Positions 1 to 64,000 of a stretch of 64,000 bases of DNA are shown piece by piece. The translations under genes were made by a program, and so were the position numbers. Position 1 is the first letter of the stretch, and each line of letters begins with the position of its first letter. The notes beneath the pieces are model-generated. The model was not told the DNA's origin, made no database searches, and saw only the letters and a list, made by a program, of their open reading frames with translations. The stretch spans positions 313,132 through 377,131 of the forward strand of contig CAWAWP010000001.1 of NCBI GenBank assembly GCA_963785845.1, given 5' to 3'. Source of the DNA: an uncultured Chloroflexia bacterium (GTDB lineage: Bacteria; Chloroflexota; Ktedonobacteria; Ktedonobacterales; JADMIN01).

Positions 1-52
1 CTGCTGCAAGACCCGCGCGAAGCATGAAGGTGCTAGCTCTGCCGCGCCCAGA

Positions 53-2506
53 CTAGCGGCGTTTGCCCTGCCGCGCCAGGACGTTGCGCAACTCAGCGAC
101 CTGGGGCAAGCCCGGTTGCAGGCGGTCGATCGCGTCAAGCTCGCGCTTCGCCTCGCCCATGCGATCCAGTGCGCCGTAGGCGGCGGCGAGATTCAAGCGG
201 TAGGGAATGGCGTAAGGCGCCAACTGGACGGCGGTTTCAAGCGCGGATACCGCCTGATCGGGCTGGCGACGTGCCATATGCAGCGAACCTAGCGCGTAGT
301 GCGCCTCAGCATCGCCGGGATCGCGGCGCACAGCCTCTTCGAGCGCTAGGATGGCGTCGTCTGGCTGTTGGAGTAGGTCATAGATCGCGCCGATCCGCGT
401 GAAGACGCCGGGAATCGAGGTGTCGCGTTTCGAGGCGTCACGCAGGGCGGCGAGCGCCTCTTTGGCGATGACTTGGCGTTCCGAGTTGCTGACCCCGGCG
501 GAATCGTCGAGCGTCTCGCCGGTGATCTGGCCCATCAAGCTGTCCGCAAGGTCAGAATAGAGTATCGCCTTTTCTGGCTCGAGGGCGATGGCCTCGCGGA
601 GCTTCGCCTCAGCCTGCTTAAACTGGCCCTGCTGGGCAAGCAACTCGCCGAGACCCTGCAAATGCTCTGCGGTAGGCTCAGCCTCGACAACGCCCATGAG
701 GGTCTTAACGGCGCGGTCGAGCCAGGCAGCGCGCGCCTCCATCTGGCCGACCCTGCCAAACTGGTCCGCCGCGAGATACTGCTCGATGCCTAGCTCGAAG
801 CGCACGCGAACATCGTCTGAAAAGCGGCCCAACATGCGTTCGATCAGCGCTGCGGCACGTTCGTGGTTGCCGAGAGAACGGGCATCGTTCATGGCCTCGC
901 GATAGATCATCTCGTCGAGCGGCAGCCGGGCGGTGAGTGCGTCACTGTAATGCAGCGAAGCCGTGAATGCGCCGGTAATCGCCCGCAGCGCGTCACTGGC
1001 CTCGTCGCTGCCAGGCTCAGGTGGCGCTTTCGAGGTGATCTCCTCGACGGCCTTATGGGCATCGGCGATGCGCTTCTGCAATTCCTCGATGGTGAGCGCC
1101 TGGCTCGCAGCGCCTTCGTCGCGAAGGCGCTTGATGACCCAGATCCCCGCGACCGGCTCACGTGTGACGGAGTAGCCGGTCCAATACCAATGTCGCCCCG
1201 TTTCGCGGCTGGAGATCGTCGCCAGCGGCAACTCGTCTAACCCACCACCAAGCTCGACTTCACGCAGGATCACCGACCAGAAGGCTTCCAGGTCTCGATT
1301 GGCACCTTTGCCGACGCTGCCCGCGGAGCCCGGCACCCAGAGTGCGCTCGCGCGCTGCTCCTGTTCGCGGACGAGCGTCACCCGCAGCCCCGATGGTTCG
1401 GCCTCTTTCCACCACTGACGCCGGCGCTCGATGTAATCTTGGCGGGAAATCCCACGGCGCGGTGACGCATCCTCGTCGAGGAGATCGTACGTCAGGCTAA
1501 AGTCGCCAAAACTCCAGGCGCCGAGCCAGTGCACCAGCATTTCGTCCGGCTCAAGATCCGCGCCGATGAGAAACCGGTCGCCTTCTCGCGCAAAGCGCTC
1601 CGCTTCGTCGGCGATCGCGGTACGCTGCTCATCGGAGACCGGATCGGCCAGCAATCGCGCGGTGATGTGCGCCTGATGGCGCTTGAAGTCGGCGGCGGGC
1701 TCTGTGGCTCGCCATTCGTTCACCTCAAGCGCCGCTTCGACGAGTCTGCGAGCCTGCGCCCACGAGATGCGGACGACTTCCATGTGTTCACCGCGCAGGG
1801 ACTCAACCGTCTCATTCAGGAATTCCTCGCGGCGCATTGGCTCCAACATGGCGAACCCGCTGACGCCTTCGCTCCAGAAACTGAGTTCGAAGGTGTAGCC
1901 GCGCAAGAAGTTCGGATCGCGACCCTCCTGCCAGCCCAATACCAGCGCGATCTCCCCTTGCTCTCGCGTGCGCGTGGCATACGCCTCGGCAAGGGTGGCG
2001 GTGGCGCGGTTGGCCTCTAGCGGCGTGACACGCGGCGCGCTAGGTTGAGGCGAGTCGGGCGCGGGTTGCGTGCGCGGCGGCTGCCCTGTGATCGTGGCAC
2101 CAGGAATAGTGATACTCGCCGCCGCACCCGAAGAACGCAAGCGAATGCGGGCACGCCGCGCCTCTCTGGCGACGTCGCGGCGCGGTTCGAGCTCGCCGAC
2201 GGCCGCTGCGATGTCGGCGGCGTCGCGCGCTCGTGGGCCGCGGACTGTGCCGAGACCTTGGGCAACCGCCAGCGCCACCGGCTCCGCGGCATCACTGAAG
2301 GGAGCCAAGGCGGTGAGCAACGCTTCGCGACCCTGGGGAGCAGCGACGCGGAGCGCTTCGGCGAGCGCGGCCAGATCATCGAGGTGCGCGCTCACCGCGG
2401 CTCGTTCTTGCTCGGTAAGCTGGACCGATTCAGGCGTCGCGGGATGCCGCGAAGACTGCCCGCCTCCATGGGTTCGAGGCTTATTTCCACGGTCTCCTCG
2501 CGGCAT
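53..2506 (-). CDS. TPR-repeat protein: large N-terminal region of unknown function plus C-terminal tetratricopeptide repeats
   Basis: ORF track gives 53..2620. The C-terminal third has repeated 34-aa A/L/Y-rich units, e.g. AEAHYALGSLHMARRQPDQAVSALETAVQLAP. I moved the start to ATG 2506, which is preceded by GAGGAG. Confidence 0.6.
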   Translation of the reverse strand: MPRGDRGNKPRTHGGGQSSRHPATPESVQLTEQERAAVSAHLDDLAALAEALRVAAPQGREALLTALAPFSDAAEPVALAVAQGLGTVRGPRARDAADIAAAVGELEPRRDVAREARRARIRLRSSGAAASITIPGATITGQPPRTQPAPDSPQPSAPRVTPLEANRATATLAEAYATRTREQGEIALVLGWQEGRDPNFLRGYTFELSFWSEGVSGFAMLEPMRREEFLNETVESLRGEHMEVVRISWAQARRLVEAALEVNEWRATEPAADFKRHQAHITARLLADPVSDEQRTAIADEAERFAREGDRFLIGADLEPDEMLVHWLGAWSFGDFSLTYDLLDEDASPRRGISRQDYIERRRQWWKEAEPSGLRVTLVREQEQRASALWVPGSAGSVGKGANRDLEAFWSVILREVELGGGLDELPLATISSRETGRHWYWTGYSVTREPVAGIWVIKRLRDEGAASQALTIEELQKRIADAHKAVEEITSKAPPEPGSDEASDALRAITGAFTASLHYSDALTARLPLDEMIYREAMNDARSLGNHERAAALIERMLGRFSDDVRVRFELGIEQYLAADQFGRVGQMEARAAWLDRAVKTLMGVVEAEPTAEHLQGLGELLAQQGQFKQAEAKLREAIALEPEKAILYSDLADSLMGQITGETLDDSAGVSNSERQVIAKEALAALRDASKRDTSIPGVFTRIGAIYDLLQQPDDAILALEEAVRRDPGDAEAHYALGSLHMARRQPDQAVSALETAVQLAPYAIPYRLNLAAAYGALDRMGEAKRELDAIDRLQPGLPQVAELRNVLARQGKRR

Positions 2507-2713
2507 GACGCTTGGCTCCTCTCGCACTGCGTGGGCGCACATCCGGCAAACCTCAGCCTTACTCGGTTCGTGCGGCCAACATAGGATTTTAGCATGTTGG
2601 CGGGCCGACCCACAATTCACGGCTGGCGAGGACGCGGCGGCACAGGCGGCCTACCGCCGCAAGGGGTCGCCCCACCTGAGGCAAGAGGAAGCGCCGATGA
2701 GGAGCAGGCGGCG

Positions 2714-3439
2714 CTACGCCGGCACCTGGATTGGAAGCATGTAGCCGACGCCGACCTTTGTGACGATGCGGCGCGGATATGCAGGGTCCTCTTCTATCTT
2801 TCGGCGCAGGCGGTTGATGTTGACCTGAAGCATATGGCTCTCGCCGCTATATTCGGCGCCCCAGACGTGTTCGAGCAGCAGGTCTTGCGTAACCACGCGC
2901 CCCGCATTCCGCATGAGATAAGCGAGCATGCGATATTCAGTTGGCGTGACAGCTACCTCGACGCCGTTCAACAGCACCAGGTGTTGCGCGTAGTCTACGG
3001 TGAGGTCGCCTACCGTGCCGACGGAGCTGAGACCTTGGGCTGCGATCGACTCGCCGAATTGCGAGCGCCGCAGCACGGCGCGCACCCGTGCCAGCAATTC
3101 ATCGACACTGAACGGCTTCGTCAGATAGTCGTCCGCGCCGAGATCGAGTCCTTGCACCTTATCCTGATCTTGGCCGCGCGCCGTGACGATGATGATCGGG
3201 AGGGAAGAGAATTCGCGGACGCGGGCACAGACGGCGAACCCGTCGAGTCGCGGCATCATGACGTCGAGCAGCGCCAGGTCGGGTGCCTCCGCCTGGATCT
3301 GTTCCAACGCCTGTTGACCGTCGCTTACCGCGACGACCTCGTACCCTTCTAACTGGAGGTTGCGCGTTATCAGGCGGAGCAACTGTGCATCGTCGTCCGC
3401 GACCACAATGCGTATCTTCTTCGCTGGCATGGTGTTCAC
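2714..3439 (-). CDS. OmpR/PhoB-family response regulator (receiver + winged-helix DNA-binding domain)
   Basis: Receiver motifs: IVVADDD, LLDVMMPRLDG, LTKPF. C-terminal winged helix: LTPTEYRMLAYLMRNAGRVVTQDLLLEHVWG. It lies directly downstream of a histidine kinase on the same strand. Confidence 0.9.
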   Translation of the reverse strand: MNTMPAKKIRIVVADDDAQLLRLITRNLQLEGYEVVAVSDGQQALEQIQAEAPDLALLDVMMPRLDGFAVCARVREFSSLPIIIVTARGQDQDKVQGLDLGADDYLTKPFSVDELLARVRAVLRRSQFGESIAAQGLSSVGTVGDLTVDYAQHLVLLNGVEVAVTPTEYRMLAYLMRNAGRVVTQDLLLEHVWGAEYSGESHMLQVNINRLRRKIEEDPAYPRRIVTKVGVGYMLPIQVPA

Positions 3440-3514
3440 TCGTTTCTCTAGCGCCGGTGAGCGATTGCTCGCACCTCGCGACGCAGTATGAAGGCACTGT
3501 GTTGCTGCACGGCA

Positions 3515-4435
3515 TCACTCTTCATGCGCTGTGGCGTCGTCGGCGCGCGGCAACACGACACGGAAGGACGCACCGTGCCCTGGGCTGCTCTCTGCGCTCA
3601 GTTCGCCGTCGAGGCGCGCGACAATTTCCTTGCAGATCGCCAGACCCAACCCGAGGCCCTCGGTTGTCCGCGTTGCCTGGTTGTCCACGCGTTGGAAAGT
3701 CTCGAAGATGCGCCCGAGATGCTCGTCTGCGATGCCGATGCCCTCGTCTCGGACGGTGAGTTGGATGGCGGGGCGTAGCGCATCTGCCCCAAGGTGGCCT
3801 GGCGCAAGCGCGATCTCGATTACGCCTCCGACGGGAGAATACTTGATGGCATTCTCGATGAGATTATCTATCACGTCACGAAGGTATCGCGCGTCGCCAA
3901 GCACGAGTCCATTGGCGACGGCCAACGTCTCTGGGTGCTGGCTGATCACGAAGACGCATCGCTGGTGTTCGTCGACCGCCGATGCCAGGCGGCGCTCGGC
4001 TGCGGCAACCGCTTCGCGAACCACGCGCGCCAGCGAAATCGGCTCATGGGCGAGGGTGACGAGGCCCAGTTCGAGCTGCGACAATTCAAGAATGCGTCCG
4101 ACGATGAGCGTGAGGTGGTCGCTCGCTTGATCGATTGCATCGAGAAACTCTTTGCGTTCGGCACCCGACAGGCGCTTCTCGTGCCGGCGAAGGGTCGCGG
4201 CGTAGCCTTTGATGGCGGCGAGCGGGCTGCGCAACTCGTGGCTGATGACGTTTAGCAACTCGGGTGAAAGTCGCTCGGGGTGCTGCGCGCGCTCGACCGA
4301 AGGATTGGCATGCTTGTTCGCGTCGAGGGCGCTGGCGTCGCCCTGGATGATGGCCCGCCCTTCGGCGGTGTCAGGAGAAATCGCGCGGGCGGTCTTTGAC
4401 GACCCATGCGGGAACGGCTGTCGAGTGTCACCCAT
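3515..4435 (-). CDS. Histidine kinase with no recognisable transmembrane or sensor domain
   Basis: H-box ISHELRSPLAAIKGY. ATPase N/G boxes DNLIENAIKYSP, DEGIGI and GLGLGLAICKEIV. The ORF track extends to 4615; I trimmed to ATG 4435, preceded by GGGGAGGAGGATAGGAGC. Only about 90 aa precede the H-box. Confidence 0.85.
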   Translation of the reverse strand: MGDTRQPFPHGSSKTARAISPDTAEGRAIIQGDASALDANKHANPSVERAQHPERLSPELLNVISHELRSPLAAIKGYAATLRRHEKRLSGAERKEFLDAIDQASDHLTLIVGRILELSQLELGLVTLAHEPISLARVVREAVAAAERRLASAVDEHQRCVFVISQHPETLAVANGLVLGDARYLRDVIDNLIENAIKYSPVGGVIEIALAPGHLGADALRPAIQLTVRDEGIGIADEHLGRIFETFQRVDNQATRTTEGLGLGLAICKEIVARLDGELSAESSPGHGASFRVVLPRADDATAHEE

Positions 4436-4672
4436 GCTCCTATCCTCCTCCCCTCGTCGCGGAAAGCGCATCTGCCCGGTGGCGGCGCTACCTCTTGCCT
4501 CGATGATAGTGGCAAGGCGGTCACGCGCTGAACACGCCGTGCGACGATGTGTCTCATACGCGTCACAGTGCGAGGTGACTGGCGCGGTGGACCGCAACGG
4601 GGTGAGCACTGGCAAGCTTCCGCCGCACCTTCAAGGTCCAGGTGAGGGGGGTGCAAGAGGGTGTCGCCAACT

Positions 4673-5007
4673 AATTTCCGTTTTCTTCCGCTTTTTTATG
4701 CCCCGCGTGGGTTCAGCGGTGAATTCAACGGAGGAATGCCGTCAGAAGCGGAAATATCGTGACAGGCGGAAATTTCGCCGCGCATGTGCCACGCTGGTGG
4801 GAAGGGCCGTACCGTGCAGGGGGCGAACACGTTGGGCGATTGACTGGGCGCGCACTGCGAAAGTCCTGTGCTGGGGCATGCGAAGGTGCCTGTGGGGGAT
4901 GATGAAGGGGGTGATGAGGGGCGATGGAAGGTAGGAGGAGGATCGGTGGAAGGACAAGCAGAAGATATGTTCTATTGATTTGTACCACACGCGGAGATAC
5001 ACCGCAA
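4673..5007 (-). ncRNA. Candidate structured leader or sRNA, paralogous module copy A (promoter, operator, conserved blocks, invariant 20-mer)
   Basis: On the minus strand: TTGCGG (5007..5002), 17 nt, TGgTACAAA (4987..4979). The palindrome AGAACATATCTTCT (4973..4960) sits at the predicted TSS. Block-wise similarity to 17288..17599. The invariant 20-mer 4673..4692 pairs with CGGAA repeats at 4746..4753 and 4767..4774. No convincing ORF is conserved between the two copies. Confidence 0.4.
4960..4973. promoter_or_regulatory. GAAC-N4-GTTC-like palindromic operator with one mismatch (AGAAGATATGTTCT)
   Basis: Near-palindrome read directly from the sequence. It starts 5 nt downstream of the predicted minus-strand -10. 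It resembles the Cheo-box class of LexA sites (GAAC-N4-GTTC). Confidence 0.4.
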
Positions 5008-5215
5008 GGGTGAGATCTCGGATAGTCCCGTAGTCGCTGCTCGGAGAGGATCGCCGGGCCGATATGTTACGGAATCTGGATGGATCGCGCTTTCGGTTGT
5101 GGAGACGCTACGGATTTTGCCGGCAGCATGGTGTGGGCGTTCGCCGGACGCACCTATGGGAGAGTCGAGATCCGAATACATGGGGCGCGAGTCTGATCGA
5201 GCGGGCGCAGGCGCG

Positions 5216-5244
5216 TTGACAGCGCACTAACCGGACACTACAAT
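5216..5244 (+). promoter_or_regulatory. Sigma70-type promoter TTGACA-17-TACAAT
   Basis: TTGACA at 5216..5221, a 17-nt spacer, and TACAAT at 5239..5244. It lies about 125 nt upstream of the 5369 start. It shares the flank GCGCGTTGACA with the thr promoter at 17662. Confidence 0.6.
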
Positions 5245-5368
5245 GGGCGCGACCGCCGGGAATTCTCCGTCTGCGGCGCTGGTGTAGCGCGAAGAGTGTT
5301 TTCGGACGTTGCTTGTGGGCATATGGCGCCGCTGGACCGCGCTCACCGCCCGCCAAGGAGCCCTTGTG

Positions 5369-6472
5369 ATGAGTTCGTTTTCTCAACGTCCGGACACGTC
5401 GTTTCCGTCACGCATGGGTGAAGCGCCTGAGCAGGGCGCATCTCAGGTCAGCGCGTGGCTGCGTCTCGCAAGTTGGGGATGGCAGTATCCGCTGCACACC
5501 GTTGCCGACCGCGAGCGGGCACGCCGGAGCCGCTTGGCCGCGTGGGTCATTTTAGGGCTGTTCATCGCCGATGCGGTGATCCTGCCCATCGGCATTGGAG
5601 ATCCTGGTTCAGAAGCCGCCGTCTTGATTCTCGCCGTCGGTCTGGTGGGCGCGGTGCTGCTCAACCGCGGTGGGCATGTCGGCCTGACGGGCGCGCTGAT
5701 CTCCGCGCTGATCATTCTCGCCGCGACGGGCGCCGTGGTCGCCTATCCGCTGGGGCTGACGCTCGATGCGCTGCCGGCGTTCGACCTGCTAGCCATCGCC
5801 ACGGTGATCGCCGCATCGGTGCTGCCGCGGAGAGCAGCCTTTGTAGTCGCGGCGATCAACATCGCGTTGATCGTGGCGGTGTTCTTCTTGATGCCGCACG
5901 CGGTAGATTTGCGGACTGAACTCAACGACAAGACGCTCTATCCGACACCGCTGGTGGCGAGTCTGGCACTGCTCGCCCGCCCGATCGCCTTGCAGGTGAT
6001 TCTCGCGGTGGTGGCCTACCTATGGGTGCGCGGCACCGACGATGCGATACGACGTGCCGACCGCGCCGAAGAGGTGGCTGCGCTAGAACACACCATCGTT
6101 GAGCAGAAGCGGCAACTCGACATCGGCATCCAGCAGATCTTGCAGACACATATTCGCGTGGCGAACGGCGACTTCAGCGCGCGCGCGCCGCTCGGCCAAG
6201 ACAACATCTTGTGGCAGATCTCGTCGTCGCTCAACAATTTGTTGGCGCGGCTGCAACGCTCTGGAAACGCGGAATATCGCATGCAGCGCACCGAGGAGGA
6301 ACTGCAGCGGTTGGCGGCGGCGCTTCGCGACGCGCAGGCGGGACGGCGCCCCATATGGCCAGCGCCGTCAGGAACGGCGGTCGATCCAGTCATCGAAATC
6401 ATCACCGGCGCCAACAGACGATCGCTGCCGCCGCAGTCATCGGTGGACAGGGATATGGAGAACTATCGCTAG
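5369..6472 (+). CDS. Polytopic membrane protein with a C-terminal HAMP-like/coiled-coil segment and no output domain
   Basis: Several hydrophobic helices, e.g. LAAWVILGLFIADAVILPIGI and AFVVAAINIALIVAVFFLM. A HAMP-like stretch follows: IRVANGDFSARAPLGQDNILWQISSSLNNLLARLQ. Start trimmed to ATG 5369 after AAGGAG; the ORF track begins at 5309. Confidence 0.55.
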   Translation: MSSFSQRPDTSFPSRMGEAPEQGASQVSAWLRLASWGWQYPLHTVADRERARRSRLAAWVILGLFIADAVILPIGIGDPGSEAAVLILAVGLVGAVLLNRGGHVGLTGALISALIILAATGAVVAYPLGLTLDALPAFDLLAIATVIAASVLPRRAAFVVAAINIALIVAVFFLMPHAVDLRTELNDKTLYPTPLVASLALLARPIALQVILAVVAYLWVRGTDDAIRRADRAEEVAALEHTIVEQKRQLDIGIQQILQTHIRVANGDFSARAPLGQDNILWQISSSLNNLLARLQRSGNAEYRMQRTEEELQRLAAALRDAQAGRRPIWPAPSGTAVDPVIEIITGANRRSLPPQSSVDRDMENYR

Positions 6473-6535
6473 CGGACCCTCGGCGCACTAGAAGCGGAAG
6501 GAGCTGCAACTTGCACCCGGCCATCGCGACCAAGG

Positions 6536-7621
6536 ATGATGCAACGTCGGTACGAATCGGGGATGCGCGAACGCCAGGCGCACGCCCACTATCCCGAACT
6601 TTTGCAGGCGGCGCGTGCGACACAGCATACCGCGGTATACGCGCGTCAGCGTCTTGGCTCAGGACTTCAGGTAGTGGCGATTCGGCAGGATGCGTTGGAT
6701 GCAGCGCAGCGACAACTGCTGAGCGAGTTCAGGCTGCATCAGTACGCGCTCTGCGGCTGGTACGATCTCGAGGTGCTCGCGGCGCAACGCTTTGACCACG
6801 ACCCCGCCTTCGAGGCGCTGCCAGACGGCACGATCCACGTATTGGTCGGTGGGCCGGACGACCGGCTGCTCGCATACTTCTGTATGCAGCCCGCCGCGCA
6901 TGTCGCGGTGCCTAGTGGCGCGCTCATGGAGGAACTGGTGCGCTCTCCCGGCAAGCGTCGCACGCAGCCGACGCTGCTCGATCCGTGGCGTCCGCTCTTT
7001 TGCATGGAGGTCGAGTCGTTCGGACCAGACGTGTTTTCTTCGCTGCCAGCGGTCGCAGAACTGCCGCTGGAGACGATGCGTGAGTTATCGTGCCTCATTC
7101 GCAACCAGGCGATTACGGCGCCGTTGAGCGCGCTTGCCACGGTCGAAGCGGTGTATACGATGGCCCACGTCGTCATGCAAACAGATTCCGGCATCGATGT
7201 AACGTTGGGATGCATCGACATCGAGGCGCGACGCGTGACAAGCGTCCTTGGCATTCCTTTCTTGTATGCGCCGCTGGCGCCGGTGGTGCTCGATCAGTTC
7301 GAGTATTACTGGGCGTCGTCGGTCAACGCGCCAGGGCGCTTCTGGCCGTTTGTGATCGCCACCTCCGATCTCCATGCCAACGCCGAGCACTTTCGTTCGC
7401 TTGACGAGATGCTCGATGGCTCCACGCGCGACATACGACGGGCGCTCGTCGAGCTACGGCGGCACCCAACGGCGATCGTCCCGGAGGCGTTCGTGCCGCG
7501 TGAGGGCGAATCGGCGCATTTCTGGACCGCCGACCCGTTCTACGCCGAGGGTGAGCCTGTGGCCGTCACCACGCGCGGGCGAGCAGTTGATGCGCGTGGC
7601 GCTGGAGAACTTGAACCCTAG
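6536..7621 (+). CDS. Hypothetical protein (361 aa)
   Basis: Long ORF with coding-like third-position GC. No motif I can assign with confidence. There is a weak resemblance to acyl-transferase or autoinducer-synthase-like folds, which I do not rely on. Confidence 0.5.
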   Translation: MMQRRYESGMRERQAHAHYPELLQAARATQHTAVYARQRLGSGLQVVAIRQDALDAAQRQLLSEFRLHQYALCGWYDLEVLAAQRFDHDPAFEALPDGTIHVLVGGPDDRLLAYFCMQPAAHVAVPSGALMEELVRSPGKRRTQPTLLDPWRPLFCMEVESFGPDVFSSLPAVAELPLETMRELSCLIRNQAITAPLSALATVEAVYTMAHVVMQTDSGIDVTLGCIDIEARRVTSVLGIPFLYAPLAPVVLDQFEYYWASSVNAPGRFWPFVIATSDLHANAEHFRSLDEMLDGSTRDIRRALVELRRHPTAIVPEAFVPREGESAHFWTADPFYAEGEPVAVTTRGRAVDARGAGELEP

Positions 7622-7773
7622 GTGGTTCCACATGGCCGTCGGCGCGCGGCTGCGTCCAGGTGGCGTGCGGCGACCCCTCGACGTGGTATTGGCGTGCGGC
7701 GTTCGTTGCGCCCGCGCAGTGCAGCGGCTATACTGGACCAGATGCTCGAAAGTCGCCACGAAGGATTGCGCCG

Positions 7774-8442
7774 ATGAGAACCTGTGTACGCTGCGGCGCG
7801 GACGCGGTGGACGCGGACGGCGTCTGCGCCATATGCGGGTGGCGCACCGCGTCGGAAACCATGCACGACAGCGGGTCGTCGCCGTCGTTGGGGGCTACCC
7901 GTGTGGCGTCGGCGAGTGATTTCGCTGCGTCGCGCCTTGACGCGCCGGCGAACGCGCGGGACGATGCCCCGCGAGGCGGCATGGGTATCTCTGCCGCGGA
8001 ACCGGATGCTCGGAGATCGGCACCGCGTAAGCCATCGGGTGTGGCAACGCGCTACTGCGGCGCGTGTGGCGCGCGAATTGGTGGTGACGAGGTGTTCTGC
8101 GGGCAGTGTGGCACTCCCGTGGGCGATTCGAGCGGCAGCTATGGAACGATCGCTGGACGTTCGCCTGACCGGAATGAGTCCCTAGAGAGCGGACTGGGCG
8201 AGACGTGGATGCCGGGGCAAAACGACCAACTTACCGAGGCATTCGCGCCCGCCGCACGAGGCTCTTTCGCGCAGGGAAGTCAACCGGCGGCGTATCGCCC
8301 ATTGGGCTATGCTGGCAGTCGGCCCTCGCAGTTCGACGCGCAGGGCGATGGTTCGGCACGGGCGGTGCGCATCGCCGCCGGGCTCGTGTGCCTCGGCGTT
8401 AGCCTCGTGAGCGCGGTGCTCGCCATTCTGCTGGCGCGCTAG
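7774..8442 (+). CDS. Double zinc-ribbon protein with a C-terminal membrane anchor
   Basis: Two CxxC...CxxC ribbons: CVRCGADAVDADGVCAICG and YCGACGARIGGDEVFCGQCG. C-terminal TM segment VRIAAGLVCLGVSLVSAVLAILLA. Start trimmed to ATG 7774 after GAAGGA; the ORF track begins at 7660. Confidence 0.6.
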   Translation: MRTCVRCGADAVDADGVCAICGWRTASETMHDSGSSPSLGATRVASASDFAASRLDAPANARDDAPRGGMGISAAEPDARRSAPRKPSGVATRYCGACGARIGGDEVFCGQCGTPVGDSSGSYGTIAGRSPDRNESLESGLGETWMPGQNDQLTEAFAPAARGSFAQGSQPAAYRPLGYAGSRPSQFDAQGDGSARAVRIAAGLVCLGVSLVSAVLAILLAR

Positions 8443-8614
8443 CGCAGCAGCACCGCTGGCCGCGGTGCGGCTCTGCCTCTCTGGGAGATCGACGCACGAA
8501 TTCTCGCACGGTTGTCGCCGCGCTGGTGAACACATTGGGCGGAGGGGTACGGCGGGCGGCCCTTGGCACCGCCGCCGTGTTGTCGCTCACTTGATCGGCG
8601 CTGCCAGGTGGGGT

Positions 8615-9127
8615 ATGCTCCCGACGAGACGCATCTCCCGACGTTCGTGGGCGGCAAAGGACGTGTTTGTGGATCGGAAGACGCCGGCAAACGACCAGAA
8701 CGCGAACGGTGGCACGACGACGGCTTCGGAGGGCGCTGCGCCGATCTCGAAGTCGGAGTTCGAGGCGATCGCGGATTTTCGCTACGCGATCCGCCGCTTC
8801 CTGCGCTTCAGCGAACAGGCGGCGCGCGAGGAAGGCATCACCCCGCAGCAGCATCAACTGCTGTTGGCGGTGAAAGGGTTCCCCGGGAGAGAGTCGGCCA
8901 CGGTCACGGAACTCGCGGATCGATTGCAGATGCGACAACACAGTATGGTCGGACTCATCGACCGGACGGTGGCGCAGGGACTGGTGCGTCGCGAACCCGG
9001 CGTGACGGATCGGCGCCAGGTCTTCATTGTGCTGACGGGCCAGGGCCAAGAGATGCTGGGACGGCTGGCCAGCCAGCATCGCCGGGAGCTTATGACGATG
9101 CGTGAGACGCTGCTCGTGCTCAGTTGA
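8615..9127 (+). CDS. MarR-family transcriptional regulator
   Basis: Winged-helix core: ITPQQHQLLLAVKGFPGRESATVTELADRLQMRQHSMVGLIDRTVAQGLVRREPGVTDRRQVFIVLTGQG. The start is uncertain; the ORF track begins at 8465. Confidence 0.8.
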   Translation: MLPTRRISRRSWAAKDVFVDRKTPANDQNANGGTTTASEGAAPISKSEFEAIADFRYAIRRFLRFSEQAAREEGITPQQHQLLLAVKGFPGRESATVTELADRLQMRQHSMVGLIDRTVAQGLVRREPGVTDRRQVFIVLTGQGQEMLGRLASQHRRELMTMRETLLVLS

Positions 9128-9162
9128 TGGCGACGAGCGCGCTGCGGCGCCGTCTGGCGGGG

Positions 9163-9621
9163 TTACTCGGTCGAAACCGCGCTGGTCGAGTGATCGGCGT
9201 CGTCCGCCTCGGCGTGGGACGCTGACTCGTCCACGGGGGGCGCGGCCACGTAGGCGTCACTTTCGCCCCAGGTCGGGTGGGGAGCGTATTCGCGGTAGAA
9301 GCGCCGCCCAAGTCTCCAGCCGATGTTAGTGCAGGCGATGATCACCACGGCGAAGACGGCCACCAGCACGAACACGTTCGCAAATCCGGTGATCCCGTGA
9401 TAATAGGTGTAGAGACCGACCAGTTTCGCGGCAAAGCCTCCGAGAAGGCACGCCGCCATGAGGCCTAAGAGGCAGCCAAGGTAGCCGCCGTGCGTCGGCC
9501 AGTCGTAGCCCGGTGGTACGGCGCCTTCATAGCGCTCGGGATGCGGTGGTGCAGCGGCGACGACCTGAGGGGACTCAGGGTCAGCCGGGTGTTCTTCGGG
9601 TGCGTTCTGGGAATCGTTCAC
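9163..9621 (-). CDS. Small membrane protein with two predicted TM helices
   Basis: TM segments GGYLGCLLGLMAACLLGGFAAKLVGLY and FANVFVLVAVFAVVIIACTNIGW. The ORF-track start (9795) overlaps the upp 3' end, so I trimmed to in-frame GTG 9621. The start remains uncertain. Confidence 0.5.
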   Translation of the reverse strand: MNDSQNAPEEHPADPESPQVVAAAPPHPERYEGAVPPGYDWPTHGGYLGCLLGLMAACLLGGFAAKLVGLYTYYHGITGFANVFVLVAVFAVVIIACTNIGWRLGRRFYREYAPHPTWGESDAYVAAPPVDESASHAEADDADHSTSAVSTE

Positions 9622-9658
9622 GTGATGGTTACTCGGAGTGACACTGCGTAGGTGCGTC

Positions 9659-10363
9659 TCAGCGCGTGCCGAACTGGCGGTCGCCCGCGTCGCCCAGTCC
9701 GGGGCAGATGTAGCCGCGCTCGTCGAGCCGGTCATCCAGCGCCGCGAGGTACACCGGGACGTCGGGATGTGCCTGGCGGAGCTTGAGCAGCCCATAGGGC
9801 GCGCCGATCAGCCCAATATAGCGGAGGTGCGGAACCTGGTGACGCTTGAGCGTGTTGAGCGCGTCGATGGCGGAGCCGCCGGTGGCGAGCATCGGATCTA
9901 CTGCAAAGCATACCTGGAGGTTGACCGCACGCGCCAACTGATTGTAGTACTCGATGGGTTCCAGGGTGCGCTCGTCACGACGCAGGCCCAGATGCCACAC
10001 GGACGCGTCGGGGAGCACCTGGCGGAAGCCGTCGGCCAACCCAAGGCCGGCGCGCAGTATCGGCACGATGCCGACGCCTCCACTCAGGCGCTGTGCTTCG
10101 GTGGGTTCGAGAGGCGTCTCGATAGGTGCGATCTCTGTGCGGAGGTCGAGGGTTGCCTCGTAGGCCAGCAGCGTCCCCAACTCGCGCACCAGACGATAGA
10201 AGTCGGGCGCGGTGGTGTGTTTGTCGCGGATCAGCCCTAGCTTGTGCGCGACGACGGGATGCCGCGAGATGTGCACACCCGGCAGTGAGGCGGTCTCGTC
10301 GCGCGTGGGCTGTGCGATTCCGCGCATGGGGAACGCGGGATCGGCCGCTTGGGGGTCGGGCAT
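9659..10363 (-). CDS. upp: Uracil phosphoribosyltransferase
   Basis: Characteristic strings HPVVAHKLGLIRDK, ILRAGLGL, DPMLATGGSA and ICPGLGDAGDRQFGT. Start trimmed to ATG 10363 after AGGAAGGTGG; the ORF track begins at 10534. Confidence 0.9.
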   Translation of the reverse strand: MPDPQAADPAFPMRGIAQPTRDETASLPGVHISRHPVVAHKLGLIRDKHTTAPDFYRLVRELGTLLAYEATLDLRTEIAPIETPLEPTEAQRLSGGVGIVPILRAGLGLADGFRQVLPDASVWHLGLRRDERTLEPIEYYNQLARAVNLQVCFAVDPMLATGGSAIDALNTLKRHQVPHLRYIGLIGAPYGLLKLRQAHPDVPVYLAALDDRLDERGYICPGLGDAGDRQFGTR

Positions 10364-10505
10364 GAGACTACCACCTTCCTGGTGCCTTGGGTGATTTCGG
10401 CGCGGGCACATGGCCTTGGGGAGTGTCGCATACCTCTGCGGGCCGGTCAAGCGCTCCGCCGGCTGTGCTAGCTGGCAGGGGGCGGGCAGCAGACATCGCG
10501 CGGAG

Positions 10506-12065
10506 TCAGGACTTCGGCAGCGACAGGATGCCATATTTCAGCTTGAGCGCCAGGATGCGGCGCACCGAGTCGTCGATGCGCTGCTTGGAGATGGTGCCAT
10601 TCTGCACGGCGGTGCGGATGGTGTCGAGCGCCAGATCCGCGATGCCGCGATCGTACGCCGCCGAGATGATATCGTTGCCTGCTTCAACCGCGTACAGGAT
10701 GCGTTGAGCTAACGGATACGCGCTGAGCGCCTGCATATAGATGGCGTCGGTGATGACGACGCCGTTGTAATGCAGTTGATCGCGCAGAATGCCGGTGATG
10801 ACCTTGGCCGAGAGTGACGCCGGTCGATTGGGGTCCACCGCCTGAACCACGACATGGGTAGACATGATCATGTCTACCTGGCCGCTGGCGATGAGCGACT
10901 TGTAAGGCGCCCAATCGACGTTCTCAAGCTGGCTGAGGCCGCGGGTGACGGTGTAGAGCTTGACATGCGGATCGACGGGCACATCGCCCAGCCCGGGGAA
11001 GTGCTTCAGCGTGCCGACGACCTGACCGCTTTGCTGCAATCCTTTGAGAAAGGCGCCCGCCAGTTTGGAGACCTGGCTCGGCGTGGAGCCGAACATGCGT
11101 CCGTTGAGCTGCCCACCGGCGGCGCCGACGCCGCTATCGACGTCGACGACGGGCGCGTAGTCATTGTTCAGCCCAAGCGACACGAGGTCTTTGCAGATCT
11201 GCTGCCCTACCTGCTGTGTGTAGGCCGTGGCGTTGCTGTGGTGGGCCATCTGATAGGCGTCGGGCAGGTCGCCGTCGATAGCCTGCAGCCGATTGACCGG
11301 CCCGCCCTCAACATCCGCACCGAGCAGCAGTGGAATCTTGGCGCTGGCTTGCAGTTGGCTCGTCCAGGCCTCCGCGTCGGCCTTGGAGCCGAGATTGGCG
11401 CTGTAGAGGATTACCGAGCCGATGTGATCTTGCGCGATCTCGTCCAGCACCCACTGCTGTGGGGTCGGCGTGTCGAAGAACGAGACCTGGATCATCTGGC
11501 CGATCTCTTCGTCGAGCGTCATGTGGGAGATCAGGTTGTTGATGTATTGTTGCTGGGCGTAGGCGCGCAGCGTTCCGACCCAGGTAAAGGCGTTGGGATT
11601 GGGGGTACCGTTCGGCGTGACCGTCGCCGTGGCGACCTCCGTATTCGTGGCGGTGGCGGTCGGTGCACCAGTCGGGGCCAGCCCGTGCAGGATGGGCACC
11701 GCAGCGACGAGGAGGAGCAACACGCCGATCAGCAGACTGAGCAGCAACCGACGCGGGCCGCGCGATCTGCCATGTCGATCGCTTGTGGGACGAATTGGGG
11801 GCGAGATCGGCGGCGGCAGTTCTCGCGTGGCGGGGTGCGCCTGTTCGCTGACCTGTGGTTCGTCGGACGGCGATGCGAGATCGGCGGCGCGGTACAGTGG
11901 AGCCGTCGAGATCTCGGGTGCGTTGCCAGAGGGGGACGGAGGCGGCGCATCTGAAAGCGTCTCTGGCTCGGCCGCGGCGACGCTCTCGTCTGGCGACGCA
12001 CCTGCGTCTGCCGGTGTGCTGTTTACGGGAGTCGCTAATTCCTCGCGCAAATCCATTCGTTGCAC
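10506..12065 (-). CDS. Glycoside hydrolase family 3 (NagZ-like beta-N-acetylhexosaminidase/beta-glucosidase) with an N-terminal Pro-rich region and TM anchor
   Basis: GH3 signature region: KHFPGLGDVPVDPH, SVILYSANL, VITDAIYMQA. N-terminal TM segment LLLSLLIGVLLLLVAAVPIL. Confidence 0.85.
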   Translation of the reverse strand: MQRMDLREELATPVNSTPADAGASPDESVAAAEPETLSDAPPPSPSGNAPEISTAPLYRAADLASPSDEPQVSEQAHPATRELPPPISPPIRPTSDRHGRSRGPRRLLLSLLIGVLLLLVAAVPILHGLAPTGAPTATATNTEVATATVTPNGTPNPNAFTWVGTLRAYAQQQYINNLISHMTLDEEIGQMIQVSFFDTPTPQQWVLDEIAQDHIGSVILYSANLGSKADAEAWTSQLQASAKIPLLLGADVEGGPVNRLQAIDGDLPDAYQMAHHSNATAYTQQVGQQICKDLVSLGLNNDYAPVVDVDSGVGAAGGQLNGRMFGSTPSQVSKLAGAFLKGLQQSGQVVGTLKHFPGLGDVPVDPHVKLYTVTRGLSQLENVDWAPYKSLIASGQVDMIMSTHVVVQAVDPNRPASLSAKVITGILRDQLHYNGVVITDAIYMQALSAYPLAQRILYAVEAGNDIISAAYDRGIADLALDTIRTAVQNGTISKQRIDDSVRRILALKLKYGILSLPKS

Positions 12066-12229
12066 TCTCCCCGCACGCTCCCTACACCCGCCGACCGCTC
12101 TTCGCCGCTTGACCCGCGTTACATACTAACATGTAGTGATCGAAATTCCTGCTTCGTCGCTCACACTTTCGCTCACAGTTTGGAGCAATGGTCTGGCTGC
12201 GCCGCGATAGTCATATTGGTTGACATGAG

Positions 12230-13033
12230 TTGGAGCGCGGCGCTAGTGTGTCGGTGACTCACGTATCGCATTCCTGTGGCCAACTCGTCGCGATATGTGC
12301 AGGAGGCTGGAGGAGACTCGTGGTGCGCACTGGCGACGCGGGAGGGCGGGCGGAGGTCGCGCGATCCGTATCCAGCGGCGGCTTGCCCAGGGAGGCGGAG
12401 CGACCCGCGGTCGCCGTTGATGTCGTCATTCTGACGGTGCGCGAGCATCACTTGGAAGTGCTGCTGACGCGGCGTTCGCATGCGCCCTTCGACGGCTTGT
12501 GGGCCATCCCCGGCGGGTTTGTCAAGCCAGACGAGTCGCTGGAGGATGCGGCGCGGCGCAAGCTGGCCGAAGAGGGTGGCGGAAGCGACGTCTATCTCGA
12601 ACAACTCTACACCTTCGGCGACCCTGGGCGCGATCCGCGAACGCGAGTGATCACCGTGGTGTACTACGCGCTGCTGCGCCCCGATCAACTGCGCTTGCCG
12701 ACAGCGCCCGACGCCGCCGAGGCGCGACTTTTCGCGGCGTACCTTGCGCCGGATCTGGCCTTCGATCATTCGCGCATTCTGCAACACACCCTCGAACGTC
12801 TGAGGGGCAAGCTCGAATATACGACGATTGGCTTCCAACTGCTGGCGCATGAGTTCACGCTGAGCGAGCTTCAAGACGTGTACGAGGCGATCTTGAACCG
12901 CTCGCTCGACAAGCGCAATTTTCGCAAAAAGCTGCTGCTGACGCGCATCGTCGAGCCGACGGCGCATACACGCGCGGGGGGGCAGCATCGCCCCGCCCGA
13001 CTCTACCGCTTCAACCCGAGGGCGCGTACCTGA
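12230..13033 (+). CDS. NrtR-like regulator (Nudix domain fused to a C-terminal winged helix)
   Basis: Nudix box GGFVKPDESLEDAARRKLAEEGG. The C-terminal segment FDHSRILQHTLERLRGKLEYTTIGFQLLAHEFTLSELQDVYEAILNRSLDKRNFRKKLL is typical of the NrtR family. The start is uncertain. Confidence 0.75.
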   Translation: MERGASVSVTHVSHSCGQLVAICAGGWRRLVVRTGDAGGRAEVARSVSSGGLPREAERPAVAVDVVILTVREHHLEVLLTRRSHAPFDGLWAIPGGFVKPDESLEDAARRKLAEEGGGSDVYLEQLYTFGDPGRDPRTRVITVVYYALLRPDQLRLPTAPDAAEARLFAAYLAPDLAFDHSRILQHTLERLRGKLEYTTIGFQLLAHEFTLSELQDVYEAILNRSLDKRNFRKKLLLTRIVEPTAHTRAGGQHRPARLYRFNPRART

Positions 13034-13151
13034 GCGCTCGCCGGAGACGCTCGCGGCTGGACCTACATCAATCGCAAGGCCGCTCCCACTGGAGGAGCGG
13101 CCACAGGATATGGGTTGCGGCGTATGACGAGCCAAGGAATCGCTGGCGTCG

Positions 13152-13808
13152 TCAGCGTTCCATGCGCACGCCCTGACGTGAGGGCGCGCGACTGCCGCCA
13201 TCCATCGCGCCGCCGCCGTAGCCGCAATAGGGGCAGACGTTCCACTTGAGCTCCAGCAAGTGCTCACAGCGCGGGCAGGGCCGCCGCAGCTTCGTGCCGC
13301 AGGATGGGCAGACCTGGAACTCGTTATCGACACGGTAGTGGCAGGTCGGGCAGGTCTGGCGCTCGGTCATCTCGGCGAGCAGCGACTCTTCTTCGAGCTG
13401 GCGCTCATAGAGTTCGGCGAGGGTCTGGCGCGGGCGGACGATGAGGTAGATGAAGAGGCCGCCGAGGTTGAAGACGGCGACGAGGAGTGTCGCGGTGATC
13501 TGGAGCACGGTGTCTTGCGTGCGGCTGCGCACGTCGCGCCATGTCCAGAAGATCAGGGCGACCCAGAAGATGACGACGAACGCTGCGAAGAAGAAGACGA
13601 CGATGAAGAGCAGCCCCTGCAGGCTCGAGAGCGGGCTGCTCGACGTGGTGGGCGCGGTGATAACCGGCGTACTTTCCGCGGTTGGTGAGGTCGCGGTCGT
13701 CGCGGTGGGGCTCGCGGCGGCAACGCTCTGCACGGCGTTCGATATTCCGTTGTGCAACGTATCCCCAAAGGCCGTTACGCCGTGCTGGAGCAGGAGTAGA
13801 CTACTCAC
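13152..13808 (-). CDS. Membrane protein with a PLD-nuclease-N-like TM hairpin and a C-terminal double zinc ribbon
   Basis: TM hairpin FWVALIFWTWRDVRSR...LLVAVFNLGGLFIYLIVRP. Zinc ribbons CPTCHYRVDNEFQVCPSCG and CPRCEHLLELKWNVCPYCG. GTG start at 13808 after AGAGGTGG. Confidence 0.6.
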   Translation of the reverse strand: MSSLLLLQHGVTAFGDTLHNGISNAVQSVAAASPTATTATSPTAESTPVITAPTTSSSPLSSLQGLLFIVVFFFAAFVVIFWVALIFWTWRDVRSRTQDTVLQITATLLVAVFNLGGLFIYLIVRPRQTLAELYERQLEEESLLAEMTERQTCPTCHYRVDNEFQVCPSCGTKLRRPCPRCEHLLELKWNVCPYCGYGGGAMDGGSRAPSRQGVRMER

Positions 13809-14159
13809 TCAATGCCACCTCTTTCGCCGCACTCGACTTTCGCCCGACTCGACATCCCATGTGTGCGTCGCACCTCTTCGGCCAGGCGTCCGACTACGGT
13901 GCCATCCACGTTAATCGTCTCCGGAAATTGGGTATATTCGTGACTTGGCAGTGATACCCGTCGTGTGTTTGACGTGAACGCTGCCGTTTGCGTCACATGG
14001 AGCGTTAGGGCCATGTGTGGGGTACGCACACGGCCGCCCCACGAGGTATCACGGGAATGTAGGATACCAGCATCACCACACTCTGTTCAAGGAGCCATGC
14101 CTACCGGGCTACTGCCGCCCTGCTTCCGCCATCCACATCTCCCTGGCGCTCACCTGTGG

Positions 14160-17077
14160 TCAACCGCTCAACTGAAAAAGCAACGTCTGAATCTCGCCGC
14201 CACGCAGTCGCGTGCGTACTCCAGTGCTCAAGATGCGTGCCAAAGGGTTTGCCTCAGTTTGCGGGGCCACATCTTCCGCCAAGGTGACGCGGGCGACTTC
14301 GTCGAAGGGCAGCGCGAGGATCACTTCGGCATCGGCGCTGGTGCGAGACATGTTGACGAGACGCACCACCAGTCCGCTGCCGCGTTCCGCCCGCTTGACC
14401 GCGCTTACCATGACACTCCCCGGCGAGACGTGCACGAAGCTCCACAGCGCCGGCAATGCGCCGCTGTGCTGCTCACTGGCGAAGGCGCGGAGTGGGGCTT
14501 GATAAGCGTGCGCTTCGTGCAGCACAAGGGCGTCTTCGGCGTCCCACGCGCCGGCATGCGGCACGAGCGCATACTCGAAGACGTGGCGGCCGAGACCTTG
14601 CGCCGCTGGGGTATGGAGCGCCGGTCCGGCGTGTCCCCGGCGCGTGGCAAGGTCGTCACGAGACAGCCACTCGACGCAGCGCAGCAAGGTGAGCGCCAGC
14701 GCGCTGGAGTTGCCGTCGGCGAGTGTCAGCGACTTCGTACTCTGGCAAGCCGCGATTGAGCAGCGCCAGCCCGGCTGTGCCGTCGCTGAGATCGACGAAG
14801 CGCTGTTGGGGGTGGGTGTCTACCGGCGCTTCGATCCACTCGGACCAGGGTGGCTCGCCCGGCTTCGGCTCTTGGCGAGCGGGGCGGCGCGTGACGCAGA
14901 AGGCGTCTTCGGCGTCTGCGTGCTGGGCGACGAACGGCACTGGGAAAAGCATGCGAAGGCGGTGGTCGCGCGCGGCGTTCTCAACGGTGGTGCGGATCTC
15001 CACGCGGCGGGCGCCAGCGGTCAGCGAGATGTCTGAGGTGATATCGCAGCGCGCGAGCTCGCTGGAGCGCGACGAGCGATCGGCGGCGCAGGCGGCAGGC
15101 AACATATACGTGTTGGTGACACGAAGGGTCGCCCGCGCGGGGCCGGTTTCAAGCAGTTGCAGGCGTGGCGGCCATGCCGGAGCGTCTATCAGCCGTATCG
15201 TGCGCTGGCGGGGAGTAGTTGTAGAGGTCGCCGACGTCGCCCGTGTCGCGCACGTGGTTGAGACCTGCGTACTCGCGCCCGGTGCGCTTGTCGTAGAGCG
15301 TGAAGGCGCCGCTCTGCTCATCGACCGTGAGGCGCAGATGGGCGTTTTCGAGCGAGCTTTCGCTGGCGAGCACGCTGCGGCTGAGCGGACCCGTCTCGAC
15401 GAGGCGGCGCGCGCCATCCGCATCGGCGACGTGTCGCGGTCGCAGGAAGAGCACGCGGCCGCCATGCGGGGGAACGTCGCGCGCGAGCAGCAGTATTTCG
15501 GACTTCTCGGCCTCGCGGGCGACGACATGGAACATGGTCACCTCGGGGCGTTCGAGCAGCGCCTGGATGCGCGGGAGCAACTGCGCTACGACGGCGAGGT
15601 TGGGCGAGACATTCTGTGAGACGGTGAGGAAGAGATTCGCGGTGTCTCCGGTCGGCGGGACATCCAGGTGCGCGTCGAGGATGGCGTAGCCCAGGGCACG
15701 ACCCTCGCTCGCGGTCCCGATGGTGCCAGCGACGAAGTCCTTGTCGATACGCTCGTCGAGGAGCACGCTGCCGCGCGACGAAAGCGCCTGATAGGGCAAC
15801 TCGCGCCCCTCCGCATCCACCAGTTCGGCGTCGGGGGAAAGCAGCACGACCTCGCAGCGCGCGACGTCTGTGCGTGGACCGCTGGCGGGGTTGAAGACGA
15901 CGATTGGCGTCGCGCCTTCGGGCCCGCGCGTGTCAACCCGATGCGAGAGGGAGGCAAGCGACTGCGTGGTCACTGCCTCGGCGATCTGCTCGCTCTGCGC
16001 GAAGCGAGGCAGCATCTCGGCATGGACCTCGTCAATACCACAGCCGCAGATGCTGTCGTGGGGGTGGTTGTGCAGCAGGTGACGCCAGGCAATCGAGAGC
16101 AGGCCGGCGGGGTAGCGATCGCCGAGCGCCCAGGCCCAGGTAGCGGCCGGCTCGGCCAGGCGCGTCAGTAGCGCCTCGCACGCGGCGTTGCGCTGCTTAA
16201 GCCACATACGCGTCGAGAGCACGCCAGGCAGCAGATGGGCGGAGTGGCTGCTGCGAAATTCGCCAGCGTGCCGAGGAAGCGGCTGCTGCGCGTGGCGGAG
16301 GCGGTTGATGTAGTCGGGCAGTGTGCCGATGGCGATGTCGATGCCGTCGGCGGCGAGCAGGTCATTGGCGCTGGCAATGGCGTTCGGCAGCCCCGGTTGC
16401 GGCTCGATGTGGTCGGTGCCGTTCATCAGCAGCGACGTGTCTATCGCGGCGCGCGCCGCCATGCGGGAGGCGATGCGACGCGAGCGCGCGGCGAGCGACT
16501 CTGGTTCGAGCGGCAGCGCGGCGGCGTTGGAGTAGCCGAAGTCGTCGTAGAGCCAGGCGACGAGCACTTCGCTGCCGTCGGGCGCGGACCAGATGAAGGC
16601 GCCGCGTTCCATGCCCGGTGGCACGCCGCGCCAGAAGACGGCGTTGTCGATGCCGAACCCGCGCAGGATCTGCGGCAGTTGCGCGATGTGGCCGAACGTG
16701 TCGGGGACGTAGCCGACGGGCATGACGCCGCCGTAGGCTTCACCCATGCGCCTGCCAACAAGCAGGTTGCGTACGAGAGATTCGCCGCCGACCAGGAATT
16801 CGTCGGGTTGGAGATACCACGGCCCGATCTGCAACCGGCCTTCGCGGGCGAGGCGGAGCAGTCGGTCGGCGTTTTCGGGGCGCACTTCGAGGTAGTCTTC
16901 GAGGACGATCGTCTGTCCGTCGAGCATGAAGTAGGTGAAGCTGGGATCGGCTTCCAGCGTGTCGAGGACGAGGTCGACGGTGCGGACCAAACGCATGCGG
17001 AATTGTTGGAAGGTGAGGTACCACTCGCGATCCCAATGGGTGTGGGGCACCACCAACAGGTGTGTCTCGGCGGCCAT
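14160..17077 (-). pseudogene. GH38 alpha-mannosidase interrupted by two frameshifts (three reading frames)
   Basis: Frame A (17077 to about 15200) starts VVPHTHWDREWY and has HPHDSICGC. Frame B (about 15200 to about 14735) has DHRLRMLFPVPF...GLALLNRGLPEYEV. Frame C (about 14735 to 14160) has ALALTLLRCVEWLSRDDL...HAGAWD. The three pieces are collinear with a normal GH38 protein of about 970 aa. Start trimmed to ATG 17077 after GCAGGAGC. Confidence 0.75.
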
Positions 17078-17287
17078 GCTGCTCCTGCATCGCTTCGTGT
17101 CGTAAGCGCGACGCCCGAGTGTCGCGCGGTGGTGGATGCCGCGACTGAGGCGTTCTGGCAAGTATAGCGCATATGCGACTCCGCCGCACGACAGGGAGAC
17201 CTACCGGAGAGTTTGGCACGCGGTTGGGCTGATGTTCTCTTCCACTGGCGGCTGGGTCGCGCCGCGGAAGACAATCGGCACTTCAAC

Positions 17288-17599
17288 AATTTCCGTTTTC
17301 TTCCGCTTTTTCGTCGCGATCGCGCCGCTGGCTATCGGGCCGGCCCCCGCGCAGGACAACGACGGAGGTGGCGGAAACGGAAATGAGGACACAACGAACA
17401 GTTAGGACTCGCGCGCCAAGAAGGTCAACGATGCGGCGCGATTCGCGACAGAGATGACATAGGTGGTCATGGCGATACTTTACCGGGCCGCACGGCAACA
17501 TCTGGCGAGCGGAATGGAGGTGAATGTTGGGGCGCCGGAGAGAACAAGAAGAACATAAGTTCTAAGGTAACTCTACCACACGCATGGCGTCTGCCGCAA
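17288..17599 (-). ncRNA. Candidate structured leader or sRNA, paralogous module copy B
   Basis: On the minus strand: TTGCGG (17599..17594), 18 nt, TGgTAGAGT (17578..17570). The perfect palindrome AGAACTTATGTTCT (17563..17550) follows. Conserved blocks are shared with 4673..5007. The invariant 20-mer 17288..17307 pairs with GGCGGAAACGGAAAT at 17370..17384. Confidence 0.4.
17550..17563. promoter_or_regulatory. Perfect GAAC-N4-GTTC palindrome (AGAACATAAGTTCT), a Cheo-box-like operator
   Basis: Perfect inverted repeat read directly from the sequence. It starts 6 nt downstream of the predicted minus-strand -10. Confidence 0.45.
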
Positions 17600-17661
17600 G
17601 CAGGGAACTTGCATCCGAGGAACGAGTACTGGCAGGCGAGAAAGACTCTACATAGGGCGCG

Positions 17662-17690
17662 TTGACAAGTGCTTGGAGCTTCGCTATAGT
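17662..17690 (+). promoter_or_regulatory. Sigma70-type promoter TTGACA-17-TATAGT for the thr leader/operon
   Basis: TTGACA at 17662..17667, a 17-nt spacer, and TATAGT at 17685..17690. The leader ORF starts about 50 nt downstream. Confidence 0.65.
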
Positions 17691-17741
17691 GGTGGCACCG
17701 CCAGCGCTTCGTGGAGCTTGGCGCCGCATTGAGGGCTTTCG

Positions 17742-17798
17742 ATGAGCAACGCGCGGAACATCACCACTGCCAGCACCACTACCACCACCGGTGGGTGA
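17742..17798 (+). CDS. Thr-rich leader peptide MSNARNITTASTTTTTGG (18 aa) of a thr-operon attenuator
   Basis: ATG at 17742 is preceded by GAGGG at a 6-nt spacing. Seven of 18 codons are Thr (ACC/ACT) and one is Ile. The TGA stop at 17796..17798 lies just upstream of a GC-rich hairpin followed by a T-run. Confidence 0.7.
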   Translation: MSNARNITTASTTTTTGG

Positions 17799-17823
17799 GG
17801 GCGGCGCGCTGTTGTTGTTGGGC

Positions 17824-17860
17824 AAGCCGACCCGGATTGTACGGGCCGGCTTTTTGTTTG
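17824..17860 (+). terminator. Intrinsic terminator (attenuator) between the leader peptide and thrA
   Basis: Stem GCCGACCCG (17826..17834) pairs with CGGGCCGGC (17842..17850) with one mismatch. The loop is 7 nt, and TTTTTGTTT follows the stem. It lies about 60 nt before the thrA ATG. Confidence 0.65.
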
Positions 17861-17921
17861 CCTTGCGGGTCGAAGCTAACGTCGTTCGTGCTGGTCGGCG
17901 GCGAAGACGAGGTGCCGGGTT

Positions 17922-20378
17922 ATGCGGATACTTAAGTTTGGCGGTTCGTCGGTTGGCTCGCCTGACGCCATACGCCGTGTTGCCGCGATTGTGAGGCGCG
18001 CGCGCGACGAGCGGGGCGAGGTGGTGGTCGTGGTTTCCGCGTTTCAGGGCGTGACCGACGACTTGATTGCGCTTGCGCGACGCGCGGCAGGCGGCGAGCC
18101 GTATCTCGCGCAGTTCGATGCGCTCCACGAGCGGCATGTAACCGTGATGCGGGAGCTGCTGCCGCACGACGTGTGCGCTACGGCGAACGCACACCTGACG
18201 CAGCGCGCGCATGAGTTGGGCGATCTGCTCCACGGCGCGGCGCTGACGCATGAACTGTCGCCGCGACTGCAAGACGCGATCGTGAGCTTTGGCGAGCGAC
18301 TTTCCGCGTACATCATCGCCAGCTTTCTCTCGACGCAAGCAGTACCTGCCGCGTACCTCGATATGCGCGATGTCGTGATCACGGACGCCCAGTTCGGCGC
18401 GGCGCGGGTCGAACGCGAGATCACCTACGGGAAGATACGCGACCATTTCGCCGGTGCCGTGGCAGTACAGGTCGCTACAGGCTTCATCGGTGCGACGGCG
18501 GAGGGTGAGACGACGACGCTGGGGCGTGGCGGCTCAGACTACACGGCATCGCTGCTCGGCGCGGCGCTGGATGCCGAAGAGATCGAGATCTGGACCGATG
18601 TGGACGGCGTGCTCACCGCCGATCCGCGCAAAGTGCCGGAAGCGTTCGCGCTCGACGCGCTCACCTACGAGGAAGCGATGGAACTGGCGCACTTTGGCGC
18701 CAAAGTGATCTACCCACCGACGATTCAGCCCGCGTTGGTGCGCGATATTCCGTTGCGCATCAAGAACACCTTCCGGCCGGAACTTCCCGGCACCGTGATC
18801 GCGAGCCGGCGCGGCCTGTCGACGCACGCCATCACCAGCCTCACGTCGATAAGCTCCATGGCGTTGCTGCTGGTGCGGGGCAGCGGCATGATCGGCGCCG
18901 CCGGCATCGCGATGCGGCTCTTCGGTGCGCTGGCTCGCCAGAGGGTCAGCGCGATCCTGATCACGCAGGCGTCGTCGGAACACACCATCTGCGTCGGCGT
19001 CGATCCGGCTTCCGTGGCGGCGGCGGTCGCCAGCGTCGCCGAGGAGTTCGCGCTGGAGATGCGCGCCGGGTTGATCGAGCCCGTGGACGTGCGTAGCGAC
19101 TGCTCGGCGGTGACGATCGTCGGCGAAGGCATGCGCGAACGTCCCGGTATCGCCAGCACGCTTTTCTCGGCGCTCGGCGAGCGGCACGTCAACGTGATCG
19201 CCATCGCACAGGGGTCGTCCGAACTGAACATCTCGGTGGTCGTCGATCGACGCGACGAGGTGACGTCGCTGCGCGCGATCCACGAGGCATTCTTCGCGCC
19301 GGAGCGGCGACGTCTCAATCTCTTCTTGCTGGGCACCGGGCTGATCGGCGGCACGCTGCTCAAGCAGATCGCCGCGGTGGCGAGTACGCTTCGCCGGGAA
19401 CGCCACCTCTGTCTGCACGTCCGCGGCATCGCCAATAGCCGTCACGCACTCGTCGATGCGGGCGAAGGAATCGACCTGGCTACATGGGACGAGGCGTTGC
19501 AGGCGAGCGACGCGCCGCTCAATCTGGAGACGTTTATCGCGGAAGCGATCCGCTTGCGTGCGCCAAACAGCGTGTTGGTCGACTGCACGGCGAGCGACGC
19601 AGCACCGCAACACTACGCAGAGGCGCTGCGCGCGGGGTTCGCGGTGGTCACGGCGAACAAACGCGGCCTCACCGCGCCATTTGCCGACTATGCGGCACGG
19701 CGCGACGCGGCGCGGCTGAGTCACGCGCCGTTCCGCTATGAGACGACCGTCGGCGCGGCGCTACCTGTGCTGGGCCCGTTGCGCGACTTGCTGGCGACGG
19801 GCGACACGCAGATTGCCATTGAGGGCGTGCTTTCGGGAACGCTGAGCTACGTGTTCAATACGTTCGACGGCACACGGCCATTCAGTGAGGTGCTGCGGTC
19901 AGCACAGGACGCGGGCTACACCGAGCCCGACCCGCGCGACGACCTCAGCGGTACGGATGTCGCGCGGAAGCTGCTCATTCTTGCCCGTGAGTGCGGCTAC
20001 GCTCTGGAAATGGGCGACGTGGCGGTAGAGCAGTTTTTGCCGGCGCGTTGCCGAGAAGCGCCCGGCGTCGACGCCTTTTACGAAGCACTCGCCGCCGAGG
20101 ATGCGTATTTCGAGCGGCTGCGCGCCGACGCCGCGCGGGAGCAGTGCGTGCTGCGCGTCGTCGCGCGGATGCGGGAAGGCAGGTGCTCCGTGGGGCTTGA
20201 ACAGGTCCCGCGAGACGCACCTTTGGCGCATCTGAGCGGGGCAGAGAACTGTGTCGCTATCACCTCCGCACGCTACGCAGCGCAGCCGCTGGTGGTGCGC
20301 GGGCCAGGTGCGGGCGCGGAGGTGACGGCAGGCGGCGTACTCGCCGACATACTACACGTCGCCGAGTGCGGGCGATAA
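17922..20378 (+). CDS. thrA: Bifunctional aspartokinase / homoserine dehydrogenase
   Basis: N-terminal kinase motifs MRILKFGGSSVGS and LGRGGSDYTA. ACT region. C-terminal HSD part: LLGTGLIGGTLLKQI, VVTANK, GAGAEVTAGGVLADI. 818 aa. Confidence 0.9.
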   Translation: MRILKFGGSSVGSPDAIRRVAAIVRRARDERGEVVVVVSAFQGVTDDLIALARRAAGGEPYLAQFDALHERHVTVMRELLPHDVCATANAHLTQRAHELGDLLHGAALTHELSPRLQDAIVSFGERLSAYIIASFLSTQAVPAAYLDMRDVVITDAQFGAARVEREITYGKIRDHFAGAVAVQVATGFIGATAEGETTTLGRGGSDYTASLLGAALDAEEIEIWTDVDGVLTADPRKVPEAFALDALTYEEAMELAHFGAKVIYPPTIQPALVRDIPLRIKNTFRPELPGTVIASRRGLSTHAITSLTSISSMALLLVRGSGMIGAAGIAMRLFGALARQRVSAILITQASSEHTICVGVDPASVAAAVASVAEEFALEMRAGLIEPVDVRSDCSAVTIVGEGMRERPGIASTLFSALGERHVNVIAIAQGSSELNISVVVDRRDEVTSLRAIHEAFFAPERRRLNLFLLGTGLIGGTLLKQIAAVASTLRRERHLCLHVRGIANSRHALVDAGEGIDLATWDEALQASDAPLNLETFIAEAIRLRAPNSVLVDCTASDAAPQHYAEALRAGFAVVTANKRGLTAPFADYAARRDAARLSHAPFRYETTVGAALPVLGPLRDLLATGDTQIAIEGVLSGTLSYVFNTFDGTRPFSEVLRSAQDAGYTEPDPRDDLSGTDVARKLLILARECGYALEMGDVAVEQFLPARCREAPGVDAFYEALAAEDAYFERLRADAAREQCVLRVVARMREGRCSVGLEQVPRDAPLAHLSGAENCVAITSARYAAQPLVVRGPGAGAEVTAGGVLADILHVAECGR

Positions 20379-20426
20379 GCAACTGAGCGCCAGAATGTGG
20401 GCGGCGGGACGACGGAGGCCGAGCGT

Positions 20427-21512
20427 ATGAGCGAGCACGAACAGCCAGGCGAGCGGACATTTGTGCTACCTACGGAGCCGATTGCCGTGGGCATCCTGGG
20501 AGCGACGGGGAGCGTCGGGCAGCGCTTCGTGGAGTTGCTCGCCGGGCATCCCTGGTTCAGACTGACCGCGGTGGCGGCGTCGTCGCAATCGGCGGGGAAG
20601 CCGTACGGCGAAGCGGTGCGCTGGCTGATGTCCACCCCGCTGCCAGATGAGGTGGCGCGGATGAAGGTGGCGGAGTGCACGCCCGACCTGCCGTGTCGCC
20701 TGGTCTTCTCGGCGCTCGATGCGTCGGTGGCGGGCGAGGTCGAGGAAGCGTTCGCCCGCGCCGGCTATATCGTCGTGTCGAACGCGCGCAATCACCGGAT
20801 GGACGCCGACGTGCCGCTGCTGGTGCCGGATGTCAATGCGGAACACCTGCGGTTGGTCGAGCGGCAGCGCTACGGCACGGGCATGATCGTCACCAATCCA
20901 AACTGCTCGACGACGGGACTCGTGCTGGCGTTGAAACCCCTGGCGGACGCCTTCGGGCTCGAAGCGGTCAGCGTTGTCACGCTCCAGGCAGCCTCTGGGG
21001 CGGGCTATCCCGGCGTGCCGAGCCTCGATCTGCTGGACAACGTGATCCCGCGGATCGGCGGGGAGGAGGATAAGCTGGAGACTGAGCCGAAGAAGATACT
21101 CGGCGGCTACGCGGACGGCGCGATCGCCTGGCGCGACGTGGCGATCAGCGCGGCGTGCAATCGTGTCGCCGTGGTCGACGGGCATACGGAGTGTATTTCG
21201 GTGCGGCTACGCGAGAAGCCCTCACTGGAGCGGATAATCGACGCGTGGCGCGCCTATCGAGGCGTGCCGCAGGAGGTAGGATTGCCGCTGGCGCCCGCGC
21301 AGCCGATCCACTATTTTGACGAGCCGTCGTTTCCGCAACCGCGGCTGCATCGGGGGGTAGAGCGCGGCATGGCGGTGAGCGTTGGCCGGCTGCGTCCGTG
21401 CCCGCTGCTCGGCTACAAGTTCGTCGCACTGGTGCACAACACCGTGCGCGGCGCGGCAGGTGGGGCGCTGCTCAACGCCGAACTGATGCTGCGCCAGGGA
21501 TACATCTCGTGA
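20427..21512 (+). CDS. asd: Aspartate-semialdehyde dehydrogenase (archaeal-type)
   Basis: Motifs ILGATGSVGQRF, SNARNHRMD, NPNCSTTGLVLALKPL, LQAASGAGYPG. Start trimmed to ATG 20427; the ORF track begins at 20397. Confidence 0.9.
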   Translation: MSEHEQPGERTFVLPTEPIAVGILGATGSVGQRFVELLAGHPWFRLTAVAASSQSAGKPYGEAVRWLMSTPLPDEVARMKVAECTPDLPCRLVFSALDASVAGEVEEAFARAGYIVVSNARNHRMDADVPLLVPDVNAEHLRLVERQRYGTGMIVTNPNCSTTGLVLALKPLADAFGLEAVSVVTLQAASGAGYPGVPSLDLLDNVIPRIGGEEDKLETEPKKILGGYADGAIAWRDVAISAACNRVAVVDGHTECISVRLREKPSLERIIDAWRAYRGVPQEVGLPLAPAQPIHYFDEPSFPQPRLHRGVERGMAVSVGRLRPCPLLGYKFVALVHNTVRGAAGGALLNAELMLRQGYIS

Positions 21513-22507
21513 GCCGCCTGGGTCATCCGGTCGCCGGTTCGGCGCGCGCGTTTGCTCCGGCGACCGTCGCCAATGTTGGGCCGGGCTTCGACATCTTCGG
21601 GTTTGCCGTGGACGCGCCCGGCGATGAGGTCGTCGCGCGGGTGGGTGCGACGCGTGGAGTGACCATCGTGGCGATTAGCGGTGACGACGGGCGCTTGCCA
21701 CGCGAGGCCGCGGCGAATACCGCTGGCGCCGCGGCGCAGGCGCTGTTGGCCGAACTGGAAGCGCCGTTCGGTGTCGAGATCGAGCTGCACAAGCGCATGC
21801 CGCTCGGCAGTGGCCTCGGCTCGAGCGCGGCGAGCGCGGTCGCGGCTGTCGTCGCGGTCAACGCGCTCTGTGGGTCGCCGCTCTCGCGCCGCGAACTCTT
21901 GCCGTTCGCGCTGGCGGGCGAGCAGGTCTCGTGCTGGCCGGGCGCGGTGCACGCCGATAACGTCGCGGCATGTCTGCTGGGGGGCATCACCCTGATCCGC
22001 GGCATGCATCCGCTCGACGTGGTGCGGTTGCCGGCGCCGGCGTCGCTCTGCTGCGTGTTGGCGCATCCAGCGATCGAGGTGCTGACCGCCGCGGCGCGAC
22101 GTGTGCTCCCCGAGACGGTTCGCCTAGCGGACGCCGTGACGCAGTGGGGCAACGTGGCGGGCGTGGTCGCCGCGCTGTTTCAGTCTGACCTGGCGCTGTT
22201 GGGCCGTTCGCTTTCGGATGTGATCGTCGAGCCGGCTCGCGCCTCACTGATCCCCGGATTCGCGGCGGTGAAGCGCGCGGCGCTGGCGCAGGGCGCGCTC
22301 GGCTGCGGCATTTCGGGCGCGTGCCCGACGATCTTCGCGCTCTGCGAGGCGCGGGCGGTGGCCGAGCGCGTCGGCGCCGCGATGGCGGCGGCTTTCGGCG
22401 AGCACGGCGTGGCGAGCGAGGTCTATGTGTCCGGCATCAATGAAGAAGGCGCGCGCGTGCTCGAAAGCGATACCGCACTCGCGGCCGCGGAGACGGCGGA
22501 GCGGTAG
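21509..22507 (+). CDS. thrB: Homoserine kinase (GHMP family)
   Basis: Motifs ATVANVGPGFDIFG and PLGSGLGSSAASAVAAVVAVNAL. The GTG start at 21509 overlaps the asd stop (GTGA). The ORF-track upstream extension from 21398 overlaps asd. Confidence 0.85.
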   Translation: MSRLGHPVAGSARAFAPATVANVGPGFDIFGFAVDAPGDEVVARVGATRGVTIVAISGDDGRLPREAAANTAGAAAQALLAELEAPFGVEIELHKRMPLGSGLGSSAASAVAAVVAVNALCGSPLSRRELLPFALAGEQVSCWPGAVHADNVAACLLGGITLIRGMHPLDVVRLPAPASLCCVLAHPAIEVLTAAARRVLPETVRLADAVTQWGNVAGVVAALFQSDLALLGRSLSDVIVEPARASLIPGFAAVKRAALAQGALGCGISGACPTIFALCEARAVAERVGAAMAAAFGEHGVASEVYVSGINEEGARVLESDTALAAAETAER

Positions 22508-22516
22508 GAGCGCGAG

Positions 22517-23821
22517 ATGTTACTCTACAGCACCAACGGACGCAGCGCGCCGGTGTCGTTTCGCGACGCGGCGCTGCGCGGTCTCGCCGACGACGGCGGA
22601 CTCTTCATGCCGACGGAGATCCCGACCCTGTCACGGGAATTCTGGCAGAACTGCGGCAGTCTTGGCTTCGCGGAGATCGCGGAGGAGATCGCCGCGACGC
22701 TGCTGAGCGATGAGATTCCGCGAGCGGAGTGCGACCGCATCGTGCGCGACGCGTTCACCTTCGCCGTGCCGCTGGTCGAACTGGCCGCGGATCTCTATGT
22801 CCTCGAACTCTTTCACGGTCCGACGCTGGCCTTCAAGGACTTTGGCGCGCGCTTCATGGCGCGGACGCTCGCGTACCTGCGACGGGACGCCGCACGCGAA
22901 CTCACCGTGCTGGTGGCGACCTCTGGGGATACGGGGAGCGCTGTCGCCCATGGCTTCCACAACGTGCCCGCGACTCGTGTGGTGGTGCTGTATCCCAGCG
23001 GGCAGGTCAGCCACGTGCAAGAGCAGCAATTGACCACCCTCGGCGGCAACGTGGCGGCGCTTGAGGTGCAGGGCAGTTTCGACGACTGCCAGCGTATGGT
23101 CAAAGCGGCTTTCCAAGATGCGGAGCTACGCGCGCGCCTGGATCTCACCTCGGCGAACTCGATCAATATCGCGCGGCTGCTGCCCCAGACTTTCTATTAC
23201 GCTGCCGCCTTTGCTCAGCTTGGCGCGGGGCGGGCGGAGCCGCTCTTTGCCGTGCCGAGCGGCAATTTCGGCAATCTCACCGCCGGGCTGCTCGCGCGAC
23301 GCATGGGGATGCCCGCGCGGGGCTTTCTGGCGACGACCAACGTCAACGACATCGTGCCGAGCTACCTCGTCAGTGGCATCTTCGCGCCGCGCGCCTCGCG
23401 GCGCACGCTTTCTTCGGCGATGGACGTCGGCGATCCGAGCAACTTCGCGCGCATGCTGGCGCTCTTCGCGAACGATCGCGCGCGGATGGCAGCCGAGATA
23501 CGCGGCTATCGCGCGACGGATGCCGAGACGCTGGTTGGCATGCGCGAACTCTACGACGCCTACGGGTACGTCGCCGATCCGCACACGGCGGTCGGCTATC
23601 TGGGCAGCCAGAGCGACAGGGCGGAGTATGGCGTCGCAGGCCCTAGGATCGTGCTGGCGACGGCGCACCCGGCCAAATTCGCGGAGGTGTGCCGCGCGGC
23701 CTTAGGCATCGAGGTAGAGCTACCGGAGGCGCTGCGTGAAGCGCTGACGCTCCCCAAGCAGGCGACACCACTTGCGCCAACCGACGCGGCGCTACGCGAT
23801 TTCCTGTTGACTGAGGGGTAA
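22517..23821 (+). CDS. thrC: Threonine synthase
   Basis: The PLP-lysine region FHGPTLAFKDFGARFMA and TSGDTGSAVAHG. Last gene of the thr cluster. Confidence 0.9.
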   Translation: MLLYSTNGRSAPVSFRDAALRGLADDGGLFMPTEIPTLSREFWQNCGSLGFAEIAEEIAATLLSDEIPRAECDRIVRDAFTFAVPLVELAADLYVLELFHGPTLAFKDFGARFMARTLAYLRRDAARELTVLVATSGDTGSAVAHGFHNVPATRVVVLYPSGQVSHVQEQQLTTLGGNVAALEVQGSFDDCQRMVKAAFQDAELRARLDLTSANSINIARLLPQTFYYAAAFAQLGAGRAEPLFAVPSGNFGNLTAGLLARRMGMPARGFLATTNVNDIVPSYLVSGIFAPRASRRTLSSAMDVGDPSNFARMLALFANDRARMAAEIRGYRATDAETLVGMRELYDAYGYVADPHTAVGYLGSQSDRAEYGVAGPRIVLATAHPAKFAEVCRAALGIEVELPEALREALTLPKQATPLAPTDAALRDFLLTEG

Positions 23822-23975
23822 TACCAGGCCGTCTTCGATGGCTGGCGCGCCCGCTGATCCTGGCGTGATGGCCACGGCGCATCCTGGTCCACGCCCGCGG
23901 TGTGACCGCCAACCAGCCCACCGGGATCGGGCTGGCGGCAACGGGGAGTGAAGCAGGTGGTGAAGGGTTGAACGC

Positions 23976-25481
23976 CTAGTGGCCGAGCGTGAAGAGGCTA
24001 TTGGCGCTGGTGGTGAGCGAGGTCAGAAGCACACCAAAGGCGACGGTGAGCGCGAGAATGCCGAAGACGGCGAGGCCCATCGTCGCATTGACGGCCCCGG
24101 ACACCGAGAGGCGGTCGCGCTTGACCGGCTCGATGACGTACATGCGCCAGAGGACGTTGACGTAGTACGCGATCGAGATCGCGCTGTTGATCAGGGCGAG
24201 GATCACCAGCCAGGTGAGCGCCGATCCTTCATTCCAGGCCGAGACGAGAATGAAGACCTTGCTGAGGAAGCCAGCCATCGGCGGAATGCCGGCGAGCGAG
24301 AGCAGGCAGAGCGCGAAGCCGAAGGCGATCCAGGGGCTGCGCCTGCCGAAGCCGTCGAAGTCGCGGATATTTTCTTTGCCCGTGGCATCCGCGAGGGCGA
24401 TGATGCCCGCGAAGGCGCCGATGTTAGTGACCACATAGACGGCGAGGAAGGCGAGCATGCCTAACTCGGCGCTCGGCGTGTTGTGGATCATCACCGCGGC
24501 GAGACCGACCAGCAGATAGCCCGCCTGGCCGATGCTGCTGTAGGCCATCATGCGCTTAATGTTGGTCTGCAGCAGCGCGACGATGTTACCGAGGGTCATC
24601 GTCAGCGCGGCCACGATCGCCACTAGCACCCAGAGATAGGCGCTACTCGCCGCGATAAGGCCACCGAAGACGAACACGCGCAGCAGCGCCGCGAACCCCG
24701 CGGCCTTGGAGCCAACAGAGAAGAACAGTGTGGAGGGCGCGGGCGAGCCTTCGTAGATGTCTGGCGCCCACATGTGGAAGGGCACCGCCGAGACCTTGAA
24801 GCCGAAGCCGGTGAAGATGAAGACATCCGCGGCGAGGAGCATCAGGTTGCCGCTTTGTAAACCGTTGGGACCGAAGACCCCCGCGATGGTGACCAGATCG
24901 GTGCTACCAGTCGCGCCGTAGAGCAGTGCCATGCCGTAGAGCAGGATCGCCGACGACATCGCGCCCAGCAGCACATACTTCACCGCGGACTCCGCGGAGC
25001 GCCCATCGGTGCGCGAAAGGCCCGCCAGGATGTAGAGCGGGATGCTGGTGAGCTCAAGAGAAATGTAGATCGTGATCAACTCGCCGGTGCTGGCCATCAG
25101 CATCATGCCCGCGACGGAGAGCAGGATCACGCCGTAGTATTCCCCGACCGTGACACGCAGATATTTCTCGACGTAGCCGTAGGAGACTAGCATCACGCCG
25201 AAGCCGATCAGCAGGAAGAGGAACTCGAAGAAGAAGGCGAAGTTGTCGACGACGAGCATGCCGAAGAAGGCAGTGCCATTGCTGGGCAGCGGCCCGAACC
25301 ATTGGCCGACGAGCGAGAGCGTGAGGACGGCGGGAACGATGAGCCCGACCAGCGCCACGATGGTGACGAGTCCGCGACGTTTCGTGATGAGATCCAATGC
25401 GAACACCAGAGAGCCAAGGATGACGACGCTCAACTCAGGTGAGAGCATCCAGATCTCTGTCGCGCCAATCTGTGAATTCAT
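23976..25481 (-). CDS. nuoN: NADH-quinone oxidoreductase subunit N
   Basis: Polytopic antiporter-like protein (FHMWAPDIYEGSP motif). Terminal gene of the J-K-L-M-N series. Confidence 0.9.
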   Translation of the reverse strand: MNSQIGATEIWMLSPELSVVILGSLVFALDLITKRRGLVTIVALVGLIVPAVLTLSLVGQWFGPLPSNGTAFFGMLVVDNFAFFFEFLFLLIGFGVMLVSYGYVEKYLRVTVGEYYGVILLSVAGMMLMASTGELITIYISLELTSIPLYILAGLSRTDGRSAESAVKYVLLGAMSSAILLYGMALLYGATGSTDLVTIAGVFGPNGLQSGNLMLLAADVFIFTGFGFKVSAVPFHMWAPDIYEGSPAPSTLFFSVGSKAAGFAALLRVFVFGGLIAASSAYLWVLVAIVAALTMTLGNIVALLQTNIKRMMAYSSIGQAGYLLVGLAAVMIHNTPSAELGMLAFLAVYVVTNIGAFAGIIALADATGKENIRDFDGFGRRSPWIAFGFALCLLSLAGIPPMAGFLSKVFILVSAWNEGSALTWLVILALINSAISIAYYVNVLWRMYVIEPVKRDRLSVSGAVNATMGLAVFGILALTVAFGVLLTSLTTSANSLFTLGH

Positions 25482-25569
25482 CGCTGCTCTCGCCTTCCTC
25501 CAGGTTTCGCGGCCGTCTCTATCGTTACTTTTTTGTGGGGTGTGCGGGTGCTAGATGGTGGGTGGGCGA

Positions 25570-27141
25570 TCAATGGGCAAGCGCCTGGACGGTGCCGAGC
25601 ATCTGGTGCAGGGATGGCTTGATCAGATCAGTGATCGGCCCGGGAAAGATGCCGACGAAGATCACGACCACGGCGAGGGAGATCAGCGGGAACGCCTCCA
25701 GCAGATCGGCGTCGCGCAGCCATGTCCACTTCAGATTCAATGGACCGTAGAACGCGCGACGCAACATCCAGAGGAGGTAGCCCGCCGTCAGCACGACGCC
25801 GAACGCCGCGAGGATCGTCACGACCGGCAAGATCGAGAAAGAGCCGGTGAAGACGAGAAACTCGGCGACGAAGCCGGAGAGCGCGGGCAGCCCCAGCGAG
25901 GCGAAACACGCCACCGAGAAGAGCAGCGTAAGCATCGGCATGCGCTGGGCAATGCCGCCGAAGACGCCTATCTCGCGCGTGTGCGCCTTCTCGTACAGCA
26001 CGCCCACGGCGAAGAAGAGCATCGCGGTAATGGTTCCATGAGTGAACATTTGCAGCGTCGCACCGGTGAGCGCCGCCTGGCGCAGATCGGCGGCATTCGC
26101 CCCAGCAGTGGTGGAGACCGCGGCGGCGGCGGCAACGCCTAGCAACACATAACCCATGTGGCTGACGCTGGAGTAGGCAATCATCTTCTTCATGTCGTGC
26201 TGGACCATCGAAGCGCCGGCGCCCCAGAGGACGTTGATCGCGGCGAAGATGCCCAGCGCTGGGGCGAAAGCTACCGCGCCATGTGGCACAAAGCCGAGGC
26301 AGATACGGATCAAGCCATACGCGCCCATCTTCAGGAGCACACCGGCCAGCAGCACGCTCACCGCGGTGGGCGCCTCGGTGTGGGCGTCTGGTAGCCAGGT
26401 ATGCACCGGCCACATAGGGATCTTGACGGCGAAGCCCGCGAAGAGCAGCAAGAAGACGATCAAAGGCAGCGAGACCAATCCACCAAAGAGCGGAAGGTTG
26501 CCAGTCACCGAGGAGCCAGCGGCGGCGAAGTGCTGAAAAGTCGCGCTGGTGGCGCCGGTCCGTATGTAGAGCAAGAAGATGCCCGCCAGCGTGAAGGACG
26601 AGCCGACCAGCGTGTAGATCAAGAACTTCCAGGCGGCATATTCGCGTCGCGACCCGCCCCAGATTCCGATCAGCAGGAACATGGGGATCAACTCCACCTC
26701 CCAGAAGAGGATGAAGAGGAAGAGGTCGAAGGAGGCGAAGACGCCCATCACTCCGGTCTCAAGGAAGAGCATCAACGCCATATAGAAGCGCTGGCGTTTC
26801 TCAAGTCGCCACGAACTGACGACGGCGAGGAAGGTGAGCAGGCCGTTGAGGATGATCAGTGGGATGCTGAGGCCGTCAGCGCCGAAGGCGAAGCGTACCT
26901 GGAAGTGGAAGCCGCCGATATTGGCATTGATCCACGGCTCGTTTACAGCCCATTGCGGATTCATGACATCGCCGAAGGGGCTGCCGTTGAAGATGATGCC
27001 AAAGTAGAGCCAGAGGCTCAACAGGAAGACGGCAAGGCTGAACACCGCGGCGCTCCACTTACCGAAGCGCTCCGGGACGAGTAACGTCACCACTCCACCG
27101 AGGAGGGGTCCGAAGACTATTGCTGGGAGCAGCCAGCTCAT
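25570..27141 (-). CDS. nuoM: NADH-quinone oxidoreductase subunit M
   Basis: Antiporter-like subunit with WLPDAHTEAPTAVSVLLAG and MIAYSSVSHMG. Confidence 0.9.
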   Translation of the reverse strand: MSWLLPAIVFGPLLGGVVTLLVPERFGKWSAAVFSLAVFLLSLWLYFGIIFNGSPFGDVMNPQWAVNEPWINANIGGFHFQVRFAFGADGLSIPLIILNGLLTFLAVVSSWRLEKRQRFYMALMLFLETGVMGVFASFDLFLFILFWEVELIPMFLLIGIWGGSRREYAAWKFLIYTLVGSSFTLAGIFLLYIRTGATSATFQHFAAAGSSVTGNLPLFGGLVSLPLIVFLLLFAGFAVKIPMWPVHTWLPDAHTEAPTAVSVLLAGVLLKMGAYGLIRICLGFVPHGAVAFAPALGIFAAINVLWGAGASMVQHDMKKMIAYSSVSHMGYVLLGVAAAAAVSTTAGANAADLRQAALTGATLQMFTHGTITAMLFFAVGVLYEKAHTREIGVFGGIAQRMPMLTLLFSVACFASLGLPALSGFVAEFLVFTGSFSILPVVTILAAFGVVLTAGYLLWMLRRAFYGPLNLKWTWLRDADLLEAFPLISLAVVVIFVGIFPGPITDLIKPSLHQMLGTVQALAH

Positions 27142-27165
27142 CGTGAAGCTCCTTTCCCCTCGCGG

Positions 27166-29331
27166 TTACTTGCCAATGACGCCGTTAGCGGCGAAATACA
27201 CCAGAATGAGAATGACCATCGCCCCACCGAAGAGCGCCGCGCCGTAGCTCTGCAACTCGCCGGACTCGGTACGCCGCGTGACGCTGCCGAGGCCGCGCAC
27301 CGCCCGTGCGGAGCCGTTGACGACCCCGTCGATGATGTGCTGGTCGAACCAGACGGCGAGATTCGAGAGGCCGAAGACGACGCCACGAATGATCAGTTGG
27401 TAGAGTTCGTCGATGTAGTAGTGGCGATAGAGCAACTGATGGATCGCGGCGCCGACAGGGTTGCGCGTCAGGGCGTTCGCCGGGACGACCGCGATGCCGT
27501 ACATCGTCCAGGCGACCAAGATGCCCACGATGCTCGCGCCAATGCCGACGAACGTGAAGTTATCGAGCCCCGGCGTGACCGTATAGTTGACGTTCTGACC
27601 GCCGTTGAGGAACCAGGCGAAGCCAACATTCAGGCCGGCGAAGCCCAGAAGCCCAATGACGACGGTGACACTGGCGAGCAGCACCAGCGGCAGCCACATC
27701 ACCCAGGGTCCGTCGTGATTGCCATGGAGCGGACCGTCGCCGCGATAGATGTTCGCGCTGCCCCAGAAGCCAGCGAAGGCCCCGCCCGCGCCGCCGAACG
27801 TGCGGAAGTAGAGGCGGAACATGTAGAAGGCTGTGAGGAAAGCGGTAAAGAGCGTCATACCGTAGATCAGGTAATCACCCTTGTCGAATGCGAGGGCGAT
27901 GATCGGGTCTTTGCTCCAAAAGCCGGAGAACGGCGGAATGCCCGAAATCGAGAGGCAGGCGATCAGGAAGCAGAACGCGGTGATTGGCATGAACTTCGCC
28001 AGACCGCCCATCTTGCGCATGTCTTGCACGGCGACGGCATGGATCACGCTGCCGGAGCCGAGGAAGAGCAGCGCCTTGAAGAAAGCGTGGGTGAAGAGGT
28101 GAAACATGCCAACGGCGTTGGTGTCCGCGACGGCGAGGCCGGTAAACATATAGCCGAGCTGGCTGATCGTCGAGTAGGCGAGTACGCCCTTGATGTCGTT
28201 CTGCGTGAGGGCGATGGTTGCCGCGAAAAGCGCCGTGAAGGCGCCAATGTAGCCGACGACCTGGAGTGCCTGGGGGCCGGCGGAGAGCGCATAGATCGGA
28301 AAGAGGCGCGCGACGAGGTAGACGCCCGCGGCCACCATCGTCGCCGCGTGGATCAGCGCGCTCACCGGCGTCGGGCCAGCCATGGCGTCCGGCAGCCAGA
28401 CGTGGAGCGGGAACTGCGCGGACTTGCCGATCGCGCCGCAGAACACCAGGATCATCGCAGCGGTGATCACGCCTTTGTCGGCGGTAAGCGTCGCACGATT
28501 GAGCGAGACGAAATCGAAGGTACTGGTGTTGACGAAGAGGATCAGGATGCCGATGAGGAAACCGAAGTCGCCGAGGCGCGTCGTGACGAATGCCTTGAGC
28601 TGCGCCGGTGGCGGATAGGGCACCTCGGAGCCGGGAGGCGGCGGCGCGTGATAGAACCAGAAGCCGATCAGCAGATAGGACGAGAGGCCCACCAACTCCC
28701 AGCCGATGAAGATCACAAGGAAGTTGGCGGCGAGCACGAGGATCAGCATCGACACGGTGAAGAGCGCCAGTTCGGTGAAGAAGCGCGGGAAGCTGACGTC
28801 GCCAGCCATGTAGCCGAGCGAGTAGAGGTGCACCAACATCGAGACGCCAGTGACGACGACGAGCATGATACAGGTGAGGGTGTCGACCCGGAAATCAATG
28901 TTGTAGTGCAGCGGCCCGAAGCTGAACCAGGAATAAAGATGCGTGGTGACGCCGTGAGCACGCAGCGCGGCATCATTGAGGTACTCGATGAGGATGGCGA
29001 CGGAGAGCGCGAAGGACGCGAGGACCAGCAGGACGCCGATCCACCCGCCAAGTTGCGAGAGGAGCGGTGTGCTGGCGCCATGACCGCCGTGGCCGCCGCC
29101 GTGATCGTCGTGAGCGCTGGCGGCTTGCGAGTCGTTGGCGTCGTTCTGCGCTTCGTGCCCGGCCTCGGTATCAGGCTCGCCGTGAGCGCCAACCGCGGCA
29201 TGGGGGTTGCCGCCGGCGGGCGCATTGGCGTTGCGCAGACGTATCGAGTTCGGGATCGTCAGCAGCAGGTTGATCACCATCGCCGCTAGTGGCAGCGCGA
29301 CCACGAGCCAGGCCCAGTCAACAGGTCTCAT
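27166..29331 (-). CDS. nuoL: NADH-quinone oxidoreductase subunit L, with a His/Asp-rich insertion after TM1
   Basis: Motifs WLPDAMAGPTPVSALIHAATMVAAG and AYSTISQLGYM, plus a long C-terminal amphipathic region. Start trimmed to ATG 29331 (MRPVDWAWLVV); the ORF track begins at 29364. Confidence 0.9.
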   Translation of the reverse strand: MRPVDWAWLVVALPLAAMVINLLLTIPNSIRLRNANAPAGGNPHAAVGAHGEPDTEAGHEAQNDANDSQAASAHDDHGGGHGGHGASTPLLSQLGGWIGVLLVLASFALSVAILIEYLNDAALRAHGVTTHLYSWFSFGPLHYNIDFRVDTLTCIMLVVVTGVSMLVHLYSLGYMAGDVSFPRFFTELALFTVSMLILVLAANFLVIFIGWELVGLSSYLLIGFWFYHAPPPPGSEVPYPPPAQLKAFVTTRLGDFGFLIGILILFVNTSTFDFVSLNRATLTADKGVITAAMILVFCGAIGKSAQFPLHVWLPDAMAGPTPVSALIHAATMVAAGVYLVARLFPIYALSAGPQALQVVGYIGAFTALFAATIALTQNDIKGVLAYSTISQLGYMFTGLAVADTNAVGMFHLFTHAFFKALLFLGSGSVIHAVAVQDMRKMGGLAKFMPITAFCFLIACLSISGIPPFSGFWSKDPIIALAFDKGDYLIYGMTLFTAFLTAFYMFRLYFRTFGGAGGAFAGFWGSANIYRGDGPLHGNHDGPWVMWLPLVLLASVTVVIGLLGFAGLNVGFAWFLNGGQNVNYTVTPGLDNFTFVGIGASIVGILVAWTMYGIAVVPANALTRNPVGAAIHQLLYRHYYIDELYQLIIRGVVFGLSNLAVWFDQHIIDGVVNGSARAVRGLGSVTRRTESGELQSYGAALFGGAMVILILVYFAANGVIGK

Positions 29332-29467
29332 CCGTTTCGCTCCGTTACCGACTTCTCCACACAAGCCCGTCCCACGACTACTGGAGCCTGCTCATGCTTG
29401 GCGGTGTCCGGCATGCCGCCCGACGCGCGGCTCACCGCGATTCCGCGGCGCATCTGAAACACGCTGG

Positions 29468-29794
29468 TTACCACCGCATCAGGTTGATCTCGCCGACATC
29501 GATGGTCTTGCGTCGCCGGTAGATGGCGATGATCATCGCCAGGGCAACCGCCGCCTCCGCCGCCGCGACCGTGATGATGAAGACGGCGAAGACCTGACCA
29601 GTCAAGCGATCGCCGTGATGTTGCGTATTTGACATGAACGAGGCAGCGTACGCCACGAGGGTGATGTTTACGGCGTTGAGCATGACCTCAATGTTCATGA
29701 GGATGGCGACGGCGTTGCGCTTGCTCAGCGCGCCGAAAAGGCCGATGCAGAAGAGCACGGCACCCAACACCAAGAAGTGATTCAGCGTGATCAA
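29468..29794 (-). CDS. nuoK: NADH-quinone oxidoreductase subunit K
   Basis: 108-aa protein with three TM helices and the C-terminal motif AAAEAAVALAMIIAIYRR. Confidence 0.9.
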   Translation of the reverse strand: MITLNHFLVLGAVLFCIGLFGALSKRNAVAILMNIEVMLNAVNITLVAYAASFMSNTQHHGDRLTGQVFAVFIITVAAAEAAVALAMIIAIYRRRKTIDVGEINLMRW

Positions 29795-29815
29795 CAGCGT
29801 GCCCTCCCTGGTTGC

Positions 29816-30349
29816 TCAGTCCTCGCGCCCGATCATGATGGCCCCGATGATCGCCACCAATAAGACTACTGAAGCGATTTCAAAAGGCAGCACGTAGCTG
29901 TAGGCGAACGGGCTATAGAGCAGTTGGCCGATTCTGACCACCGTGCCGCCCTGGCCCGACGAACCCGCCAACGGAATCGCCATACCCGCGGAGCCGACGA
30001 TCATCGGACTGTTGCCGACGGCGTAAATGATGCCGCCGCCGAGCAGTATGCATATCAGACCCGCCAGCCACCACTGCCCGCTAAATGGATTGCTTGTGCC
30101 GCTCATGCTGTGTTGCGTCAACATGATGGCGAAGAGGATCAGAACGGCGACCGCGCCCGCGTAGATCAAGATCTGCACGATGGCGATGAACTCGGCGTTC
30201 AATAGGACGTAAATGCCAGCCGCCGCGCCGAAAACGACGACGAGAAACAACGCGGCATGCACGATGTTCTTGAGAAAGACCACCGCGAGCGCGGAGCCGA
30301 CGAGCATCGCCGCCAGTATCCAGAACGCCACAGCGGGGATGTCGATCAT
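29816..30349 (-). CDS. nuoJ: NADH-quinone oxidoreductase subunit J
   Basis: 177-aa polytopic protein immediately upstream of nuoK. The N-terminus FWILAAMLVGSALAVVFLKNIVHAALFL is typical of NuoJ. Confidence 0.85.
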   Translation of the reverse strand: MIDIPAVAFWILAAMLVGSALAVVFLKNIVHAALFLVVVFGAAAGIYVLLNAEFIAIVQILIYAGAVAVLILFAIMLTQHSMSGTSNPFSGQWWLAGLICILLGGGIIYAVGNSPMIVGSAGMAIPLAGSSGQGGTVVRIGQLLYSPFAYSYVLPFEIASVVLLVAIIGAIMIGRED

Positions 30350-30668
30350 AGCGGCTCCTCCTCAAGCGCGCAGCAAGCAACGCGTGATGAATCGCTGGAG
30401 TGTACCGGTCGGAGCATGCGCGGCGCGAGCGGAAAGGAGATGAGTGAAGGCTGAATACATCAGGCTCCGCGCAGATTGCCATCTCTAATTGTATCATGCG
30501 GCGTCAATTGGCTGAGCATGCAATTTGCGGGACAAATGGCCGCCTCAACCGGCCTTTGGCAGCAGATGGCGACTGCGTGTTCTGCCTCGGCAGGAGGCGT
30601 TCGAAGGGCTCCTGAGTGCAGTTGATCGGCCAGCCAACGGACGTCAGAGAGGGCGATCTGCACGCGCC

Positions 30669-32339
30669 TTATCCATGCAGCGCACCGGGCGCGGCTCCGG
30701 TCGTGGGCGTGGCGACGCTGTGGCGACCACGCAAGCCCGCAAGGTTGAACCCTGGTCCCTCGATCAGCAGGCCCGCCGCCACCGCCGAGACCACCGCCAG
30801 CGCCGCCGAGATCAGCATCGCCACGCGGAATCCTGCGACGAACGACTGATCGATGGCGCCCTTGACGGCGGCATGCGTCGATGCGCTCAGCCCCGCGGGG
30901 ATGTTGACGCCCGCCAGTCGGGTGCGCTGTGCGTTGAGCGCCTCCTGAACCCCTGTGGGCAGGTGCAGCGCGGCGATGTTGCCGTCGTAGTGCGTGCTGA
31001 ACACCAACACCACGACGATGTTCAACGCGGCGATAGCGATCAGTCCGGCGGTGCGCGAGACGGAGTTATTGATCCCTGAGGCCGTCCCGGAGTGCGACGA
31101 GGCCACCGCGCCCATCACCGTCGTGGTCAGCGGCGCGATCACCAGTGCCATGCCCAGGCTGAGCACGACGACGGCGGGAAAGTAGGTCGTCCAGTAGCTG
31201 CCGCCGACATCGGGGAGCGCAAACAGCACGAAGCCGACGGCGACAATCAGTGGCCCGATAATCAATGGACGCTTGGCGCCGAAACGCGGCACCAGCCCAC
31301 CAGCCCAGCGCGAGAGCGCGAAGACGATGATGGTAAACGGCAAGAACGCCGCGCCCGCCTCTGCCGGCGAATAGCCCTGCACCTGTTGCAAGTTGAATGG
31401 CAGGAAGTAGAGCGCGCCGCCGAGTGCGCCGTAGAGCAAAAGCGTCAACAGGTTCGCTCCGCTGAACGTCTTGGAGGCGAAGAGTTTGAGCGGCATCATC
31501 GGCTCAACGGCAGTCTGCTCGACGCGCACGAAACCCGCCAGCGCGGCAACGCCGACGATCAGCGGCACGACGACTTCCGCCGCGCCGAAACCTACCGCGC
31601 TTGCCTGAATCAGCCCGAAGACCAGCGCGCCGAGTCCGACCGTGGCCAGCACCGCGCCGAGCCAGTCGAGCGGGCCGGTGGCCTCGGGGTCGCGCGTCTC
31701 GACGACGTAACGGAACGTGACGGCAAGCGTGATCGCGGCCAGCGGCACGTTGATGAAAAAGACCCAGCGCCATGACGTGTTCTGCACCAGCCAGCCGCCG
31801 AGCACCGGACCAATCGCGGAGGTGATCGTCGTGAACGCCGACCAGGTGCCGATCGCGCGCCCCCGGCGCTGGGAATCAAACGAGGCGCTGATGATCGCCA
31901 GGCTCCCCGGCACGAGCAGCGCCCCGCCAATGCCCTGAACGCCCCGGGCGATGATCAGCACGAGGATGTTGGGGGCAAGCCCACAGACCACTGAGGCCGC
32001 GGTGAAGAGGATGATACCCGCGGAGAAGATGCGGCGGCGCCCCAGGCGGTCGCCCAGCGACCCGCCGACGAGAATCAGGGCAGCGAGAAAGATCGCGTAC
32101 GACTGGACGACCCACTGTACGTCCGCTGCCGACGCGCCAAGCTCGCGTTGGATTGTCGGCAGCGCCACGTTGACGACGGTGCCGTCGATAAACGACATGC
32201 TAGAGCCAAGAATGGTGGCGACGACCACCCAGGGCCCAGCATCGCGCACGGCGGAGGGCACACCACTCCCAGAGCTTCTCCCCGCAGGCGAACGCGGATT
32301 TGTTGGGCCTGTCGCCATCGTCGATGCTCCGTTCCCCAT
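30669..32339 (-). CDS. MFS transporter, DHA2/EmrB-like (14-TM type)
   Basis: N-terminal motif MSFIDGTVVNVALPTIQRELG and GDRLGRRRIF. About 14 hydrophobic segments. The exact start is uncertain. Confidence 0.85.
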   Translation of the reverse strand: MGNGASTMATGPTNPRSPAGRSSGSGVPSAVRDAGPWVVVATILGSSMSFIDGTVVNVALPTIQRELGASAADVQWVVQSYAIFLAALILVGGSLGDRLGRRRIFSAGIILFTAASVVCGLAPNILVLIIARGVQGIGGALLVPGSLAIISASFDSQRRGRAIGTWSAFTTITSAIGPVLGGWLVQNTSWRWVFFINVPLAAITLAVTFRYVVETRDPEATGPLDWLGAVLATVGLGALVFGLIQASAVGFGAAEVVVPLIVGVAALAGFVRVEQTAVEPMMPLKLFASKTFSGANLLTLLLYGALGGALYFLPFNLQQVQGYSPAEAGAAFLPFTIIVFALSRWAGGLVPRFGAKRPLIIGPLIVAVGFVLFALPDVGGSYWTTYFPAVVVLSLGMALVIAPLTTTVMGAVASSHSGTASGINNSVSRTAGLIAIAALNIVVVLVFSTHYDGNIAALHLPTGVQEALNAQRTRLAGVNIPAGLSASTHAAVKGAIDQSFVAGFRVAMLISAALAVVSAVAAGLLIEGPGFNLAGLRGRHSVATPTTGAAPGALHG

Positions 32340-32957
32340 GAATGTTGCGTGCGGCGCGGTGGCTGGTCATCTTCGCCGATGCCGATCGGCAGTCCGAACG
32401 CAGTGCAGTGCATGATAGTGTACGTCGCCAAACGTGCTCTCGGCTGCTGGGCTTTGGGCAAGCGGCTCTGCCACTCGGCCAGCCGCCAATCATGCCGTGG
32501 AGTCGCCACCAGATAGTTCAGCGCAGCTAACGCCATAATGCGGTGGCGCATGTCGGGCGACACCGGCGACGCCACCCCACAGAACTGTTGCTGAACGTCG
32601 CCACCGTCATACCGAGGTACACCCTAAACCCCCTGTCGCGGACGGTGCGGCTGTCCGTGACGTAAACCGCTTCGGCGAATGCTGGCATGCTCGCCATCGG
32701 GGGTTGCCCGCCATTCCCCGCCGCGCTCCCGAAGGCCATTGCTGCTGCGCACGCTCCAGCAACGAGCCGGACGTCTGCCCGATCGCTGCGGGTGGCTGGT
32801 GTGTTCAAGGCGGCGAATAGGTGCGGGAAGGAAGCCCGCCGCGGATCGAAAGACTGGCTAAGGAACGGCGCCGGTGGCGAGCGGCGAGGAGGGTGTCGAC
32901 GCTGGGTTGCCGTTCGCGGAAAGGCTGACTCGGTCACGCTGTCGTCTAGACTAAGCG

Positions 32958-33380
32958 CTAGCCTTCGATCCACTCTTCGCCGTCCTCGGCGACCTCCTTC
33001 TTCCAGATCGGCACGGTAGACTTGAGCGTGTCGATGGCGTAGCGGCATGCCTCGAACGCTTCGCCGCGATGCGCGCAGGCGACGACGACGACGACACTGC
33101 ATTCGCCGATCTCCAGCCGTCCTACGCGGTGCGCCATCGCGATGCGATCCGTGTCCCAGCGGCGCGCAATCTCCGCCGCGATCGTCGTCATCTCGCGCTC
33201 GGCCATTTCGGCGTACGCCTCGTATTCGAGATAGCGGATGCGCTTGCCCTTATTGTGGTCGCGCACGACGCCTTGGAACGTGACCATCCCGCCAACCGAT
33301 GGATCTTCTACGGCGCGCTCAAGAATGGCGACCGCCGCGGCATCGAGCGGTGATCGAGTAATCTGAACGATTGGGTCCAC
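32958..33380 (-). CDS. moaE: Molybdopterin synthase catalytic subunit
   Basis: Motifs VTFQGVVRDHNKGKRIRYLEYEAY, AHRVGRLEIGECSVVVVVACAHRGEAF, PIWKKE. Start trimmed to GTG 33380 after GGAG; the ORF track begins at 33518. Confidence 0.8.
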   Translation of the reverse strand: MDPIVQITRSPLDAAAVAILERAVEDPSVGGMVTFQGVVRDHNKGKRIRYLEYEAYAEMAEREMTTIAAEIARRWDTDRIAMAHRVGRLEIGECSVVVVVACAHRGEAFEACRYAIDTLKSTVPIWKKEVAEDGEEWIEG

Positions 33381-33541
33381 GTCGCGACTCCGATCCGAAT
33401 AGCATCGCAGATGCCGCAATGAGCAATAGCGCTTTCCGATGGTACGCAGCCGGTCAGTGGCTAGAAAGCCGAAATCGCAAGTCAATCGGCCTCGCAGCGT
33501 CGCGACGTAGTCCACCACTGCGCCCCGTGGTTGGTTGCCGC

Positions 33542-33787
33542 CTAACCGCCGCCCACAGGGGGCAAGAACGCCAATTCGTCGCCGTCGTGAAGCGGCGTGC
33601 GATCGGTCGCGTAGGCGCGGTTGACCGCAAGCGCGCAGCGCGGCAGTACTGGGAGCAAGTTCGCGTGGAGATCGGCGGCGAGCGCCCGCACCGCGGCGAC
33701 ATCGGCGCCCTCTGGCGCCTCAACCGGTTCAGTCTCGCAGCCGGCTGCCTCGCGCGCGCCGGCGAAGTATCGAAGCGTGATCTGCAT
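33542..33787 (-). CDS. moaD: Molybdopterin synthase sulfur-carrier subunit
   Basis: 81-aa ThiS/MoaD-like protein ending in the diagnostic C-terminal PPVGGG. It lies upstream of moaE. Confidence 0.85.
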   Translation of the reverse strand: MQITLRYFAGAREAAGCETEPVEAPEGADVAAVRALAADLHANLLPVLPRCALAVNRAYATDRTPLHDGDELAFLPPVGGG

Positions 33788-33879
33788 GCGTGTGCCTCGT
33801 CGCTTAGCCCCACGATCGCCCCATCACCTGACTATATCACTCTCCCTCCGTCTCGCCGTTTCGGTTATCAAGTGGCGTG

Positions 33880-35427
33880 CTACGCGTCGCCGAACCGCTG
33901 GGCCTCGCCACGCTCGGCGAGCAGTGTCGCCAGTTCTACGAAGGTACGCACGCCGAAACCCGTCGCCCCCGCCGCGCCGTCTGGCTCGCGGGTCGCACGC
34001 GTATAGACGCCGGCGATATCGAGGTGCGCCCACGGGCTCGTGCCGACGAAACGGCTGAGCACTTTCGCGGCGGTGATCGATCCTGAGTTCTTGCCTCCGG
34101 TCTGCTTCACGTCGGCGATCTCGCTGTAGATCAGCTTCTCGTATTCGATGTCCATCGGCATCGGCCAGAGTTTTTCACCTGCCACCTCGGAGGCGGCCAG
34201 GATGCCCCGCTGCAAGGCGTCGTCGTTGCTGAAGAGGCCCGCGCGATACGGGCCGATTGCCGACGCGATGCTGCCGGTGAGCGTCGCCGCGTCGACAATC
34301 GGCGAGTGGCCCTGGGCGACGGCATAGCTGAGCGCATCCGCCAGGATCAGCCGGCCCTCGGCGTCGGTATTGACGATCTCGATGGTCTTGCCATTCATCG
34401 CGCGCAGCACATCGCCGACGTGATACGCCGAGCTGCCAGTCATGTTCTCGCAGGTGGGCACGATTCCGGTCACGTTGATGGGCGGCTTGAGCACGGCGAT
34501 CGCGCGCATCGCTCCGAGCACCGCCGCCGCGCCGCACATGTCCATCTTCATCGTGAGCATGCCTTCGGTGGTCTTAATCGAGAGGCCGCCAGAGTCGAAG
34601 GTGATGCCTTTGCCGACGAATGCGGGGCCAACGTCACCCGCCTCGCCGCCGCGATGCCGCAGCACGATGAAGCGCGGCTCTTCGGCGCTGCCGCGCGTGA
34701 CCGCCAGCAGCGCGCCCATGCCCAGCTCGCGCATACGCTCGGCCCCGAAGATCTCGACGTCGAGCCCAAACTCGTCGGCCATAAGGCGGGCGCGTTCCGC
34801 CAGTTCGGAAGGTGTCAGCGTGTTCGGCGGCTCATTGCCGAGGTCGCGTGCCCAGTTGGCAGACTCCGCCAGGATGCGCCCGCGCTCCACGGCGGCACGC
34901 AGCGCCGGTTCGCGTCCTTTGCCCAGCACGGTCAGCGAGTGGATCTCGTGCGTGGTGGAGTCGTCGGTCATGTTGGCGTCGACCCACGGTGTGGATTTGT
35001 AATTGCGGAAGCGGTAGAGGCCGAGCAGCGCGCCCTCGGTGACGGCACGCGCCGCCAGCGCCAGGTTGAGACCGGAATCCGTCCAGGCGAGGGCAAGGCC
35101 GATAGTGCTCGCGCCCGCTCGGCGCAGTTTGCGACAGGCAATCGCCGAGGCTCGCCGTGCGCGATGGGGTCCGAAGCGTGCGCGGCTACCGAATCCGACC
35201 ACCGCGACGCGCTCGGGTACGATTTTGCCGAGGGTATGGACGAGCACGCATTCGTCCGCGACGCCGGTGATCTCGCCTTGGGAGCGGAGCCGGGTGAGGA
35301 CACCCGCCATCGACTCGTCGAGGATCGCCGCCGGGCCGACGAGCTCCGCATCGTCCGAAAACACGCCGACCACCACGGCGTCGCCGTCAAACTGCTGCAC
35401 GTCTCTCGTGCTGACACGAACGTCCAT
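33880..35427 (-). CDS. pepA: Leucyl aminopeptidase (M17 family)
   Basis: Motifs VGKGITFDSGGLSIK, NTDAEGRLILADAL, DIAGV. Start trimmed to ATG 35427 (MDVRVSTRD); the ORF track begins at 35475. Confidence 0.9.
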   Translation of the reverse strand: MDVRVSTRDVQQFDGDAVVVGVFSDDAELVGPAAILDESMAGVLTRLRSQGEITGVADECVLVHTLGKIVPERVAVVGFGSRARFGPHRARRASAIACRKLRRAGASTIGLALAWTDSGLNLALAARAVTEGALLGLYRFRNYKSTPWVDANMTDDSTTHEIHSLTVLGKGREPALRAAVERGRILAESANWARDLGNEPPNTLTPSELAERARLMADEFGLDVEIFGAERMRELGMGALLAVTRGSAEEPRFIVLRHRGGEAGDVGPAFVGKGITFDSGGLSIKTTEGMLTMKMDMCGAAAVLGAMRAIAVLKPPINVTGIVPTCENMTGSSAYHVGDVLRAMNGKTIEIVNTDAEGRLILADALSYAVAQGHSPIVDAATLTGSIASAIGPYRAGLFSNDDALQRGILAASEVAGEKLWPMPMDIEYEKLIYSEIADVKQTGGKNSGSITAAKVLSRFVGTSPWAHLDIAGVYTRATREPDGAAGATGFGVRTFVELATLLAERGEAQRFGDA

Positions 35428-35594
35428 GAGCCCCCCTACGTTTCTTGAGCAGTGAGCAGGCTCTCCCGGAGCCACCGCCAGGGGTAAAGGCGCAACAGAT
35501 ATATTGTGGGTATTGTATCAGGGCGTACCCACCGTGCCGTGCTTTCGCAGCGGGTCGCGCCTAGGTGCGGTGCATGGAGGAAGGGTGGGGAGGC

Positions 35595-36116
35595 TCAGTT
35601 GGTGGCGCCAGCTAGCATGCGCGCGACGACACTGAGCAGTTCGGTGGGGTGGAAGGGCTTGGCGAGATAGTCGGTGCAGCCGGCGCGTAGCGCGAGTTCG
35701 CGGTCCTCAGACATGGCGTGGGCAGTGACGGCGACGATCGGCAGTGCGGAGCAGTCGGGCCGCTGACGGATAAGCTGGGTCGTGCGATAGCCGTCGAGGA
35801 TCGGCATGGAGAGATCGATCAACACGACGTCCACCCGCTCGCGTCCCAGTATCTCCAGCGCCTCTATGCCGTTGGTGGCCGAGCGATAGCTATATCCGGC
35901 GAAGTCGAGGATCTGTTCGACGAGGCGGCGGTTATTCTCCTCGTTTTCGACGATCAGGATCACTCCCTGATGGGGTGTGGAGTGATGCGCGAGCGGCTGC
36001 TCCCGCGAAGCCGGTTTCCCCCAATTTGACGCGTCGTTCGCGGCATCCTCTGCGGCGGCGTCTGGCGCCGGCGTGGAGCGCTCAACGTGGGCGGAAACGA
36101 CGGTTGACGGTTGCAT
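35595..36116 (-). CDS. Stand-alone response-regulator receiver protein with an N-terminal low-complexity extension
   Basis: Receiver motifs ILIVENEENN, VLIDLSMPILDG, LAKPF. No output domain. Start trimmed to ATG 36116 after GGAGG; the ORF track begins at 36242. Confidence 0.8.
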   Translation of the reverse strand: MQPSTVVSAHVERSTPAPDAAAEDAANDASNWGKPASREQPLAHHSTPHQGVILIVENEENNRRLVEQILDFAGYSYRSATNGIEALEILGRERVDVVLIDLSMPILDGYRTTQLIRQRPDCSALPIVAVTAHAMSEDRELALRAGCTDYLAKPFHPTELLSVVARMLAGATN

Positions 36117-36406
36117 TGGCCGGCCTCCAATGGTCGCGAGAGATACCGCCAACGCCGACGGGGCGCGGCGCGTATCGGGGCAGATGCCTGGTTCCCCACG
36201 CACCACCCCGCCCCGCGCGCATCGCGCCCCGTACCCTGGCATTGTAGCACGCGGGCGCAGTGGGTCAAGTGTCGTATCTCACACCCCCTGCTCGCGCTCA
36301 AGCGAAAGCGCCGCCACAACCTCGATGTTCAGCCCACTTGCGCGCATCGCCCCGCTCGCTTATACTTTAGACGTTCACCTAATGTTGCAGACTCTCGACC
36401 ACGTGG

Positions 36407-37585
36407 ATGCTCACCATGACCCCCAACCTTGCCACCAACGCGCCGTCGGGCATCGTCGTCGACGGCTCCCCGCTCCACGATCTCTTCGTGAGCATCGAGG
36501 CCATCGCCGCACCGGCTACTTTCCCACGCTGGCGCTCGTGGGCCGAGCAAGCGGCACGCAGCTACAGCGAACCGGAACTGCGGCGGTTGCGCCACTGGTT
36601 TGGCGCGCGACTCTGGCTGGGGCGCTCGTACCACGTGCTCGTCCCGTTGCTGGCCGAACCGCGCGACCTTCAGCAGCTCCTGCGCGCATTGGCTGAATTG
36701 CCGCTCGCCGACTTTCTCCGCATCGCGCTGACCGCGGGCATTGTCGATCCCGATGCTCCCATAGGCGCGGAAGATGTCATGGCGCTGATCGCGGCGCCAC
36801 AGCAAGCTCGCGAGTATGTCAAGCGGAATCTACGCGTTTCGGGCCAACTGCGTACGCAGATCCTGCGGACGCTGCGCGACCCAGAGGGTGCCCGCGCCGA
36901 ATTGGTCGCCGTGCTGCGACGGCAGGCCGAGTTACCAGCCTTTGGCGCGCTCATCGAAGAGACCAGTGAGGAGCGCGCACGTGCCACCGACGCGCTGCGC
37001 GCGCTCGCCAGCGGCGGCGTGGACGCGCTACAGCGACGAGTCGCGCGGCACCTGCGAGTCAGCGAGTTCGCGCCGGTGATCTTGGCGCCCTCGGTCTTCC
37101 TGGATGGCAAGATGGGGACGTACTTCCAAGAGGTGTCGCGCTCGCTGCTCGACGGCGTCGACTATGAGCCGCTGGTGTTTCTGGTCGGTACGCAGCGCGC
37201 GCTAGATGCAGACCTGACGGCTTCGCGCGAGACGCCACACGCGAACGACCGGAGAGACGCGCTCGAACAGGCCGCGTCGACCTTTTCCCTGCTCTCCGAT
37301 CCTTCGCGCCTACGGCTGATCGCTCTGCTTGCGCGACGTCCGCACTACGGGCAGGAAATGGCGCTCGCGCTCGGCATGTCTGGGGCGACGATCTCGCACC
37401 ACACGGAACTGCTGCTGAAGGCCGGAGTGTTAGACATCGAGCGCCGCGTGCATCGCACCTACTTCGTCCTTCGCGCCGCGGCAGTTGCCGAGCTACTGCG
37501 CGGCGCCACTTCGACGCTCGCAGACCTGCTTGCCCGCGGAGATGGAAGCCAGGAGGCCGGGGCTGAAAAGGCGGTACGGCGATGA
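36407..37585 (+). CDS. ArsR-family HTH regulator with an uncharacterised N-terminal domain of about 280 aa
   Basis: C-terminal ArsR-type wHTH: FSLLSDPSRLRLIALLARRPHYGQEMALALGMSGATISHHTELLLKAGVL. Its stop overlaps the start of the downstream MFS gene (ATGA). Confidence 0.75.
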   Translation: MLTMTPNLATNAPSGIVVDGSPLHDLFVSIEAIAAPATFPRWRSWAEQAARSYSEPELRRLRHWFGARLWLGRSYHVLVPLLAEPRDLQQLLRALAELPLADFLRIALTAGIVDPDAPIGAEDVMALIAAPQQAREYVKRNLRVSGQLRTQILRTLRDPEGARAELVAVLRRQAELPAFGALIEETSEERARATDALRALASGGVDALQRRVARHLRVSEFAPVILAPSVFLDGKMGTYFQEVSRSLLDGVDYEPLVFLVGTQRALDADLTASRETPHANDRRDALEQAASTFSLLSDPSRLRLIALLARRPHYGQEMALALGMSGATISHHTELLLKAGVLDIERRVHRTYFVLRAAAVAELLRGATSTLADLLARGDGSQEAGAEKAVRR

Positions 37586-38880
37586 GTGTACTCACGGCGC
37601 GGCTGCGGTTCCTACGCGCGTTGCGTTCGCGACCCTTCGCCATGCTCTGGACCGGGCAGACCATCTCGGCACTTGGAGACGGCGCGTTTTCGACGGCGCT
37701 CGCCTGGCAAGTGTTGAAGCTGACCGGCTCGGCGACGGCGATGGGCGCTGTGTTGATCGCGCGAACCATCCCCATGCTGATCTTCCTGCTGATCGGCGGT
37801 GTCGCGGCAGACCGGCTGCCACGTCGACTGGTATTGCTCGCATCGGACGTGGGTCGCGGTCTCTCGGTGCTGGCGGTGGCCGTGCTCGGCTGGGCGCACG
37901 TGTTGCAGCTCTGGCATCTGCTCGCGCTGGGCTTCATCTTCGGCGTCGTTTCTGGCTTCTTCATGCCCACCTACCAATCCATCGCGCCAGAGTTAGTGGC
38001 GACCGAGGATCTGCCGTCCGCCAATAGCCTGTCTGGGCTCAGCCGCCAGATCAGCAGCTTGCTGGGGCCGCTGCTCGGCGCGCTGCTTGTCGCCGCGACT
38101 GGGCCGCAGGGCGCCTTCGCCTTCGATGCGCTCAGTTTCGGCATCTCAGCGCTATTCCTGCTGGCGATGCGCGTGCCGCCGAAGGCCATGGCAGCCTCCC
38201 CTGGCGACGGCGCGGTGCCGCAGGGCACGCCGAAACCGGGCACGCCGAAACGGCGCGGGCCGCGTGGCGTGTTGGCAGACGTGGGCGAGGGGCTGCACTA
38301 CGTCACCAGGTCGAGTTGGCTCTGGGTGACGATCGCCATCGCCTCGGTCGCCAACATGGGGTGGTCCGGCGCGTTGGTGGTGGCGATGCCCAAGCTGATC
38401 CATGACGTCTATCACGCCGACGTGAACCTCTACGGCTTGATTGCGACCGCGGAGGGCGCGGGCGCTATCGTGGCGACGGTGCTCATCGGCCAGGTGAAAC
38501 ACCTGCGCCATCGCGGCATCCTCGCCTATGGCGGACTCGTCGTCGCCGCTGTCGCGCTCGCCACCTACGGCTTGCCGCTGCCGCTGGCGATATTGCCGCG
38601 GGTGGCGCTGGGTGCCAGCGTGGTGATCGGCGCGGCGATGAGCATCTTCGAGGTGGTCTGGGTGACCTCGCTGCAAGAGCTGGTGCCGTCCGATAAGTTG
38701 GGGCGCGTCAGCAGCGTAGACTGGCTCGGCTCGATCAGCTTGGCGCCGATTGGCTATGCGCTGGCGGGCGTCCTCGCCGACGCGGCGGGTCCAGCCTGGG
38801 TCTTCGTCGGCGCGGGCGCGTTGAATGCGCTGCTCTGCGTCCTGGCGTTGATGGTGCCCGGCATTCGTCGGTTGGACTGA
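37582..38880 (+). CDS. MFS transporter (12 TM, EntS/MFS_3-like)
   Basis: N-terminal FAMLWTGQTISALGDGAF and GGVAADRLPRR. Polytopic. Translationally coupled to the ArsR-like gene. Confidence 0.85.
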   Translation: MSVLTARLRFLRALRSRPFAMLWTGQTISALGDGAFSTALAWQVLKLTGSATAMGAVLIARTIPMLIFLLIGGVAADRLPRRLVLLASDVGRGLSVLAVAVLGWAHVLQLWHLLALGFIFGVVSGFFMPTYQSIAPELVATEDLPSANSLSGLSRQISSLLGPLLGALLVAATGPQGAFAFDALSFGISALFLLAMRVPPKAMAASPGDGAVPQGTPKPGTPKRRGPRGVLADVGEGLHYVTRSSWLWVTIAIASVANMGWSGALVVAMPKLIHDVYHADVNLYGLIATAEGAGAIVATVLIGQVKHLRHRGILAYGGLVVAAVALATYGLPLPLAILPRVALGASVVIGAAMSIFEVVWVTSLQELVPSDKLGRVSSVDWLGSISLAPIGYALAGVLADAAGPAWVFVGAGALNALLCVLALMVPGIRRLD

Positions 38881-39043
38881 CGGGCACGGCTGCGACTCGC
38901 TGACGGCAGGTGCTACCGCAGATGCTGCGCTTGCGTAGTACGTGATGCGCAAAGTAGAGGTCGATGCTCCACTTCGAGGCAGCTCAATGGGTTAGAATGC
39001 TGGCGGAGTGTGCATCGTCAGTTCACGGGAGGAGATCATCCAG

Positions 39044-39547
39044 ATGGCAGACCCAACTGAAGAGATGGTGGTCATCGCTTTCCCCGGCGAGCAGCGCGCC
39101 GCCGAGGTGATGCAGTCGCTAAAGCAGCTCAATCACGATCACCTGGTGGACCTGCATAAAGCGGCGATCCTCACGCGCGACGCCAAAGGCGCCATCGGCA
39201 TTCATGAGACTAACGACTTCACGACGAAACAGGGCGTGCTCGGCGGCGCGCTGGCCGGCGGACTCGCCAGCCTCTTCACCGGCGGCAGCGCCGTGAAGGA
39301 TGCGCTGCTCGGTGCGGGCGCGGGCTACCTCGCGGGACGGGTGATTGACCTTGGGTTTCCCGACGCCTGGCTGAAAGAGATCGCCCAGTCACTGCAACCC
39401 GGAAGCTCGGCGATCGTCGCGGCGTTGCAGTTCGAGCACGTCGATCAGGCGATTCAGACCTTGAGCCAATTCCACGGCGGCACCATCATCCGGCAGACGC
39501 TGCCCGCCGACGTGGCCGCGAAGCTCCAGGCCGCGCTGCAAGGGTAA
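39044..39547 (+). CDS. DUF1269-like membrane protein
   Basis: MVVIAFPGEQRAAEVMQSLKQLNHDHLVDLHKAAILTRD followed by a Gly-rich TM segment GVLGGALAGGLASLF. Start at ATG 39044 after GGGAGGAG. Confidence 0.65.
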   Translation: MADPTEEMVVIAFPGEQRAAEVMQSLKQLNHDHLVDLHKAAILTRDAKGAIGIHETNDFTTKQGVLGGALAGGLASLFTGGSAVKDALLGAGAGYLAGRVIDLGFPDAWLKEIAQSLQPGSSAIVAALQFEHVDQAIQTLSQFHGGTIIRQTLPADVAAKLQAALQG

Positions 39548-39933
39548 CGGGCGCGGGGATCAAGGAGTCTCGGCGCTAGGCGTGTCGGAGACGTGCTCGC
39601 GGGAAATGCGCCGTTTCCCGGGTGGGACCGTACGGCACAATCAACCGGCACGCCTACAACCTTTTTCGCCGCCGCAGCGCATGCGGTCTTCTGGCGTGTC
39701 GGCGATATACAAACGTCGCGCGCAACCCGCTTGCGACGGTGACTCGCTCGCCAGCATCGAAGGTGGCGCCGATGACGAGGCGATGATCTCTGCGCTGGCA
39801 GCAGCCAGCCATCAGATCTTCCTCGATGAGACAAACAGGGACGACTAGGGGCGGGAGGGTCCTGCCCAGCCCACCCCAGCAGTATCGTCGCGGAGTTGGC
39901 TCGGCGGGCTACTCCCGCACCCGTGCGTGATCG

Positions 39934-41709
39934 CTAGTGCGCGGCAGGAACCGCCGAGAGCCGCGACTTGAGCGCCGCGCGCTCGGCAGCGATGGCGGCG
40001 GGCAAGTGCGAGCCGAATTCGGCGAAGAACTCGCCTTGTTCCTGCCACTCGCCTTCCCAGGCGCGCGGATCCACCGAGAGCAGCGCCTCGACCGTGCGCG
40101 GGGCCAGATCGAGCCCGTCAAGGTTCAGCGATTCCGGCGTGGGGACGTTGCCGATCGGTGTCTCGCGCGCCTGGGCGCTGCCGTGGATGCGGCCATGCAT
40201 CCATTGGAGCACGCGCACGTTGTCGCCGAAGCCAGGCCAGAGGAAAGCGCCATCGTCGCCTTTGCGGAACCAGTTCACGTGGAATATCGCCGGTGGATTG
40301 CTAAGCCGCTGCCCCATGTCGAGCCAGTGCTGCCAGTAGTCGCCCATGTTATAGCCACAGAAGGGCAACATCGCCATCGGGTCGTTGCGCGTCTCGCCGA
40401 CGGCATCGGTGGAGGCAGCAGTGGTCTCAGAGCGCATCGAAGCGCCGATGTAGACGCCGTGCTGCCAGTCGAACGACTGGTATACCAGCGGCGCAACGTG
40501 CGCGCGACGTCCGCCGAAGATGAACGCGGAGATCGGCACTCCCTGGGGATCCTCCCAGTGCGGCGAGAGCGACGGACACTGCGCCGCGGGCGCCGTGAAG
40601 CGCGAATTGGGATGGGCGACCGGCACGTCCTCAGACTCCCACGGATGGCCGAGCCAGTTGAGCGTGCCGGCGGGCGGCGTCGCGTGATCCGGGTCGATGC
40701 CTTGCCACCAGGGTAGGCCGTCTGGGGTGAGGCCGACGTTGGTGAAGATCGTATTGCGCGAAAGCGCGGCCATCGCGTTGGGGTTGGAATGGGTGTTGGT
40801 GCCGGGGGCGACGCCGAAGAAGCCATTCTCAGGATTGACGGCCCACAGGCGGCCATCTTCTCCGATGCGCATCCAGGCGATGTCGTCACCGACCGTCGAG
40901 ACGCGCCAGCCTTGATCGGCGAGCGGCGAAACGAGCATCGCGAGGTTGGTCTTGCCGCAGGCGCTGGGGAAGGCGGCGGCCATATAGGTGACGTTGCCGG
41001 TGGGATCTTCGAGGCCGAGGATCAGCATGTGCTCGGCCATCCAGCCTTCTTTCCAGCCCTGATAGCTGGCGAGCCGGAGCGAAAGACACTTCTTGCCGAG
41101 CAGTGCGTTGCCGCCGTAGCCCGAGCCGAAGCTCCAGACAAGCCGCTCTTCGGGGAAGTGCATGATCCAGCGTCGTTCGGGGTCGAGCTCGCCGATGGAG
41201 TGCAGGCCGGGATAGAATTCGCCGCCATTCTTCTCAAGCGCGTCGAGCGCGATCTGCCCCATGCGCGTGGTGATGCGCAAGTTGGCGACGACGTACGCGC
41301 TGTCGGTGATCTCGACGCCGACCTTGGCCTGGGGCGAACCCGCGGGGCCCATCAGATAGGGCACGACGTACATGGTGCGCCCGCGCATGCAACCGTCGAA
41401 GAGCGGGCGGAGCATCGCTTTGGCCTCATCGGGAGCCATCCAGTTGTTTGTAGGTCCGGCATCTTCCTGGCGCGACGTGCAGATGTAGGTCAGGTCTTCA
41501 GTGCGCGCGACGTCCGTCGGGCTGCTGCGGTGTAGGTAGGAGTTGGGGTAGGCGGTTTCGTTGACTTGGATGAACTCGCCGCTGCGCAGCATTCCTTCGA
41601 CCAGGCGCTGATATTCGGCTTCGGAGCCGTCGCACCAGACGACCTGGTCGGGGCGCGTGAGTTTGGCGCAATCTTCCACCCAGGTCTCAAGCAGCGATGT
41701 CCCAGGCAT
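39934..41709 (-). CDS. pckG: Phosphoenolpyruvate carboxykinase (GTP)
   Basis: Motifs FPSACGKTNLAML, WMAEHMLILG, VNWFRKGDDGAFLWPGFGDN. Start trimmed to ATG 41709 (MPGTSLLETW) after GAGGAG. The ORF-track extension to 42165 is not protein-like. Confidence 0.9.
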   Translation of the reverse strand: MPGTSLLETWVEDCAKLTRPDQVVWCDGSEAEYQRLVEGMLRSGEFIQVNETAYPNSYLHRSSPTDVARTEDLTYICTSRQEDAGPTNNWMAPDEAKAMLRPLFDGCMRGRTMYVVPYLMGPAGSPQAKVGVEITDSAYVVANLRITTRMGQIALDALEKNGGEFYPGLHSIGELDPERRWIMHFPEERLVWSFGSGYGGNALLGKKCLSLRLASYQGWKEGWMAEHMLILGLEDPTGNVTYMAAAFPSACGKTNLAMLVSPLADQGWRVSTVGDDIAWMRIGEDGRLWAVNPENGFFGVAPGTNTHSNPNAMAALSRNTIFTNVGLTPDGLPWWQGIDPDHATPPAGTLNWLGHPWESEDVPVAHPNSRFTAPAAQCPSLSPHWEDPQGVPISAFIFGGRRAHVAPLVYQSFDWQHGVYIGASMRSETTAASTDAVGETRNDPMAMLPFCGYNMGDYWQHWLDMGQRLSNPPAIFHVNWFRKGDDGAFLWPGFGDNVRVLQWMHGRIHGSAQARETPIGNVPTPESLNLDGLDLAPRTVEALLSVDPRAWEGEWQEQGEFFAEFGSHLPAAIAAERAALKSRLSAVPAAH

Positions 41710-42000
41710 GTCTCTGTTTCTCCTCATCATTGATGGATGCGGGGCGCGATCGCGACGCTGCGATCCGCTCCGAGTCGGCGCGTAATGTCTCAGTGCGCGA
41801 TGGGCATAGCGGGCGGTCGCGGCCCCTTCGCTACCGTGAAGCCTACCATTTGACCGCAAGGGACGCAAGCAGCGAGCGGCAGGTGATGCCTCTGTGACAC
41901 CGCGTCGTGTCAGGGTGGCGCCGTAGTTCTTGCGCGTGGCGTCGCTGCTCGCAAGGTTCTCATGTGCTGGTGCAGCGCGCAACATTTTCCTACCAGGAAC

Positions 42001-42020
42001 AATTTCCGTTTTCTTCCGCT
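42001..42020. repeat. Third copy of the invariant 20-mer AATTTCCGTTTTCTTCCGCT
   Basis: Identical to 4673..4692 and 17288..17307, in the same orientation. It lies 292 nt upstream of the pckG start on the opposite strand. Confidence 0.8.
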
Positions 42021-42443
42021 CTTGTAACTGTTCGGGCAGCGTTGCGGAGCAGGCGTAGTATGGGCGCATGATCGCCACACAGACGGATCGCCCGACTCGA
42101 AGCTGAGAACGCGCGGGTGTCGGTGCTGCACAGCGATGAGAACGACGTGCGCCACGCCGGGGCACTCGCCTGGGCGCATGTCGCCACTACCGAGCGGCTG
42201 ACCCGCTATGCCATCCACACCAGGCGCGGGAACGAAACGACGCGCGTCATGGGAGCCTTGCCCCGGTTCCGCTGTGTGAATGTCCACGACGGCTGCGTCG
42301 CCTATCGCGTACACGCCAACTGCCGCCATACGCTTCCACGCTGCGTAAGCAAGGCTCGGCCCTCTTGGCCGCCCGCGAAGCGCTTTTCATCGGGCAGCCG
42401 CTCTACCCCGCGTTTGCCTGAACCATTACTGGAGGTGTCGCCA

Positions 42444-42824
42444 ATGCACAAGGCTCCGCACATCCCCCTCCTCGTGTCTGCCCTCGTGCTTCTGGCGGCG
42501 TGTGGCAATGCCGCGACGGCCCAGCCCTACACCAACATGCACACGATCACGGCAATCAGCGCCAAGGTTGGCGCCTATTACCTCGAGACGAGTCCTACGA
42601 TCGCGACCGTGCAGGCACTCCTCAGCGATGGACCGACCGCTGAGCCGATGAATATCGTCGCCCTCGATGGACACTTTCACAAGGGCACGCTCATGGCTAC
42701 TCATCTGTCGTTTTCCATGCTTGCAGATGGCAGCAAGGTCTGGGCGATCCTCGCCACGGATGATCAGTACTCCAGCACGCACACACCTGTGTGGCTTGAT
42801 GACACGATCCCCATCACGCTGTGA
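42444..42824 (+). CDS. Small lipoprotein (126 aa)
   Basis: Signal peptide with lipobox: MHKAPHIPLLVSALVLLAAC. ATG at 42444 after GGAGGTG. The ORF-track extension from 42117 is unlikely to be translated. Confidence 0.6.
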   Translation: MHKAPHIPLLVSALVLLAACGNAATAQPYTNMHTITAISAKVGAYYLETSPTIATVQALLSDGPTAEPMNIVALDGHFHKGTLMATHLSFSMLADGSKVWAILATDDQYSSTHTPVWLDDTIPITL

Positions 42825-43069
42825 GTAGGTGCATCTCCTGCCTGCGCCCGTCGTGTCCACCGAGGTCGGCCTTGCATTGCGAGTCTGCCTGAATAGTTAC
42901 CTGCTTTTTCGGTAGGCGGTTCTTCAGGGAGCGTTCGAAGGTCTGTCGCCCCCTTCTCGCGTGGAGGGGTGGCCTTTCCCATTGGGGTACGTCGCGCGAG
43001 GGCGGTGTACGCGGCGCGATCGATTCAACCGAGCCGCAGCGGAACTGCTGTCCTCGCCGAACTGAAATT

Positions 43070-43738
43070 TTAGCGGGCAAACAGTTTCCAATGCCCCTCT
43101 GAGACGACCTCGACGGTGCCGTCGACGACTTTGATGGCGGTCTCGTCGTCGATCGCATACGCCGGACCCCCGAGCCCGCCCGCCCATTTTTCTGCGGCGG
43201 CCATGGTGTTCTCCGGCAAATCGGGGTGATCCACATGCGGGAAGATTGAGAAGTCGACGATGCCCAGCGTGCTGTCGTCACCGGTCGGCGGCTTCCAGCC
43301 GACGAAGTCTTCCCCGATACGGGGGGTCATTACCATGCTCCCGGCGCTGAATCCCACCCAGACCGTCTCTTCCAGCGACGGCAGGAGGTCCGCCAGCCCG
43401 GATTGCCGCATCCAATGGCATAGGTACAGCGCGTCGCCGCCATTCACCAGCAGGGCGTCGGTCTCTCGGACCCACGGAACCCAGCGTTCTGCACCGATGC
43501 TAGGCAGCGCGGTGAGCTCGAGCACTCCCAAGGACTTCCAACCCAGCTCGCACATAGGTTGAGCGGACTGTCCGCTGATGAAACGCCATGGCCCGGCAGG
43601 ACTGCCATAGGGGTTTCCGTACCCCGCAGTGGGGATGCAGAGCGCGCTGGAGTCGGCAATCGGTTTACCCAGCAGGTCGACCAGCGCGTTGTGGATGCTG
43701 GTGTTCTTGATGCCAGCGGAAGTGAGCAGAAGTCGCAT
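43070..43738 (-). CDS. Peptidase E-like / S51-family (class-I glutamine-amidotransferase-like) protein
   Basis: MRLLLTSAGI..., LLVNGGDALYL, VWVGFSAGSMVMTP (nucleophile Ser context). Start trimmed to ATG 43738 after AGGAG; the ORF track begins at 43837. Confidence 0.7.
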   Translation of the reverse strand: MRLLLTSAGIKNTSIHNALVDLLGKPIADSSALCIPTAGYGNPYGSPAGPWRFISGQSAQPMCELGWKSLGVLELTALPSIGAERWVPWVRETDALLVNGGDALYLCHWMRQSGLADLLPSLEETVWVGFSAGSMVMTPRIGEDFVGWKPPTGDDSTLGIVDFSIFPHVDHPDLPENTMAAAEKWAGGLGGPAYAIDDETAIKVVDGTVEVVSEGHWKLFAR

Positions 43739-43806
43739 GCTGATTCTCCTAGCGTACGTTTCAATCACCGGCGGCCTACGCGACTGGAAACCTGCGCACA
43801 TACATG

Positions 43807-43836
43807 TGAAGATATGTTCTAGTCGAGAGTATAGCA
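43807..43836 (-). promoter_or_regulatory. Extended -10 promoter (TGCTATACT) followed by the GAAC-N4-GTTC-like box TAGAACATATCTTCA
   Basis: On the minus strand, TGCTATACT is at 43836..43828. The box is at 43820..43807 (plus-strand TGAAGATATGTTCT). It lies about 70-100 nt upstream of the S51 peptidase start. Confidence 0.45.
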
Positions 43837-43934
43837 CAAAGCGGTAACAGTCCGGCGCGTTCTATACTGTGAGGGAGCCTTCCGCGGCGCGCTGCTGAGA
43901 GGGTGCGCTACTGTGTCGGGAAAGAGGGGCGTGC

Positions 43935-45251
43935 GTGGAGGTTCCGGGAGAGGACGAGATCGCGGCGCTGGTCGAGGATACGACAGCTTCCGAACACGAC
44001 GCCTACGCCGCGCTGCGCTATCGAGACTTCCGGCTGTTGCTTCTGGGTCGCTTCGCCGCGACGCTTGGCGAGCAGATGCTCACTGTGGCGCTGGGTTGGG
44101 AACTCTACGAGCGCACCGGATCGGCCTTCGCGCTGGGGCTCGTCGGGCTCGTGCAGATGCTGCCGGTGCTCGCGTTCTCGCTGCCGGCGGGGCACTTAGC
44201 GGATCGCCACAATCGCCTGCACATCGTCATCGTGACGGATGCGCTATTGGCGCTTGGCGCGCTGGCCCTCTTCGCGCTCTCGGCGACGGAGGGTCCGCTG
44301 CCGCTGTATTACGCGGCGATCCTCCTGTTGGGGGTGGCGCAGGCATTCAACGATCCCGCTGGGTCGACGCTGCTGCCGCAGATCGTGCCCGCGCAGACCT
44401 TCGCCAACGCGGCAACCTGGTCGAGCAGTTCGTTCCAGCTGGCTGCGGTGTCGGGTCCGGCGCTCGCCGGCGTCTTGATCGCCATCACCACGCGCTCGAC
44501 GATCATCTACGCGCTGTACGCGGCGCTCGGCGTCTGCGTCGTCGGGCTGCTGCTGCTGATTCGCACGCCCGCCCCGCCGCGCGTCATTTCGAAGGCATCG
44601 ACGGTACAGTCGCTGCTTGAGGGGCTTGGATTCCTGCGGCGTACCCGCGTGATTGTGGGCGCGATTACGCTCGACATGTTCGCCGTGGCGTTTGGTGGCG
44701 CGGTGACGCTGCTGCCGATCTTCGCGACGACGGTGCTGCATTCAGGGGCGACCGGACTCGGCCTGTTGCGCGCGGCCCCAGCGGTTGGCGCGCTGCTCAT
44801 GGCCTTCGCGCAGGCGTACCTACCGCCACTGCGACGCGCGGGTCGCACGCTGTTGCTAGCGGTCGGCGGCTTCGGGCTGGCGACGATCGTGTTCGGGCTC
44901 TCGCGCTCGTTCCTGCTCTCACTGCTGATGCTGGCGCTGCTCGGCGCGCTGGACAACGTCAGCGTCGTGATCCGCTCGACGCTGCTGCTGACGCGCGTGC
45001 CGGATGCCATGCGCGGGCGCGTCGCGTCGGTCAACAGCATCTTCATCGGCGCGTCAAATCAACTCGGCGGCTTCGAGTCGGGGAGCGTTGCGGCGCTGAT
45101 CGGACCCGTAGGTTCGGTGGTAACAGGTGGCATCGGCACGCTGGTGGTAGTCGGAGCGGTGGCGCTGCTCTGGCCGGAGCTACGGCGTCTGGCGCGGCTC
45201 GACGGCTCGGACGAGGGGGTTGTGCCGGTGCTGGTCTCCGAAGTGGAGTGA
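43935..45251 (+). CDS. MFS transporter (12 TM)
   Basis: YRDFRLLLLGRFAATLGEQM and AGHLADRHNR, with polytopic hydrophobic segments throughout. The start is uncertain. Confidence 0.8.
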   Translation: MEVPGEDEIAALVEDTTASEHDAYAALRYRDFRLLLLGRFAATLGEQMLTVALGWELYERTGSAFALGLVGLVQMLPVLAFSLPAGHLADRHNRLHIVIVTDALLALGALALFALSATEGPLPLYYAAILLLGVAQAFNDPAGSTLLPQIVPAQTFANAATWSSSSFQLAAVSGPALAGVLIAITTRSTIIYALYAALGVCVVGLLLLIRTPAPPRVISKASTVQSLLEGLGFLRRTRVIVGAITLDMFAVAFGGAVTLLPIFATTVLHSGATGLGLLRAAPAVGALLMAFAQAYLPPLRRAGRTLLLAVGGFGLATIVFGLSRSFLLSLLMLALLGALDNVSVVIRSTLLLTRVPDAMRGRVASVNSIFIGASNQLGGFESGSVAALIGPVGSVVTGGIGTLVVVGAVALLWPELRRLARLDGSDEGVVPVLVSEVE

Positions 45252-45742
45252 TGAGGACGACGTTTGTGATCCAACAAGACGCACAGCCGGAGCACGCATC
45301 TCACGGGCGGTGGCGCGTCTGGCTCCGCCGTGGCTGGCCGGTGCTGGTCGCCGTAGCAATCCTCTGGTTTCCGTTCGATTGGTTGGCGACAGTCTGGCCC
45401 GCGTTTGGCACGCCGTTTCGGGTGGTGTTTCGCACTGCCCAAACGCACTTCGTCGGGCATACCACGTTCTTCTTCGTCGTGGGCATGATAGCCCTGACGT
45501 ACTTCCCGCGCCTGCGCCGCCAGCCGCTCGCCTATTTCGCGGCGCTGGTGGCGTGCGCGCTCGTCCAGGAGACGGTGCAGGCCATCTTTCGTGGCGAGAT
45601 GCCGACCTATACGGACTTCAACGCGTTCACCGGCGACGCGCTTGGCGGCGCGCTGGCGTTCGCACTTTGGACGTTCATCCGCTTCATCGGACGCGGACGA
45701 AAATCCGACGCCGCGCGTGAAGCGGATGCGTCAATTCGCTGA
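45248..45742 (+). CDS. Small membrane protein (possibly VanZ-like)
   Basis: Four hydrophobic segments. Its start overlaps the stop of the upstream MFS gene. The family assignment is weak. Confidence 0.45.
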   Translation: MMRTTFVIQQDAQPEHASHGRWRVWLRRGWPVLVAVAILWFPFDWLATVWPAFGTPFRVVFRTAQTHFVGHTTFFFVVGMIALTYFPRLRRQPLAYFAALVACALVQETVQAIFRGEMPTYTDFNAFTGDALGGALAFALWTFIRFIGRGRKSDAAREADASIR

Positions 45743-45768
45743 GGTCCGCCCGGCGCTCGTCCGGTAGG

Positions 45769-47535
45769 TCACAGCGGCGCGCCGCAGACGGGGCAGTAGG
45801 TCGCGCCCACGTTGGCGACGTCGTGGCCGTTGGGGCAGCGGCGCGGCGTTCCGCTGCTCGCGGTCGATGGCGGCTGACCACCCAGACCAGCGTCGGCGGG
45901 TTTGGGGCGCGGCGCGAGGACGGTGCGAGCGTCGGGGTCGCCGGGGCGCGGCGGCTGCATCGGTCCCGCCTGGCGGATCGCTGGCGGGGGCGGCTGCACC
46001 TGCGGTTGCCCAAACGCGGGAGGATACTGCACTGTTCGTGGCGTTTGCAGCTGTGGCGCGGGCGAACCGCCTGGCGGATAGGGCGCCTGCGCCGGAGGAT
46101 AGCCGAGTTGCGGATACCCACCGGTTGGCCCTGGTGGCGGGTACGCTCCTGGCAGGGTCGGCGCGGGTTGCATCCCGTAGCCGCCGGCCAGCGCCGAAGC
46201 GGCGACGCCCGACCTGCGGCGGCGGAGCAGCACGATCAGCAGCACGGTCAGCGCGATCACCAGCATGCCACTCGCCACGCCGATCACCACGATCAGCGCG
46301 CTCTGGCCGCCGCTCGACGCCGTGGCGCAGGTAGCGGGCGTTGCCTTGGCGTTGGCGTCGTCGAGATACGGTTGCACACCGCCGAACTGCGGATACGCGG
46401 TGTGCAGCGCGGTGAGATCAGTGGCGGCACGCGAAAAGTGGCAACTCGTGGTGGCATCGTACTCGTTGATCGCCTGCGTCCATTTGCTCATGAACGCGCC
46501 GCTTGGCGAGGCCGGAATGCCAGCCTTCTTGGTGTAGATCGCGGCGGTGTCGCTGGAGTAGAGGATGGTGACGCGGTTGCTACTGGGATCGCTGGTGAAG
46601 CGATCGACGAACCCGACGATCTGCCCGCTGGCGTTGATCACCGCGCCGCCGCTCGATCCGTGAAACGAGATGTCGGTCGTTTCGTAGGCGACCGAGCCAT
46701 CGTCAAGCGTATCTTGCTTGATGATGCTGCCCGTCTCGACGGTGGGGGTGAGCAGACTTGAGAGGCTGTTGGCGTCGGTGGCGGATGGCGTGAGCAGTGC
46801 GGGGAAGTCGGCAGTGTCGGCGTCGCCAGGGTAGGCCACCGCTGTGACGGTATCTTGCACGCTGATGCTGCTCTTGGGGGCGAGCGTCAAGAACGGCATG
46901 TCGTGGACGTTGATCTTGAGGATCGCGGTGTCTTGTCTTTCCTCCGGCGAACTGGCGGCGACGCTCTGCACGTCGAAGCCCTTGAGCTGGCTTCGCGCGG
47001 TCAGCGTCCCGGTGTAGCCGGTGGAGAGGAAGACGCGCCGCGTCTGACTCTGGTAGTCGATATGCACCTGCCCGGCATCGTAGGCGGCGTAGAAGGTGTT
47101 CTCGGCGTCGGCCTGGGCGATGCCGTTGGCGGTGGCGTAGTCGTCGGCGGCCTGGCCGACGAGCGAGAGGTCGGCGTTGACGACGTGATCGGCGGTGAGG
47201 ATGTAGCCATCCGGGCTGACGAAGGCGCCCGAACCGGAGAATGTGTCGATATAGACCTGATCGGCGCTCGGCTCGACTACCGACCCGCCGCCATCACAGG
47301 TCGTGCAGGTGACCTGCGCCTTGACCTGCATGATGATGCGGACGACGGCGGGGCTGGCGAGATGCACGGCATGCTTGGTATCGTCCGTAGCTCGTGCGGC
47401 GGCGCTGGCTATCGGCGAGGTCAGCGCCACCGCGGGAAGGTAGGTCAGCGCGACGATACATAGCGCCAGCAGTCGCGACGCGCCACCACGGTTGCTCGCG
47501 CCAATGATCTCCGCCCTCATCACTCCCGCCTTCAT
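45769..47535 (-). CDS. Secreted trypsin-like serine protease, then a TM helix, a cytoplasmic Pro-rich tail and a C-terminal zinc ribbon
   Basis: Catalytic contexts ILTADHVV (His) and HGSSGGAVINASGQIVGFV (Ser). TM segment ALIVVIGVASGMLVIALTVLLIVLL. Tail rich in P/G/Y/Q. C-terminal ribbon RRCPNGHDVANVGATYCPVCG. Confidence 0.8.
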   Translation of the reverse strand: MKAGVMRAEIIGASNRGGASRLLALCIVALTYLPAVALTSPIASAAARATDDTKHAVHLASPAVVRIIMQVKAQVTCTTCDGGGSVVEPSADQVYIDTFSGSGAFVSPDGYILTADHVVNADLSLVGQAADDYATANGIAQADAENTFYAAYDAGQVHIDYQSQTRRVFLSTGYTGTLTARSQLKGFDVQSVAASSPEERQDTAILKINVHDMPFLTLAPKSSISVQDTVTAVAYPGDADTADFPALLTPSATDANSLSSLLTPTVETGSIIKQDTLDDGSVAYETTDISFHGSSGGAVINASGQIVGFVDRFTSDPSSNRVTILYSSDTAAIYTKKAGIPASPSGAFMSKWTQAINEYDATTSCHFSRAATDLTALHTAYPQFGGVQPYLDDANAKATPATCATASSGGQSALIVVIGVASGMLVIALTVLLIVLLRRRRSGVAASALAGGYGMQPAPTLPGAYPPPGPTGGYPQLGYPPAQAPYPPGGSPAPQLQTPRTVQYPPAFGQPQVQPPPPAIRQAGPMQPPRPGDPDARTVLAPRPKPADAGLGGQPPSTASSGTPRRCPNGHDVANVGATYCPVCGAPL

Positions 47536-47686
47536 ACCCGCTGATAGCTGCGACTACCAGCCTCCGCCACACCGCGCCCTTGGCGTGCGCCACGCTTCGC
47601 CGGTGATGGCTCTCTCCATGGTGGCGCGCGCCACGCGCTCGCCTGGGCGTCACCCACAGCGGATGCCACCGCTCGATTATATCGTG

Positions 47687-48655
47687 TCAGGGAACGAGTA
47701 GCACCTTGCCCTGAGTCTTGCGCGCTTCGAGATAGCGATGCGCCTCCGCGGCCTCGGCGAGCGGGAAGCTCGTGTCGATGCGGATGCGCAGGTCGCCCGA
47801 GGCGATGCCATTGAACACATCTTGCGCGCGCCAGAGCAGCTCCTCGCGCGTCGCCACATAATGCACCAACGTCGGCCGCGTCAGGTAGAGCGAGCCTTTG
47901 GCATTGAGCACCTGGGCATCAAATGGCGGCACTGGTCCGCTAGACTGGCCGAAAAGCACGAGCATGCCGCGCAGCCGCAAGCTGTTGAGACTGCGCTCGA
48001 AGGTGTCTTTGCCCACCGAGTCATAGACGACGTCCACGCCCGCGCCTCCGGTCAAGCGTCTGGCCTCTGCCGAAAAGTCGACCTCCGCGTAGCGAATCAC
48101 CTCCTCGGCGCCCGCCTCGCGCGCCAGCGCCGCCTTCGCCTCGGAGCCGGCAGTGCCGAGCACCCGCGCCCCCAGACGCTTCGCCATCTGCACCAGCAAT
48201 TGCCCAGTGCCGCCGCCAGCGGCGTGGATCAGCGCCGTCTGCCCCGCCTGAAGCGGGAAGGTGCTGTGTGAGAGATAGTGCGCGGTCATCCCCTGAAGCA
48301 ACGACGCGGCAGCCACCTGCGTCTCGACGCCGTCGGGAATCGGAATCAGTAGCGAGGCGTCGCAGAGGGCGAACTGCGCGTAAGCCCCGGCGAAAGCCAC
48401 CGAGGCGACGCGCTGCCCCACCTGCAGTTCCGAGACGCCCTCGCCGAGCGCGTCTATCACACCGGCAGCCTCAGACCCCGGTGTGGACGGCAGCGGCGCC
48501 TTGTACCACCCTTTGCGCGAATAGACTTCGGTAAAGTTGACGCCGATCGCTGCAATCTTGACGCGCGCCTGGCCGGGCCCCGGCTCCGGCAGCGGCATCT
48601 CTTCGAGGCCCAATACGTCAGGCTCGCCCGTCTGGTGGATGCGTATCGCTTGCAT
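47687..48655 (-). CDS. NADPH:quinone oxidoreductase (zinc-independent MDR family)
   Basis: [50 protein letters not shown], and the C-terminal RKTQGKVLL. Confidence 0.85.
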
Positions 48656-48871
48656 CAGTACCTGCCCTTCGTTCGCTGGAGATCGCCTATGCTCGCCAAC
48701 TGGACTGTATCACCGGATACCGTGTGAGCATCAGGCGCCAACACGATCCGGCGACGTAAGCCGCGGCGAGCCGTGAGAGACGCCGGTGAAAATCGCGCGC
48801 CTGCGAGCTACCGAATATTCCGGCGCTCAATTGGGAATCGCAGAACGCGGTGATGCCGCGCACCTCTGCGC

Positions 48872-48900
48872 TTGACTGACAGTGCTTGCCTGTGTACACT
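48872..48900 (+). promoter_or_regulatory. Sigma70-type promoter TTGACT-17-TACACT
   Basis: TTGACT at 48872..48877, a 17-nt spacer, and TACACT at 48895..48900. The next credible plus-strand start codon is 49353. Confidence 0.5.
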
Positions 48901-49352
48901 GTGCGCACTCACCCAGGGAGCTACGGCGCGCCTGGCACGCGGAGCGATCCCGCGTTCAGGCAAGATTGTTGGAACGTCTCGCGTCTAGCTCGGCACGAAG
49001 GACTACCGAGTGGGGTTGCTCTGGCTATGCACTCGGGAGGTCGATTTGCATGTGTATCTTCGCTGTTGCGGTCGTCCGGCGCCGCGCAGCGCGGTAGGCC
49101 GCGCGCCCTGCCCGCGGAGTGATCACGACGCTGACGCGGCAGTCGATCTGGCGGCGCCCCATCGCGGCCTGTGCGAGCCGCGCACCGTGGCGCATGCGCG
49201 CTTCCGCGGTAGGCGTGAGGCGCACCTGCTGTGGTGGCCCGCCGCGCGGTCGCGCTGAAAGATGGTGGCCGAAAGATGGTACTGCAAGCCGTGAAATCGT
49301 GCGTCCGTGTCGCAGGGATGCGCCAATCAGGTGGGGCGGAGGTGATGAACGC

Positions 49353-49826
49353 ATGACGCTGCCGGACACACGGCGCACGGTGCTCGTGGTGGATGATAAC
49401 CGTCAACTCCTGGAGTTCCTGACGGACGCGCTGGAGGAATTGGGCAACTTCCGCGTCGTCACCGCCATCGACGGAGCCGATGGGCTCGAACGCTATTTTG
49501 AGCTGCGCCCGCACTGCATGATCATCGACGTGCGCATGCCGGGAATCGACGGCTATCAGTTGGTACGTGCGCTCCGTGGAGATCCTGACTCCGCCAGCAC
49601 GCCGCTGATTATCCTCTCGGCAATGGCGCAGGACCGCGACCAGTTGATCGGCCTCTTCGCCGGCGCTGACGTCTATTTGCAGAAGCCGGTTCGTCCACTC
49701 GATTTGATCGCGGCAATCGAACGCGCCATCACCCTCAGTGAGCAGGAGCGCGCCGAACGTATGCGCGTGCTCGCCGACGAAGAGCCAGCGGATGCTTTGC
49801 CTGTAACACCACGGGAGGGCGGCTAG
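49353..49826 (+). CDS. Stand-alone response-regulator receiver protein
   Basis: VLVVDDNRQL, MIIDVRMPGIDG, LQKPV. ATG at 49353 after GGAGGTG. Its stop abuts the start of the kinase gene. Confidence 0.85.
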   Translation: MTLPDTRRTVLVVDDNRQLLEFLTDALEELGNFRVVTAIDGADGLERYFELRPHCMIIDVRMPGIDGYQLVRALRGDPDSASTPLIILSAMAQDRDQLIGLFAGADVYLQKPVRPLDLIAAIERAITLSEQERAERMRVLADEEPADALPVTPREGG

Positions 49827-51275
49827 ATGGCGGTTGATGGCGTCGCAATCTCACCGAGCGAGCGTGAGATCTATGGCGAGTTCGATCGCGAGCGCAGCCT
49901 GAGCCTCGCGCGCATCGTCGGTCTCGCCTTCGCCTGCCTGCTCGCGGTGGCGCTGGCCGTCCTCGCGGCGCTCGCGCTCATTGCGCCGACGCTGCGCACC
50001 ACCTCGTACGTGGTGATGGGCTTGACGCTCGCCGGCGGCGTGGCGCTCTTTGTCACGGCGTCACTGCTCACGCGACGCCGACAGATGCTCGTCGCGGCTT
50101 CGGCGGTGGTCGGCGGCACGGTCCTGGTGATCGCCATGTTCCAGGTGACATGGGAGAGCGTACATGGCGTCGATCTCGTAGTCGTCGGCGCCGCCGGCGT
50201 GTACACCATTGGCGTCGGGTTGGCGGGCGTGCTCGGCACACCGCGCTTTCTCTTTATCTTCACCGCATTGCTCACGGGGGTCTCGATGGGCGTGCTGTTG
50301 CTGACTCCACAGTGGCTCGGCGTCGCCACCGACGACACGCGCGTGGTGGCGGTCGCGTTGATCGCCAGCGGCGTCCACTGGCTGGCCGCGCTACTGATCT
50401 ACGGCGCGTCGAGCCTCTACGTGCAAGCGCTGCACCAGTTGAGCGCGATTCGCACCGCCTATGAGCGCGCGCAGCAACTCGACGAGCTTAAGGATCAGTT
50501 CATCACCAACGTGAACCATGAGCTGCGCACGCCGGCGATGGCCGTGCAGGGCTATCTGGACGTCTTGCAGTTGCGCCACGACGCGCTCACGCCGGAGCGG
50601 CGTTCGACCATGATCGCCAGAGCCTCGCGGGCGAGCAACGATCTGGTGGCGCTGATCACCAGCATTCTAGATATCCAGCGGATTGATCAAGGGGCGAGCG
50701 AGTTCGAGCCGCAAGCGGTGGATGTAGCCGAGGCCGTGGCCGCCGCCGCCCGTCTGATCGCGCCGCGGGATGCCACAGCGGTCGAGCGCGAATTGCGCAT
50801 CGATATTCCGGCGGGGACGGCCATTCTGGGCGAGCCAGTGCGAGTGGGTGAGATCCTCACCAACCTGCTGACCAACGCCGTCAAGTACTCTGCCGCCGGC
50901 ACGCCGGTCGAAGTCAGCGCCTCGCCAGTAACAGGCACGGACGAGTCACGACGGCGCGCGCCGGGCAGTGCGGCACGGCGCGGCGCGATGGTCGAGATCG
51001 TCGTGCGTGACCACGGGCTAGGCATCCCACCCGACCAGATTCCACTGCTCTTCGGGCGCTTTGTGCGCCTGCCGCGCGATCTGGCGTCGAGCGTGGTGGG
51101 CAATGGGCTGGGCCTGCATCTCTGCCGCACGCTTGCCGAGGCGATGGGCGGCACGATCTGGGTCGAGAGTAGCGGGATTGCCGGCGAAGGCGCGGCCTTC
51201 CACGTCCGGCTGCCCGCGGCGCCAGCGGTCGCGCAGCCCGCCGCCGAGGTGCTGGCAGAGGCCGCGGCGAGGTAG
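49827..51275 (+). CDS. Membrane-bound sensor histidine kinase
   Basis: About six N-terminal TM segments. H-box FITNVNHELRTPAMAVQGY. ATPase boxes NLLTNAVKYS, DHGLGIP and GNGLGLHLCRTLAEAMGG. Confidence 0.85.
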   Translation: MAVDGVAISPSEREIYGEFDRERSLSLARIVGLAFACLLAVALAVLAALALIAPTLRTTSYVVMGLTLAGGVALFVTASLLTRRRQMLVAASAVVGGTVLVIAMFQVTWESVHGVDLVVVGAAGVYTIGVGLAGVLGTPRFLFIFTALLTGVSMGVLLLTPQWLGVATDDTRVVAVALIASGVHWLAALLIYGASSLYVQALHQLSAIRTAYERAQQLDELKDQFITNVNHELRTPAMAVQGYLDVLQLRHDALTPERRSTMIARASRASNDLVALITSILDIQRIDQGASEFEPQAVDVAEAVAAAARLIAPRDATAVERELRIDIPAGTAILGEPVRVGEILTNLLTNAVKYSAAGTPVEVSASPVTGTDESRRRAPGSAARRGAMVEIVVRDHGLGIPPDQIPLLFGRFVRLPRDLASSVVGNGLGLHLCRTLAEAMGGTIWVESSGIAGEGAAFHVRLPAAPAVAQPAAEVLAEAAAR

Positions 51276-51390
51276 TCGGCAGCGCGGTCAGCGGTCCAGG
51301 CGTCGCTCGCTCTCCGCCCGGCGTGCTGCTCGACAGGTGCCCATCTGCCTGCTAGGATGACCAAAACGTCAGGCCGATGAGGAGAACAGC

Positions 51391-52764
51391 ATGCCGCCCC
51401 AAACCACGGCGACCGAGCAGGCTCCGCGCACGCGGGTCGTGGCACGTCATCGCGGCAGGCCGCATCCGTTGCGTTCGGTAAATCGCTTCTTTCGCGTGCT
51501 TGGTCCGGGGTTGATCACCGGGGCGTCAGACGACGATCCCGGTGGTATCGGCACCTACTCGCAGTCGGGCGCGGCATTCGGGGCCGGACAACTGTGGTTG
51601 GCGCTCTATCTCTTGCCCCTGGTGATCGCCGTACAGGAAATGTGCGGTCGCATCGGGTTGGTGACCGGCAAAGGCATCGCCGGCGTTCTGCGCACGCACT
51701 ACAGTCGCACGTTGCTGTTCGGCGCCGTCGCGCTGCTCTTTGTGGCCAACACCATTAACGTCGGCGCGGACCTTGGCGCAATGGCGGCGTCCGTGCGTTT
51801 GCTAGCGCCCGGCGTGCCGTTCCTGCCGCTGCTGGTCGCCACCGCGCTGGGCATACTGCTCATCGAAGTTTTCGTGCCCTATCGCTTCTATTGCCGCCTC
51901 CTCAAGTTCTTGACGCTTTCGCTGCTCGCCTACGTCGCCACCGGCATCATCATCCAACCAGATTGGGGCGCGCTCCTCCTGCGCACGCTGACGCCCTCGA
52001 TTTCGCTCTCGCCCCAGTTTCTCGCGCTGGCGGTGGCGCTGATCGGCACGACCATCAGCCCGTATCTCTTCTTCTGGCAGGCATCTGAGGAGGTCGAAGA
52101 GGTGCGGCTGCACCGTCGGCATCGTCGCGGCCATGATACCGCCCGTCAAGAGAGTTCGCTACGCAAGCAAATTCACGCGCTGCGCATCGACACCATCTTC
52201 GGTCTCTTCGCCGCCAGCGTTGGATTCTGGTTCATCGTGATGACCACCAGTAGCACGCTGCACGCCCACGGCATCACCAACATCGAGACGGCCAGCCAGG
52301 CGGCCGCTGCATTAGAGCCTTTGGTGCGTGGCTTCCCGCACGCCGGCGTGATCGCCCAGGCGATCTTCGCCATTGGCATCGTCGGCACGGGGCTGCTAGC
52401 CGTTCCGGTGCTCGCCGGATCGGCGGCCTATGGTATCGCCGAGGCGTTTGGCTGGCGCGAAGGGCTAGAGCAGAAGCTGAATCACGCGCGGGGGTTCTAC
52501 GCGGTGATCACGCTCTCGACGCTGGTCGGGCTGGCGCTGAACCTGTTTGGGGTGAACCCGATCGCCGCGCTGGTCTACTCCGCGGTGATCAATGGTATCG
52601 TCGCCGTGCCGCTGCTGGCGTTGATTCTGCTGGTCGCCAACAACCGCGCGATCCTCGGCGAGCATACGAATGGGCGCATCTCGAATACGCTCGGCCTCAT
52701 CACCACCGTGTTCATGGGCGTCGCCGCGCTCATTACCATCGTCTCACTCTTCGTGCCGCTGTAG
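51391..52764 (+). CDS. NRAMP-family divalent metal transporter
   Basis: GPGLITGASDDDPGGIGTYSQSGA and polytopic architecture. The length is typical for the family. Confidence 0.8.
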   Translation: MPPQTTATEQAPRTRVVARHRGRPHPLRSVNRFFRVLGPGLITGASDDDPGGIGTYSQSGAAFGAGQLWLALYLLPLVIAVQEMCGRIGLVTGKGIAGVLRTHYSRTLLFGAVALLFVANTINVGADLGAMAASVRLLAPGVPFLPLLVATALGILLIEVFVPYRFYCRLLKFLTLSLLAYVATGIIIQPDWGALLLRTLTPSISLSPQFLALAVALIGTTISPYLFFWQASEEVEEVRLHRRHRRGHDTARQESSLRKQIHALRIDTIFGLFAASVGFWFIVMTTSSTLHAHGITNIETASQAAAALEPLVRGFPHAGVIAQAIFAIGIVGTGLLAVPVLAGSAAYGIAEAFGWREGLEQKLNHARGFYAVITLSTLVGLALNLFGVNPIAALVYSAVINGIVAVPLLALILLVANNRAILGEHTNGRISNTLGLITTVFMGVAALITIVSLFVPL

Positions 52765-52806
52765 ATCGTGTATCGTGTCGCGCAGTACGGACGCTGCCGC
52801 CCGCGA

Positions 52807-52865
52807 TGCTATACTGAGGCGCTGATCAGTTGGTTCATTTCCGCTTCGGGCAAGTGGAAGCGGAA
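52807..52865 (+). promoter_or_regulatory. Extended -10 promoter (TGCTATACT) plus a 9-bp leader hairpin TTCCGCTTC/GAAGCGGAA
   Basis: TGCTATACT at 52807..52815. Hairpin arms at 52839..52847 and 52857..52865, with a 9-nt loop. It sits between the NRAMP stop and the Mre11-like start. Confidence 0.4.
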
Positions 52866-52974
52866 CGATCTGGCGAGGGCGGAGGGGTGGGATAAACGCC
52901 ACCTCTATCCCTCGGACAGACCAAACTTCACCTCGCCGGTGATTCATCCTCCATCTCCCCAGGAGCAGCACCTG

Positions 52975-54294
52975 ATGCGCGCCACCTTCCTCCACACCGC
53001 CGACAACCACCTCGGCTACGAACAGTACGGACTGAAGGAGCGCTTCAACGACTTCGCCAAAGCGTTTCTCTCCGTCGTCGATGCGGCGATCGAGCGCCGG
53101 GCGGACGCTTTCCTCATCGCTGGCGATCTCTTCAACAAGCGCGCAATCGACGCCATGACGTTGATGCAGGCGCAGGAAGGGCTGCAGCGACTCAAGGAAG
53201 CGGGCATACCAGCGATCGCCATCGAGGGCAATCACGACCGTACCTATTATCGCGACGGCACATCGTGGCTGCAGTTCCTCTGCTGGAACAAGCTGCTCTA
53301 CCTGCTCAGCCCCCTGGTGCGCGAAGGCGTCCCTGCGCTGACCGCGTGGGATCCGGACGCGCTGCGCGGGGCATACGTCGACCTGAAGGGCGGCGCTCTA
53401 CGCATTTACGGGCTGCCCTGGTATGGCACGAGCACGGCGCGTGTCATGGAAGGCTTCGCTCGCGAGCTTGCGGCGGCCCGCGCGGATGGGCGTGAGGATG
53501 GCGTGGAGTATCGCATGCTGCTGATGCACACCGGCGTGGACGGCATCGTGCCGCAACTGCACGGCTTGCCGAGCTACGAGCAGTTTCAGCCGCTACGTGG
53601 CCTGGTGGACTATGTGGCGCTGGGCCACATCCACAAGCAGTATGTCCGTGACAACTGGCTCTACAATCCCGGCTCAACCGAGACCTGGAGCGCGGAAGAG
53701 AGCGCCTGGGATCGCGGCTACTTCGTCGGCGCGATCGATACGGCGGTCGCCGAGGGCGCGGCCAAGCACACGATCGAGCACGTCGGCAACCCGCGGCGAG
53801 CGTTCCTGCGCTTTACGCTGCGGGTAGACGGCGTGCCGACGCCAACCGCGCTCTACGACCGCTTCGAGCTGAAGTGCCGCGAGTGGGCCGCCGAGAGTCG
53901 CAACGCACTGGCAAGCGGCGATGAGCCGGTGATCGACGTCACCCTCAGCGGCATCCTCAGCTTCGACAACGGCGCGTACGATAAGGCACAGCTCGAAGAG
54001 ATCGTCACGCGCTATTTCACGCCGCTGACCGTGCGCATCCACGATGGCACGCGCGACACAGACTACGAGGTGGGCGACGATGGCGAGGGCGGCGAAAGCG
54101 GCGACGACACCTCGCGCCAATATCTCGAGATCCACGTCTTCCAGGAATTGCTCGCCCGCGATGGCCGCTTCCTGCCAAACGCCGCTTCGTGGGCGCAGAT
54201 GCTCGCCACCGTCAAATCCGCCGCGCTCAACGGGGATGATCCCGCGGTGATCGCCCAGTCACTCCGCGATGCGCGCAACACGTTGCTGAATTGA
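52975..54294 (+). CDS. Mre11/SbcD-family metallophosphoesterase nuclease
   Basis: Phosphoesterase motifs FLHTADNHLG, LIAGDLFN, IEGNHD, LMHTGVDG, ALGHIH. Start trimmed to ATG 52975 after AGGAG; the ORF track begins at 52768. No Rad50/SbcC gene is adjacent. Confidence 0.8.
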   Translation: MRATFLHTADNHLGYEQYGLKERFNDFAKAFLSVVDAAIERRADAFLIAGDLFNKRAIDAMTLMQAQEGLQRLKEAGIPAIAIEGNHDRTYYRDGTSWLQFLCWNKLLYLLSPLVREGVPALTAWDPDALRGAYVDLKGGALRIYGLPWYGTSTARVMEGFARELAAARADGREDGVEYRMLLMHTGVDGIVPQLHGLPSYEQFQPLRGLVDYVALGHIHKQYVRDNWLYNPGSTETWSAEESAWDRGYFVGAIDTAVAEGAAKHTIEHVGNPRRAFLRFTLRVDGVPTPTALYDRFELKCREWAAESRNALASGDEPVIDVTLSGILSFDNGAYDKAQLEEIVTRYFTPLTVRIHDGTRDTDYEVGDDGEGGESGDDTSRQYLEIHVFQELLARDGRFLPNAASWAQMLATVKSAALNGDDPAVIAQSLRDARNTLLN

Positions 54295-54353
54295 GCGGCA
54301 AATCCCAAAGTCCGACAAGCCCGCTCTCGGCGCAATTCAGTCTCTGGCCACCG

Positions 54354-55016
54354 TCAGCGCCAGACCGTCCACAGCGCCGTGGTGGCCTCGTTGCGTGAAG
54401 TGCCGTAGAGCGTGCGGACGCCGCGCATCCAGCGGTCGAAATACTGCCCGGCGAACCGCCCCCCGGCAAGCAGCCAGCCGCCAAGCACGCCGACGGCAAC
54501 CACTCCGATCAGCGCGACCATCGGCTTCACCGGCACGCTCGCGCCGTAGACACCGTTGGCGATCACCGGCCCGTTCGGCAGCACGATGCCAATGCCCTGA
54601 TGATACGTAAGTTCGCCGCCGTAATAGCCGGTGAGCGAGACCACCGCGATCAGCCCAAGCGTGACGACAAGATAGCCAATCGCCGCCGCTCCGCCGAGTC
54701 CCTCGGCGGCCATGTAGCGCACCAGCAGCAGCGAGACGGCCAGGGCGACCGTGATCAGCGCGAAGCTCTCGTGGAGCGTCAGCAGATTTGCCACGGTGGC
54801 ATCGCCCTGGGCGTGATCAGGTCCAGTGAGCGCCGCGACTCCCGCGCCCGCCGCGCCCAGCGCCAACACATAAAATCCCGCGCGACTCACGCCGGACGAT
54901 CGCAGGATGAAGCCGATCCAGTCCAGCGCGACACTGGTATAGAGCAGCGCGATGGGAAAGTGTACGACGATTGGATGCAGCACGCCGCGAAGCTGTGAGA
55001 CCAAATTTCCGCCCAT
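54354..55016 (-). CDS. DUF2231-like membrane protein
   Basis: N-terminal HPIVVHFPIALLYTSVALDW and about five TM helices. Confidence 0.6.
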   Translation of the reverse strand: MGGNLVSQLRGVLHPIVVHFPIALLYTSVALDWIGFILRSSGVSRAGFYVLALGAAGAGVAALTGPDHAQGDATVANLLTLHESFALITVALAVSLLLVRYMAAEGLGGAAAIGYLVVTLGLIAVVSLTGYYGGELTYHQGIGIVLPNGPVIANGVYGASVPVKPMVALIGVVAVGVLGGWLLAGGRFAGQYFDRWMRGVRTLYGTSRNEATTALWTVWR

Positions 55017-55115
55017 ACGTCTCGATCACACTCCTCCACTGATCGCGTTCGGCCCGCCAACCTCGACGGCAGCGCAAACCAGCAGGGCAGATCCTAACGG
55101 CCTCGCGTGAGAATC

Positions 55116-57263
55116 TCATGAGAAGCGTTGGGCGTCCTCCGCCTGAGGGATCGCTTGCTTTGCCGGGCGCACGCTGACCCGGTTGCTGTGGAAGGTGCTC
55201 TGGCCGGCGAGATCGGCCAGCGCGTCCGGGGTCGTCCAGTTGACGTTGCGACGGTCGAGTGAGAGGCCCGCCCAGCGTCCCTTCGGCGCCACCGCAACGC
55301 CAGGGCCGACGCTCTCGGTGACGACCGCGCGCAGGCGACACCAGCCACGTGTGCTCTCGACGATCACCTCTTCGCCGTCGACGATTCCGCGCTCGGCGGC
55401 GTCTGCGGGCGAGATCTCGATGAAAGGCTCGCCGGCCTTGGCAATCAGCGATGGCTGGTTGCCCATGCTGCTACTGACGAACTGGTGCGACGCACCTGAG
55501 AGCAGCGTCAGCCGCCCGTCCGCGCGCGCGTCGCTCAGTTCAGCTGGGGGGATGTATTCCGGCAGCGGATCGATCCCCTCGGCGATCAGCGCGTCGCAGC
55601 GTAGCTCGACCTTCCCCGACGGCGTCGGGAAGCGCAGATCGGCGAACGGCGCCTCGTGTTCGGTTGGCATCGTCAGCGGCACGGTACCTTCGGCGCGCAG
55701 CCGCTCCAGCGTGACGCCTTCGAGCAGTGGATTCGTCGCTCGCGTCGCCGTGAAGATTTCGTCGATCACCTCGTCGGCGCTCTGGCGCAACCAGGGATCG
55801 TCGTAGCCGAGCGCCTCCGCCAGCAGCCGCGTCACGTCCCAATCGCTTTTGGCCTCGCCGAGCGGCGCGATCGCCGCTGCGTTGAATTGCATGTAGTGGT
55901 GGCCGTAGCCTTTGTGCAGATCCACCTGCTCAAGCTGGCTGGTAGCGGGCAAAACGATGTCGGCGTAGCGTGCGGTATCCGTCAGGAACAGATCGTGGAC
56001 GACGGTAAAGAGATCGTCGCGCTGCAGACCGCGGACGATCAGCCCGGCATTCGGCGTGGAGGCGACAGGATTGGCGCAGAAGACGAACAGCGAGCGGATC
56101 GGGGGATCGTAGACCTCGCCGGTAAGCGCCGCGCCCAGCCGGTTCATATTGACGACGCGTGGCGTAGGCGGGCACGCGGCGGCATGCGATAGCGCCTCGG
56201 CATCCCAGCGCACGTAGTCGCTGGTGCTATAGCTCACGCCGCCGCCACGCACGCCGATCTGCCCGACCACCGCCGGCAAGCAGCAGAGCGCCCGCACCGT
56301 CTGGCCGCCGTTGCCATGCCGCTGTATGCCGTCTGAGAACTTCAGCAGTGCCGGCTTCGTCGTGCCGTAGCGGTGCGCCAGCGCCTCGATCACCTCCGCC
56401 GCGACTCCGCTAATTTCCGCCACGCGCCCCGGCGTATACGACTCGGTACGCGCGCGCAGCTCCTCCCAGCCAATGGTGTTTGCCGCGAGCCACGCCTCGT
56501 CTGCCAGCCCGTCGCGGAAGAGCACGTGCATCAGTCCCAGCGCCAGCGCGGCGTCGGTGGCCGGGCGCGGGCGGATGTATTCGTCGGCGGATCGCGCGGT
56601 AAGCGTCTTGCGCGGATCGATGACGACGACATGCGCCCCCCGTCGCTGCGCCTCACGCAAGAAGGGCATGGCGTGCGGACCCGTACTGGCGGGATTGTGC
56701 CCCCACAGCACGATCAGCCGGCTGTGAACGAAGTCGGCGTAGGGCGGCGCCCACCGTGCGCCGAGCGTCGCCTGCACCGCGCGCTCCGCCGCCGCGCCAC
56801 AGATCGAGCGTTCGAGCCCGCTTGCACCCATGCGATTCCAGAGTCGCTGGCTGACGACACGGTTATGCACTAGGCCGAGCGTGCCGCTATACGAATAGGG
56901 CAAAATCGCCGCGCCGCCGTCCTCGGCGATGATCCGCTTCCAGCGAGACGTGATCTCGGCGATCGCTTCGTCCCATGAGATGCGTTGCCAGTCCTCCGGC
57001 GCATCGCTGCCTTTCGGCCCAACGCGGCGCATCGGATAGAGCAGGCGGTCGGGCGCGTAGACACGTTCGAGGTAGGGGCGCACCTTGGCACAGAGCCAGC
57101 CGTCGGTCACGGGGTGCGAGGCGTCAGCGTAAAACCGTACGGCGCGTCCGTCGCGCACCTCAGTTATCGTCGCGCAAGTATCGGGGCAGTCGTGTGGGCA
57201 CGCGCCGCGCACCAGGCGGGTGTCGGATTGCAACGCGGAAAGCGCATCAGACATATCGGGCAT
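55116..57263 (-). CDS. Molybdopterin (bis-MGD) oxidoreductase, DMSO-reductase superfamily
   Basis: N-terminal 4Fe-4S motif CPHDCPDTCA...WLCAK. MopB core strings VIDPRKT and CGAAAERA. C-terminal MGD-binding barrel (ISPADAAERGIVDGEEV). Start trimmed to ATG 57263. The ORF-track 5' extension to 57923 overlaps the next gene. Confidence 0.85.
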   Translation of the reverse strand: MPDMSDALSALQSDTRLVRGACPHDCPDTCATITEVRDGRAVRFYADASHPVTDGWLCAKVRPYLERVYAPDRLLYPMRRVGPKGSDAPEDWQRISWDEAIAEITSRWKRIIAEDGGAAILPYSYSGTLGLVHNRVVSQRLWNRMGASGLERSICGAAAERAVQATLGARWAPPYADFVHSRLIVLWGHNPASTGPHAMPFLREAQRRGAHVVVIDPRKTLTARSADEYIRPRPATDAALALGLMHVLFRDGLADEAWLAANTIGWEELRARTESYTPGRVAEISGVAAEVIEALAHRYGTTKPALLKFSDGIQRHGNGGQTVRALCCLPAVVGQIGVRGGGVSYSTSDYVRWDAEALSHAAACPPTPRVVNMNRLGAALTGEVYDPPIRSLFVFCANPVASTPNAGLIVRGLQRDDLFTVVHDLFLTDTARYADIVLPATSQLEQVDLHKGYGHHYMQFNAAAIAPLGEAKSDWDVTRLLAEALGYDDPWLRQSADEVIDEIFTATRATNPLLEGVTLERLRAEGTVPLTMPTEHEAPFADLRFPTPSGKVELRCDALIAEGIDPLPEYIPPAELSDARADGRLTLLSGASHQFVSSSMGNQPSLIAKAGEPFIEISPADAAERGIVDGEEVIVESTRGWCRLRAVVTESVGPGVAVAPKGRWAGLSLDRRNVNWTTPDALADLAGQSTFHSNRVSVRPAKQAIPQAEDAQRFS

Positions 57264-57454
57264 GGCGGGATTCCCCTTCTCGTGGCGAGAGGCGATGCAC
57301 GCCGTCGTATCGTATGCGAGAAGTGCCCACAGGGGCAAGCATGCCCAACTGCCGACCCGTTCCCTGTCCTTTCTGTGCTCTCCCTGTGCTCTCCCTGTTC
57401 TCTGTGGTGAGGGGCTGCCTGCATCCGGCGCGACCGGTTGTGTTACAACTGCAC

Positions 57455-57895
57455 CTAACGTACCGGCGTGAGGATCACCACTGGGATGACGCGCGTGACG
57501 CCCTGCTGATAGCCTTCGTAGCGCGGCCAGACGGCGACCAGCCGTAACCAGAGCCGCACGCGCTCGTCGCCCTGGGCGTCTTCCGCCGTGACGGCGAACG
57601 CTCTCCGCCGCACGCGAGCGACGGCATTGGGGTTGGCGCCGAGATTGAGGTACCACGCGGGGTCGAATGGCGCGCCGAAGTTCGAGGCGCAGACGATGTA
57701 GCGCTCGCCGTCGCGGATGAAGAGCAGCGCGTGAGTGCGCGGCTCGCCAGACTTGCGGCCCCTGGTGGTGAGGAGGAGAATGTCGTACCGGCCCTGGCGT
57801 CCGCCGAGGCGCCCACCCGAGACGCGAAACGCGAGCTGCGTCAGCCGATCGACCGTCCGCATAAAGCCATGCCGCAGTCGCAGGCTCCGAGTCAT
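57455..57895 (-). CDS. Deazaflavin (F420)-dependent nitroreductase-family protein (DDN/DUF385-like)
   Basis: LLLTTRGRKSGEPRTHALLFIRDGERYIVCASNFGAPFDPAWYLNL is characteristic of the family. Start trimmed to ATG 57895; the ORF track begins at 58462. Confidence 0.75.
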   Translation of the reverse strand: MTRSLRLRHGFMRTVDRLTQLAFRVSGGRLGGRQGRYDILLLTTRGRKSGEPRTHALLFIRDGERYIVCASNFGAPFDPAWYLNLGANPNAVARVRRRAFAVTAEDAQGDERVRLWLRLVAVWPRYEGYQQGVTRVIPVVILTPVR

Positions 57896-57977
57896 GGCGT
57901 CCCCTTGCGGCTTCGTCGAGCACGGGCGTTTGCTACATACTATCAGACAGCGTGAATGTGTTGAGGAGGCGCCAGGC

Positions 57978-58928
57978 ATGCGCGTACTGTTGACCGGCGC
58001 GACCGGGCACCTCGGGGAGTACACCCTGCGCGAGCTGCTGCGCCAGGGGCATCGCGTGCGCTGCCTGATCCGCAATGACCGCGCGGGCAAGCGGCTGACG
58101 CGACTCGGCGCCCCTGGGAAGGTAGAGATCGCGCCCGGTGACGTGCGCGACGAGGCATCGCTAGCACGCGCGGTGGATGGGCAGGACGCGGTGCTGCACC
58201 TGGCGGCGCTGCTGCCGCCGCTGAGCGACCAGCAGCCGGAGCTGGCCCGCGCGGTGAATCTGGGCGGCACGCAGGCGCTACTGCGCGTGTTGCGGGCGTC
58301 GCCACAACCGGCGCGGCTGGTGTATGTCTCGTCGGTGGCACTCTTTGGGAACACACAGGCGCTCACGCCACCTCGGCGCGCGGGCGATCCGATCGCGCCG
58401 CTCGATCCGTATAGCCAGCAGAAGGCGGAGTGCGAAGGGCTGGTACGCGACTCCGGGCTCACCTACACGATCCTGCGGCTCTCGGCGGTGCCGCGCTTCA
58501 AAGAGGGGTTCGATCCCCTGCGCATCCGCGCGATGTTTTCGATCGCGCCGACTGACCGCATGGAATGCATCCATCCCTATGACGCGGCGCTGGCGCTGGC
58601 GAACGCCTGCGCGTCGGAGGGCGTGTGGGGCAAGACGCTGCTCATCTCGGGCGGTCCCCGCTGCCAGATGACGATGGCGGACTACTATCGTGGCTACCTC
58701 GACGCCATGGGCATCGGTCCATTCGACGCGCGGTACTTTGCCACCGACTCGTATCACCTCGACTGGTACGACACGGCGGAGGGAGTGGCCCTGCTGCACT
58801 ATCAGCGGCACGGCTACGACGATTTCGTCGCCGAGCTGCGGCGGCGCACCTGGCCGACTCGCATCGTGGCAACAACCTTCCGGCCACTCGCGCGCGCCTT
58901 CTTGCTGCGCTATGCGGCGAGGCGTTGA
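57978..58928 (+). CDS. NAD(P)-dependent epimerase/dehydratase-family protein
   Basis: Rossmann start MRVLLTGATGHLG and the YSQQK catalytic context. ATG at 57978 after GAGGAGG; the ORF track begins at 57735. Confidence 0.8.
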   Translation: MRVLLTGATGHLGEYTLRELLRQGHRVRCLIRNDRAGKRLTRLGAPGKVEIAPGDVRDEASLARAVDGQDAVLHLAALLPPLSDQQPELARAVNLGGTQALLRVLRASPQPARLVYVSSVALFGNTQALTPPRRAGDPIAPLDPYSQQKAECEGLVRDSGLTYTILRLSAVPRFKEGFDPLRIRAMFSIAPTDRMECIHPYDAALALANACASEGVWGKTLLISGGPRCQMTMADYYRGYLDAMGIGPFDARYFATDSYHLDWYDTAEGVALLHYQRHGYDDFVAELRRRTWPTRIVATTFRPLARAFLLRYAARR

Positions 58929-58997
58929 CACGCGCGAGCAGTTAGGTGCTATCGTCGCGTGACTGCGCCCCCGAGTGCGCACGCAAGCCAGCAACGC

Positions 58998-59198
58998 CTA
59001 TCTTTCAGTCTTCCATAAGATATGGTCTACCGGCCCGTCCTGGGACTTCGCCTTGATATACGCATAGGACGTTTGCACGATGTGCTCAAGGACCGGCAGC
59101 TCAATAGCGCTCAGGCGCTTGATAAAGACGCAATACCCAGTCGTCGTATGTTTCCCCAACGTCGCCAGCGCTTCGGCGTGGCGCGCCGTGCCATCCAT
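58998..59198 (-). CDS. Short DUF1801/YdhG-like C-terminal-half protein (66 aa), possibly a fragment
   Basis: LGKHTTTGYCVFIKRLSAIELPVLEHIV resembles the C-terminal half of YdhG-like proteins. The upstream part of the track ORF (to 59726) is Arg-rich and not protein-like. Confidence 0.4.
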   Translation of the reverse strand: MDGTARHAEALATLGKHTTTGYCVFIKRLSAIELPVLEHIVQTSYAYIKAKSQDGPVDHILWKTER

Positions 59199-59230
59199 CA
59201 GGCATACAACCGGTACAGGGGCCGCGCAGA

Positions 59231-59620
59231 CTACTGCGTCGCCTGCGGTGGCCGCAGCACGATGTAGTTCACCGTGGCGACCACGGCCAGCAGCACCAGC
59301 CCGAGCAGGCCGGTCCCGAGCAGCCAGCCCCCGAAGCCGGCACCGAGCGCCACCGCCGCCCAGAGGGCAAGGCCGCTCAGCAGTAAGAGCAGGCCGAAGG
59401 TCATGCCGACCCACAGCAAGGCCAAGCGCTGGCGCTCGGCGAAGGGCAGGGTGTGCGGTCCCGTCGCGGTGGGCTGCCGGGCGGCCGGCGTCGTTGGCGT
59501 GGGTGGCCTCGCGCCACCTGTGGGCGCGCGGACGGGCACGGTAGCGGAACGCGCGAAGACCAGACCCTCCACAGGTTCCGCGTCGTCGCCGTTGGTCTGG
59601 GGGGCCGTCTGAGGGGTCAT
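59231..59620 (-). CDS. Small membrane protein with two TM helices and a Pro/Thr-rich N-terminus
   Basis: ATG at 59620 after AGGAGG. TM segments LALLWVGMTFGLLLLLSGLALWAAVAL and WLLGTGLLGLVLLAVVATV. Confidence 0.5.
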   Translation of the reverse strand: MTPQTAPQTNGDDAEPVEGLVFARSATVPVRAPTGGARPPTPTTPAARQPTATGPHTLPFAERQRLALLWVGMTFGLLLLLSGLALWAAVALGAGFGGWLLGTGLLGLVLLAVVATVNYIVLRPPQATQ

Positions 59621-59765
59621 GTCGTCTGCCTCCTGTTCGCCGGAGTGGCGTGGCTCGGACACAGCGTGCGCACGATGGTTGGCTTCCAGCCCCACGGGGC
59701 ACCGCAAGACCCTTGCCACAAGCCACTGCCCCAGCACGTGCGCCGCGCTGTAATCACTAGCCCTG

Positions 59766-60077
59766 CTAGGCTTCGCTCCAGCCTGCGGCATACTTCCGCG
59801 CCGTGGCGAGGCGTCGCTCGATGGCGTCGAACGCCGCCAGTATCTGGCGCTTCTCGTCCGCCGTCGGGTGCGCACCCTCCAGCGTCACGTCGCTGCGCAT
59901 CACCTCCAGTTGCAGCAGCGCGAAGGCGGCATTGTTGGTGTAGCGCTCGACCCGCTCGGCGAACGTGCCGGGCCCCTCGGTGACGGAGGCGAGGAGCGTG
60001 GCGTCCACCTCCGCCTCGTCCATCGGCAGGCCGTCCACGTCTGCCTCATCCATCGGCATTGCATCCATCTCGTTCAT
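59766..60077 (-). CDS. Acidic hypothetical protein with an internal repeat (MPMDEADVDGLPMDEAEVD)
   Basis: ATG at 60077 after GGAAGGAG. The frame is coding-like. No recognisable family. Confidence 0.5.
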   Translation of the reverse strand: MNEMDAMPMDEADVDGLPMDEAEVDATLLASVTEGPGTFAERVERYTNNAAFALLQLEVMRSDVTLEGAHPTADEKRQILAAFDAIERRLATARKYAAGWSEA

Positions 60078-60139
60078 CTCGTTGCTCCTTCCCACGCCTT
60101 GGAGTGTATGGCGGGACGCCGCCCGTTGCCGTCACAATC

Positions 60140-60176
60140 CGCACACACACGCACGCACACGCACACACACGTATGC
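60140..60176. repeat. 37-nt perfectly alternating pyrimidine-purine tract (CA/CG mixed microsatellite)
   Basis: cgcacacacacgcacgcacacgcacacacacgtatgc read directly from the sequence. It lies 63-100 nt upstream of the 60077 start on the opposite strand. Confidence 0.8.
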
Positions 60177-60669
60177 CGCACGCTTAGTGAGGTCGAATTC
60201 CGGCAGTCGGCTGGGAGGGGGGACGCGGGGAGACGCTGATGACGCGACGAGGGCATTTCAGGGTGCTCACCCGCAGCGGCCAGGGACGCAAAGACGCGGC
60301 CCGCGCGAGCGATTGGGAAGAGGCGGCGCGGGCCGCGCGGGCGTGCAACCTTGCGTCGCCCCTGCCATCACCGGCGTCGCAATGGAGACAACCGTCGGAG
60401 ACGATGGCGTGACGACCAAGCTGCAAGAGTCGTGCCGCACAGGTGCGCGACGTCGCGTACTACCAGTCGCTATGGGTGCTGGATGGCATTCTGGACCAGT
60501 AGGCACGCAGCCCAGGCGATGAACGCTCCCAGGCGGGAGGTGTACCGGGCGCGTGAGGGGGGGTCCAGCCTTTGGCGTAGGCCAGTTCGGTGAGGACGTC
60601 TGCCAGGTCCATCGTAGTCCTTTGCCCAATCTGGGCGAACTACTGGGCCTGCTTGTCAGAAAGTGGCTC

Positions 60670-60745
60670 TGGTAGCGGGGGGCGGACTCGAACCGCCGAC
60701 ACAGGGCTTATGAGTCCCTTGCTCTGCCGACTGAGCTACCCCGCC
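60670..60745 (-). tRNA. tRNA-Met (anticodon CAT; elongator Met or Ile2-type)
   Basis: Minus strand: GGCGGGGTAGCTCAGTCGGCAGAGCAAGGGACTCATAAGCCCTGTGTCGGCGGTTCGAGTCCGCCCCCCGCTACCA. It folds as a 76-nt cloverleaf with encoded CCA. There is one A31/G39 mismatch in the anticodon stem. Confidence 0.85.
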
Positions 60746-60840
60746 AGGGGCGAACAATCGGCTACCGCACCCCACCTGGAGCACGATAGCCGGGAATTGG
60801 TAGCGGGGGGCGGATTCGAACCGCCGACCTCCGGGTTATG

Positions 60841-61489
60841 CTTGCTACTACAGCTTTCGCTGCCCGGCGAACCGGTTTGTAGTCTGGACTTTCCCTTCAC
60901 CCTCGGCGTTACCCGTTAGGGTGCCTCACATCAAGTCTCTACACGTTCCTCAGAGGATTCATCATCCTCAAAGGCTTCGCTCGGGATTACCCTGCCAACG
61001 GCTTCCCCGAATTTGTGAGGTGTTCCTACAGGCGTTTCCCCTGTAGAGCCCATTGTGGAATGAAGTGCCAAGCGTCACGATAGTCGGCAGATTTGGGTTT
61101 TCGCTGACGCTTGTCGGCTTCGACCATGTGAATTTCACTGCCGTAGCCGATGAAAACGTCGCATGGGAAGACATAGAACACATCGACATCGTCGATGTAG
61201 ACGAGAGCAAAATCAAAATCTTCGGCTGAGTACACGCCGCGAATCATCATGCGACGATTCGTTTTCGTCCGACGGTTGTCCACGACATAATTGCCTGACG
61301 GACCATCGAACCAGGCGGATTTCACCTGAATCTTGACGAAAGCACTACCGACTGCAAAGACGAGATCGTATGGCAATCTGTCTCCAACTGGTCGGAGCAC
61401 TCCCCAACCGCGCTTCATCGCCTGAAGCACGGCTGCCTGCTCTGCGATGTCCCCCTTCAGCTTCGTATCCACTTTACTCCACGGAATCG
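60841..61489 (-). mobile_element. Group-I-like intron (between U33 and C34 of tRNA-fMet) carrying a homing-endonuclease ORF
   Basis: The 5' exon ends in U and the intron ends in G. The 3' 185 nt contain CAGACUAC...GUAGU (P7-like pairing), a CCGG-UUCG-CCGG hairpin, a CAGC-GAAA-GCUG hairpin, and GUAGAGACU..GGCACCC. From memory, these strings resemble tRNA-type (IC3) group I introns. Confidence 0.7.
61026..61472 (-). CDS. Intron-encoded PD-(D/E)XK-type homing endonuclease candidate (I-Ssp6803I-like), 148 aa
   Basis: KGDIAEQAAVLQAMKRGWGVLRPVGDRLPYDLVFAVGSAFVKIQVKSA shows a D...QxK restriction-fold core. The ORF lies wholly inside the intron if started at GTG 61472. The track ORF runs on through the tRNA exon to 61664, which cannot be real. 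Confidence 0.7.
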   Translation of the reverse strand: MDTKLKGDIAEQAAVLQAMKRGWGVLRPVGDRLPYDLVFAVGSAFVKIQVKSAWFDGPSGNYVVDNRRTKTNRRMMIRGVYSAEDFDFALVYIDDVDVFYVFPCDVFIGYGSEIHMVEADKRQRKPKSADYRDAWHFIPQWALQGKRL

Positions 61490-61533
61490 AGCCCGACGAG
61501 CTAACCACTGCTCTACCCCGCGTCGCAGAGGGG

Positions 61534-61562
61534 ATTGTACCATCGCCGCGCGGTGATGTCAA
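61534..61562 (-). promoter_or_regulatory. Consensus sigma70 promoter TTGACA-17-TACAAT driving the tRNA-fMet/tRNA-Met pair
   Basis: On the minus strand, TTGACA is at 61562..61557, the spacer is 17 nt, and TACAAT is at 61539..61534. The tRNA 5' end (61522) lies 12 nt downstream of the -10. Confidence 0.7.
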
Positions 61563-61742
61563 CGCACCCCCACTCCGACAGCTCGCCTCCGTCCGCGATT
61601 TCACCTCCCCGCGCGTGGGGAGTGACAAATGGGGAGTGATAAACAGGTGGTGGCGGGCATACACTGACGTATCGACGATTCGCGGATCCTCTGCGGATTC
61701 ACCACAACACGTGTTGCGCTACCAGATCCAGGAGTAGTACGT

Positions 61743-62210
61743 GTGGCGACGCTCCATTTGATGGTTGGACTTCCTTGCTCGGGAAAAACCACGCTGGCGC
61801 GGCAACTTGAGCGTGAGCAATCGGCCCTGCGCCTGACAGCCGATGAGTGGCACATACGTCTTTTCGGCCAAGATGCTGAGGAGCCAGAACATGATGCGCG
61901 CCATGGGCTCATTGAAGCCATGCTTTGGGACATCGCACGCCGAGCGCTCGAATTGGGCACGAATGTGATCCTCGACTTCGGCTTCTGGGCGCAGGAGGAA
62001 CGCGAAGACTATCGGTCTCGGGCAAAGCAGCTTGGGGCCAGCAGCGAAATACACTTTCTCGATGTAGCGGCGGATGAGTTGCTGCACCGGCTTGCGGCAA
62101 GAAATGCGCAGCCGGCGCCAACACGTTTCTACATTCCCGAAGCGATGATGAAGCCGTGGATCGCCTTCTTCCAACGCCCAACGCCCGACGAACTTGAGCG
62201 CCGCGAGTAG
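61743..62210 (+). CDS. P-loop kinase-like ATP-binding protein (AAA_33/zeta-toxin-like fold)
   Basis: Walker A MVGLPCSGKTTLA and VILDFGFW (Walker B-like). GTG start at 61743 after AGGAG. 155 aa. Confidence 0.7.
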   Translation: MATLHLMVGLPCSGKTTLARQLEREQSALRLTADEWHIRLFGQDAEEPEHDARHGLIEAMLWDIARRALELGTNVILDFGFWAQEEREDYRSRAKQLGASSEIHFLDVAADELLHRLAARNAQPAPTRFYIPEAMMKPWIAFFQRPTPDELERRE

Positions 62211-62529
62211 AGGCGAGCAGTCGCGCCACCGGGAGAGAACTCCCCGCCCATGCGCCCCATCCACTGGCCCCGCTTCACCCAGCCTCCTTCACCCAGCCCG
62301 CTTCACCCGCTCTCAACGGAAGCAGCAACCGCCGCCGTGCGCGTACCCAAAGCCACATAACCCTTGCGTCCACCATCGCTCAATGCTATACTGCCACCAG
62401 AACATATGTTCAATATGCCGCCGCCCCCCCACACCCCACGCGCCTCCTCCACCCCCCCATCGCCGCACCCGTCCCGCCTCCTTCCCCCGCAGATCCAGCC
62501 CCGAGAAGGACCCGCCAAAGGAGCCATCC

Positions 62530-63690
62530 ATGCCTGCCCGCCACAATCCCCTGGCCGCCTCCACCGACGATCCCGTCGCCGTCGACGAGCCCCAACTCAC
62601 CCTGCGCGATCGCGCCTTCGCGCTGCACTGCCGCGGCCTCCGCTCCGGTGAGATCGCGCAGCGCCTCAACGTCCCGGCCCGCACCATTCGCTCCTGGGTC
62701 GCCGCCCAGCTCACCGCCACCGACGCCGAACGCGCCACCTCCAGGCGTCACCTTCGCGCCCTCGCCGTCGAGCGCCTCCTCTCCGTCGCCGCCGCTTCCT
62801 GGGATGCCTTCGACGTCGTCACCGCCGCCGAGCAAATGCCCTCCACGCTCGACGACTCCACAGCCGACCAACCTGGCGAAGTGGTTCCCGCCGTCGCTGC
62901 CAGCCCCATCTGGGCCGCGGGACTCTCCCCAGCGCGCTTCCTCGCCATCGCCCTCACCGCCTACCGCGAAGTCGCCCGTCTCCAGGGCCTCAGCGTTCAC
63001 CAGATCGCCAATACTGCGGCTGGCCACCCGAACGCCGCCAGGCCATCTCGCGCCAACCCCAACGGCGCCAGGCTCAACGGCGGCAAGCTCGACGGCGACC
63101 TCTCCCACCTCATCCTCATCCCCCCGCCGCAGCCGCCCGCCTTCGTCACCCCCGAACAGCGCTCCGCCTGGCAGACGTTTATCACCCAGTGGGAGCGCGA
63201 CCTCCGGCCCCCAGGAGCGCCCGCGCAGTACCCCGCGTACGAAACCCTGCTTCCCGCCGAAGAAGGCATCCGCCTCCACCTCGAAGCCCAGTCCGCCGCC
63301 CAGTCCGCCGCCCAGTCCGCCGCCGAAGCAACCGCCGAGAGTGCGTCACCCGCGACCTCCGAAGCAACTTCCGACTCCGAGATCACACGTGCCGCCGCGC
63401 CGCTCAGTGCCCCACTTCTGCCCAGTGGTGCCCCCCCAAACGCGGCAAAATTGGCAATACCACGCGTCGCCAGCGCCCAGCATTCCGACGCCGCAGTTGC
63501 CCCCACGCAAAACCCCGCGAATCCGCATCAGCCCGACGCCTCTCCCAGCGCCTCCCATCCACCCGCGCCTCTCCCCGGCGGCGGGGTGTACCCTGTGCCC
63601 CGCCCCATCCGTTGGGAATGGGATCCGGTCCTCGGCGCACCCGTCAAGCGCCGCGATCCCGTCGCCGGTCGTCGCCCTGGCGACACCTGA
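62530..63690 (+). CDS. Pro/Ala-rich protein with an N-terminal helix-turn-helix
   Basis: ATG at 62530 after AAGGAG. HTH-like LHCRGLRSGEIAQRLNVPARTIRSWVAAQL. Low-complexity repeats AQSAAQSAAQSAAEATAESA. The ORF-track 5' extension from 62194 is unlikely to be translated. Confidence 0.55.
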   Translation: MPARHNPLAASTDDPVAVDEPQLTLRDRAFALHCRGLRSGEIAQRLNVPARTIRSWVAAQLTATDAERATSRRHLRALAVERLLSVAAASWDAFDVVTAAEQMPSTLDDSTADQPGEVVPAVAASPIWAAGLSPARFLAIALTAYREVARLQGLSVHQIANTAAGHPNAARPSRANPNGARLNGGKLDGDLSHLILIPPPQPPAFVTPEQRSAWQTFITQWERDLRPPGAPAQYPAYETLLPAEEGIRLHLEAQSAAQSAAQSAAEATAESASPATSEATSDSEITRAAAPLSAPLLPSGAPPNAAKLAIPRVASAQHSDAAVAPTQNPANPHQPDASPSASHPPAPLPGGGVYPVPRPIRWEWDPVLGAPVKRRDPVAGRRPGDT

Positions 63691-63770
63691 CGCCGCCGCG
63701 TCCCAGCGCCACCTCACCTGCACCGAATGCTGCCTCAATCCGTCGAGACAGGCGCCCCTGCATGTTGGTT

Positions 63771-63823
63771 TTGTGACCCCGACAACGATCAGGTATAATG
63801 CGCCAAACGTCGCGCCAAACGTC
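63771..63823 (+). promoter_or_regulatory. Promoter TTGTGA-17-TATAAT followed immediately by a 2 x 12-bp tandem repeat (GCGCCAAACGTC)
   Basis: TTGTGA at 63771..63776 and TATAAT at 63794..63799. The tandem repeat spans 63800..63823, covering the expected TSS. Confidence 0.5.
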
Positions 63824-63858
63824 GCCCGGAGTGGCGACCTACCCGGAGGGATGCAATC

Positions 63859-64000
63859 GTGGCGGTCAACTCAACAAGCTTTCGCATGCCGGAGCGCATG
63901 GGCGGTGGCTCAGGCGCGGACGGCGAAGACACCGACACGCTCGAAGCCCGCCACGAAGCCGGCAAGCGCGAAGTCGAGATGTATATTCGCACCTACCAGA
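63859..64000 (+). CDS. 5' part of an ORF running off the window (hypothetical)
   Basis: GTG at 63859 after GGAGGG. The frame VAVNSTSFRMPERMGGGSGADGEDTDTLEARHEAGKREVEMYIRTYQ has high third-position GC. It is truncated by the window edge. Confidence 0.35.
   Translation, partial: MAVNSTSFRMPERMGGGSGADGEDTDTLEARHEAGKREVEMYIRTYQ

Follow-up and report, generated by a model that had tools for sequence, protein, structure and literature searches.

What kind of genetic unit is a non-coding module that returns, with its parts in the same order, beside genes that are unrelated to each other? The question arises from the stretch of DNA analysed here, called the window in the following: 64,000 nucleotides with a G+C content of 65%, whose genes for PEPCK, GH38 and histidine kinase find their best matches among Ktedonobacterales MAGs (Chloroflexota). 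The Ktedonobacterales are Chloroflexota that resemble actinomycetes and have large genomes; we know of almost no described regulatory RNAs in them and of no experimentally mapped SOS regulon. Judging from its sequence, we regard the module as an undescribed, recurrent and real non-coding unit, a candidate for either a small-RNA (sRNA) gene family or a regulated promoter cassette.

Anatomy of two non-coding modules

Two modules, A and B, lie on the minus strand of the window. The preliminary description had divided both into six ordered blocks; when the sequence is read directly all of these are in place, and the order of the parts is the same in A and B.

Module A
4979..5007, minus strand: promoter as read from the sequence, with -35 TTGCGG (5007-5002), 17-nt spacer, TGg and TACAAA (-10, 4984-4979)
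4960..4973, minus strand: palindrome AGAACATATCTTCT, 5 nt past the -10; similar to a LexA box, GAAC-N4-CTTC, with one mismatch
about 4880..4960, minus strand: C-rich, G-poor stretch of ~100 nt with CCUCC strings (GAUCCUCCUCCUACCUUCC)
4746..4774, minus strand: left arms AATTTCCG (4774-4767) and TTCCGCTT (4753-4746)
4673..4698, minus strand: A-run and 20-mer, AAAAAAGCGGAAGAAAACGGAAATT, the right arm of both helices

Module B
17570..17599, minus strand: promoter with TTGCGG (17599-17594), 18-nt spacer, TGg and TAGAGT (17575-17570)
17550..17563, minus strand: palindrome AGAACTTATGTTCT, a perfect GAAC-N4-GTTC
17371..17384, minus strand: left arms ATTTCCG (17384-17378)-T-TTCCGC (17376-17371)
17288..17312, minus strand: A-run and 20-mer, AAAAAGCGGAAGAAAACGGAAATT

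In 40-nt windows the C-rich stretch of module A has a C fraction of 0.55-0.57 and a G fraction of 0.03-0.10; shorter C-rich stretches are present in module B and in two copies from other genomes (L026 and L063, see below). Outside the short blocks A and B are unalignable, and local alignment of their promoter regions gave a score not above that of shuffled sequences. The likeness of the two promoters is therefore one of motifs, promoter consensus plus operator, and not that of a recent duplication. The same alignment led us to reject a paralogy of A and B that would reach the divergent TTGACA promoters, which have GGCGCGTTGACA in common. Conserved blocks separated by diverged spacers, even between A and B, look like the pattern of paralogous sRNA genes and not like that of recently transposed repeats. 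An intrinsic terminator after the 20-mer was found in neither module.

An invariant 20-mer

The most strictly kept part of the module is the 20-mer AGCGGAAGAAAACGGAAATT. Three perfect copies are found in the window, all on the minus strand (4673-4692, 17288-17307 and 42001-42020), with 12.6 and 24.7 kb between neighbours. A search that allowed up to three mismatches gave three hits in the window and none in 100 shuffles, and no extra copies appeared in the window when five mismatches were permitted. The third copy stands by itself:

42001-42020, minus strand: copy C, the 20-mer alone, from the mismatch search of the window

Left arms, a GAAC box within 300 nt upstream and a C-rich stretch are all absent from copy C.

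Could the module encode a small protein? As had been stated for A and B, no ORF is conserved: six-frame translations of six copies have no ORF in common, all third-codon positions of the 20-mer are identical between copies, and the flanks are unalignable. The module thus has no coding potential, and a small protein-coding gene, such as one for a toxin or division inhibitor induced by SOS, was rejected on these grounds. Conservation across the copies breaks off sharply at the last base of the 20-mer, the bases just 3' of it being AGT, GTT, GTT, AGA, GGC and ATC. A functional RNA would be expected to show such a sharp stop at its 3' end. An ECF or sigma-54 promoter inside or after the 20-mer was discarded, as nothing conserved beyond it was seen by eye. 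Besides the module's own arms, the window contains no trans targets complementary to the 24-mer.

The preliminary description had also pointed to a direct repeat of OmpR-type geometry in the 20-mer, and this holds. CGGAA-N5-CGGAA, with a period of 10 bp, is present in all three copies and within the window confined to them; it agrees with the 5-7-bp word and the 10-11-bp period of OmpR/PhoB-type sites. A perfect palindrome related to this repeat, ATTTCCGCTTC-N9-GAAGCGGAA, lies just after another promoter, at 52837-52865.

Recurrence in other genomes

A search for further copies in relatives had been proposed as a check, and it was productive: the module recurs in at least three genomes. A MAG named 'uncultured Chloroflexia' with 65% G+C (L026, CAWJCH010000012.1) has the whole architecture at 1470-1133. 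L063, the relative whose GH38 gene is 78% identical in DNA to that of the window, has a shorter full module at 1985-1770.

L026, within 1470-1133: promoter and box, TTGCCA-N17-TGgTACACT, then AGAACAAATGTTTC
L026, within 1470-1133: downstream parts in the order CCTCCACC, CTATTTCCG, TCCGCTT, AAAAGCGGAAGAAAACGGAAATAG
L063, 1985-1770: parts in the order TTGCGC-N17-TGcTATACT, AGAACATAAATTCT, CATTTCCG, TCCGCTT, AAAAAGCGGAAGGAAACGGAAATG

A, B and L026 have 270-290 nt between the -10 and the 20-mer, L063 about 130 nt. A metagenome contig (L062) is a partial member: the 22-mer, an arm CATTTCC and the helix UUGCGCUUUUU/AAAAAGCGGAA are present, ~225 nt past a promoter-like TGgTAAGTA site that has no GAAC box.

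L062 was the one contig found when metagenomes were scanned with the 22-mer, while the scan of a genome collection with an 18-mer yielded at least 55 single matches among those listed, with random flanks in all except L026. Viral sequences contained no copy on scanning, plasmid BLAST gave chance matches only, and the PEPCK-anchored loci of more distant Ktedonobacterales (L057, L058, L065 and L066, ~87 kb in total) contained none either. Since the members in other genomes came from exact-match scans, the 20-mer's lack of variation between genomes in part reflects ascertainment; its three-fold identity inside the window is free of this effect.

Promoters and a LexA-like operator

Which parts of the module are specific to it, and which belong to the general promoter repertoire of the lineage? 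When both strands were scanned, only four sites in the window were found to combine a promoter with a GAAC box, and two of these are followed by a 20-mer, 270-290 nt downstream on their own strand. The other two (43836 minus, 62384 plus) drive genes; together with the LexA-type box and the third 20-mer they go beyond what had been described before.

43807..43836, minus strand: promoter without 20-mer, TGcTATACT, 7 nt, AGAACATATCTTCA; precedes the peptidase S51 gene (ATG 43738)
62356..62412, plus strand: promoter without 20-mer, TTGCGT-N17-TGcTATACT, 6 nt, AGAACATATGTTCA

The plus-strand promoter is followed by a C-rich leader and then by the gene 62531-63690, which is unannotated and adjoins tRNA genes. 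In every case the box is located 5-7 nt past the -10. GAAC-N4-GTTC is perfect in B and at 62399 and has one mismatch in A, at 43820, in L026 and in L063. Because two further promoters of the same layout drive protein-coding genes, the first two blocks of the module amount to a standard promoter, of sigma-70 type, and an operator-like palindrome. The promoters of pckG (TTGCGT-N17-TGgTAGGCT) and GH38 (TATACT) have the same form and are kept in orthologous loci, and the pattern cTTGCg-N17-TGnTAnnnT is common to them and module A; a strict promoter-consensus scan did not pick up the module A promoter.

In Firmicutes and Actinobacteria the site of LexA is GAAC-N4-GTTC, and variants of it have been reported for Chloroflexi (PMC4951493). 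As in a LexA regulon, the palindrome here lies over the promoter or start site and, going by its motif, would most simply be a LexA box. SOS genes were absent from the window and from the relatives' loci examined. The -10 of GH38 is also trailed by AGAAC, in this case with no second half-site, so that the 'box' may partly be a start-site preference.

Pairing of the invariant strand

The nested helices proposed for A and B were both recovered by repeat search and by folding. In module A, 4774-4767 pairs with 4680-4673 and 4753-4746 with 4693-4686; in module B, the repeat search returned a helix of 10 nt, ATTTCCGTTT/AAACGGAAAT, that is 100% complementary. Across copies the two helices can be written as P1, AUUUCCG with CGGAAAU, and P2, UCCGCUU with AAGCGGA, and both are found in five of the six copies. 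Along 22-24 nt of the 3' strand, a span that takes in the A-run and the GAAAA separating the helices, the copies do not vary, and the gap between the two 5' partner words ranges from 1 to 85 nt. Four of six copies have ATTTCCG no more than 200 nt ahead of the 20-mer (twice in A, also in B, L026 and L063); its expectation in the DNA of this lineage is 0.012 per 200 nt.

In a five-copy alignment 91.4% of the P1/P2 cells are paired, as compared to 33-53% when the partner is slid by 1-3 columns, so the potential to pair has been retained. Among these five sequences 12 of the 16 pairs are invariant, changes on both sides are seen at one pair, and the covariation score is reached by 88 of 500 shuffles. 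The one pair with such changes is that closing P1, with A-U in A, U-A in L026 and C-G in L063. The preliminary description had seen in the module a structured RNA family or a shared cis-regulatory cassette: of this, a recurrent module whose blocks are kept, whose spacers have diverged and whose pairing is retained is borne out, whereas the covariation falls short of significance. As the arms are nearly invariant, inverted repeats at the level of DNA fit equally well. We would speak of a conserved pairing potential, which is less than proof of an RNA structure.

Genomic context

The genes that flank A and B had been called unrelated, and the same applies more widely, as copies B, C and those in other MAGs adjoin unrelated genes. 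There is no synteny of the module, and across the loci compared it is not tied to neighbouring genes.

Next to module A lies the histidine kinase-response regulator (HK-RR) operon. A 20-mer is absent within 10 kb of its orthologue in L067 (78% nucleotide identity in the RR gene), while L063, from the same sample and assembly as L067, bears the module elsewhere. Upstream of the operon L067 has TGTGAC-N5-TGTGAT, a repeat different from that of the 20-mer, as compared to TGTGAC-N5-TGAGAC in the window (4567-4551). Conservation of the 20-mer upstream of the orthologous operon is thus not observed, and the absence of the 20-mer, together with the retained TGTGAC-N5-TGTGAT, takes away the support for the earlier proposal that the operon regulates itself through the 20-mer.

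A similar picture emerges at two other genes. GH38 orthologues in L063 and L064 lack the module, with homology beginning at GH38's own TATACT promoter. The pckG locus on L056 is 85% identical in DNA to the window and lacks a block of ~1.9 kb (about 43834-41892), which contains copy C, a lipoprotein gene and the gene for peptidase S51 together with its GAAC-box promoter; pckG has kept its promoter. The left edge of this block falls at a GAAC-box promoter, and its right edge lies ~110 nt beyond the 20-mer, for which reason copy C was rejected as the exact end of an inserted cassette. A target-site duplication was absent at the indel. Given these orthologous loci without the module, the downstream genes do not need it. 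Fragments of IS elements are plentiful in the carrier genomes.

Comparison with known systems

As far as databases and literature can tell, the module is new. The preliminary description knew of no motif with this sequence, and indeed none was found in the literature searched. Rfam matches over the whole window were limited to a tRNA and a group I intron, and for both modules, with E up to 10, to chance-level matches far below gathering scores.

Several known systems nevertheless share traits with it; nearest in function are LexA-controlled sRNAs and the C-rich sRNAs of Gram-positive bacteria. IstR-2 of E. coli is a LexA-regulated small RNA. In Mycobacterium tuberculosis, too, sRNA genes are bound by LexA (PMC3381160). 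The module resembles such genes as a non-coding unit with a LexA-type palindrome over the start site (here GAAC-N4-GTTC, a match of motif only); unlike them it is multi-copy, spans ~170-300 nt, has an invariant purine-rich 3' strand and shows no kinship in sequence or Rfam.

Another group are the C-rich sRNAs of Gram-positive bacteria, such as 6C RNA in Actinobacteria, for which a link with the SOS response is known from Corynebacterium, and RsaE/RoxS in Firmicutes. They have in common with the module C-rich, G-poor segments (CCUCC, CCCC) able to pair with G-rich ribosome-binding sites. Here, in contrast, there is no Rfam match, and the C-rich part is variable while the purine-rich 20-mer is conserved. 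Membership of the module in the LexA-controlled or in the Gram-positive C-rich sRNA families is not supported. Similar in organization are multicopy paralogous sRNA families like Qrr1-5, LhrC1-5 and PrrF1/2, with several copies per genome, core blocks that are identical (the functional strand and, at the promoter, a regulator site), diverged spacers and unrelated neighbours; the module differs from them in having neither homology to them nor a U-tailed terminator.

Nested inverted pairs of words with unequal spacers and a variable centre, in which structure is kept better than the sequence of the centre, are also known from sites of single-stranded DNA recombination such as attC sites, IS200/IS605 elements and REP hairpins. 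In contrast to these, the copies of the module are 12-25 kb apart and form no array, and no integrase or HUH transposase gene is nearby. An integron attC was rejected specifically: the core sites RYYYAAC/GTTRRRY are absent, the outer arms are AATTTCCG/CGGAAATT, and the bases past the 20-mer are variable. CsrA sponges, 6S RNA, Y-RNA, retrons and omega-RNA were set aside as well, for want of many GGA loops, an Rfam match, an adjacent RT and an adjacent TnpB.

A candidate small-RNA gene family

How can these observations be brought together? Our best explanation, put forward tentatively and at well under an even chance, is that the module represents a multi-copy, probably SOS-controlled sRNA gene family of the Ktedonobacterales lineage. 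Each module would be an independent transcription unit for a non-coding RNA of ~170-300 nt. A housekeeping-type promoter would fire on the minus strand, with the start-site palindrome GAAC-N4-GTTC as operator. Since this operator would most likely be that of LexA, the RNA is proposed to be made after DNA damage. The predicted transcript would begin with a C/U-rich, G-poor segment and be closed by a long hairpin, whose 3' strand, AAAAAGCGGAAGrAAACGGAAAU, is invariant and whose 5' partners, AUUUCCG and UCCGCUU, are retained at variable spacing.

An invariant strand with complementary partners in variable positions points to a recognition sequence under masking in cis. The purine-rich strand could act as a seed for a pyrimidine-rich (AUUUCCGUUUUCUUCCGC-like) target or as a protein-binding site, and the complementary words upstream would both mask it and close the 3' end of the RNA. 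As no intrinsic terminator follows the 20-mer, the position of this 3' end is assumed.

In favour of a separate RNA gene, GH38 and pckG have promoters of their own that are kept in orthologous loci without the module, and the motif upstream of the HK gene is likewise kept. Points against it are that four such promoters in 64 kb are dense for an SOS regulon and that copy C and L062 have no box; the missing terminator, the covariation below significance, the AGAAC after the -10 of GH38 and the lack of a trans target in the window weigh in the same direction. A bolder version, which we consider quite unlikely, is a multi-copy damage-inducible riboregulator cassette that has been relocated between intergenic sites. 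It would be both a trans-acting RNA gene and a portable SOS promoter, with a purine-rich 3' strand that is masked and pairs with a conserved pyrimidine-rich RNA or binds a dedicated protein.

If the sRNA family is real, it would be the first candidate for a damage-inducible one in Ktedonobacterales. It would also offer a handle on the promoter consensus of the lineage, cTTGCg-N17-TGnTAnnnT, together with its LexA operator, and add a further example of sRNA genes or promoter cassettes that shift their location between close relatives. Should the module merely consist of a promoter, an operator and a repeat, it would still be a useful annotation feature for these MAGs.

Alternative explanations

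The missing synteny invites a reading as a portable promoter cassette or non-autonomous mobile element, which would place a damage-inducible outward promoter before the downstream gene. A recombinase or transposase whose gene lies at another place would then recognise the 20-mer and its inverted partners as an end, perhaps in the form of a single-stranded DNA hairpin. Like mobile promoters and MITE-like repeats, the module is a promoter-bearing non-coding sequence before non-homologous genes whose presence varies among relatives: it is absent at HK-RR (L067), GH38 (L063, L064) and pckG (L056), and it stands at synteny break points. Copy C even lies inside a block missing from an 85%-identical relative, with a GAAC-box promoter at its left edge. 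The abrupt end of conservation at the 20-mer's last base, the lack of a terminator between module and downstream gene and the wealth of IS fragments in the carrier genomes would fit as well. We still consider such an element unlikely, because A and B are unalignable outside short blocks, unlike MITE copies in one genome, and the repeat search revealed neither terminal inverted repeats around the whole unit nor a target-site duplication. These are the grounds on which a MITE or other non-autonomous transposon was rejected; in addition, the indel at copy C has its right edge away from the 20-mer, and no associated recombinase was found.

Transcription might instead run on into HK-RR, GH38 or other genes, in which case the module would supply them with a second, damage-responsive promoter, added upstream and followed by a long structured 5' leader. 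Rho would load at its C-rich segment, and its hairpin would attenuate or stabilise conditionally. Each of the four full modules is directed towards a gene that starts 210-350 nt past the 20-mer, neither A nor B has an intrinsic terminator, and the ~100-nt C>G stretch of module A resembles a rut site. The gene at 62531 offers a precedent, being directly driven by a promoter-plus-box with a C-rich leader, and AUCCUCCUCC in module A is complementary to GGAGGAGGAU, the ribosome-binding site of the HK gene. This complementarity, however, is not present in module B. Orthologues of all three downstream genes exist without the module, at least two with their own promoters retained, and the genes are functionally unrelated. 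The L062 copy faces the 3' end of a convergent gene; for A and B orientation is uninformative, since in divergent intergenic regions a gene is faced either way. A leader of this kind thus seems improbable to us.

A cluster of protein sites on double-stranded DNA would do without an RNA altogether. Here CGGAA-N5-CGGAA would bind an OmpR/PhoB-type regulator or another dimeric factor, with ATTTCCG and TCCGCTT upstream as further inverted sites that allow looping. The confinement of the repeat to the three 20-mers, the related palindrome after the promoter at 52837-52865 and the position of copy A upstream of an OmpR-family operon speak for it, and as the arms are almost invariant, covariation cannot tell RNA from DNA. 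We rate it as very unlikely all the same. Identity at 20-24 of 20-24 positions in every copy, spacer included, is unlike transcription-factor sites, and the distance to the downstream promoters varies (about 120-180 nt). What probability remains goes to an explanation outside those considered here. Against protein sites also stands the HK-RR promoter of L067, which is without the motif and keeps TGTGAC-N5-TGTGAT, a more typical OmpR-type repeat. Finally, the closing pair of P1 changes on both sides between genomes, which base pairing fits better.

Candidate regulator site and divergent promoters

The histidine-kinase gene behind module A is preceded by a short direct repeat, and both non-coding modules, A and B, have a divergent promoter upstream:

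4551-4567, minus strand: TGTGAC-N5-TGAGAC, a direct repeat ahead of the histidine-kinase gene
5216-5244, plus strand: near-consensus divergent promoter TTGACA-17-TACAAT (11/12 matches), upstream of module A
17662-17690, plus strand: near-consensus divergent promoter TTGACA-17-TATAGT (11/12 matches), upstream of module B

At L067, a relative's locus with orthologous histidine-kinase and response-regulator genes, the repeat is kept as TGTGAC-N5-TGTGAT (9772-9788). As a candidate for the site bound by the OmpR-type regulator itself, it is stronger than the 20-mer, the invariant 3' strand of the module hairpin. Each divergent TTGACA promoter is preceded by GGCGCG, and a 12-mer common to the two promoter regions reached no significance in local alignment.

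Promoters of protein genes

Two further promoters of the window carry a GAAC-N4-(G/C)TTC box 6-7 nt past a TATACT -10, and a palindrome or hairpin follows a third promoter; tandem repeats accompany a module in another genome:

43807-43836, minus strand: GAAC-box promoter before a peptidase S51 gene
62356-62412, plus strand: GAAC-box promoter before an unannotated 386-aa gene
52837-52865, plus strand: hairpin or palindrome ATTTCCGCTTC-N9-GAAGCGGAA
L026 970-1010, minus strand: GTTCATGCGCAAC, present three times in tandem

The 386-aa gene has a C-rich leader and tRNA genes alongside. The hairpin or palindrome, whose words are those of the module arms (the upstream words complementary to the 20-mer), lies about 20 nt past a TGcTATACT promoter, within the 5' UTR of a gene that encodes a metallophosphoesterase and has its ATG near 52975. 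In L026, a locus of another metagenome-assembled genome with a full module, the tandem copies stand downstream of that module and immediately upstream of a TATAGT -10.

A block missing from a related contig

L056, a metagenome contig of 85% identity, lacks about 1.9 kb of the window (about 41892-43834), comprising the peptidase S51 gene, an opposite-strand lipoprotein gene and copy C, the lone third 20-mer. In L056, 46 unaligned bases separate the two flanking homologies.

Interrupted genes

An initiator-like tRNA(CAU) gene (60798-61522, minus strand) is interrupted by a group I intron containing a PD-(D/E)XK endonuclease ORF (Pfam PF11645), and adjoins an intact tRNA-Met gene:

61522-61490, minus strand: tRNA(CAU) 5' exon
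61072-60866, minus strand: Intron_gpI core (Rfam)
60840-60798, minus strand: tRNA(CAU) 3' exon
60670-60745: tRNA-Met, intact

This layout is that of the cyanobacterial tRNA-fMet intron with I-Ssp6803I; the host here is a Ktedonobacterales genome.

The GH38 (mannosylglycerate hydrolase-like) gene at 14000-17077 (minus strand) encodes 642 aa compared with about 985 aa in orthologues, and the rest of its coding sequence runs on in two other frames. These breaks are either pseudogene frameshifts or assembly indel errors.

Follow-up and report, generated by a model that had tools for sequence, protein, structure and literature searches.

Does the gap between a split alpha-mannosidase gene and the threonine operon carry a second copy of a regulatory module, as a first-pass annotation of this DNA proposed, and what would such a module do? 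In the window (the whole 64-kb stretch of DNA analyzed here, with a G+C content of 65%) the candidate, copy B, is flanked by the minus-strand gene for the GH38 alpha-mannosidase, which is split and broken and has its start codon at 17077, and by the plus-strand thr operon. Its counterpart, copy A, fills the gap between an operon for a histidine kinase (HK) and an OmpR-type regulator on the minus strand and a gene of unknown family on the plus strand. The proteins encoded in the window have their nearest counterparts in metagenome bins of Ktedonobacterales (Chloroflexota). The neighboring genes and signals are as follows:

2714-3439, minus strand: OmpR-type response regulator next to copy A
3515-4435, minus strand: histidine kinase (HK) next to copy A, start at 4435
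5216-5244, plus strand: consensus promoter of the unknown-family gene beside copy A
14656-15528: C-terminal domain of GH38, a separate ORF
15149-17077, minus strand: N-terminal and middle domains of GH38
17662-17690, plus strand: consensus promoter of the thr operon
17742-17798, plus strand: thr leader peptide, Thr/Ile-rich; an attenuator terminator is also present
17922-20378, plus strand: ThrA

Similarity of copies A and B

We compared the two copies by local alignment with dinucleotide-shuffled sequences as controls. For the whole module the observed score was reached by none of 500 shuffles, and the same result (0/500) was obtained for the right block alone. The interior does not stand out in this way, since 70 of 500 shuffles score as well as the alignment of 4790-4940 with 17400-17530, and 31 of 500 as well as that of the stretch directly after the 26-mer of the left block. 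The roughly 200 nt between the end blocks are no more similar than shuffled sequence. A likeness restricted to the ends is more readily explained by selection acting there than by a recent duplication. What had been called a paralogous module is thus a real and repeated unit with similar end blocks, whereas its interior is unrelated between the copies and there is no paralogy over the whole length. The finding is real and beyond chance, and it is narrower than first described: there are two conserved blocks and no paralogous segment of 320 nt.

Promoter and LexA-type box in the right block

The right block measures about 65 nt and consists of a minus-strand promoter of the form TTGCGG-17/18-TGgTAnnnn, followed by a GAAC-N4-GTTC box. 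Its elements, together with two related units elsewhere in the window, are:

17594..17599, minus strand: -35 hexamer of copy B, TTGCGG, which aligns with the -35 of five other units
17570..17578, minus strand: TG-extended -10 of copy B, TGgTAGAGT, with an 18-nt spacer from the -35
17549..17564, minus-strand reading: putative LexA-type (Cheo-box-like) operator of copy B, TAGAAC-TTAT-GTTCTT
4959..5007, minus strand: promoter and operator of copy A, with the box TAGAACATATCTTCTG at 4959-4974, TGgTACAAA at 4979-4987 and TTGCGG at 5002-5007
62364..62412, plus strand: promoter plus operator before an HTH gene, TTGCGT-17-TGcTATACT, then AGAACATATGTTCA
43808..43836, minus strand: promoter plus operator before a peptidase S51 gene, TGcTATACT, then TAGAACATATCTTC

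The minus-strand promoter predicted earlier for copy B, TTGCGG (17599-17594), 18 nt and TAGAGT preceded by TGg (17578-17570), was found as described. Aligned on the minus strand, copies A and B have in common CTTGCGG, a spacer of 17/18 nt ending in GCGTGTGgTA, 5 nt, and TAGAAC-wwww-(G/C)TTCT. The block can moreover be aligned position by position with four others (TTGC.., TGnTA.., 5-7 nt, TAGAAC-wwww-GTTC), and the promoter prediction gains weight from the fact that this arrangement of -35, TG-extended -10 and box is found six times across about 200 kb of related DNA. In all six units TGnTA is conserved, the box spacer is made up of A/T only, and the box starts 5-7 nt past the TG-extended -10. 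In copy B this distance is 5 nt, and the box would therefore cover the likely transcription start. An nhmmer profile built from the six units retrieves those six alone from the roughly 200 kb of Ktedonobacterales-like DNA, with E values of 1e-9 to 1e-11, and profiles of the left and right blocks gave no further copies in the same DNA.

The right block is not confined to the module: the same promoter and box also precede the HTH gene and the peptidase S51 gene (43070-43738), in both cases outside any module. The unit at 62364 is followed by a C-rich leader of 118 nt, the ribosome binding site AAAGGAG and the HTH gene itself (ATG 62530). Because these two aligned units precede ordinary genes with a ribosome binding site, the block behaves as a promoter towards the C-rich strand; the conservation of the promoter elements sets the direction of transcription, which runs towards the C-rich strand. 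A homology of the module ORFs to the HTH gene at 62530 was considered and rejected, as only the context of the ribosome binding site resembles the copy at locus L025 (see below).

The 14 nt at 17550-17563 had been described as a perfect palindrome. The sequence AGAACATAAGTTCT instead consists of two perfectly inverted halves of 5 nt each (5+5), AGAAC and GTTCT, with ATAA between them, which is not palindromic. The motif GAAC-N4-GTTC is exact in copy B (17551-17562) and has one mismatch in copy A (GAAGATATGTTC), and in a related genome a GAAT half-site is found in two sites. It occurs three times in the window against 0.73 expected, a count that is matched by 6 of 100 shuffles and is hence mildly above chance. 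GAAC-N4-GTTC is the LexA motif of Firmicutes and Actinobacteria, and variants of the motif have been reported in Chloroflexi, for which the review cites a study of Dehalococcoides ethenogenes (PMC4951493). The link to DNA damage that had been suggested for copy B is therefore plausible, the box having the form of the Gram-positive/Chloroflexi LexA site. Judged by its sequence, the assignment of the box to LexA is a well-founded lead.

The units resemble the Cheo box promoters under LexA control (DinR/LexA of B. subtilis) in several respects: the 5+5 GAAC/GTTC inverted repeat, its spacer of four A/T nucleotides, the core GAACATATGTTC at 62400, and a predicted operator that lies over the predicted start, directly downstream of the -10. 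Unlike in LexA regulons, neither lexA, recA, uvrA nor dinB stands behind any of the six sites here, and no lexA or recA gene was found in the window or in the related loci compared. Four boxes per 64 kb are, moreover, dense for a LexA regulon and speak against this assignment.

The left block and its inverted partners

The 20-mer AATTTCCGTTTTCTTCCGCT was read directly at 17288-17307 and 4673-4692, where it had been reported. The window holds three copies of it rather than two, the third being located at 42001-42020 on the same strand. The 20-mer is part of a left block of 26-27 nt, AAC(A/T)AATTTCCGTTTTCTTCCGCT(T/C)TT, which is present three times in the window with an identity of 26/27 nt among the three sites; none of 100 dinucleotide shuffles reached three matches to the 20-mer. 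The distances given earlier, 211 nt from the 20-mer of copy B to the GH38 start and 238 nt from copy A to the HK start, are right, and in four cases a start codon follows 211-292 nt downstream of the left block. Within the 20-mer TTCCG occurs twice, 10 bp apart, and inverted partners, GCGGAAA, sit 55-90 nt from the left block:

17285..17310, minus strand: left block of copy B, 3' arm of the inverted repeat, transcript-strand reading AAAAGCGGAAGAAAACGGAAATTGTT
17311..17362, minus strand: GC-rich variable spacer between the arms of copy B
17363..17384, minus strand: 5' arm of the inverted repeat of copy B, on the transcript strand AUUUCCGUUUCCGCC, then CACCUCCG
4670..4695, minus strand: left block of copy A, 238 nt upstream of the HK start (4435)
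4746..4774, minus strand: partner arms of copy A, on the plus strand AAGCGGAAAT (4746-4755) and GGCGGAAATT (4765-4774)
41998..42023, minus strand: copy C, a left block on its own; a conserved PEPCK promoter follows about 130 nt downstream

Both pairings proposed for copy B, 17289-17296 with 17377-17384 and 17301-17306 with 17371-17376, are exact reverse complements. In the window the pattern TTCCGC-N50-70-AGCGGAA occurs in copies A and B only, against an expectation of 0.06, and none of 100 shuffles reached three occurrences. Copy C has neither a promoter/operator block nor an intact 5' arm, and its left block is missing from the 90%-identical PEPCK locus L027. The persistence of the left block does not depend on the promoter, as copy C shows.

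The 26-mer is identical in the three copies of one genome and different in the relative, and its flanks are unrelated. Invariance within a genome together with divergence in the relative and unrelated flanks suits sequence-specific recognition or gene conversion. On this pattern a purely structural helix would be unsuited, whereas a protein or nucleic-acid partner, or gene conversion, would suit it. Several known classes of element were considered for the left block and rejected. A sigma-54, ECF-sigma or ordinary promoter does not agree with its spacings, which, judged by eye, are inconsistent between the copies; neither strand has the U-tract of an intrinsic terminator; and replication terminus (Ter) sites do not fit, there being no GC-skew switch in the window and the block being tied to a promoter.

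Sequence-specific recognition could take place on the DNA itself. The left block would then be the site of a DNA-binding protein, for example of the OmpR-type regulator beside copy A, and its association with the SOS-type promoter would be secondary. Direct repeats phased by 10 bp are the usual layout of OmpR/PhoB-family sites, and TTCCGTTTTC/TTCCGCTTTT is such a 10-bp-phased direct repeat with inverted TTCCG copies 55-90 bp away. The invariant arms, the existence of copy C as a block without promoter, the position of copy A upstream of the operon for the kinase and the OmpR-type regulator and the recurrent distance to a start codon in the four cases mentioned all agree with this idea. The identity among the three sites, however, is far tighter than is usual for transcription-factor sites. 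At locus L040 of the relative, 521 nt separate the block from the next gene; no block stands before the kinase in the HK/RR homologue loci L039 and L040, and the PEPCK ortholog locus L027 lacks one as well. A DNA site would also not explain why block and promoter keep one order and one orientation in all four full modules. We regard this explanation as improbable.

Modules in a related genome

The relative is represented by loci from sample ERZ25039562, with a ThrA that is 75% identical and an HK homologue that is 59% identical. It holds two further complete modules, at L025 and L040, in the same order and orientation, and the known set of full modules comprises four copies in two genomes. The two modules of the relative are:

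L025, 9150-9205 to 8589-8602: module upstream of the thr leader, like copy B; box TAGAATATATGTTCTC and TGcTATTCT promoter at 9150-9205, left-block variant AATTTCCGCTTTCT at 8589-8602, 560 nt downstream, with the TTCCGC arm 63 nt away
L040, 3735-3784 to 3877-3962, plus strand: module flanked by genes for a TPR protein and an M20 peptidase; promoter, box at 3770-3783 (AGAACATTTATTCT), C-rich stretch, then CTTCCGCC (3877) and AAAAGCGGAAGAAAGCAAATTGG (3941-3963)

For the 14-mer of L025, which is within one mismatch of the 20-mer, the chance expectation in that locus is about 0.007. All four modules have the order promoter, box, variable C-rich segment, TTCCGC, 56-64 nt and AAAGCGGAA(GAAAACGGAA)ATTG. 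The spacing from the TTCCGC arm to the GCGGAA arm is 62-70 nt in each of them, and the distance from promoter to arm ranges from about 106 to 503 nt. An order and orientation fixed in four of four cases points to a conserved unit whose parts are coupled directionally, i.e., through transcription.

Other related loci are without the module. This applies to the PEPCK ortholog loci L027, L028 and L041-L044, to the ThrA locus L026, the sequence of which begins at the gene, and to the HK homologue locus L039; neither at L039 nor at L040 does a left block precede the kinase. Scans for exact 19/20-mers gave one match in genome contigs (Hungatella), 23 in metagenome contigs and 10 in viral contigs, all of which, lying in low-GC or coding contexts, we attribute to chance. 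Among the metagenome matches, L020 has the 19-mer plus CTTTTTCGG and no box, arm or other module feature, and in L019 the 19-mer is inside a coding sequence. Blastn against plasmid and phage collections gave no match.

The dispersal of the module could be that of a non-autonomous mobile element (a MITE or IS remnant) or of the degraded end of an integrative element, in which the 26-mer would be the end recognized by a recombinase or transposase. The module is indeed multi-copy, dispersed and placed beside unrelated genes; the 26-mer, invariant in one genome and different in the relative, could be an element end or have spread recently, and copy C is truncated directly after it. The ends of copies A and B, however, carry neither terminal inverted repeats nor a target-site duplication, the interior is unrelated between copies, and the phage, plasmid and viral collections gave no match. 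A transposase-like stretch beside copy C is without Pfam support, and the idea that copy C is interrupted by an IS66-type transposase fragment was dropped, there being no Pfam match at E<=0.1. Moreover, copy B and the L025 copy are both located next to the thr operon, and the same position at only 75% ThrA identity argues for a long residence. A mobile element is very improbable in our view.

The predicted transcript

Transcription from the right block would run through the variable interior and the two arms. For copy B this interior is:

17385..17548, minus strand: variable interior containing CACCUCC (complement of 17516-17522), not alignable with copy A

The plus strand is rich in GGA motifs, as had been noted (GGAGGTG at 17516-17522, CGGAGGTGG at 17363-17371), and the C-rich minus-strand RNA with CCUCC motifs that had been predicted agrees with the base composition. 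The first 60 nt or so of the predicted transcript of copy B contain 42% C and 14% G, and over the first 50-100 nt the predicted transcripts contain 42-52% C and 6-16% G.

We found no ORF or peptide common to the four modules, and none of the module ORFs has the codon-position GC pattern of real genes (GC2 about 0.48, GC3 0.74-0.87). Gene callers called no gene in the module regions. Even so, the modules could be decayed copies of a gene for a small SOS-regulated protein, a proline-rich/basic or toxin-like peptide, with the left block encoding a KKRKK-type motif. Translated, the left block can yield KKRKKTEI, and copies A and L040 continue with WRHP in one frame. At L040 an ATG with a preceding GAGG lies 23 nt after the box and opens a frame of 152 codons through the block (QKRKKANWRHP); one frame of copy A gives KKRKKTEISWRHP; and in A and B an ATG-started ORF is in frame with KKRKK, with one stop between. 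Long open frames are, however, expected by chance in modules of such C-rich sequence. Beyond the block there is no peptide similarity, the 5' arm falls in differing frames among the copies, and the left blocks of the two genomes differ by a 2-nt indel and, on the preferred alignment, by a 10-nt indel (3 nt on an alternative alignment). Together with the silence of the gene callers and the missing GC1/GC2/GC3 pattern this leaves the small protein as a minor rival that is hardly probable.

The predicted RNAs show no notable stability. The whole predicted RNA of copy A folds no better than shuffles (z +0.85), and that of copy B modestly better (z -2.5). It had been claimed that the helices are kept while their spacing changes. 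The inverted repeat is kept; RNAalifold on the four modules, however, retains only the 7-bp TTCCGC/GCGGAA helix, with 0 compensatory pairs. In copy B the inverted repeat reaches z -3.3 on the plus strand against -0.55 on the minus (transcript) strand; because of G-U pairs it pairs better on the non-transcribed strand. Since the arms are invariant, they provide no evidence for or against RNA pairing. In Rfam 15 neither module has a match at the gathering threshold or at E<=5.

No intrinsic terminator was found on either strand (16900-18000 and 4300-5400), although the organism uses classical terminators such as the thr attenuator. Without a terminator an independent unit is inseparable from a long leader of the next gene. 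C-rich, G-poor untranslated RNA is the composition preferred by Rho (rut sites). As the RNA would be untranslated and C-rich and an intrinsic terminator is lacking, Rho would probably terminate the transcript close to the 3' element or beyond it, and some transcription would continue into the gene that follows.

Noncoding unit or portable promoter

Our preferred explanation, held tentatively and with somewhat less than even confidence, is that the modules form a small dispersed Ktedonobacterales family of noncoding transcription units under LexA-type control with a conserved 3' element. Each unit would start with a sigma-70-type promoter with TG-extended -10 and a LexA (SOS)-type operator, GAAC-N4-GTTC, over the transcription start. 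A variable untranslated segment of 100-500 nt would follow, with a C-rich, G-poor beginning and CCUCC motifs, and then the 3' element proper, made up of TTCCGC, 56-64 nt of GC-rich variable sequence and AAAGCGGAA(GAAAACGGAA)ATTG. In undamaged cells LexA would sit on the operator and block initiation; upon DNA damage the repressor would be cleaved and a C-rich RNA of 200-600 nt would be made. The conserved 3' element may be the selected part, probably recognized sequence specifically by a protein or a pairing partner, beyond its ability to form a helix.

The main rival takes the module as a portable SOS-inducible promoter with a long leader, which would make a downstream gene damage-inducible by read-through, the left block serving as an attenuator or processing site. 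The next genes downstream are the HK/RR operon (copy A), GH38 (copy B), a Meth_synt_2 gene (L025) and the M20 peptidase gene (L040). In 4/4 modules the next gene is co-oriented with the promoter and no terminator lies between, and at 62364-62530 promoter, box and C-rich leader do serve a real gene. The downstream genes are mutually unrelated, as is the case for putative mobile promoters (PMC3488235). On the other hand the leaders would have to span 470-830 nt, and the GH38 gene is broken. Downstream of the left block PEPCK and probably also GH38 have promoters of their own: the PEPCK promoter near copy C is conserved with the 90%-identical locus L027, and a candidate, GTGCGG-17-TATACT, is found before GH38. 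There is no DNA-damage link for kinase, mannosidase, methionine-synthase-like and peptidase genes, and the conservation is confined to the module ends, whereas propagated promoters are defined by high similarity throughout. This reading therefore appears unlikely to us.

Putative mobile promoters have been described as similar promoter-bearing intergenic segments before non-homologous genes (Matus-Garcia et al. 2012, PMC3488235). The modules share with them similar promoter segments with non-homologous downstream genes, here in one genome and a relative. They differ in that only the blocks of about 65 nt and 26 nt are alike, that a downstream element travels with the promoter, and that the similarity is partly explained by an operator design which ordinary genes also use.

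Comparison with known systems

The istR-2/tisB locus of E. coli is a LexA-controlled small RNA/small-gene locus. Like it, the module has an intergenic SOS box and a short predicted transcript and no ordinary annotated gene; unlike it, the module is multi-copy and has no sequence similarity to that locus, toxin ORF, antisense partner or terminator. RoxS/RsaE, LhrC and the csRNAs are C-rich small RNAs of 70-200 nt that pair with Shine-Dalgarno regions and have defined hairpins, intrinsic terminators and Rfam models. The predicted RNAs are likewise C-rich and G-poor with several CCUCC or CACCUCC motifs and multiple copies per genome. They are without such a size, hairpins, terminator and Rfam model, and their C-rich part is unconserved. 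With integron attC sites the modules have in common an imperfect inverted repeat of about 75-100 bp with conserved ends, a variable center and an SOS link. We nevertheless rejected attC sites: the R''/R' core sequences (RYYYAAC/GTTRRRY) are not consistent at the block ends, there is no integrase among the neighbors and no cassette array.

Going one step further than the preferred noncoding units, the modules might be an undescribed Ktedonobacterales family of LexA-controlled C-rich regulatory RNAs acting in trans. Their variable, anti-Shine-Dalgarno-like 5' parts would damp the translation of sets of mRNAs after damage. The invariant 26-nt 3' tag, specific to each genome, would offer a handle to a dedicated partner that binds or processes the RNA, and co-evolution with this partner would keep the tag identical among the copies of a genome. 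We put this forward as an unlikely extension. No regulatory RNA of Ktedonobacteria was found described in Rfam or in the literature searched.

Noncoding loci controlled by an SOS box are a known kind, and no new mechanism is established yet. To our knowledge, hardly anything has been charted of the SOS response in Chloroflexota other than Dehalococcoides. The module is thus a candidate, judged from its sequence, for an SOS-linked noncoding RNA or a portable promoter module in an understudied phylum. Should the modules truly be damage-induced RNAs, the SOS response of a large-genome, actinomycete-like phylum would gain a post-transcriptional arm, and there would be a clean example of a conserved 3' element that accompanies a LexA promoter. 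As portable SOS promoters, in contrast, the modules would show the spread of damage-inducibility to unrelated genes. On either reading the six aligned sites give this lineage its first working model of both sigma-70 promoter and LexA-type box.

Other genes behind the promoter-plus-box design

The arrangement of a promoter followed by a putative LexA-type GAAC-N4-GTTC box is also found in front of two genes outside the modules. At 62364-62530 (plus strand) promoter and box are followed by a 118-nt leader, which is very C-rich (up to 66% C), and then by an HTH gene, whose MerR and terminase-small-subunit-like matches are weak. The same operator design at 43808-43836 (minus strand) precedes a peptidase S51 gene (43070-43738), and an MFS-like gene starting at 43935 is divergent from this unit. 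The HTH unit is located just past the tRNA genes, and it may represent the edge of an integrated element with a damage-inducible regulator.

In the tRNA region (60670-61664, minus strand) we find the following features clustered:

Features of the tRNA region
60670-60745, minus strand, tRNA-Met(CAT)
60798-60840, minus strand, second tRNA-like 3′ half, 86% identical to tRNA-Met(CAT)
60866-61072, minus strand, group I intron (Rfam, 54 bits), adjoined by the tRNA-like 3′ half
61026-61664, minus strand, PD-(D/E)XK endonuclease ORF, overlapping the upstream end of the intron and likewise adjoined by the tRNA-like 3′ half

Beside the solo 26-mer (copy C), the stretch 42117-42335 (plus strand) has a translation, LHSDENDVRH...VHDGCVAY, which is reminiscent of IS66-type transposases. 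This reading is unsupported, as no Pfam match was obtained at E ≤ 0.1.

Motif runs in L040 and L020

In L040, a module-bearing locus of the related genome, the C-rich strand downstream of the module (4020-4280, plus strand) contains four additional (T/C)TTCCGC motifs at 4022, 4110, 4196, and 4272 (intervals of roughly 76-88 nt). The GCGGAA block could pair or bind at these motifs as well, or they may reflect nothing more than composition. The metagenome contig L020 matches the 19-mer by chance; at 6290-6480 it carries an iteron- or operator-like run of five similar motifs of about 14 nt (tacaaaatggtaca, tacatgaaattaca, tacgtaaaactacg, atacaaaattatac, and gacaaaatcgtaca), spaced by about 30-40 nt.

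Genes flanking copy B

On one side of copy B lies the GH38 alpha-mannosidase gene (14656-17077, minus strand):

Parts of the GH38 gene
15149-17077, minus strand, N-terminal and middle domains
14656-15528, minus strand, C-terminal domain

The gene is thus split into two parts that lie in different, overlapping frames, which points either to a pseudogene created by a frameshift or to an error in sequencing.

On the other side, a complete attenuator is present at the thr operon (17662-17859):

Elements of the thr attenuator
Promoter, TTGACA-17-TATAGT, consensus
17742-17798, leader peptide of 18 aa, MSNARNITTASTTTTTGG
17826-17859, terminator of the classical type

The layout is the same in the relative (L025, about 9745-9990), where the leader reads ...QTTAITITTTTGW. 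The Rfam Thr_leader model, which was built on proteobacteria, matched the attenuator only with E=0.13. It has the appearance of a Thr-leader attenuator in Chloroflexota that is either independent or strongly diverged.

Follow-up and report, generated by a model that had tools for sequence, protein, structure and literature searches.

The thrA-asd-thrB-thrC operon of a Ktedonobacteria-like member of the Chloroflexota is preceded by an element that is real and probably functions as an attenuator. We assign a probability of about 0.8 to its being a classical ribosome-mediated transcription attenuator that tunes the operon to the level of charged tRNA-Thr, and probably of charged tRNA-Ile too, judging from the DNA and from modelled RNA folds. 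This was the proposal of an earlier, sequence-only reading of the locus, and a Thr-sensing leader peptide is the best supported of the explanations weighed below, on the strength of the layout kept in relatives, the pairability of the antiterminator across them, and the outcome of simulated ribosome stalling. The window, i.e., the whole stretch of DNA analysed, is 64 kb long with 65% GC; what the analysis shows is the elements in the DNA, how far they are conserved, and which pairings are predicted. Features of the locus are collected in Table 1.

Table 1. Features of the putative thr attenuator and of the operon behind it (window positions).
Feature	Position	Strand	Details
Promoter, sigma-70-type	17662..17690	+	-35 TTGACA 17662..17667, 17-nt spacer, -10 TATAGT 17685..17690
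Shine-Dalgarno	17732..17736	+	GAGGG, 5 nt ahead of leader ATG
Leader ORF, thrL-like	17742..17798	+	MSNARNITTASTTTTTGG + TGA; ATG 17742, TGA 17796..17798
Regulatory codons	17760..17789	+	Ile ATC 17760; Thr 17763, 17766, 17775, 17778, 17781, 17784, 17787
Region 1, ORF-internal	17751..17797	+	GCGCG 17751-55, CUGCC 17767-71, CACC...ACC 17774-82; pairs with region 2 in untranslated RNA (MFE folds)
Region 2	17796..17810	+	UGA GGGCGGCGCGCU; partner of region 1 or, alternatively, of region 3 (antiterminator)
U-rich spacer	17810..17820	+	UGUUGUUGUUG; 3' of the 1:2 hairpin
Region 3	17821..17834	+	GGCAAGCCGACCCG; terminator left arm, also antiterminator 3' strand
Region 4 and U tract	17842..17859	+	CGGGCCGGCUU (terminator right arm), then UUUUUGUUU
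thrA	17922..20378	+	bifunctional aspartate kinase / homoserine dehydrogenase I; NCBIfam PRK09436, 967 bits (cutoff 726)
asd	20427..21512	+	asd_EA type; TIGR00978, 426 bits
thrB	21509..22507	+	homoserine kinase; probable GTG start, overlapping the asd stop (GTGA)
thrC	22517..23821	+	threonine synthase; final operon gene

The thrA ATG lies where the sequence-only reading had placed it, and the description of asd as archaeal-type is right as a family name (asd_EA). The likely asd start is the ATG behind GGAGG, with the longest ORF running from 20397; the 4-nt overlap of asd and thrB also occurs in L136, and the next gene after thrC is a convergent nuoN. The promoter, whose letters and coordinates were verified as first described, matches the consensus at 11 of 12 positions and was the top-scoring site within 14000..26000; TTGACA-17-TA[T/G]AGT is common to this locus and to the relatives L001, L002, L137, L139 and L140. 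We infer a transcription start near 17697, about 7 nt past TATAGT.

The leader ORF was confirmed to be preceded by a Shine-Dalgarno sequence and to comprise 18 codons with seven for Thr and one for Ile, as had been claimed. It supplies the sole 12-codon windows with at least 7 Thr found in any of the six frames of the 64 kb (about 0.08 expected by chance, by our estimate), and no other leader ORF with an amino-acid run (His, Leu, Phe, Trp, Ile or Val) was found in the 64-kb window. Its Thr codons are five ACC and two ACT with no ACG, whereas thrA itself most often uses ACG (29/47) and never ACT. Summed over the leaders of the window and its relatives (seven in all), the Thr codons are 31 ACC, 16 ACT, 4 ACG and 2 ACA, and this third-position variation, taken with a kept frame, start codon and Shine-Dalgarno sequence, argues that the ORF is translated. 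With its single Ile codon, the window leader leaves the case for an Ile input to rest on the relatives.

Downstream of the ORF, the claimed terminator was confirmed as a hairpin with a U-run, and its stem proved slightly longer than first described: AAGCCG-A-CCCG (17824..17834) pairs across a 7-nt loop with CGGG-C-CGGCUU (17842..17852), with one A.C mismatch and a predicted energy of -17.2 kcal/mol, and is followed by UUUGUUU, the hairpin and U-run standing 71 nt ahead of thrA. A generic terminator scan missed it because of the mismatch; with one mismatch tolerated, a custom scan picked it up as the sole hairpin with a T-run on either strand of the 64 kb, which also holds a single T tract with at least 8 T in 9 nt, at this terminator. 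The antiterminator pairing that had been proposed between GGGCGGC (17799..17805) and 17826..17833 holds up as pairable: GCCG-A-CCC forms 7 bp around a bulged A, and GCU (17808-10) with GGC (17821-23) lengthens the helix, for a predicted -16.2 kcal/mol. This 2:3 duplex is only moderately unusual, the fraction of random 16-mers at the same loci forming one at least as stable being 0.007-0.21. Measured against shuffles, the hairpin of regions 1 and 2 does not stand out in stability in the window (z = -1.1), L001 (-1.2) or L137 (-0.7); in L002, L139 and L140 it is significantly more stable (z = -2.5 to -4.7). The whole-leader fold of the window is likewise unremarkable (z about -1.1), and folding energy was excluded from the window evidence. 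Since GC-rich DNA folds well by chance, as window z-scores near -1 would suggest, one might ask if a promoter-like site, an ORF and a hairpin had simply fallen together in a long stretch between genes. Nowhere else in the 64 kb is there such a Thr run, such a terminator-like site or the composite motif (the motif matched once in the real window, at the leader, and never in 100 shuffles of the window), and conservation of the set in six relatives effectively refutes coincidence, to which we give next to no credence.

Three mutually exclusive pairings are proposed. In 1:2, segments inside the ORF pair with the post-stop UGAGGGCGGCGCGC; in 2:3, the antiterminator, the post-stop segment pairs with GGC..GCCGACCC; and 3:4 is the terminator hairpin, followed by its U tract. 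Pausing, transcription-translation coupling and the response to amino acids enter the following scheme as what we infer. With ample Thr-tRNA, the ribosome would reach the TGA at 17796 and cover 17799..17805, leaving region 3 free to pair with region 4, and transcription would end near 17855-17860 to give a transcript of about 160 nt. If the leader were not translated at all, the 1:2 hairpin would sequester region 2 and termination would result as well. When Thr-tRNA is scarce, the ribosome would stall with a Thr codon in its A site, so that 1:2 would be melted and region 2 exposed; region 2 would then capture region 3 as it emerged, the terminator would form too late, and RNA polymerase would read on into thrA. 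The U-rich spacer between the two hairpins is possibly a pause site for RNA polymerase; a pyrimidine- or U-rich spacer is present in 7/7 aligned leaders, with U7 in L002.

The alternation just described, in which a stalled ribosome favors the antiterminator and one at the stop masks it, had been put forward from the letters alone and was reproduced in silico. In folds of the RNA to 17841, at which point the right arm of the terminator has yet to be made, a simulated ribosome holding Thr codon 8, 12, 14 or 16 in its A site led to predicted pairing of 17826..17833 with 17799..17805 (-12 to -16 kcal/mol), and this pairing was absent when the ribosome was at the stop or when there was none; the leaders of the relatives are predicted to form comparable antiterminators. 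Folding thus predicts the alternative structures expected from the earlier proposal, a terminator and a stall-dependent antiterminator. At equilibrium the terminator was favored in all simulated ribosome states, so that read-through would need kinetic trapping, as it does in the textbook attenuators. The same equilibrium result would suit a constitutive arrangement in which an upstream ORF and a leaky terminator or pause set a fixed level of expression, or aid re-initiation or mRNA stability, with no sensing of Thr; the window terminator, with its A.C mismatch, could be leaky, and re-initiation has been suggested as a way in which leader ORFs enhance translation (PMC4833913). We hold such an arrangement to be improbable: it leaves unexplained both the enrichment of Thr and Ile codons before the threonine operon of every relative and the conserved segment abutting the stop that is complementary to the terminator left arm, and re-initiation would have to span the 124 nt from the ORF stop to the thrA ATG, terminator included, which is far.

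Comparison with related genomes, which the sequence-only reading had suggested, showed the small Thr/Ile-rich ORF to be kept while the peptide sequence diverges. The ORF, the post-stop region 2 and the terminator lie upstream of thrA in the same layout in 6/6 relatives (L001, L137, L141, L002, L139 and L140; ThrA 54-75% identical), all of them MAGs of Chloroflexota/Ktedonobacterales type, the count being of Chloroflexota-type relatives with upstream DNA and with thrA as first gene. The close ThrA relatives L136 (20 nt upstream only), P0007 (N-terminally truncated), P0001, P0004, P0005 and P0017 fall outside this count, and the L141 leader is 5'-truncated. L139 and L140 have the leader and lack asd between thrA and thrB. 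The composite motif, TGAGGNCGGYGCG-N(10-40)-GCCGRCCCG, occurred in only 5 of 143 loci (L001, L137, L139, L140 and L141), each time ahead of a thrA of Chloroflexota type; the version in L002 differs by one base and so escaped the exact motif. The element is not universal among relatives with ThrA near 55% identity, since no leader was found in L138 (gene order thrB-thrC-thrA, 56% identity) or L142 (53%). The closest non-Chloroflexota thrA loci lack this leader, and in a metagenome scan with ThrA every relative recovered was at most 51% identical and lacked it too.

The relatives' leader peptides (MLHARFQTTAITITTTTGW, MWLSNRRALAVTTTTATTTTTTSG, ..ITTITTITTTGG, MGACSGLTIITRATTQTTTTTG, MSAISVLNIITRATTQTTTTTG and MNGLLAMNIIARATTQIITTTG) are divergent. 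All seven leaders, the window's included, are rich in Thr/Ile and differ in sequence, sharing that richness and a terminal Gly and nothing else; such divergence is expected, because it is what a leader read for its codons predicts. The final Thr codon stands 1-2 codons ahead of the stop in every leader, region 2 always abuts the stop, and TGAGGNCGGYGCG is kept right at the stop codon in 7/7. Across the 7 sequences 97.4% of cells keep the terminator pairing, and one pair there is compensatory (A-U / G-C / G.U). For the antiterminator, 91.7% of cells can pair vs 26-44% in shifted registers; its mismatches fall at columns 78/117 (4/7 sequences) and 84/111 (3/7), and its changes are one-sided (G-C to G.U), no pair being altered on both sides in these 7 sequences, which form two tight subgroups and are too few for covariation.

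These comparisons also bear on what the leader would sense. A terminator leader could be governed by a sensor other than the ribosome, with a protein or ligand binding the ACC/ACU-repeat RNA (in the manner of TRAP, PyrR or a riboswitch) and the ORF arising as a side effect of the repeats; in the predicted 1:2 hairpin the ACY repeats do pair with GGU/GGG, and the skew of the leader toward ACC/ACT relative to the genes' own usage could reflect constraint on the RNA. Against this, start codon with Shine-Dalgarno sequence, frame, and position of the stop relative to region 2 are kept in all full-length relatives (each with GGAG/GGGG motifs at comparable spacing to the ATG), whereas the pattern, length and interruptions of the repeats (Ala, Ser, Gln and Ile codons) vary freely. 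Ile codons, moreover, occur in 6/7 leaders, and Ile is a biosynthetic product of Thr. Thr_leader was the only Rfam family matching at E <= 10, and we consider a sensor of this kind unlikely. Still less probable, in our view very much so, is that the ORF is a functional peptide gene (a Thr-rich RiPP precursor or micro-protein) lying upstream of thrA by coincidence. Lanthipeptides and thiopeptides contain Thr-rich cores, and RiPP clusters abound in Ktedonobacteria (PMC6497799), but genes for modification, transport or immunity are absent nearby, the composition of the peptide is all that is conserved, and the ORF is always coupled to the terminator and thrA.

The attenuator proposed here resembles E. 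coli thrL in several respects: a short ORF in which Thr (mostly ACC) and Ile codons abound and Gly codons come last; pairing of the ACC run with GGU; a GC-rich terminator whose left arm also serves the antiterminator; a U-run; and a position directly ahead of an operon led by thrA (AK-HSD I). It differs in that region 2 of thrL (GGUGCGGGCU) lies inside the last ORF codons, whereas here it starts right after the stop, and in that the operon here includes asd; the likeness of peptide and nucleotides is limited to composition, and the host belongs to the Chloroflexota, not the Gammaproteobacteria. In the search with the Rfam Thr leader model that had been proposed, the model (RF00506) aligned over its whole length where it should and scored far under its gathering score of 55 bits. 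It aligned full-length at the leader in the window (22.2 bits, with an E of 0.074 over 501 nt), L002 (29.9), L140 (29.4), L137 (23.7) and the 5'-truncated L141 (26.2), all below threshold, and at gathering thresholds no Rfam family matched the locus. An unrelated leader ahead of ilvA in a Bacteroidota genome (L027), taken as control, scored 20.2 bits, and the sub-threshold scores near it point to thrL-like working and not to membership of RF00506.

That control locus, from a Roseivirgaceae (Bacteroidota) MAG, has its own short Thr/Ile-rich ORF (MSVISKITSTIITATSTTTITGGKEDQ) with a hairpin and U-run upstream of an operon containing thrA (ilvA-thrA); it differs in that the first gene is ilvA (threonine dehydratase) and the sequence is AT-rich and unrelated. 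Among the loci examined, this type of leader was found in one Bacteroidota locus only. Leaders of Actinobacteria (trp, ilv, leu; PMC1262725) and Firmicutes (His, branched-chain amino acids; PMC2965389, PMC9413887, PMC5794164) likewise couple an ORF enriched in regulatory codons to a terminator and an antiterminator that alternate but sense other amino acids, and these attenuators are lineage-restricted. No amino-acid leader-peptide attenuator in Chloroflexi is described in those four papers, and no conserved RNA element was reported upstream of threonine genes in Actinobacteria (PMC1262725). The T-box is the amino-acid-sensing leader type that has been reported for Chloroflexi (PMC3766115); it shares the choice of terminator or antiterminator as output and tRNA charging as input, but binds tRNA directly, whereas sensing here would proceed through translation of an ORF, as modelled. 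The T-box model RF00230 had no match in the window at gathering score and none in 17500..18000 at E <= 10. In the literature accessible to us we found no earlier description of a threonine leader in Chloroflexi or Ktedonobacteria; a prior prediction may exist elsewhere.

The remark that such leaders are known mainly from Proteobacteria agrees with published surveys (PMC3766115, PMC2965389). An Rfam-based survey suggests that leader attenuators may have arisen in gamma-proteobacteria, with hardly any horizontal transfers (PMC3766115), and a convergent origin was argued by Naville & Gautheret for the Firmicutes His leader (PMC2965389). For the present element, the evidence leans toward an origin independent of gammaproteobacterial thrL, given Rfam scores no better than that of the Bacteroidota control, the lack of this leader at the closest loci outside the Chloroflexota, and the divergence of ThrA: E. 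coli ThrA is only 39% identical to that of the window (Bacteroidota ThrA, about 50%), which makes convergence likelier than transfer. We give about even odds to the fuller statement, that Ktedonobacteria-type Chloroflexota independently evolved a Thr+Ile leader attenuator that converged on that of E. coli, terminal Gly codons included, with the antiterminator strand placed after the stop.

Amino-acid leader-peptide attenuators are textbook elements, and those known are almost all from Proteobacteria, with a few in Actinobacteria and Firmicutes; a Thr/Ile leader in Ktedonobacteria-like bacteria would add a phylum, and the thr leader would offer a clean case for convergent evolution toward a shared regulatory logic at one and the same operon. 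The locus also flags a small, apparently translated ORF and a putative regulatory terminator that are unannotated by gene callers and Rfam in these genomes. If the reading is true, the near-exclusive use of ACC/ACT, with ACT being hardly ever used in the genes, would imply that one tRNA-Thr isoacceptor (GGU anticodon) is monitored. Coupling of transcription to translation differs among bacterial lineages, and a working leader-peptide attenuator would predict that it is tight in these Chloroflexota.

All parts of the Thr-rich leader named in the sequence-only reading (promoter, SD, ORF, stop, GGGCGGC pairing and the thrA start at 17922) were re-found in the sequence, and its terminator hairpin exists, although slightly longer than had been claimed (17824..17834 / 17842..17852 rather than 17826..17834 / 17842..17850). 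We consider it most likely, at a probability of about 0.8, that this leader acts as a leader-peptide transcription attenuator responsive to Thr, and probably to Ile. The promoter was the best promoter-like site within 14000..26000, and the gene upstream of the leader (15149..17161) lies on the opposite strand, so the terminator cannot belong to it. Across the 64 kb (65.3% G+C, six frames), a density of 7 or more Thr in 12 consecutive codons was reached only in the leader ORF. A custom hairpin scan of both strands (at least 7 bp, at most 1 mismatch and at least 5 G-C pairs, then a T-rich run) returned exactly one site, 17824..17858, which also holds the window's sole occurrence of 8 T in 9 nt; a scan allowing one mismatch found no canonical intrinsic terminators at gene ends in the window. 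The composite pattern from stop codon to right arm gave 0 matches in 100 shuffles.

Features of the leader, the thr operon and neighbouring genes in the window
Feature	Position	Strand	Remark
Promoter	TTGACA 17662..17667, 17-nt spacer, TATAGT 17685..17690	+	11/12 consensus positions
SD GAGGG	17732..17736	+	ahead of ATG 17742
Leader ORF MSNARNITTASTTTTTGG	ATG 17742, TGA 17796..17798	+	from sequence
Region 2 core GGGCGGC	17799..17805	+	pairable with GCCG-A-CCC 17826..17833
Terminator left arm AAGCCG-A-CCCG	17824..17834	+	then 7-nt loop
Terminator right arm CGGG-C-CGGCUU	17842..17852	+	one A.C mismatch; UUUGUUU next
thrA	from 17922	+	start from sequence; PRK09436, 967 bits
asd, asd_EA type	likely start 20427	+	TIGR00978
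thrB	likely start GTG 21509	+	overlaps asd stop
thrC	22517..23821	+	
GTP-dependent PEP carboxykinase	39934..42165	-	longest ORF 743 aa
Intact tRNA-Met(CAT)	60670..60745	-	after intron and putative tRNA 3' half
Group I intron RF00028	60866..61072	-	54.3 bits

The nearest matches of ThrA were MAGs labelled Chloroflexia, Chloroflexi or Ktedonobacterales, and the leader was compared with those of six relatives having thrA as first gene and upstream DNA (L001, L141, L137, L002, L139 and L140; ThrA identities of 75, 65, 62, 56, 56 and 54%). The layout was common to all six, being incomplete in L141, whose leader is cut by the contig end; conservation of the small ORF, named earlier as a check, was borne out by a Thr-rich ORF in 6/6. 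The promoter was TTGACA-17-TA[T/G]AGT wherever its region was present, followed by an SD, a start codon and an ORF of 19-24 codons; GG[G/A/U]CGG[C/U]GCG lay directly 3' of TGA, then a pyrimidine-rich spacer and the terminator (GCCG[G/A]CCCG, loop, CGGGCCGGC, U-run), 39-71 nt ahead of thrA. The relatives' peptides were unlike one another (MLHARFQTTAITITTTTGW, ..ITTITTITTTGG, MWLSNRRALAVTTTTATTTTTTSG, MGACSGLTIITRATTQTTTTTG, MSAISVLNIITRATTQTTTTTG, MNGLLAMNIIARATTQIITTTG); each of the seven leaders carried 5-10 Thr codons, and six carried Ile codons. Of the 143 loci examined, just 5 contained the exact motif, each time upstream of a Chloroflexota-type thrA; this count leaves out L002 as a one-base variant.

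Among the leaders, Thr codons are exchanged for synonyms without loss of the reading frame or the start codon, from which we argue that the leader ORF is translated. Over the seven leaders the Thr codons (17760..17789 in the window) were ACC 31, ACT 16, ACG 4 and ACA 2. In the neighbouring thrA genes ACG and ACC predominate and ACT is nearly absent (ACG 29, ACC 15 and ACT 0 in the window thrA). The ACC/ACT skew could reflect the sensing of one tRNA-Thr isoacceptor, rare codons that sharpen stalling, or RNA pairing that constrains the third base.

The predicted structures involve four regions: 1 within the ORF, 2 after the stop, and 3 and 4, the left and right terminator arms. In an alignment of the seven leaders the terminator (3:4) had 97.4% of cells paired, with one compensatory pair (A-U / G-C / G.U). 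The antiterminator (2:3), in which the stop codon and GGNCGGC.GCG pair with the left arm and the three bases 5' of it, had 91.7% of cells paired versus 26-44% when the partner was slid 1-3 columns; its changes were one-sided only, and two positions were mismatched in 3-4 of the 7 sequences. For 2:3 the predicted energies spanned -16 to -23 kcal/mol, and for 3:4 they spanned -16 to -26; the A.C mismatch in the terminator brings the two almost level in the window (-16.2 vs -17.2 kcal/mol). The leader hairpin (1:2), in which GCGCG and ACC-run stretches inside the ORF pair with GGUGGGUGAGGGCGGCGCGC, appeared in the minimum-energy fold of 5/6 full-length leaders; L137 showed only its inner part, in the isolated ORF segment. 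Its stability was notable in L002, L139 and L140 (z -2.5 to -4.7) and statistically unremarkable in the window, L001 and L137 (z -0.7 to -1.2).

A ribosome was simulated by deleting all mRNA up to a point 12 nt beyond the first nucleotide of the codon in the A site. With RNA to 17841, before region 4 is made, and the A site on Thr codon 8, 12, 14 or 16, 17826..17833 paired with 17799..17805. This pairing was absent when the A site held the stop codon, and also when the ribosome was left out and 1:2 formed; in both cases the terminator appeared on addition of region 4. The folding supports the proposed logic, in which stalling would favour the antiterminator and arrival at the stop would favour termination. 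At full equilibrium the terminator was favoured in every simulated ribosome state, so read-through would require the antiterminator to form ahead of it, as is usually assumed on kinetic grounds for attenuators. The spacing is both tight and conserved: region 2 lies directly against the stop, and 1-2 non-Thr codons, the final one always Gly or Trp, separate the last Thr codon from it, so that a three-codon ribosome advance decides region 2 exposure.

Between the 1:2 hairpin and the terminator lies a U-rich spacer (17810..17820, UGUUGUUGUUG), despite the 65% G+C of the genome; a U/pyrimidine-rich spacer is common to 7/7 leaders (alignment columns 87-106), with U7 in L002. This could be a hairpin-dependent pause site, which might synchronise polymerase with ribosome, or it could be a weak first terminator.

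The logic and the kind of peptide are those of E. coli thrL, but the E. coli antiterminator strand (GGUGCGGGCU) lies inside the last ORF codons, whereas that of the window starts right after the stop. The proposed search with the Rfam Thr leader model (RF00506) gave end-to-end alignment with the leader of the window and of four relatives (5'-truncated in L141), at 22-30 bits versus a gathering score of 55. An unrelated Bacteroidota control (L027) scored 20.2 bits, so scores of 22-30 reflect generic features (ACC run plus terminator), and membership of RF00506 was rejected for this thrL-like element. The control, from a Roseivirgaceae MAG, holds a Thr/Ile-rich short ORF (MSVISKITSTIITATSTTTITGGKEDQ) with hairpin and U-run (1387..1535), followed by ilvA (threonine dehydratase, 1565..2872) and thrA; it is apparently an attenuator of the leader-peptide type for Ile/Thr, in a further phylum outside the Proteobacteria.

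Either independent invention or transfer of the cassette had been suggested. Sequence comparison favours an independent origin over gammaproteobacterial transfer, since the window ThrA is 39% identical to E. coli ThrA and ~50% to Bacteroidota ThrA, the leader was absent from the nearest non-Chloroflexota thrA loci examined, and it showed no nucleotide or peptide similarity to E. coli thrL beyond composition. No Thr-rich upstream ORF was found in the Bacteroidota, Ignavibacteriota, Planctomycetota, Acidobacteriota and other ThrA loci compared (28-51% identity), nor in the ThrA relative L142. Another relative, L138 (1655..6493; ThrA 56%), ordered thrB-thrC-thrA, lacked both a Thr-rich ORF and a terminator within the 120 nt upstream of thrB, which ties the leader to the thrA-first operon form.

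Other features were seen in passing. Some 700-1000 nt before the leader, L139 (2864..3123) and L140 (2901..3154), both Ktedonobacterales, each carry two tRNA genes (87-88 nt, long-arm type) that follow tyrS and a gene for a hydrolase; the synteny is conserved and has no connection with the attenuator. The PEP carboxykinase of the window served as an independent marker: its nearest named relatives are almost all from Ktedonobacterales MAGs (70-78% identity), which, together with the ThrA matches, assigns the window to a Ktedonobacteria-like member of Chloroflexota. Homologues are ~590 aa and cover 79% of the ORF, and the first GTG is probably ~150 codons too early as a start. After the group I intron, on the same strand, a tRNA 3' half-like sequence starts at a CAU anticodon (CAUAACCCGGAGGUCGGCGGUUCGAAUCCGCCCCCCGCUACCA), with no matching 5' exon seen upstream of the intron; it may be part of a tRNA-Met interrupted by the intron, whose 5' half escaped recognition, or it may be a remnant.

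The four Rfam amino-acid leader motifs are of probable gamma-proteobacterial origin with few transfers, and T-boxes are among the motifs present in Chloroflexi (PMC3766115). Before the Firmicutes His leader, the demonstrated cases of leader-peptide systems came only from Proteobacteria and Actinobacteria (PMC2965389), and no upstream RNA element was found for actinobacterial threonine genes (PMC1262725). In full-text searches we found no published description of a threonine leader in Chloroflexi/Ktedonobacteria, although an earlier prediction may exist. The predicted attenuator is conserved in a Ktedonobacteria-like clade and is probably a case of convergence with E. coli thrL: a well-known type of element in a phylum for which we found no earlier description. 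The mechanism is textbook; of note are its phylogenetic position, the transcription-translation coupling that it implies, and the unusual ACC/ACT choice.

Follow-up and report, generated by a model that had tools for sequence, protein, structure and literature searches.

An intact, probably mobile group I intron with an I-Ssp6803I-family homing endonuclease gene in the initiator tRNA of a Ktedonobacterales-like bacterium

The initiator tRNA gene found in the 64-kb stretch of DNA analysed here (the window) can be assigned with high confidence to a tRNA-fMet interrupted by an intact and probably still mobile group I intron, which carries a homing endonuclease gene of the I-Ssp6803I family and would belong to a Ktedonobacterales-like host. 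In every feature that was tested, the evidence supports membership of the element in the I-Ssp6803I/tRNA-fMet intron family, with splicing and endonucleolytic cleavage as its predicted activities. The kind of element is a known one and the host lineage is one for which it is not described in the literature searched: no paper on a tRNA-fMet intron/endonuclease element in Ktedonobacteria or Chloroflexota was found in that literature, coverage of which was incomplete. The evidence comprises the architecture of the tRNA gene and its promoter, the covarying fold of the intron, the conservation of the endonuclease and its target, and the distribution of homologous loci across phyla.

Results

The split tRNA-fMet gene and its promoter

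The two exon segments listed in Table 1 join into a 76-nt tRNA-Met(CAU) with a canonical cloverleaf and an encoded CCA, and ARAGORN in intron mode (-i) reported the unspliced locus as tRNA-Met(cat), i(34,649), i.e. a 649-nt intron at 33/34, which is exactly the split put forward in the original prediction on reading the DNA. The classical marks of a bacterial initiator are the anticodon CAU, a position 1:72 without a Watson-Crick pair, three G:C pairs at 29-31:39-41, and A11:U24. All of these can be read in the predicted joined tRNA, both in its sequence and in the cloverleaf drawn by ARAGORN, and qualify it as a bacterial initiator tRNA-fMet: the C1·U72 mismatch and the G29G30G31:C39C40C41 stack had been named beforehand as initiator hallmarks, and A11:U24 is an additional one. 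The split gene was called neither by default ARAGORN nor by the Rfam tRNA model, both of which saw only the uninterrupted CAU tRNA at 60745..60670, so that any census of tRNA genes would mistakenly list the locus as lacking tRNA-fMet.

The uninterrupted neighbour, a tRNA(CAU) of elongator type, lies 52 nt downstream of the tRNA-fMet gene in a tandem that is shared by Chloroflexota relatives, and the two are possibly co-transcribed. It was considered as a second, intron-less initiator and rejected, given that it has C11:G24 and its three G:C pairs at 28-30:40-42, and that its anticodon stem-loop contains no match to the endonuclease target within three mismatches.

Upstream of the tRNA, a search of 1.5 kb gave a single promoter-like site, with 11 of 12 matches, where chance would give 0.3. 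Nine Chloroflexota relatives have TTGACA-17-TATACT-like sites equally far from the tRNA despite diverged flanks. The TTGACA-17-TACAAT promoter originally proposed for the locus is present and conserved in position, but the gap between it and the tRNA 5' end is 11 nt and not 12.

Table 1. Features of the tRNA-fMet locus in window coordinates or, where indicated, intron coordinates
Feature	Position	Strand	Content or basis
Sigma-70-like promoter	61534..61562	-	TTGACA 61562-61557, 17-nt spacer, TG-extended TACAAT 61539-61534
tRNA-fMet 5' exon (positions 1-33)	61490..61522	-	C1, D-arm A11:U24, UCGGG anticodon-stem 5' strand, C32, U33; ARAGORN -i
Group I intron, 649 nt, between U33 and C34	60841..61489	-	ARAGORN i(34,649); RF00028; same site in 76 loci
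P1 5' strand	61477..61494	-	Exon GGGCU + intron C1 G2, extension U4 U5 + G8-G13 (GUGGAG)
Putative homing endonuclease gene, I-Ssp6803I family, 148 aa, GTG start	61026..61472	-	PF11645, 2OST, catalytic residues, dN/dS
P1 3' strand	61046..61060	-	Extension UUCCAC-AA (intron 430-437) + internal guide sequence UGGGCUC (438-444)
P2 hairpin, GGAAACG loop	61026..61046 (intron 444-464)	-	All 7 pairs change on both sides; RNAfold
Catalytic core and 3' domain	60845..61021	-	P3-P9b; RF00028, covariation, RNAfold
P3	intron 470-476/560-566	-	Pseudoknot with P7
P4	intron 480-485/504-509	-	Part of core 60845..61021
P5, P6/P6a/P6b	within core 60845..61021	-	
P7	intron 551, 553-556/600-604	-	Pseudoknot with P3
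P8	intron 568-577/584-591	-	
P9	intron 608-611/642-645	-	
P9a (UUCG loop), P9b (GAAA loop)	within core 60845..61021	-	
Terminal intron G (omega-G, G649), 3' splice site	60841	-	G in 76/76 loci
tRNA-fMet 3' exon (positions 34-76)	60798..60840	-	Anticodon CAU, CCCGG stem strand, T-arm, acceptor 3' strand, A73, encoded CCA
Neighbouring elongator-type tRNA(CAU), uninterrupted, outside the element	60670..60745	-	Rfam tRNA model 62.1 bits; ARAGORN

Boundaries and fold of the intron

The proposed insertion between U33 and C34, with the upstream exon ending in U and the insert ending in G, holds both in the window and in all 76 homologous loci (...GGGCU / intron...G / CAUAACC...). From sequence alone the boundary would be ambiguous by 1 nt, as a C flanks it on either side, and the position at 33/34 is fixed by the U·G and terminal-G rules. 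The Rfam group I model RF00028 matched 61072..60866 on the minus strand, i.e. the 3' third of the insert, across the whole model (positions 1-253) with a score of 54.3 bits and E 5e-11, the gathering score being 50; that the score is just 4 bits over the threshold is expected, since the ORF splits P1 and the model skips P1.

For the analysis of covariation, 46 homologous ribozyme regions were aligned and a P2-P9 structure of 55 pairs, including the P3/P7 pseudoknot, was written. Across the 2,476 cells of this alignment, 95.3% were standard pairs, compared to 33-44% (maximum 43.6%) when the partners were slid by 1-3 columns; none of 500 shuffles reached the observed pairing values, and compensatory changes on both sides were found in 32 of the 55 pairs. 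P4 and P7 were always pairable across the 46 introns and hardly varied, which is to be expected of the catalytic centre, and because of this near-invariance they carry no covariation information. P2-P6, P8 and the P9 hairpins were also recovered by RNAfold alone (z = -3.5). Together, the covariation and RNAfold results therefore indicate that the intron fold is kept by selection and is no chance resemblance. Within P7, G553-C603 is likely the guanosine-binding pair.

Some local details of the structure differ from the family norm or from initial readings. The window intron has G2·U438 in place of the usual A-U, and within P5 a G faces a G; the 5-bp P5 helix of the Rfam alignment was rejected, with only three pairs holding up. 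The UUCG- and GAAA-capped hairpins pointed out in the original prediction after the ORF could be placed as P9a and P9b, respectively. The CAGACUAC/GUAGU pairing noted alongside them does lie in the P9 region, but its register required correction, the better pairs being C608-G645, U609-A644, A610-U643 and C611-G642. The register that pairs ACUAC with GUAGU at 639-643 was rejected on two grounds, namely that G639 is needed by the covarying GAAA-capped P9b hairpin and that C-G to U-A changes favour 608-611/642-645.

The guide sequence and its overlap with the ORF

P1 and its internal guide sequence had not been located originally, and the core had been thought to overlap the ORF in part or to flank it; the guide sequence was now found just past the body of the ORF, with the ORF in the P1 loop. 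The guide UGGGCUC (438-444) pairs with exon GGGCU and intron C1 G2, which sets U33·G440 at the 5' splice site, and the stem is extended by pairing of U4 U5 with 436-437 and of G8-G13 with 430-435. The pairs G-C, C-G, U·G and C-G at exon positions -3 to -1 and intron position +1 were present in 75 of the 76 loci, with the remaining locus having U·G at +1. The extension covaries, being GUGGAG/UUCCAC in the window, GCAGGAUUA/UAAUCUUGC in locus L009 and ACCAAA/UUUGGU in locus L014, and the mean stem length was 8.3 bp with a locus's own partner versus 5.8 bp with the partners of other loci. In addition, A437-U438-G439 is complementary to the CAU of the 3' exon, giving P10 potential, though this pairing is without covariation information because it is invariant.

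The covariance-model score, the P1 U·G pair, the omega-G, the P10 potential and the covarying P3-P9 are all as in group I (RF00028) introns, and support the prediction that the insert is a self-splicing group I intron. It would be of the tRNA-intron type, IC3 being the literature class of the homologous tRNA-fMet 33/34 introns.

The ORF (intron 18-464) occupies the terminal loop of the long extended P1, and at its end approximately 12 codons also serve as the P1 3' strand, the guide sequence and P2, with the UAG stop codon in the P2 3' strand. A GGAG within the P1 extension, 4 nt before the GTG start, is likely the ribosome-binding site, and folding therefore probably limits translation of the endonuclease.

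The endonuclease and its target

The 148-aa ORF, described in the original prediction as having a D...QxK restriction-endonuclease core, matched Pfam PF11645 over profile positions 2-138 of 138 (E 1.5e-50, 171.2 bits, cut-off 26.1), and aligned with I-Ssp6803I (PDB 2OST, residues 2-141) over 140 of its 148 residues with E 4e-62, bearing out the suspected relationship as one of close homology; NCBIfam had no model for the endonuclease. E11, D36, Q49 and K51 are present in the ORF and invariant in an alignment of diverse homologues, in a D...QxK variant of the motif. The 2OST structure is reportedly that of Zhao et al. 2007, a study also reported to assign catalytic roles to D36, Q49 and K51. 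At positions 11 and 55 the residues are Q and K in the 2OST chain but E and F in the window protein. This agrees with the E11Q/F55K construct published for crystallisation and ITC, E11Q being a catalytically inactive mutant of I-Ssp6803I (PMC2175346), and the residue numbering therefore transfers directly to the window ORF.

Compared with 10 relatives, dN/dS was 0.05-0.10, an approximate value with dS >1 (synonymous sites saturated), which indicates purifying selection on the endonuclease gene and therefore a protein that is being kept functional. The window ORF stops 23-32 codons before the ends of its closest relatives and has a length near that of the 150-aa I-Ssp6803I.

The joined exons (GTCGGGCTCATAACCCGGAGG) are identical at 19 of 21 positions to the cognate target of I-Ssp6803I as used in the same study, TTCGGGCTCATAACCCGAAGG (PMC2175346), with the insertion point central, and the ORF thus sits inside an intron whose insertion site falls within the predicted recognition sequence of the encoded enzyme. 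The differences from the Synechocystis site are a G at the first position and CCCGGA, not CCCGAA (a U27·G43 anticodon-stem pair), and the specificity of the endonuclease may have shifted with these two changes. Its predicted substrate is a duplex with GCTCGTCGGGCTCATAACCCGGAGGTCGG.

Host and distribution of homologous loci

The window has a G+C content of approximately 65%, and the best named matches to its GTP-dependent PEPCK were from Ktedonobacterales (74-78% identity), all but for one stray archaeal label. The nearest copies of the endonuclease and intron (78-84%) were in Ktedonobacterales MAGs and in one Proteobacteria-labelled MAG with the same locus layout. On these matches the host is Ktedonobacterales-like and not cyanobacterial, in agreement with the non-cyanobacterial character attributed to the neighbourhood beforehand.

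A distribution scan using one genome per species found relatives of the ORF encoded in at least 288 species genomes from many phyla. Eighty endonuclease loci were fetched, with exon boundaries set by ARAGORN-anchored joins, and 76 of them yielded a split tRNA-fMet whose intron is inserted at exactly the nucleotide seen in the window. The endonuclease lies inside the intron in 27 of the 28 loci not labelled cyanobacterial, whereas in 45 of 47 cyanobacterial loci it is free-standing, just downstream of the tRNA and beside an ORF-less intron. A crude NJ tree put the nearest copies named above into one cluster with that of the window, and the Nitrospirota and Anaerolineae copies in several places, which points to descent within Ktedonobacterales together with transfers between phyla. 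The suggested spread outside cyanobacteria is real, but its novelty is limited, as 2,071 endonuclease homologues are already public in the protein database. Some of these, from Ktedonobacterales, Chloroflexota, Anaerolineae and Chroococcidiopsis, bear the NCBI name 'group I intron-associated PD-(D/E)XK endonuclease'; homologues from Nitrospirota and Poribacteria are labelled by NCBI as 'endonuclease' only.

Comparison with known tRNA introns

The intron encoding I-Ssp6803I in the tRNA-fMet gene of Synechocystis sp. PCC 6803 is said to go back to Biniszkiewicz et al. 1994 and Bonocora & Shub 2001, and ORF-less tRNA-fMet 33/34 group I introns of cyanobacteria reportedly to Paquin et al. 1997. 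With an intron of 655 nt and an endonuclease of 150 aa (PMC1995217), the Synechocystis prototype is close in size to the window element (649 nt, 148 aa), and it shares both the initiator tRNA as host gene and the 33/34 insertion. The endonucleases are also alike in their homology over 140 residues, in E11/D36/Q49/K51 and in a target identical at 19 of 21 positions. In contrast to the prototype, the window element comes from a Ktedonobacterales-like Chloroflexota host of approximately 65% G+C, has C1·U72 in its tRNA, and is characterised here purely as a sequence.

A survey of 4,934 complete genomes found 33/34 to be the usual tRNA-fMet site and the PF11645 endonuclease in just two tRNA-fMet introns, both cyanobacterial (Nakagawa et al. 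2026); its Table S5 labels tRNA-fMet 33/34 introns as IC3 and includes ORF-less IC3 copies in Bacteroidota. The ORF-less tRNA-fMet 33/34 introns share the insertion site, the guide AUGGGC and the P2-P9 core with the window intron, with which they align column for column and covary, but they are 240-305 nt in length, and the 447-nt ORF in the P1 loop of the window intron is replaced in them by a short hairpin. More distantly, the Anabaena tRNA-Leu(UAA) 34/35, Azoarcus tRNA-Ile(CAU) and Agrobacterium tRNA-Arg introns are likewise compact IC3-type ribozymes in the anticodon loop and have the core motifs AAUUCGGGGAA, GUAGAGACU and AGUCCAG (Nakagawa et al. 2026, Table S5 sequences), but they differ in tRNA and insertion position and are as a rule without an endonuclease gene.

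Discussion

Splicing, cleavage, homing and translational control are here predicted activities, and a mechanism consistent with the observed features would be as follows. The conserved promoter would drive transcription of the tRNA-fMet gene, and the precursor would fold such that the guide UGGGCUC and the exon GGGCU with intron CG form P1, in which U33·G440 would mark the site of cleavage. P7 would bind an external guanosine for the attack after U33, the AUG at 437-439 would align the exon CAU through P10, and the 3'-OH of U33 would attack after G649, joining the exons into the 76-nt tRNA-fMet. The endonuclease would be translated from the precursor or from the excised intron, with ribozyme folding probably limiting, and the enzyme would cut intron-less tRNA-fMet genes at their anticodon stem-loop sequence, whereupon repair templated by the intron-bearing copy would bring the intron in (homing). 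The resident tRNA-fMet gene would be immune to cutting, because the intron splits the target site.

One objection, that the locus is non-functional, being either an insertion-disrupted tRNA pseudogene or an assembly chimera, is effectively refuted already. The default tRNA finders do miss the locus and the data are from a single window, but the joined halves fold into a canonical cloverleaf that bears every initiator mark and ends in an encoded CCA, 76 independent loci are split at this very nucleotide, the structure covaries and the promoter is conserved; the split architecture is repeated in independent assemblies, and an assembly artefact, the concern that accompanied the original prediction, is therefore ruled out. 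A rather more credible reading, albeit still an unlikely one, is that the element is resident but no longer mobile, i.e. that the ribozyme continues to splice, as the host needs the tRNA, but homing has been lost, either through every allele in the population being occupied or through loss of enzyme activity, leaving an element that is fixed, passed on vertically and bound to lose its ORF in time. The position of the window copy among the Ktedonobacterales copies of the crude NJ tree fits such vertical descent within the order, the saturated synonymous sites point to an old divergence, and the ORF-less versions of the intron in many cyanobacteria demonstrate that loss or absence of the ORF is common. 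However, a dN/dS of 0.05-0.10 and intact catalytic residues argue for a protein still under selection, the ORF is full-length relative to I-Ssp6803I, and the several separate Nitrospirota and Anaerolineae clades imply continuing transfer.

Long purifying selection across many phyla exceeds what a simple cycle of invasion and decay would predict, and this would suit a domesticated element, one that benefits the host either through the endonuclease as a splicing helper (maturase) or by making the amount of initiator tRNA depend on the GTP level or on growth state. The overlap of the ORF with the guide and P2, and the ribosome-binding site in P1, would physically couple translation and folding, and the persistence of the cyanobacterial gene outside the intron, beside the tRNA, also fits a host benefit. 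We nonetheless consider domestication improbable, and more so than the loss of mobility alone. We know of no maturase activity for I-Ssp6803I, the complete cores of the ORF-less homologues suggest a ribozyme without need for the protein, and the patchy cross-phylum distribution is what would be expected from repeated homing or transfer. Our preferred reading of the locus is that of an intact and probably still mobile intron with its homing endonuclease.

For the organism itself, viability may depend on splicing by the ribozyme. For the family, the pair of I-Ssp6803I and tRNA-fMet intron is not 'generally cyanobacterial', as reviews have it, but occurs in many phyla that are seen mainly as MAGs and are under-sampled by surveys of complete genomes. 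We tentatively raise the possibility, more doubtful than not at present, that the window copy is one sample from a population of tRNA-fMet introns with endonucleases that extends across phyla (Chloroflexota, Nitrospirota, Acidobacteriota, Armatimonadota, Bacteroidota, Omnitrophota and others), has for the most part not been described and has long been under purifying selection, whereas cyanobacteria, in which the element was discovered, mostly have the endonuclease as a free-standing gene next to an ORF-less intron. This wider pattern of inside versus free-standing genes is of more interest than the single locus. If it is true, the two layouts would represent natural before and after states of the capture of an endonuclease by a group I intron, or of its escape from one. 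The family also lends itself to comparative study of how endonucleases and introns become associated, since its endonuclease genes lie in some members within the intron and in others beside an ORF-less one, and it supplies naturally occurring variants, differing slightly in their target sites, of an endonuclease whose structure is known.

Position of the endonuclease gene relative to the tRNA-fMet intron

Among the 80 fetched loci carrying relatives of the window endonuclease, the gene was found in two positions. At 28 loci (27 of them without a cyanobacterial label) it lies within the intron, as in the window. At 47 loci (45 cyanobacterial, mostly of Nostocales type) the tRNA-fMet intron, likewise at 33/34, is an ORF-less element of 240-297 nt, and the I-Ssp6803I homologue is instead a free-standing gene, usually starting 50-138 nt downstream of the tRNA, with a terminator-like hairpin between the two. 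‘Collaborative homing’ arrangements are known from phages, and the pairing of a free-standing endonuclease with an ORF-less intron resembles them. A literature search found no paper on this layout for tRNA-fMet.

The window ORF stops after 148 aa, within the 3' strand of P2, whereas in its nearest relatives (L001-L005) the frame remains open for 171-180 aa, across P3-P6. The C-terminal tail of these longer proteins (...RETSVRTPHKFGEAVGRVIPSEA...) is an in-frame translation of the ribozyme core, and its sequence conservation is owed to that alone.

Two relatives carry metagenome-assembled genome labels that seem at odds with their locus content, and mis-binning is possible. L001 (JAJPIU010000124.1) is labelled ‘Proteobacteria bacterium’, yet has a Ktedonobacterales-type locus, including the promoter, the tRNA pair and an endonuclease at 84%; L062 (CAZZZY010000019.1) is labelled ‘Acetobacteraceae’, yet has a Nostoc-type locus.

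Features of the window and of an example of the free-standing layout (locus L014)
Feature	Sequence	Position	Strand	Remark
Elongator-type tRNA(CAU)	window	60670-60745	-	52 nt downstream of tRNA-fMet
Compared tRNA 3' segments	window	60670-60700 vs 60798-60828	-	28 nt preceding CCA
Endonuclease ORF	window	61026-61472	-	
Pro/Ala-rich ORF	window	62194-63690	+	498 aa; directly upstream of tRNA promoter region
AT-skewed stretch	window	24000-32000		
tRNA-fMet	L014	1090-1410		
Free-standing endonuclease gene	L014	from 1501		

Elsewhere in the window, the Pro/Ala-rich ORF had no match in Pfam. GC skew is strongly negative (-0.26) over the final 2 kb, and AT skew is strongly positive (0.16-0.24) across a stretch of minus-strand genes for NADH:quinone oxidoreductase/Mrp-antiporter-type membrane subunits and an MFS transporter.

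Tandem CAU tRNA genes

The downstream elongator-type tRNA(CAU) may be tRNA-Met or a lysidine-modified tRNA-Ile2. Its anticodon stem is closed by a non-Watson-Crick 31:39 pair in the window and in seven relatives (L001-L004, L044, L054 and L058). In Caldilineaceae and Anaerolinea this pair is C31·U39; the window and its Ktedonobacterales relatives have A31·G39. Just before CCA, in the T-arm and acceptor 3' strand, the window's initiator and downstream tRNAs are identical at 27 of 28 nt, whereas the same segments match at only 2-21 of 28 positions in relatives; the comparison points to recent gene conversion between the two tandem genes in the window, or to chance.
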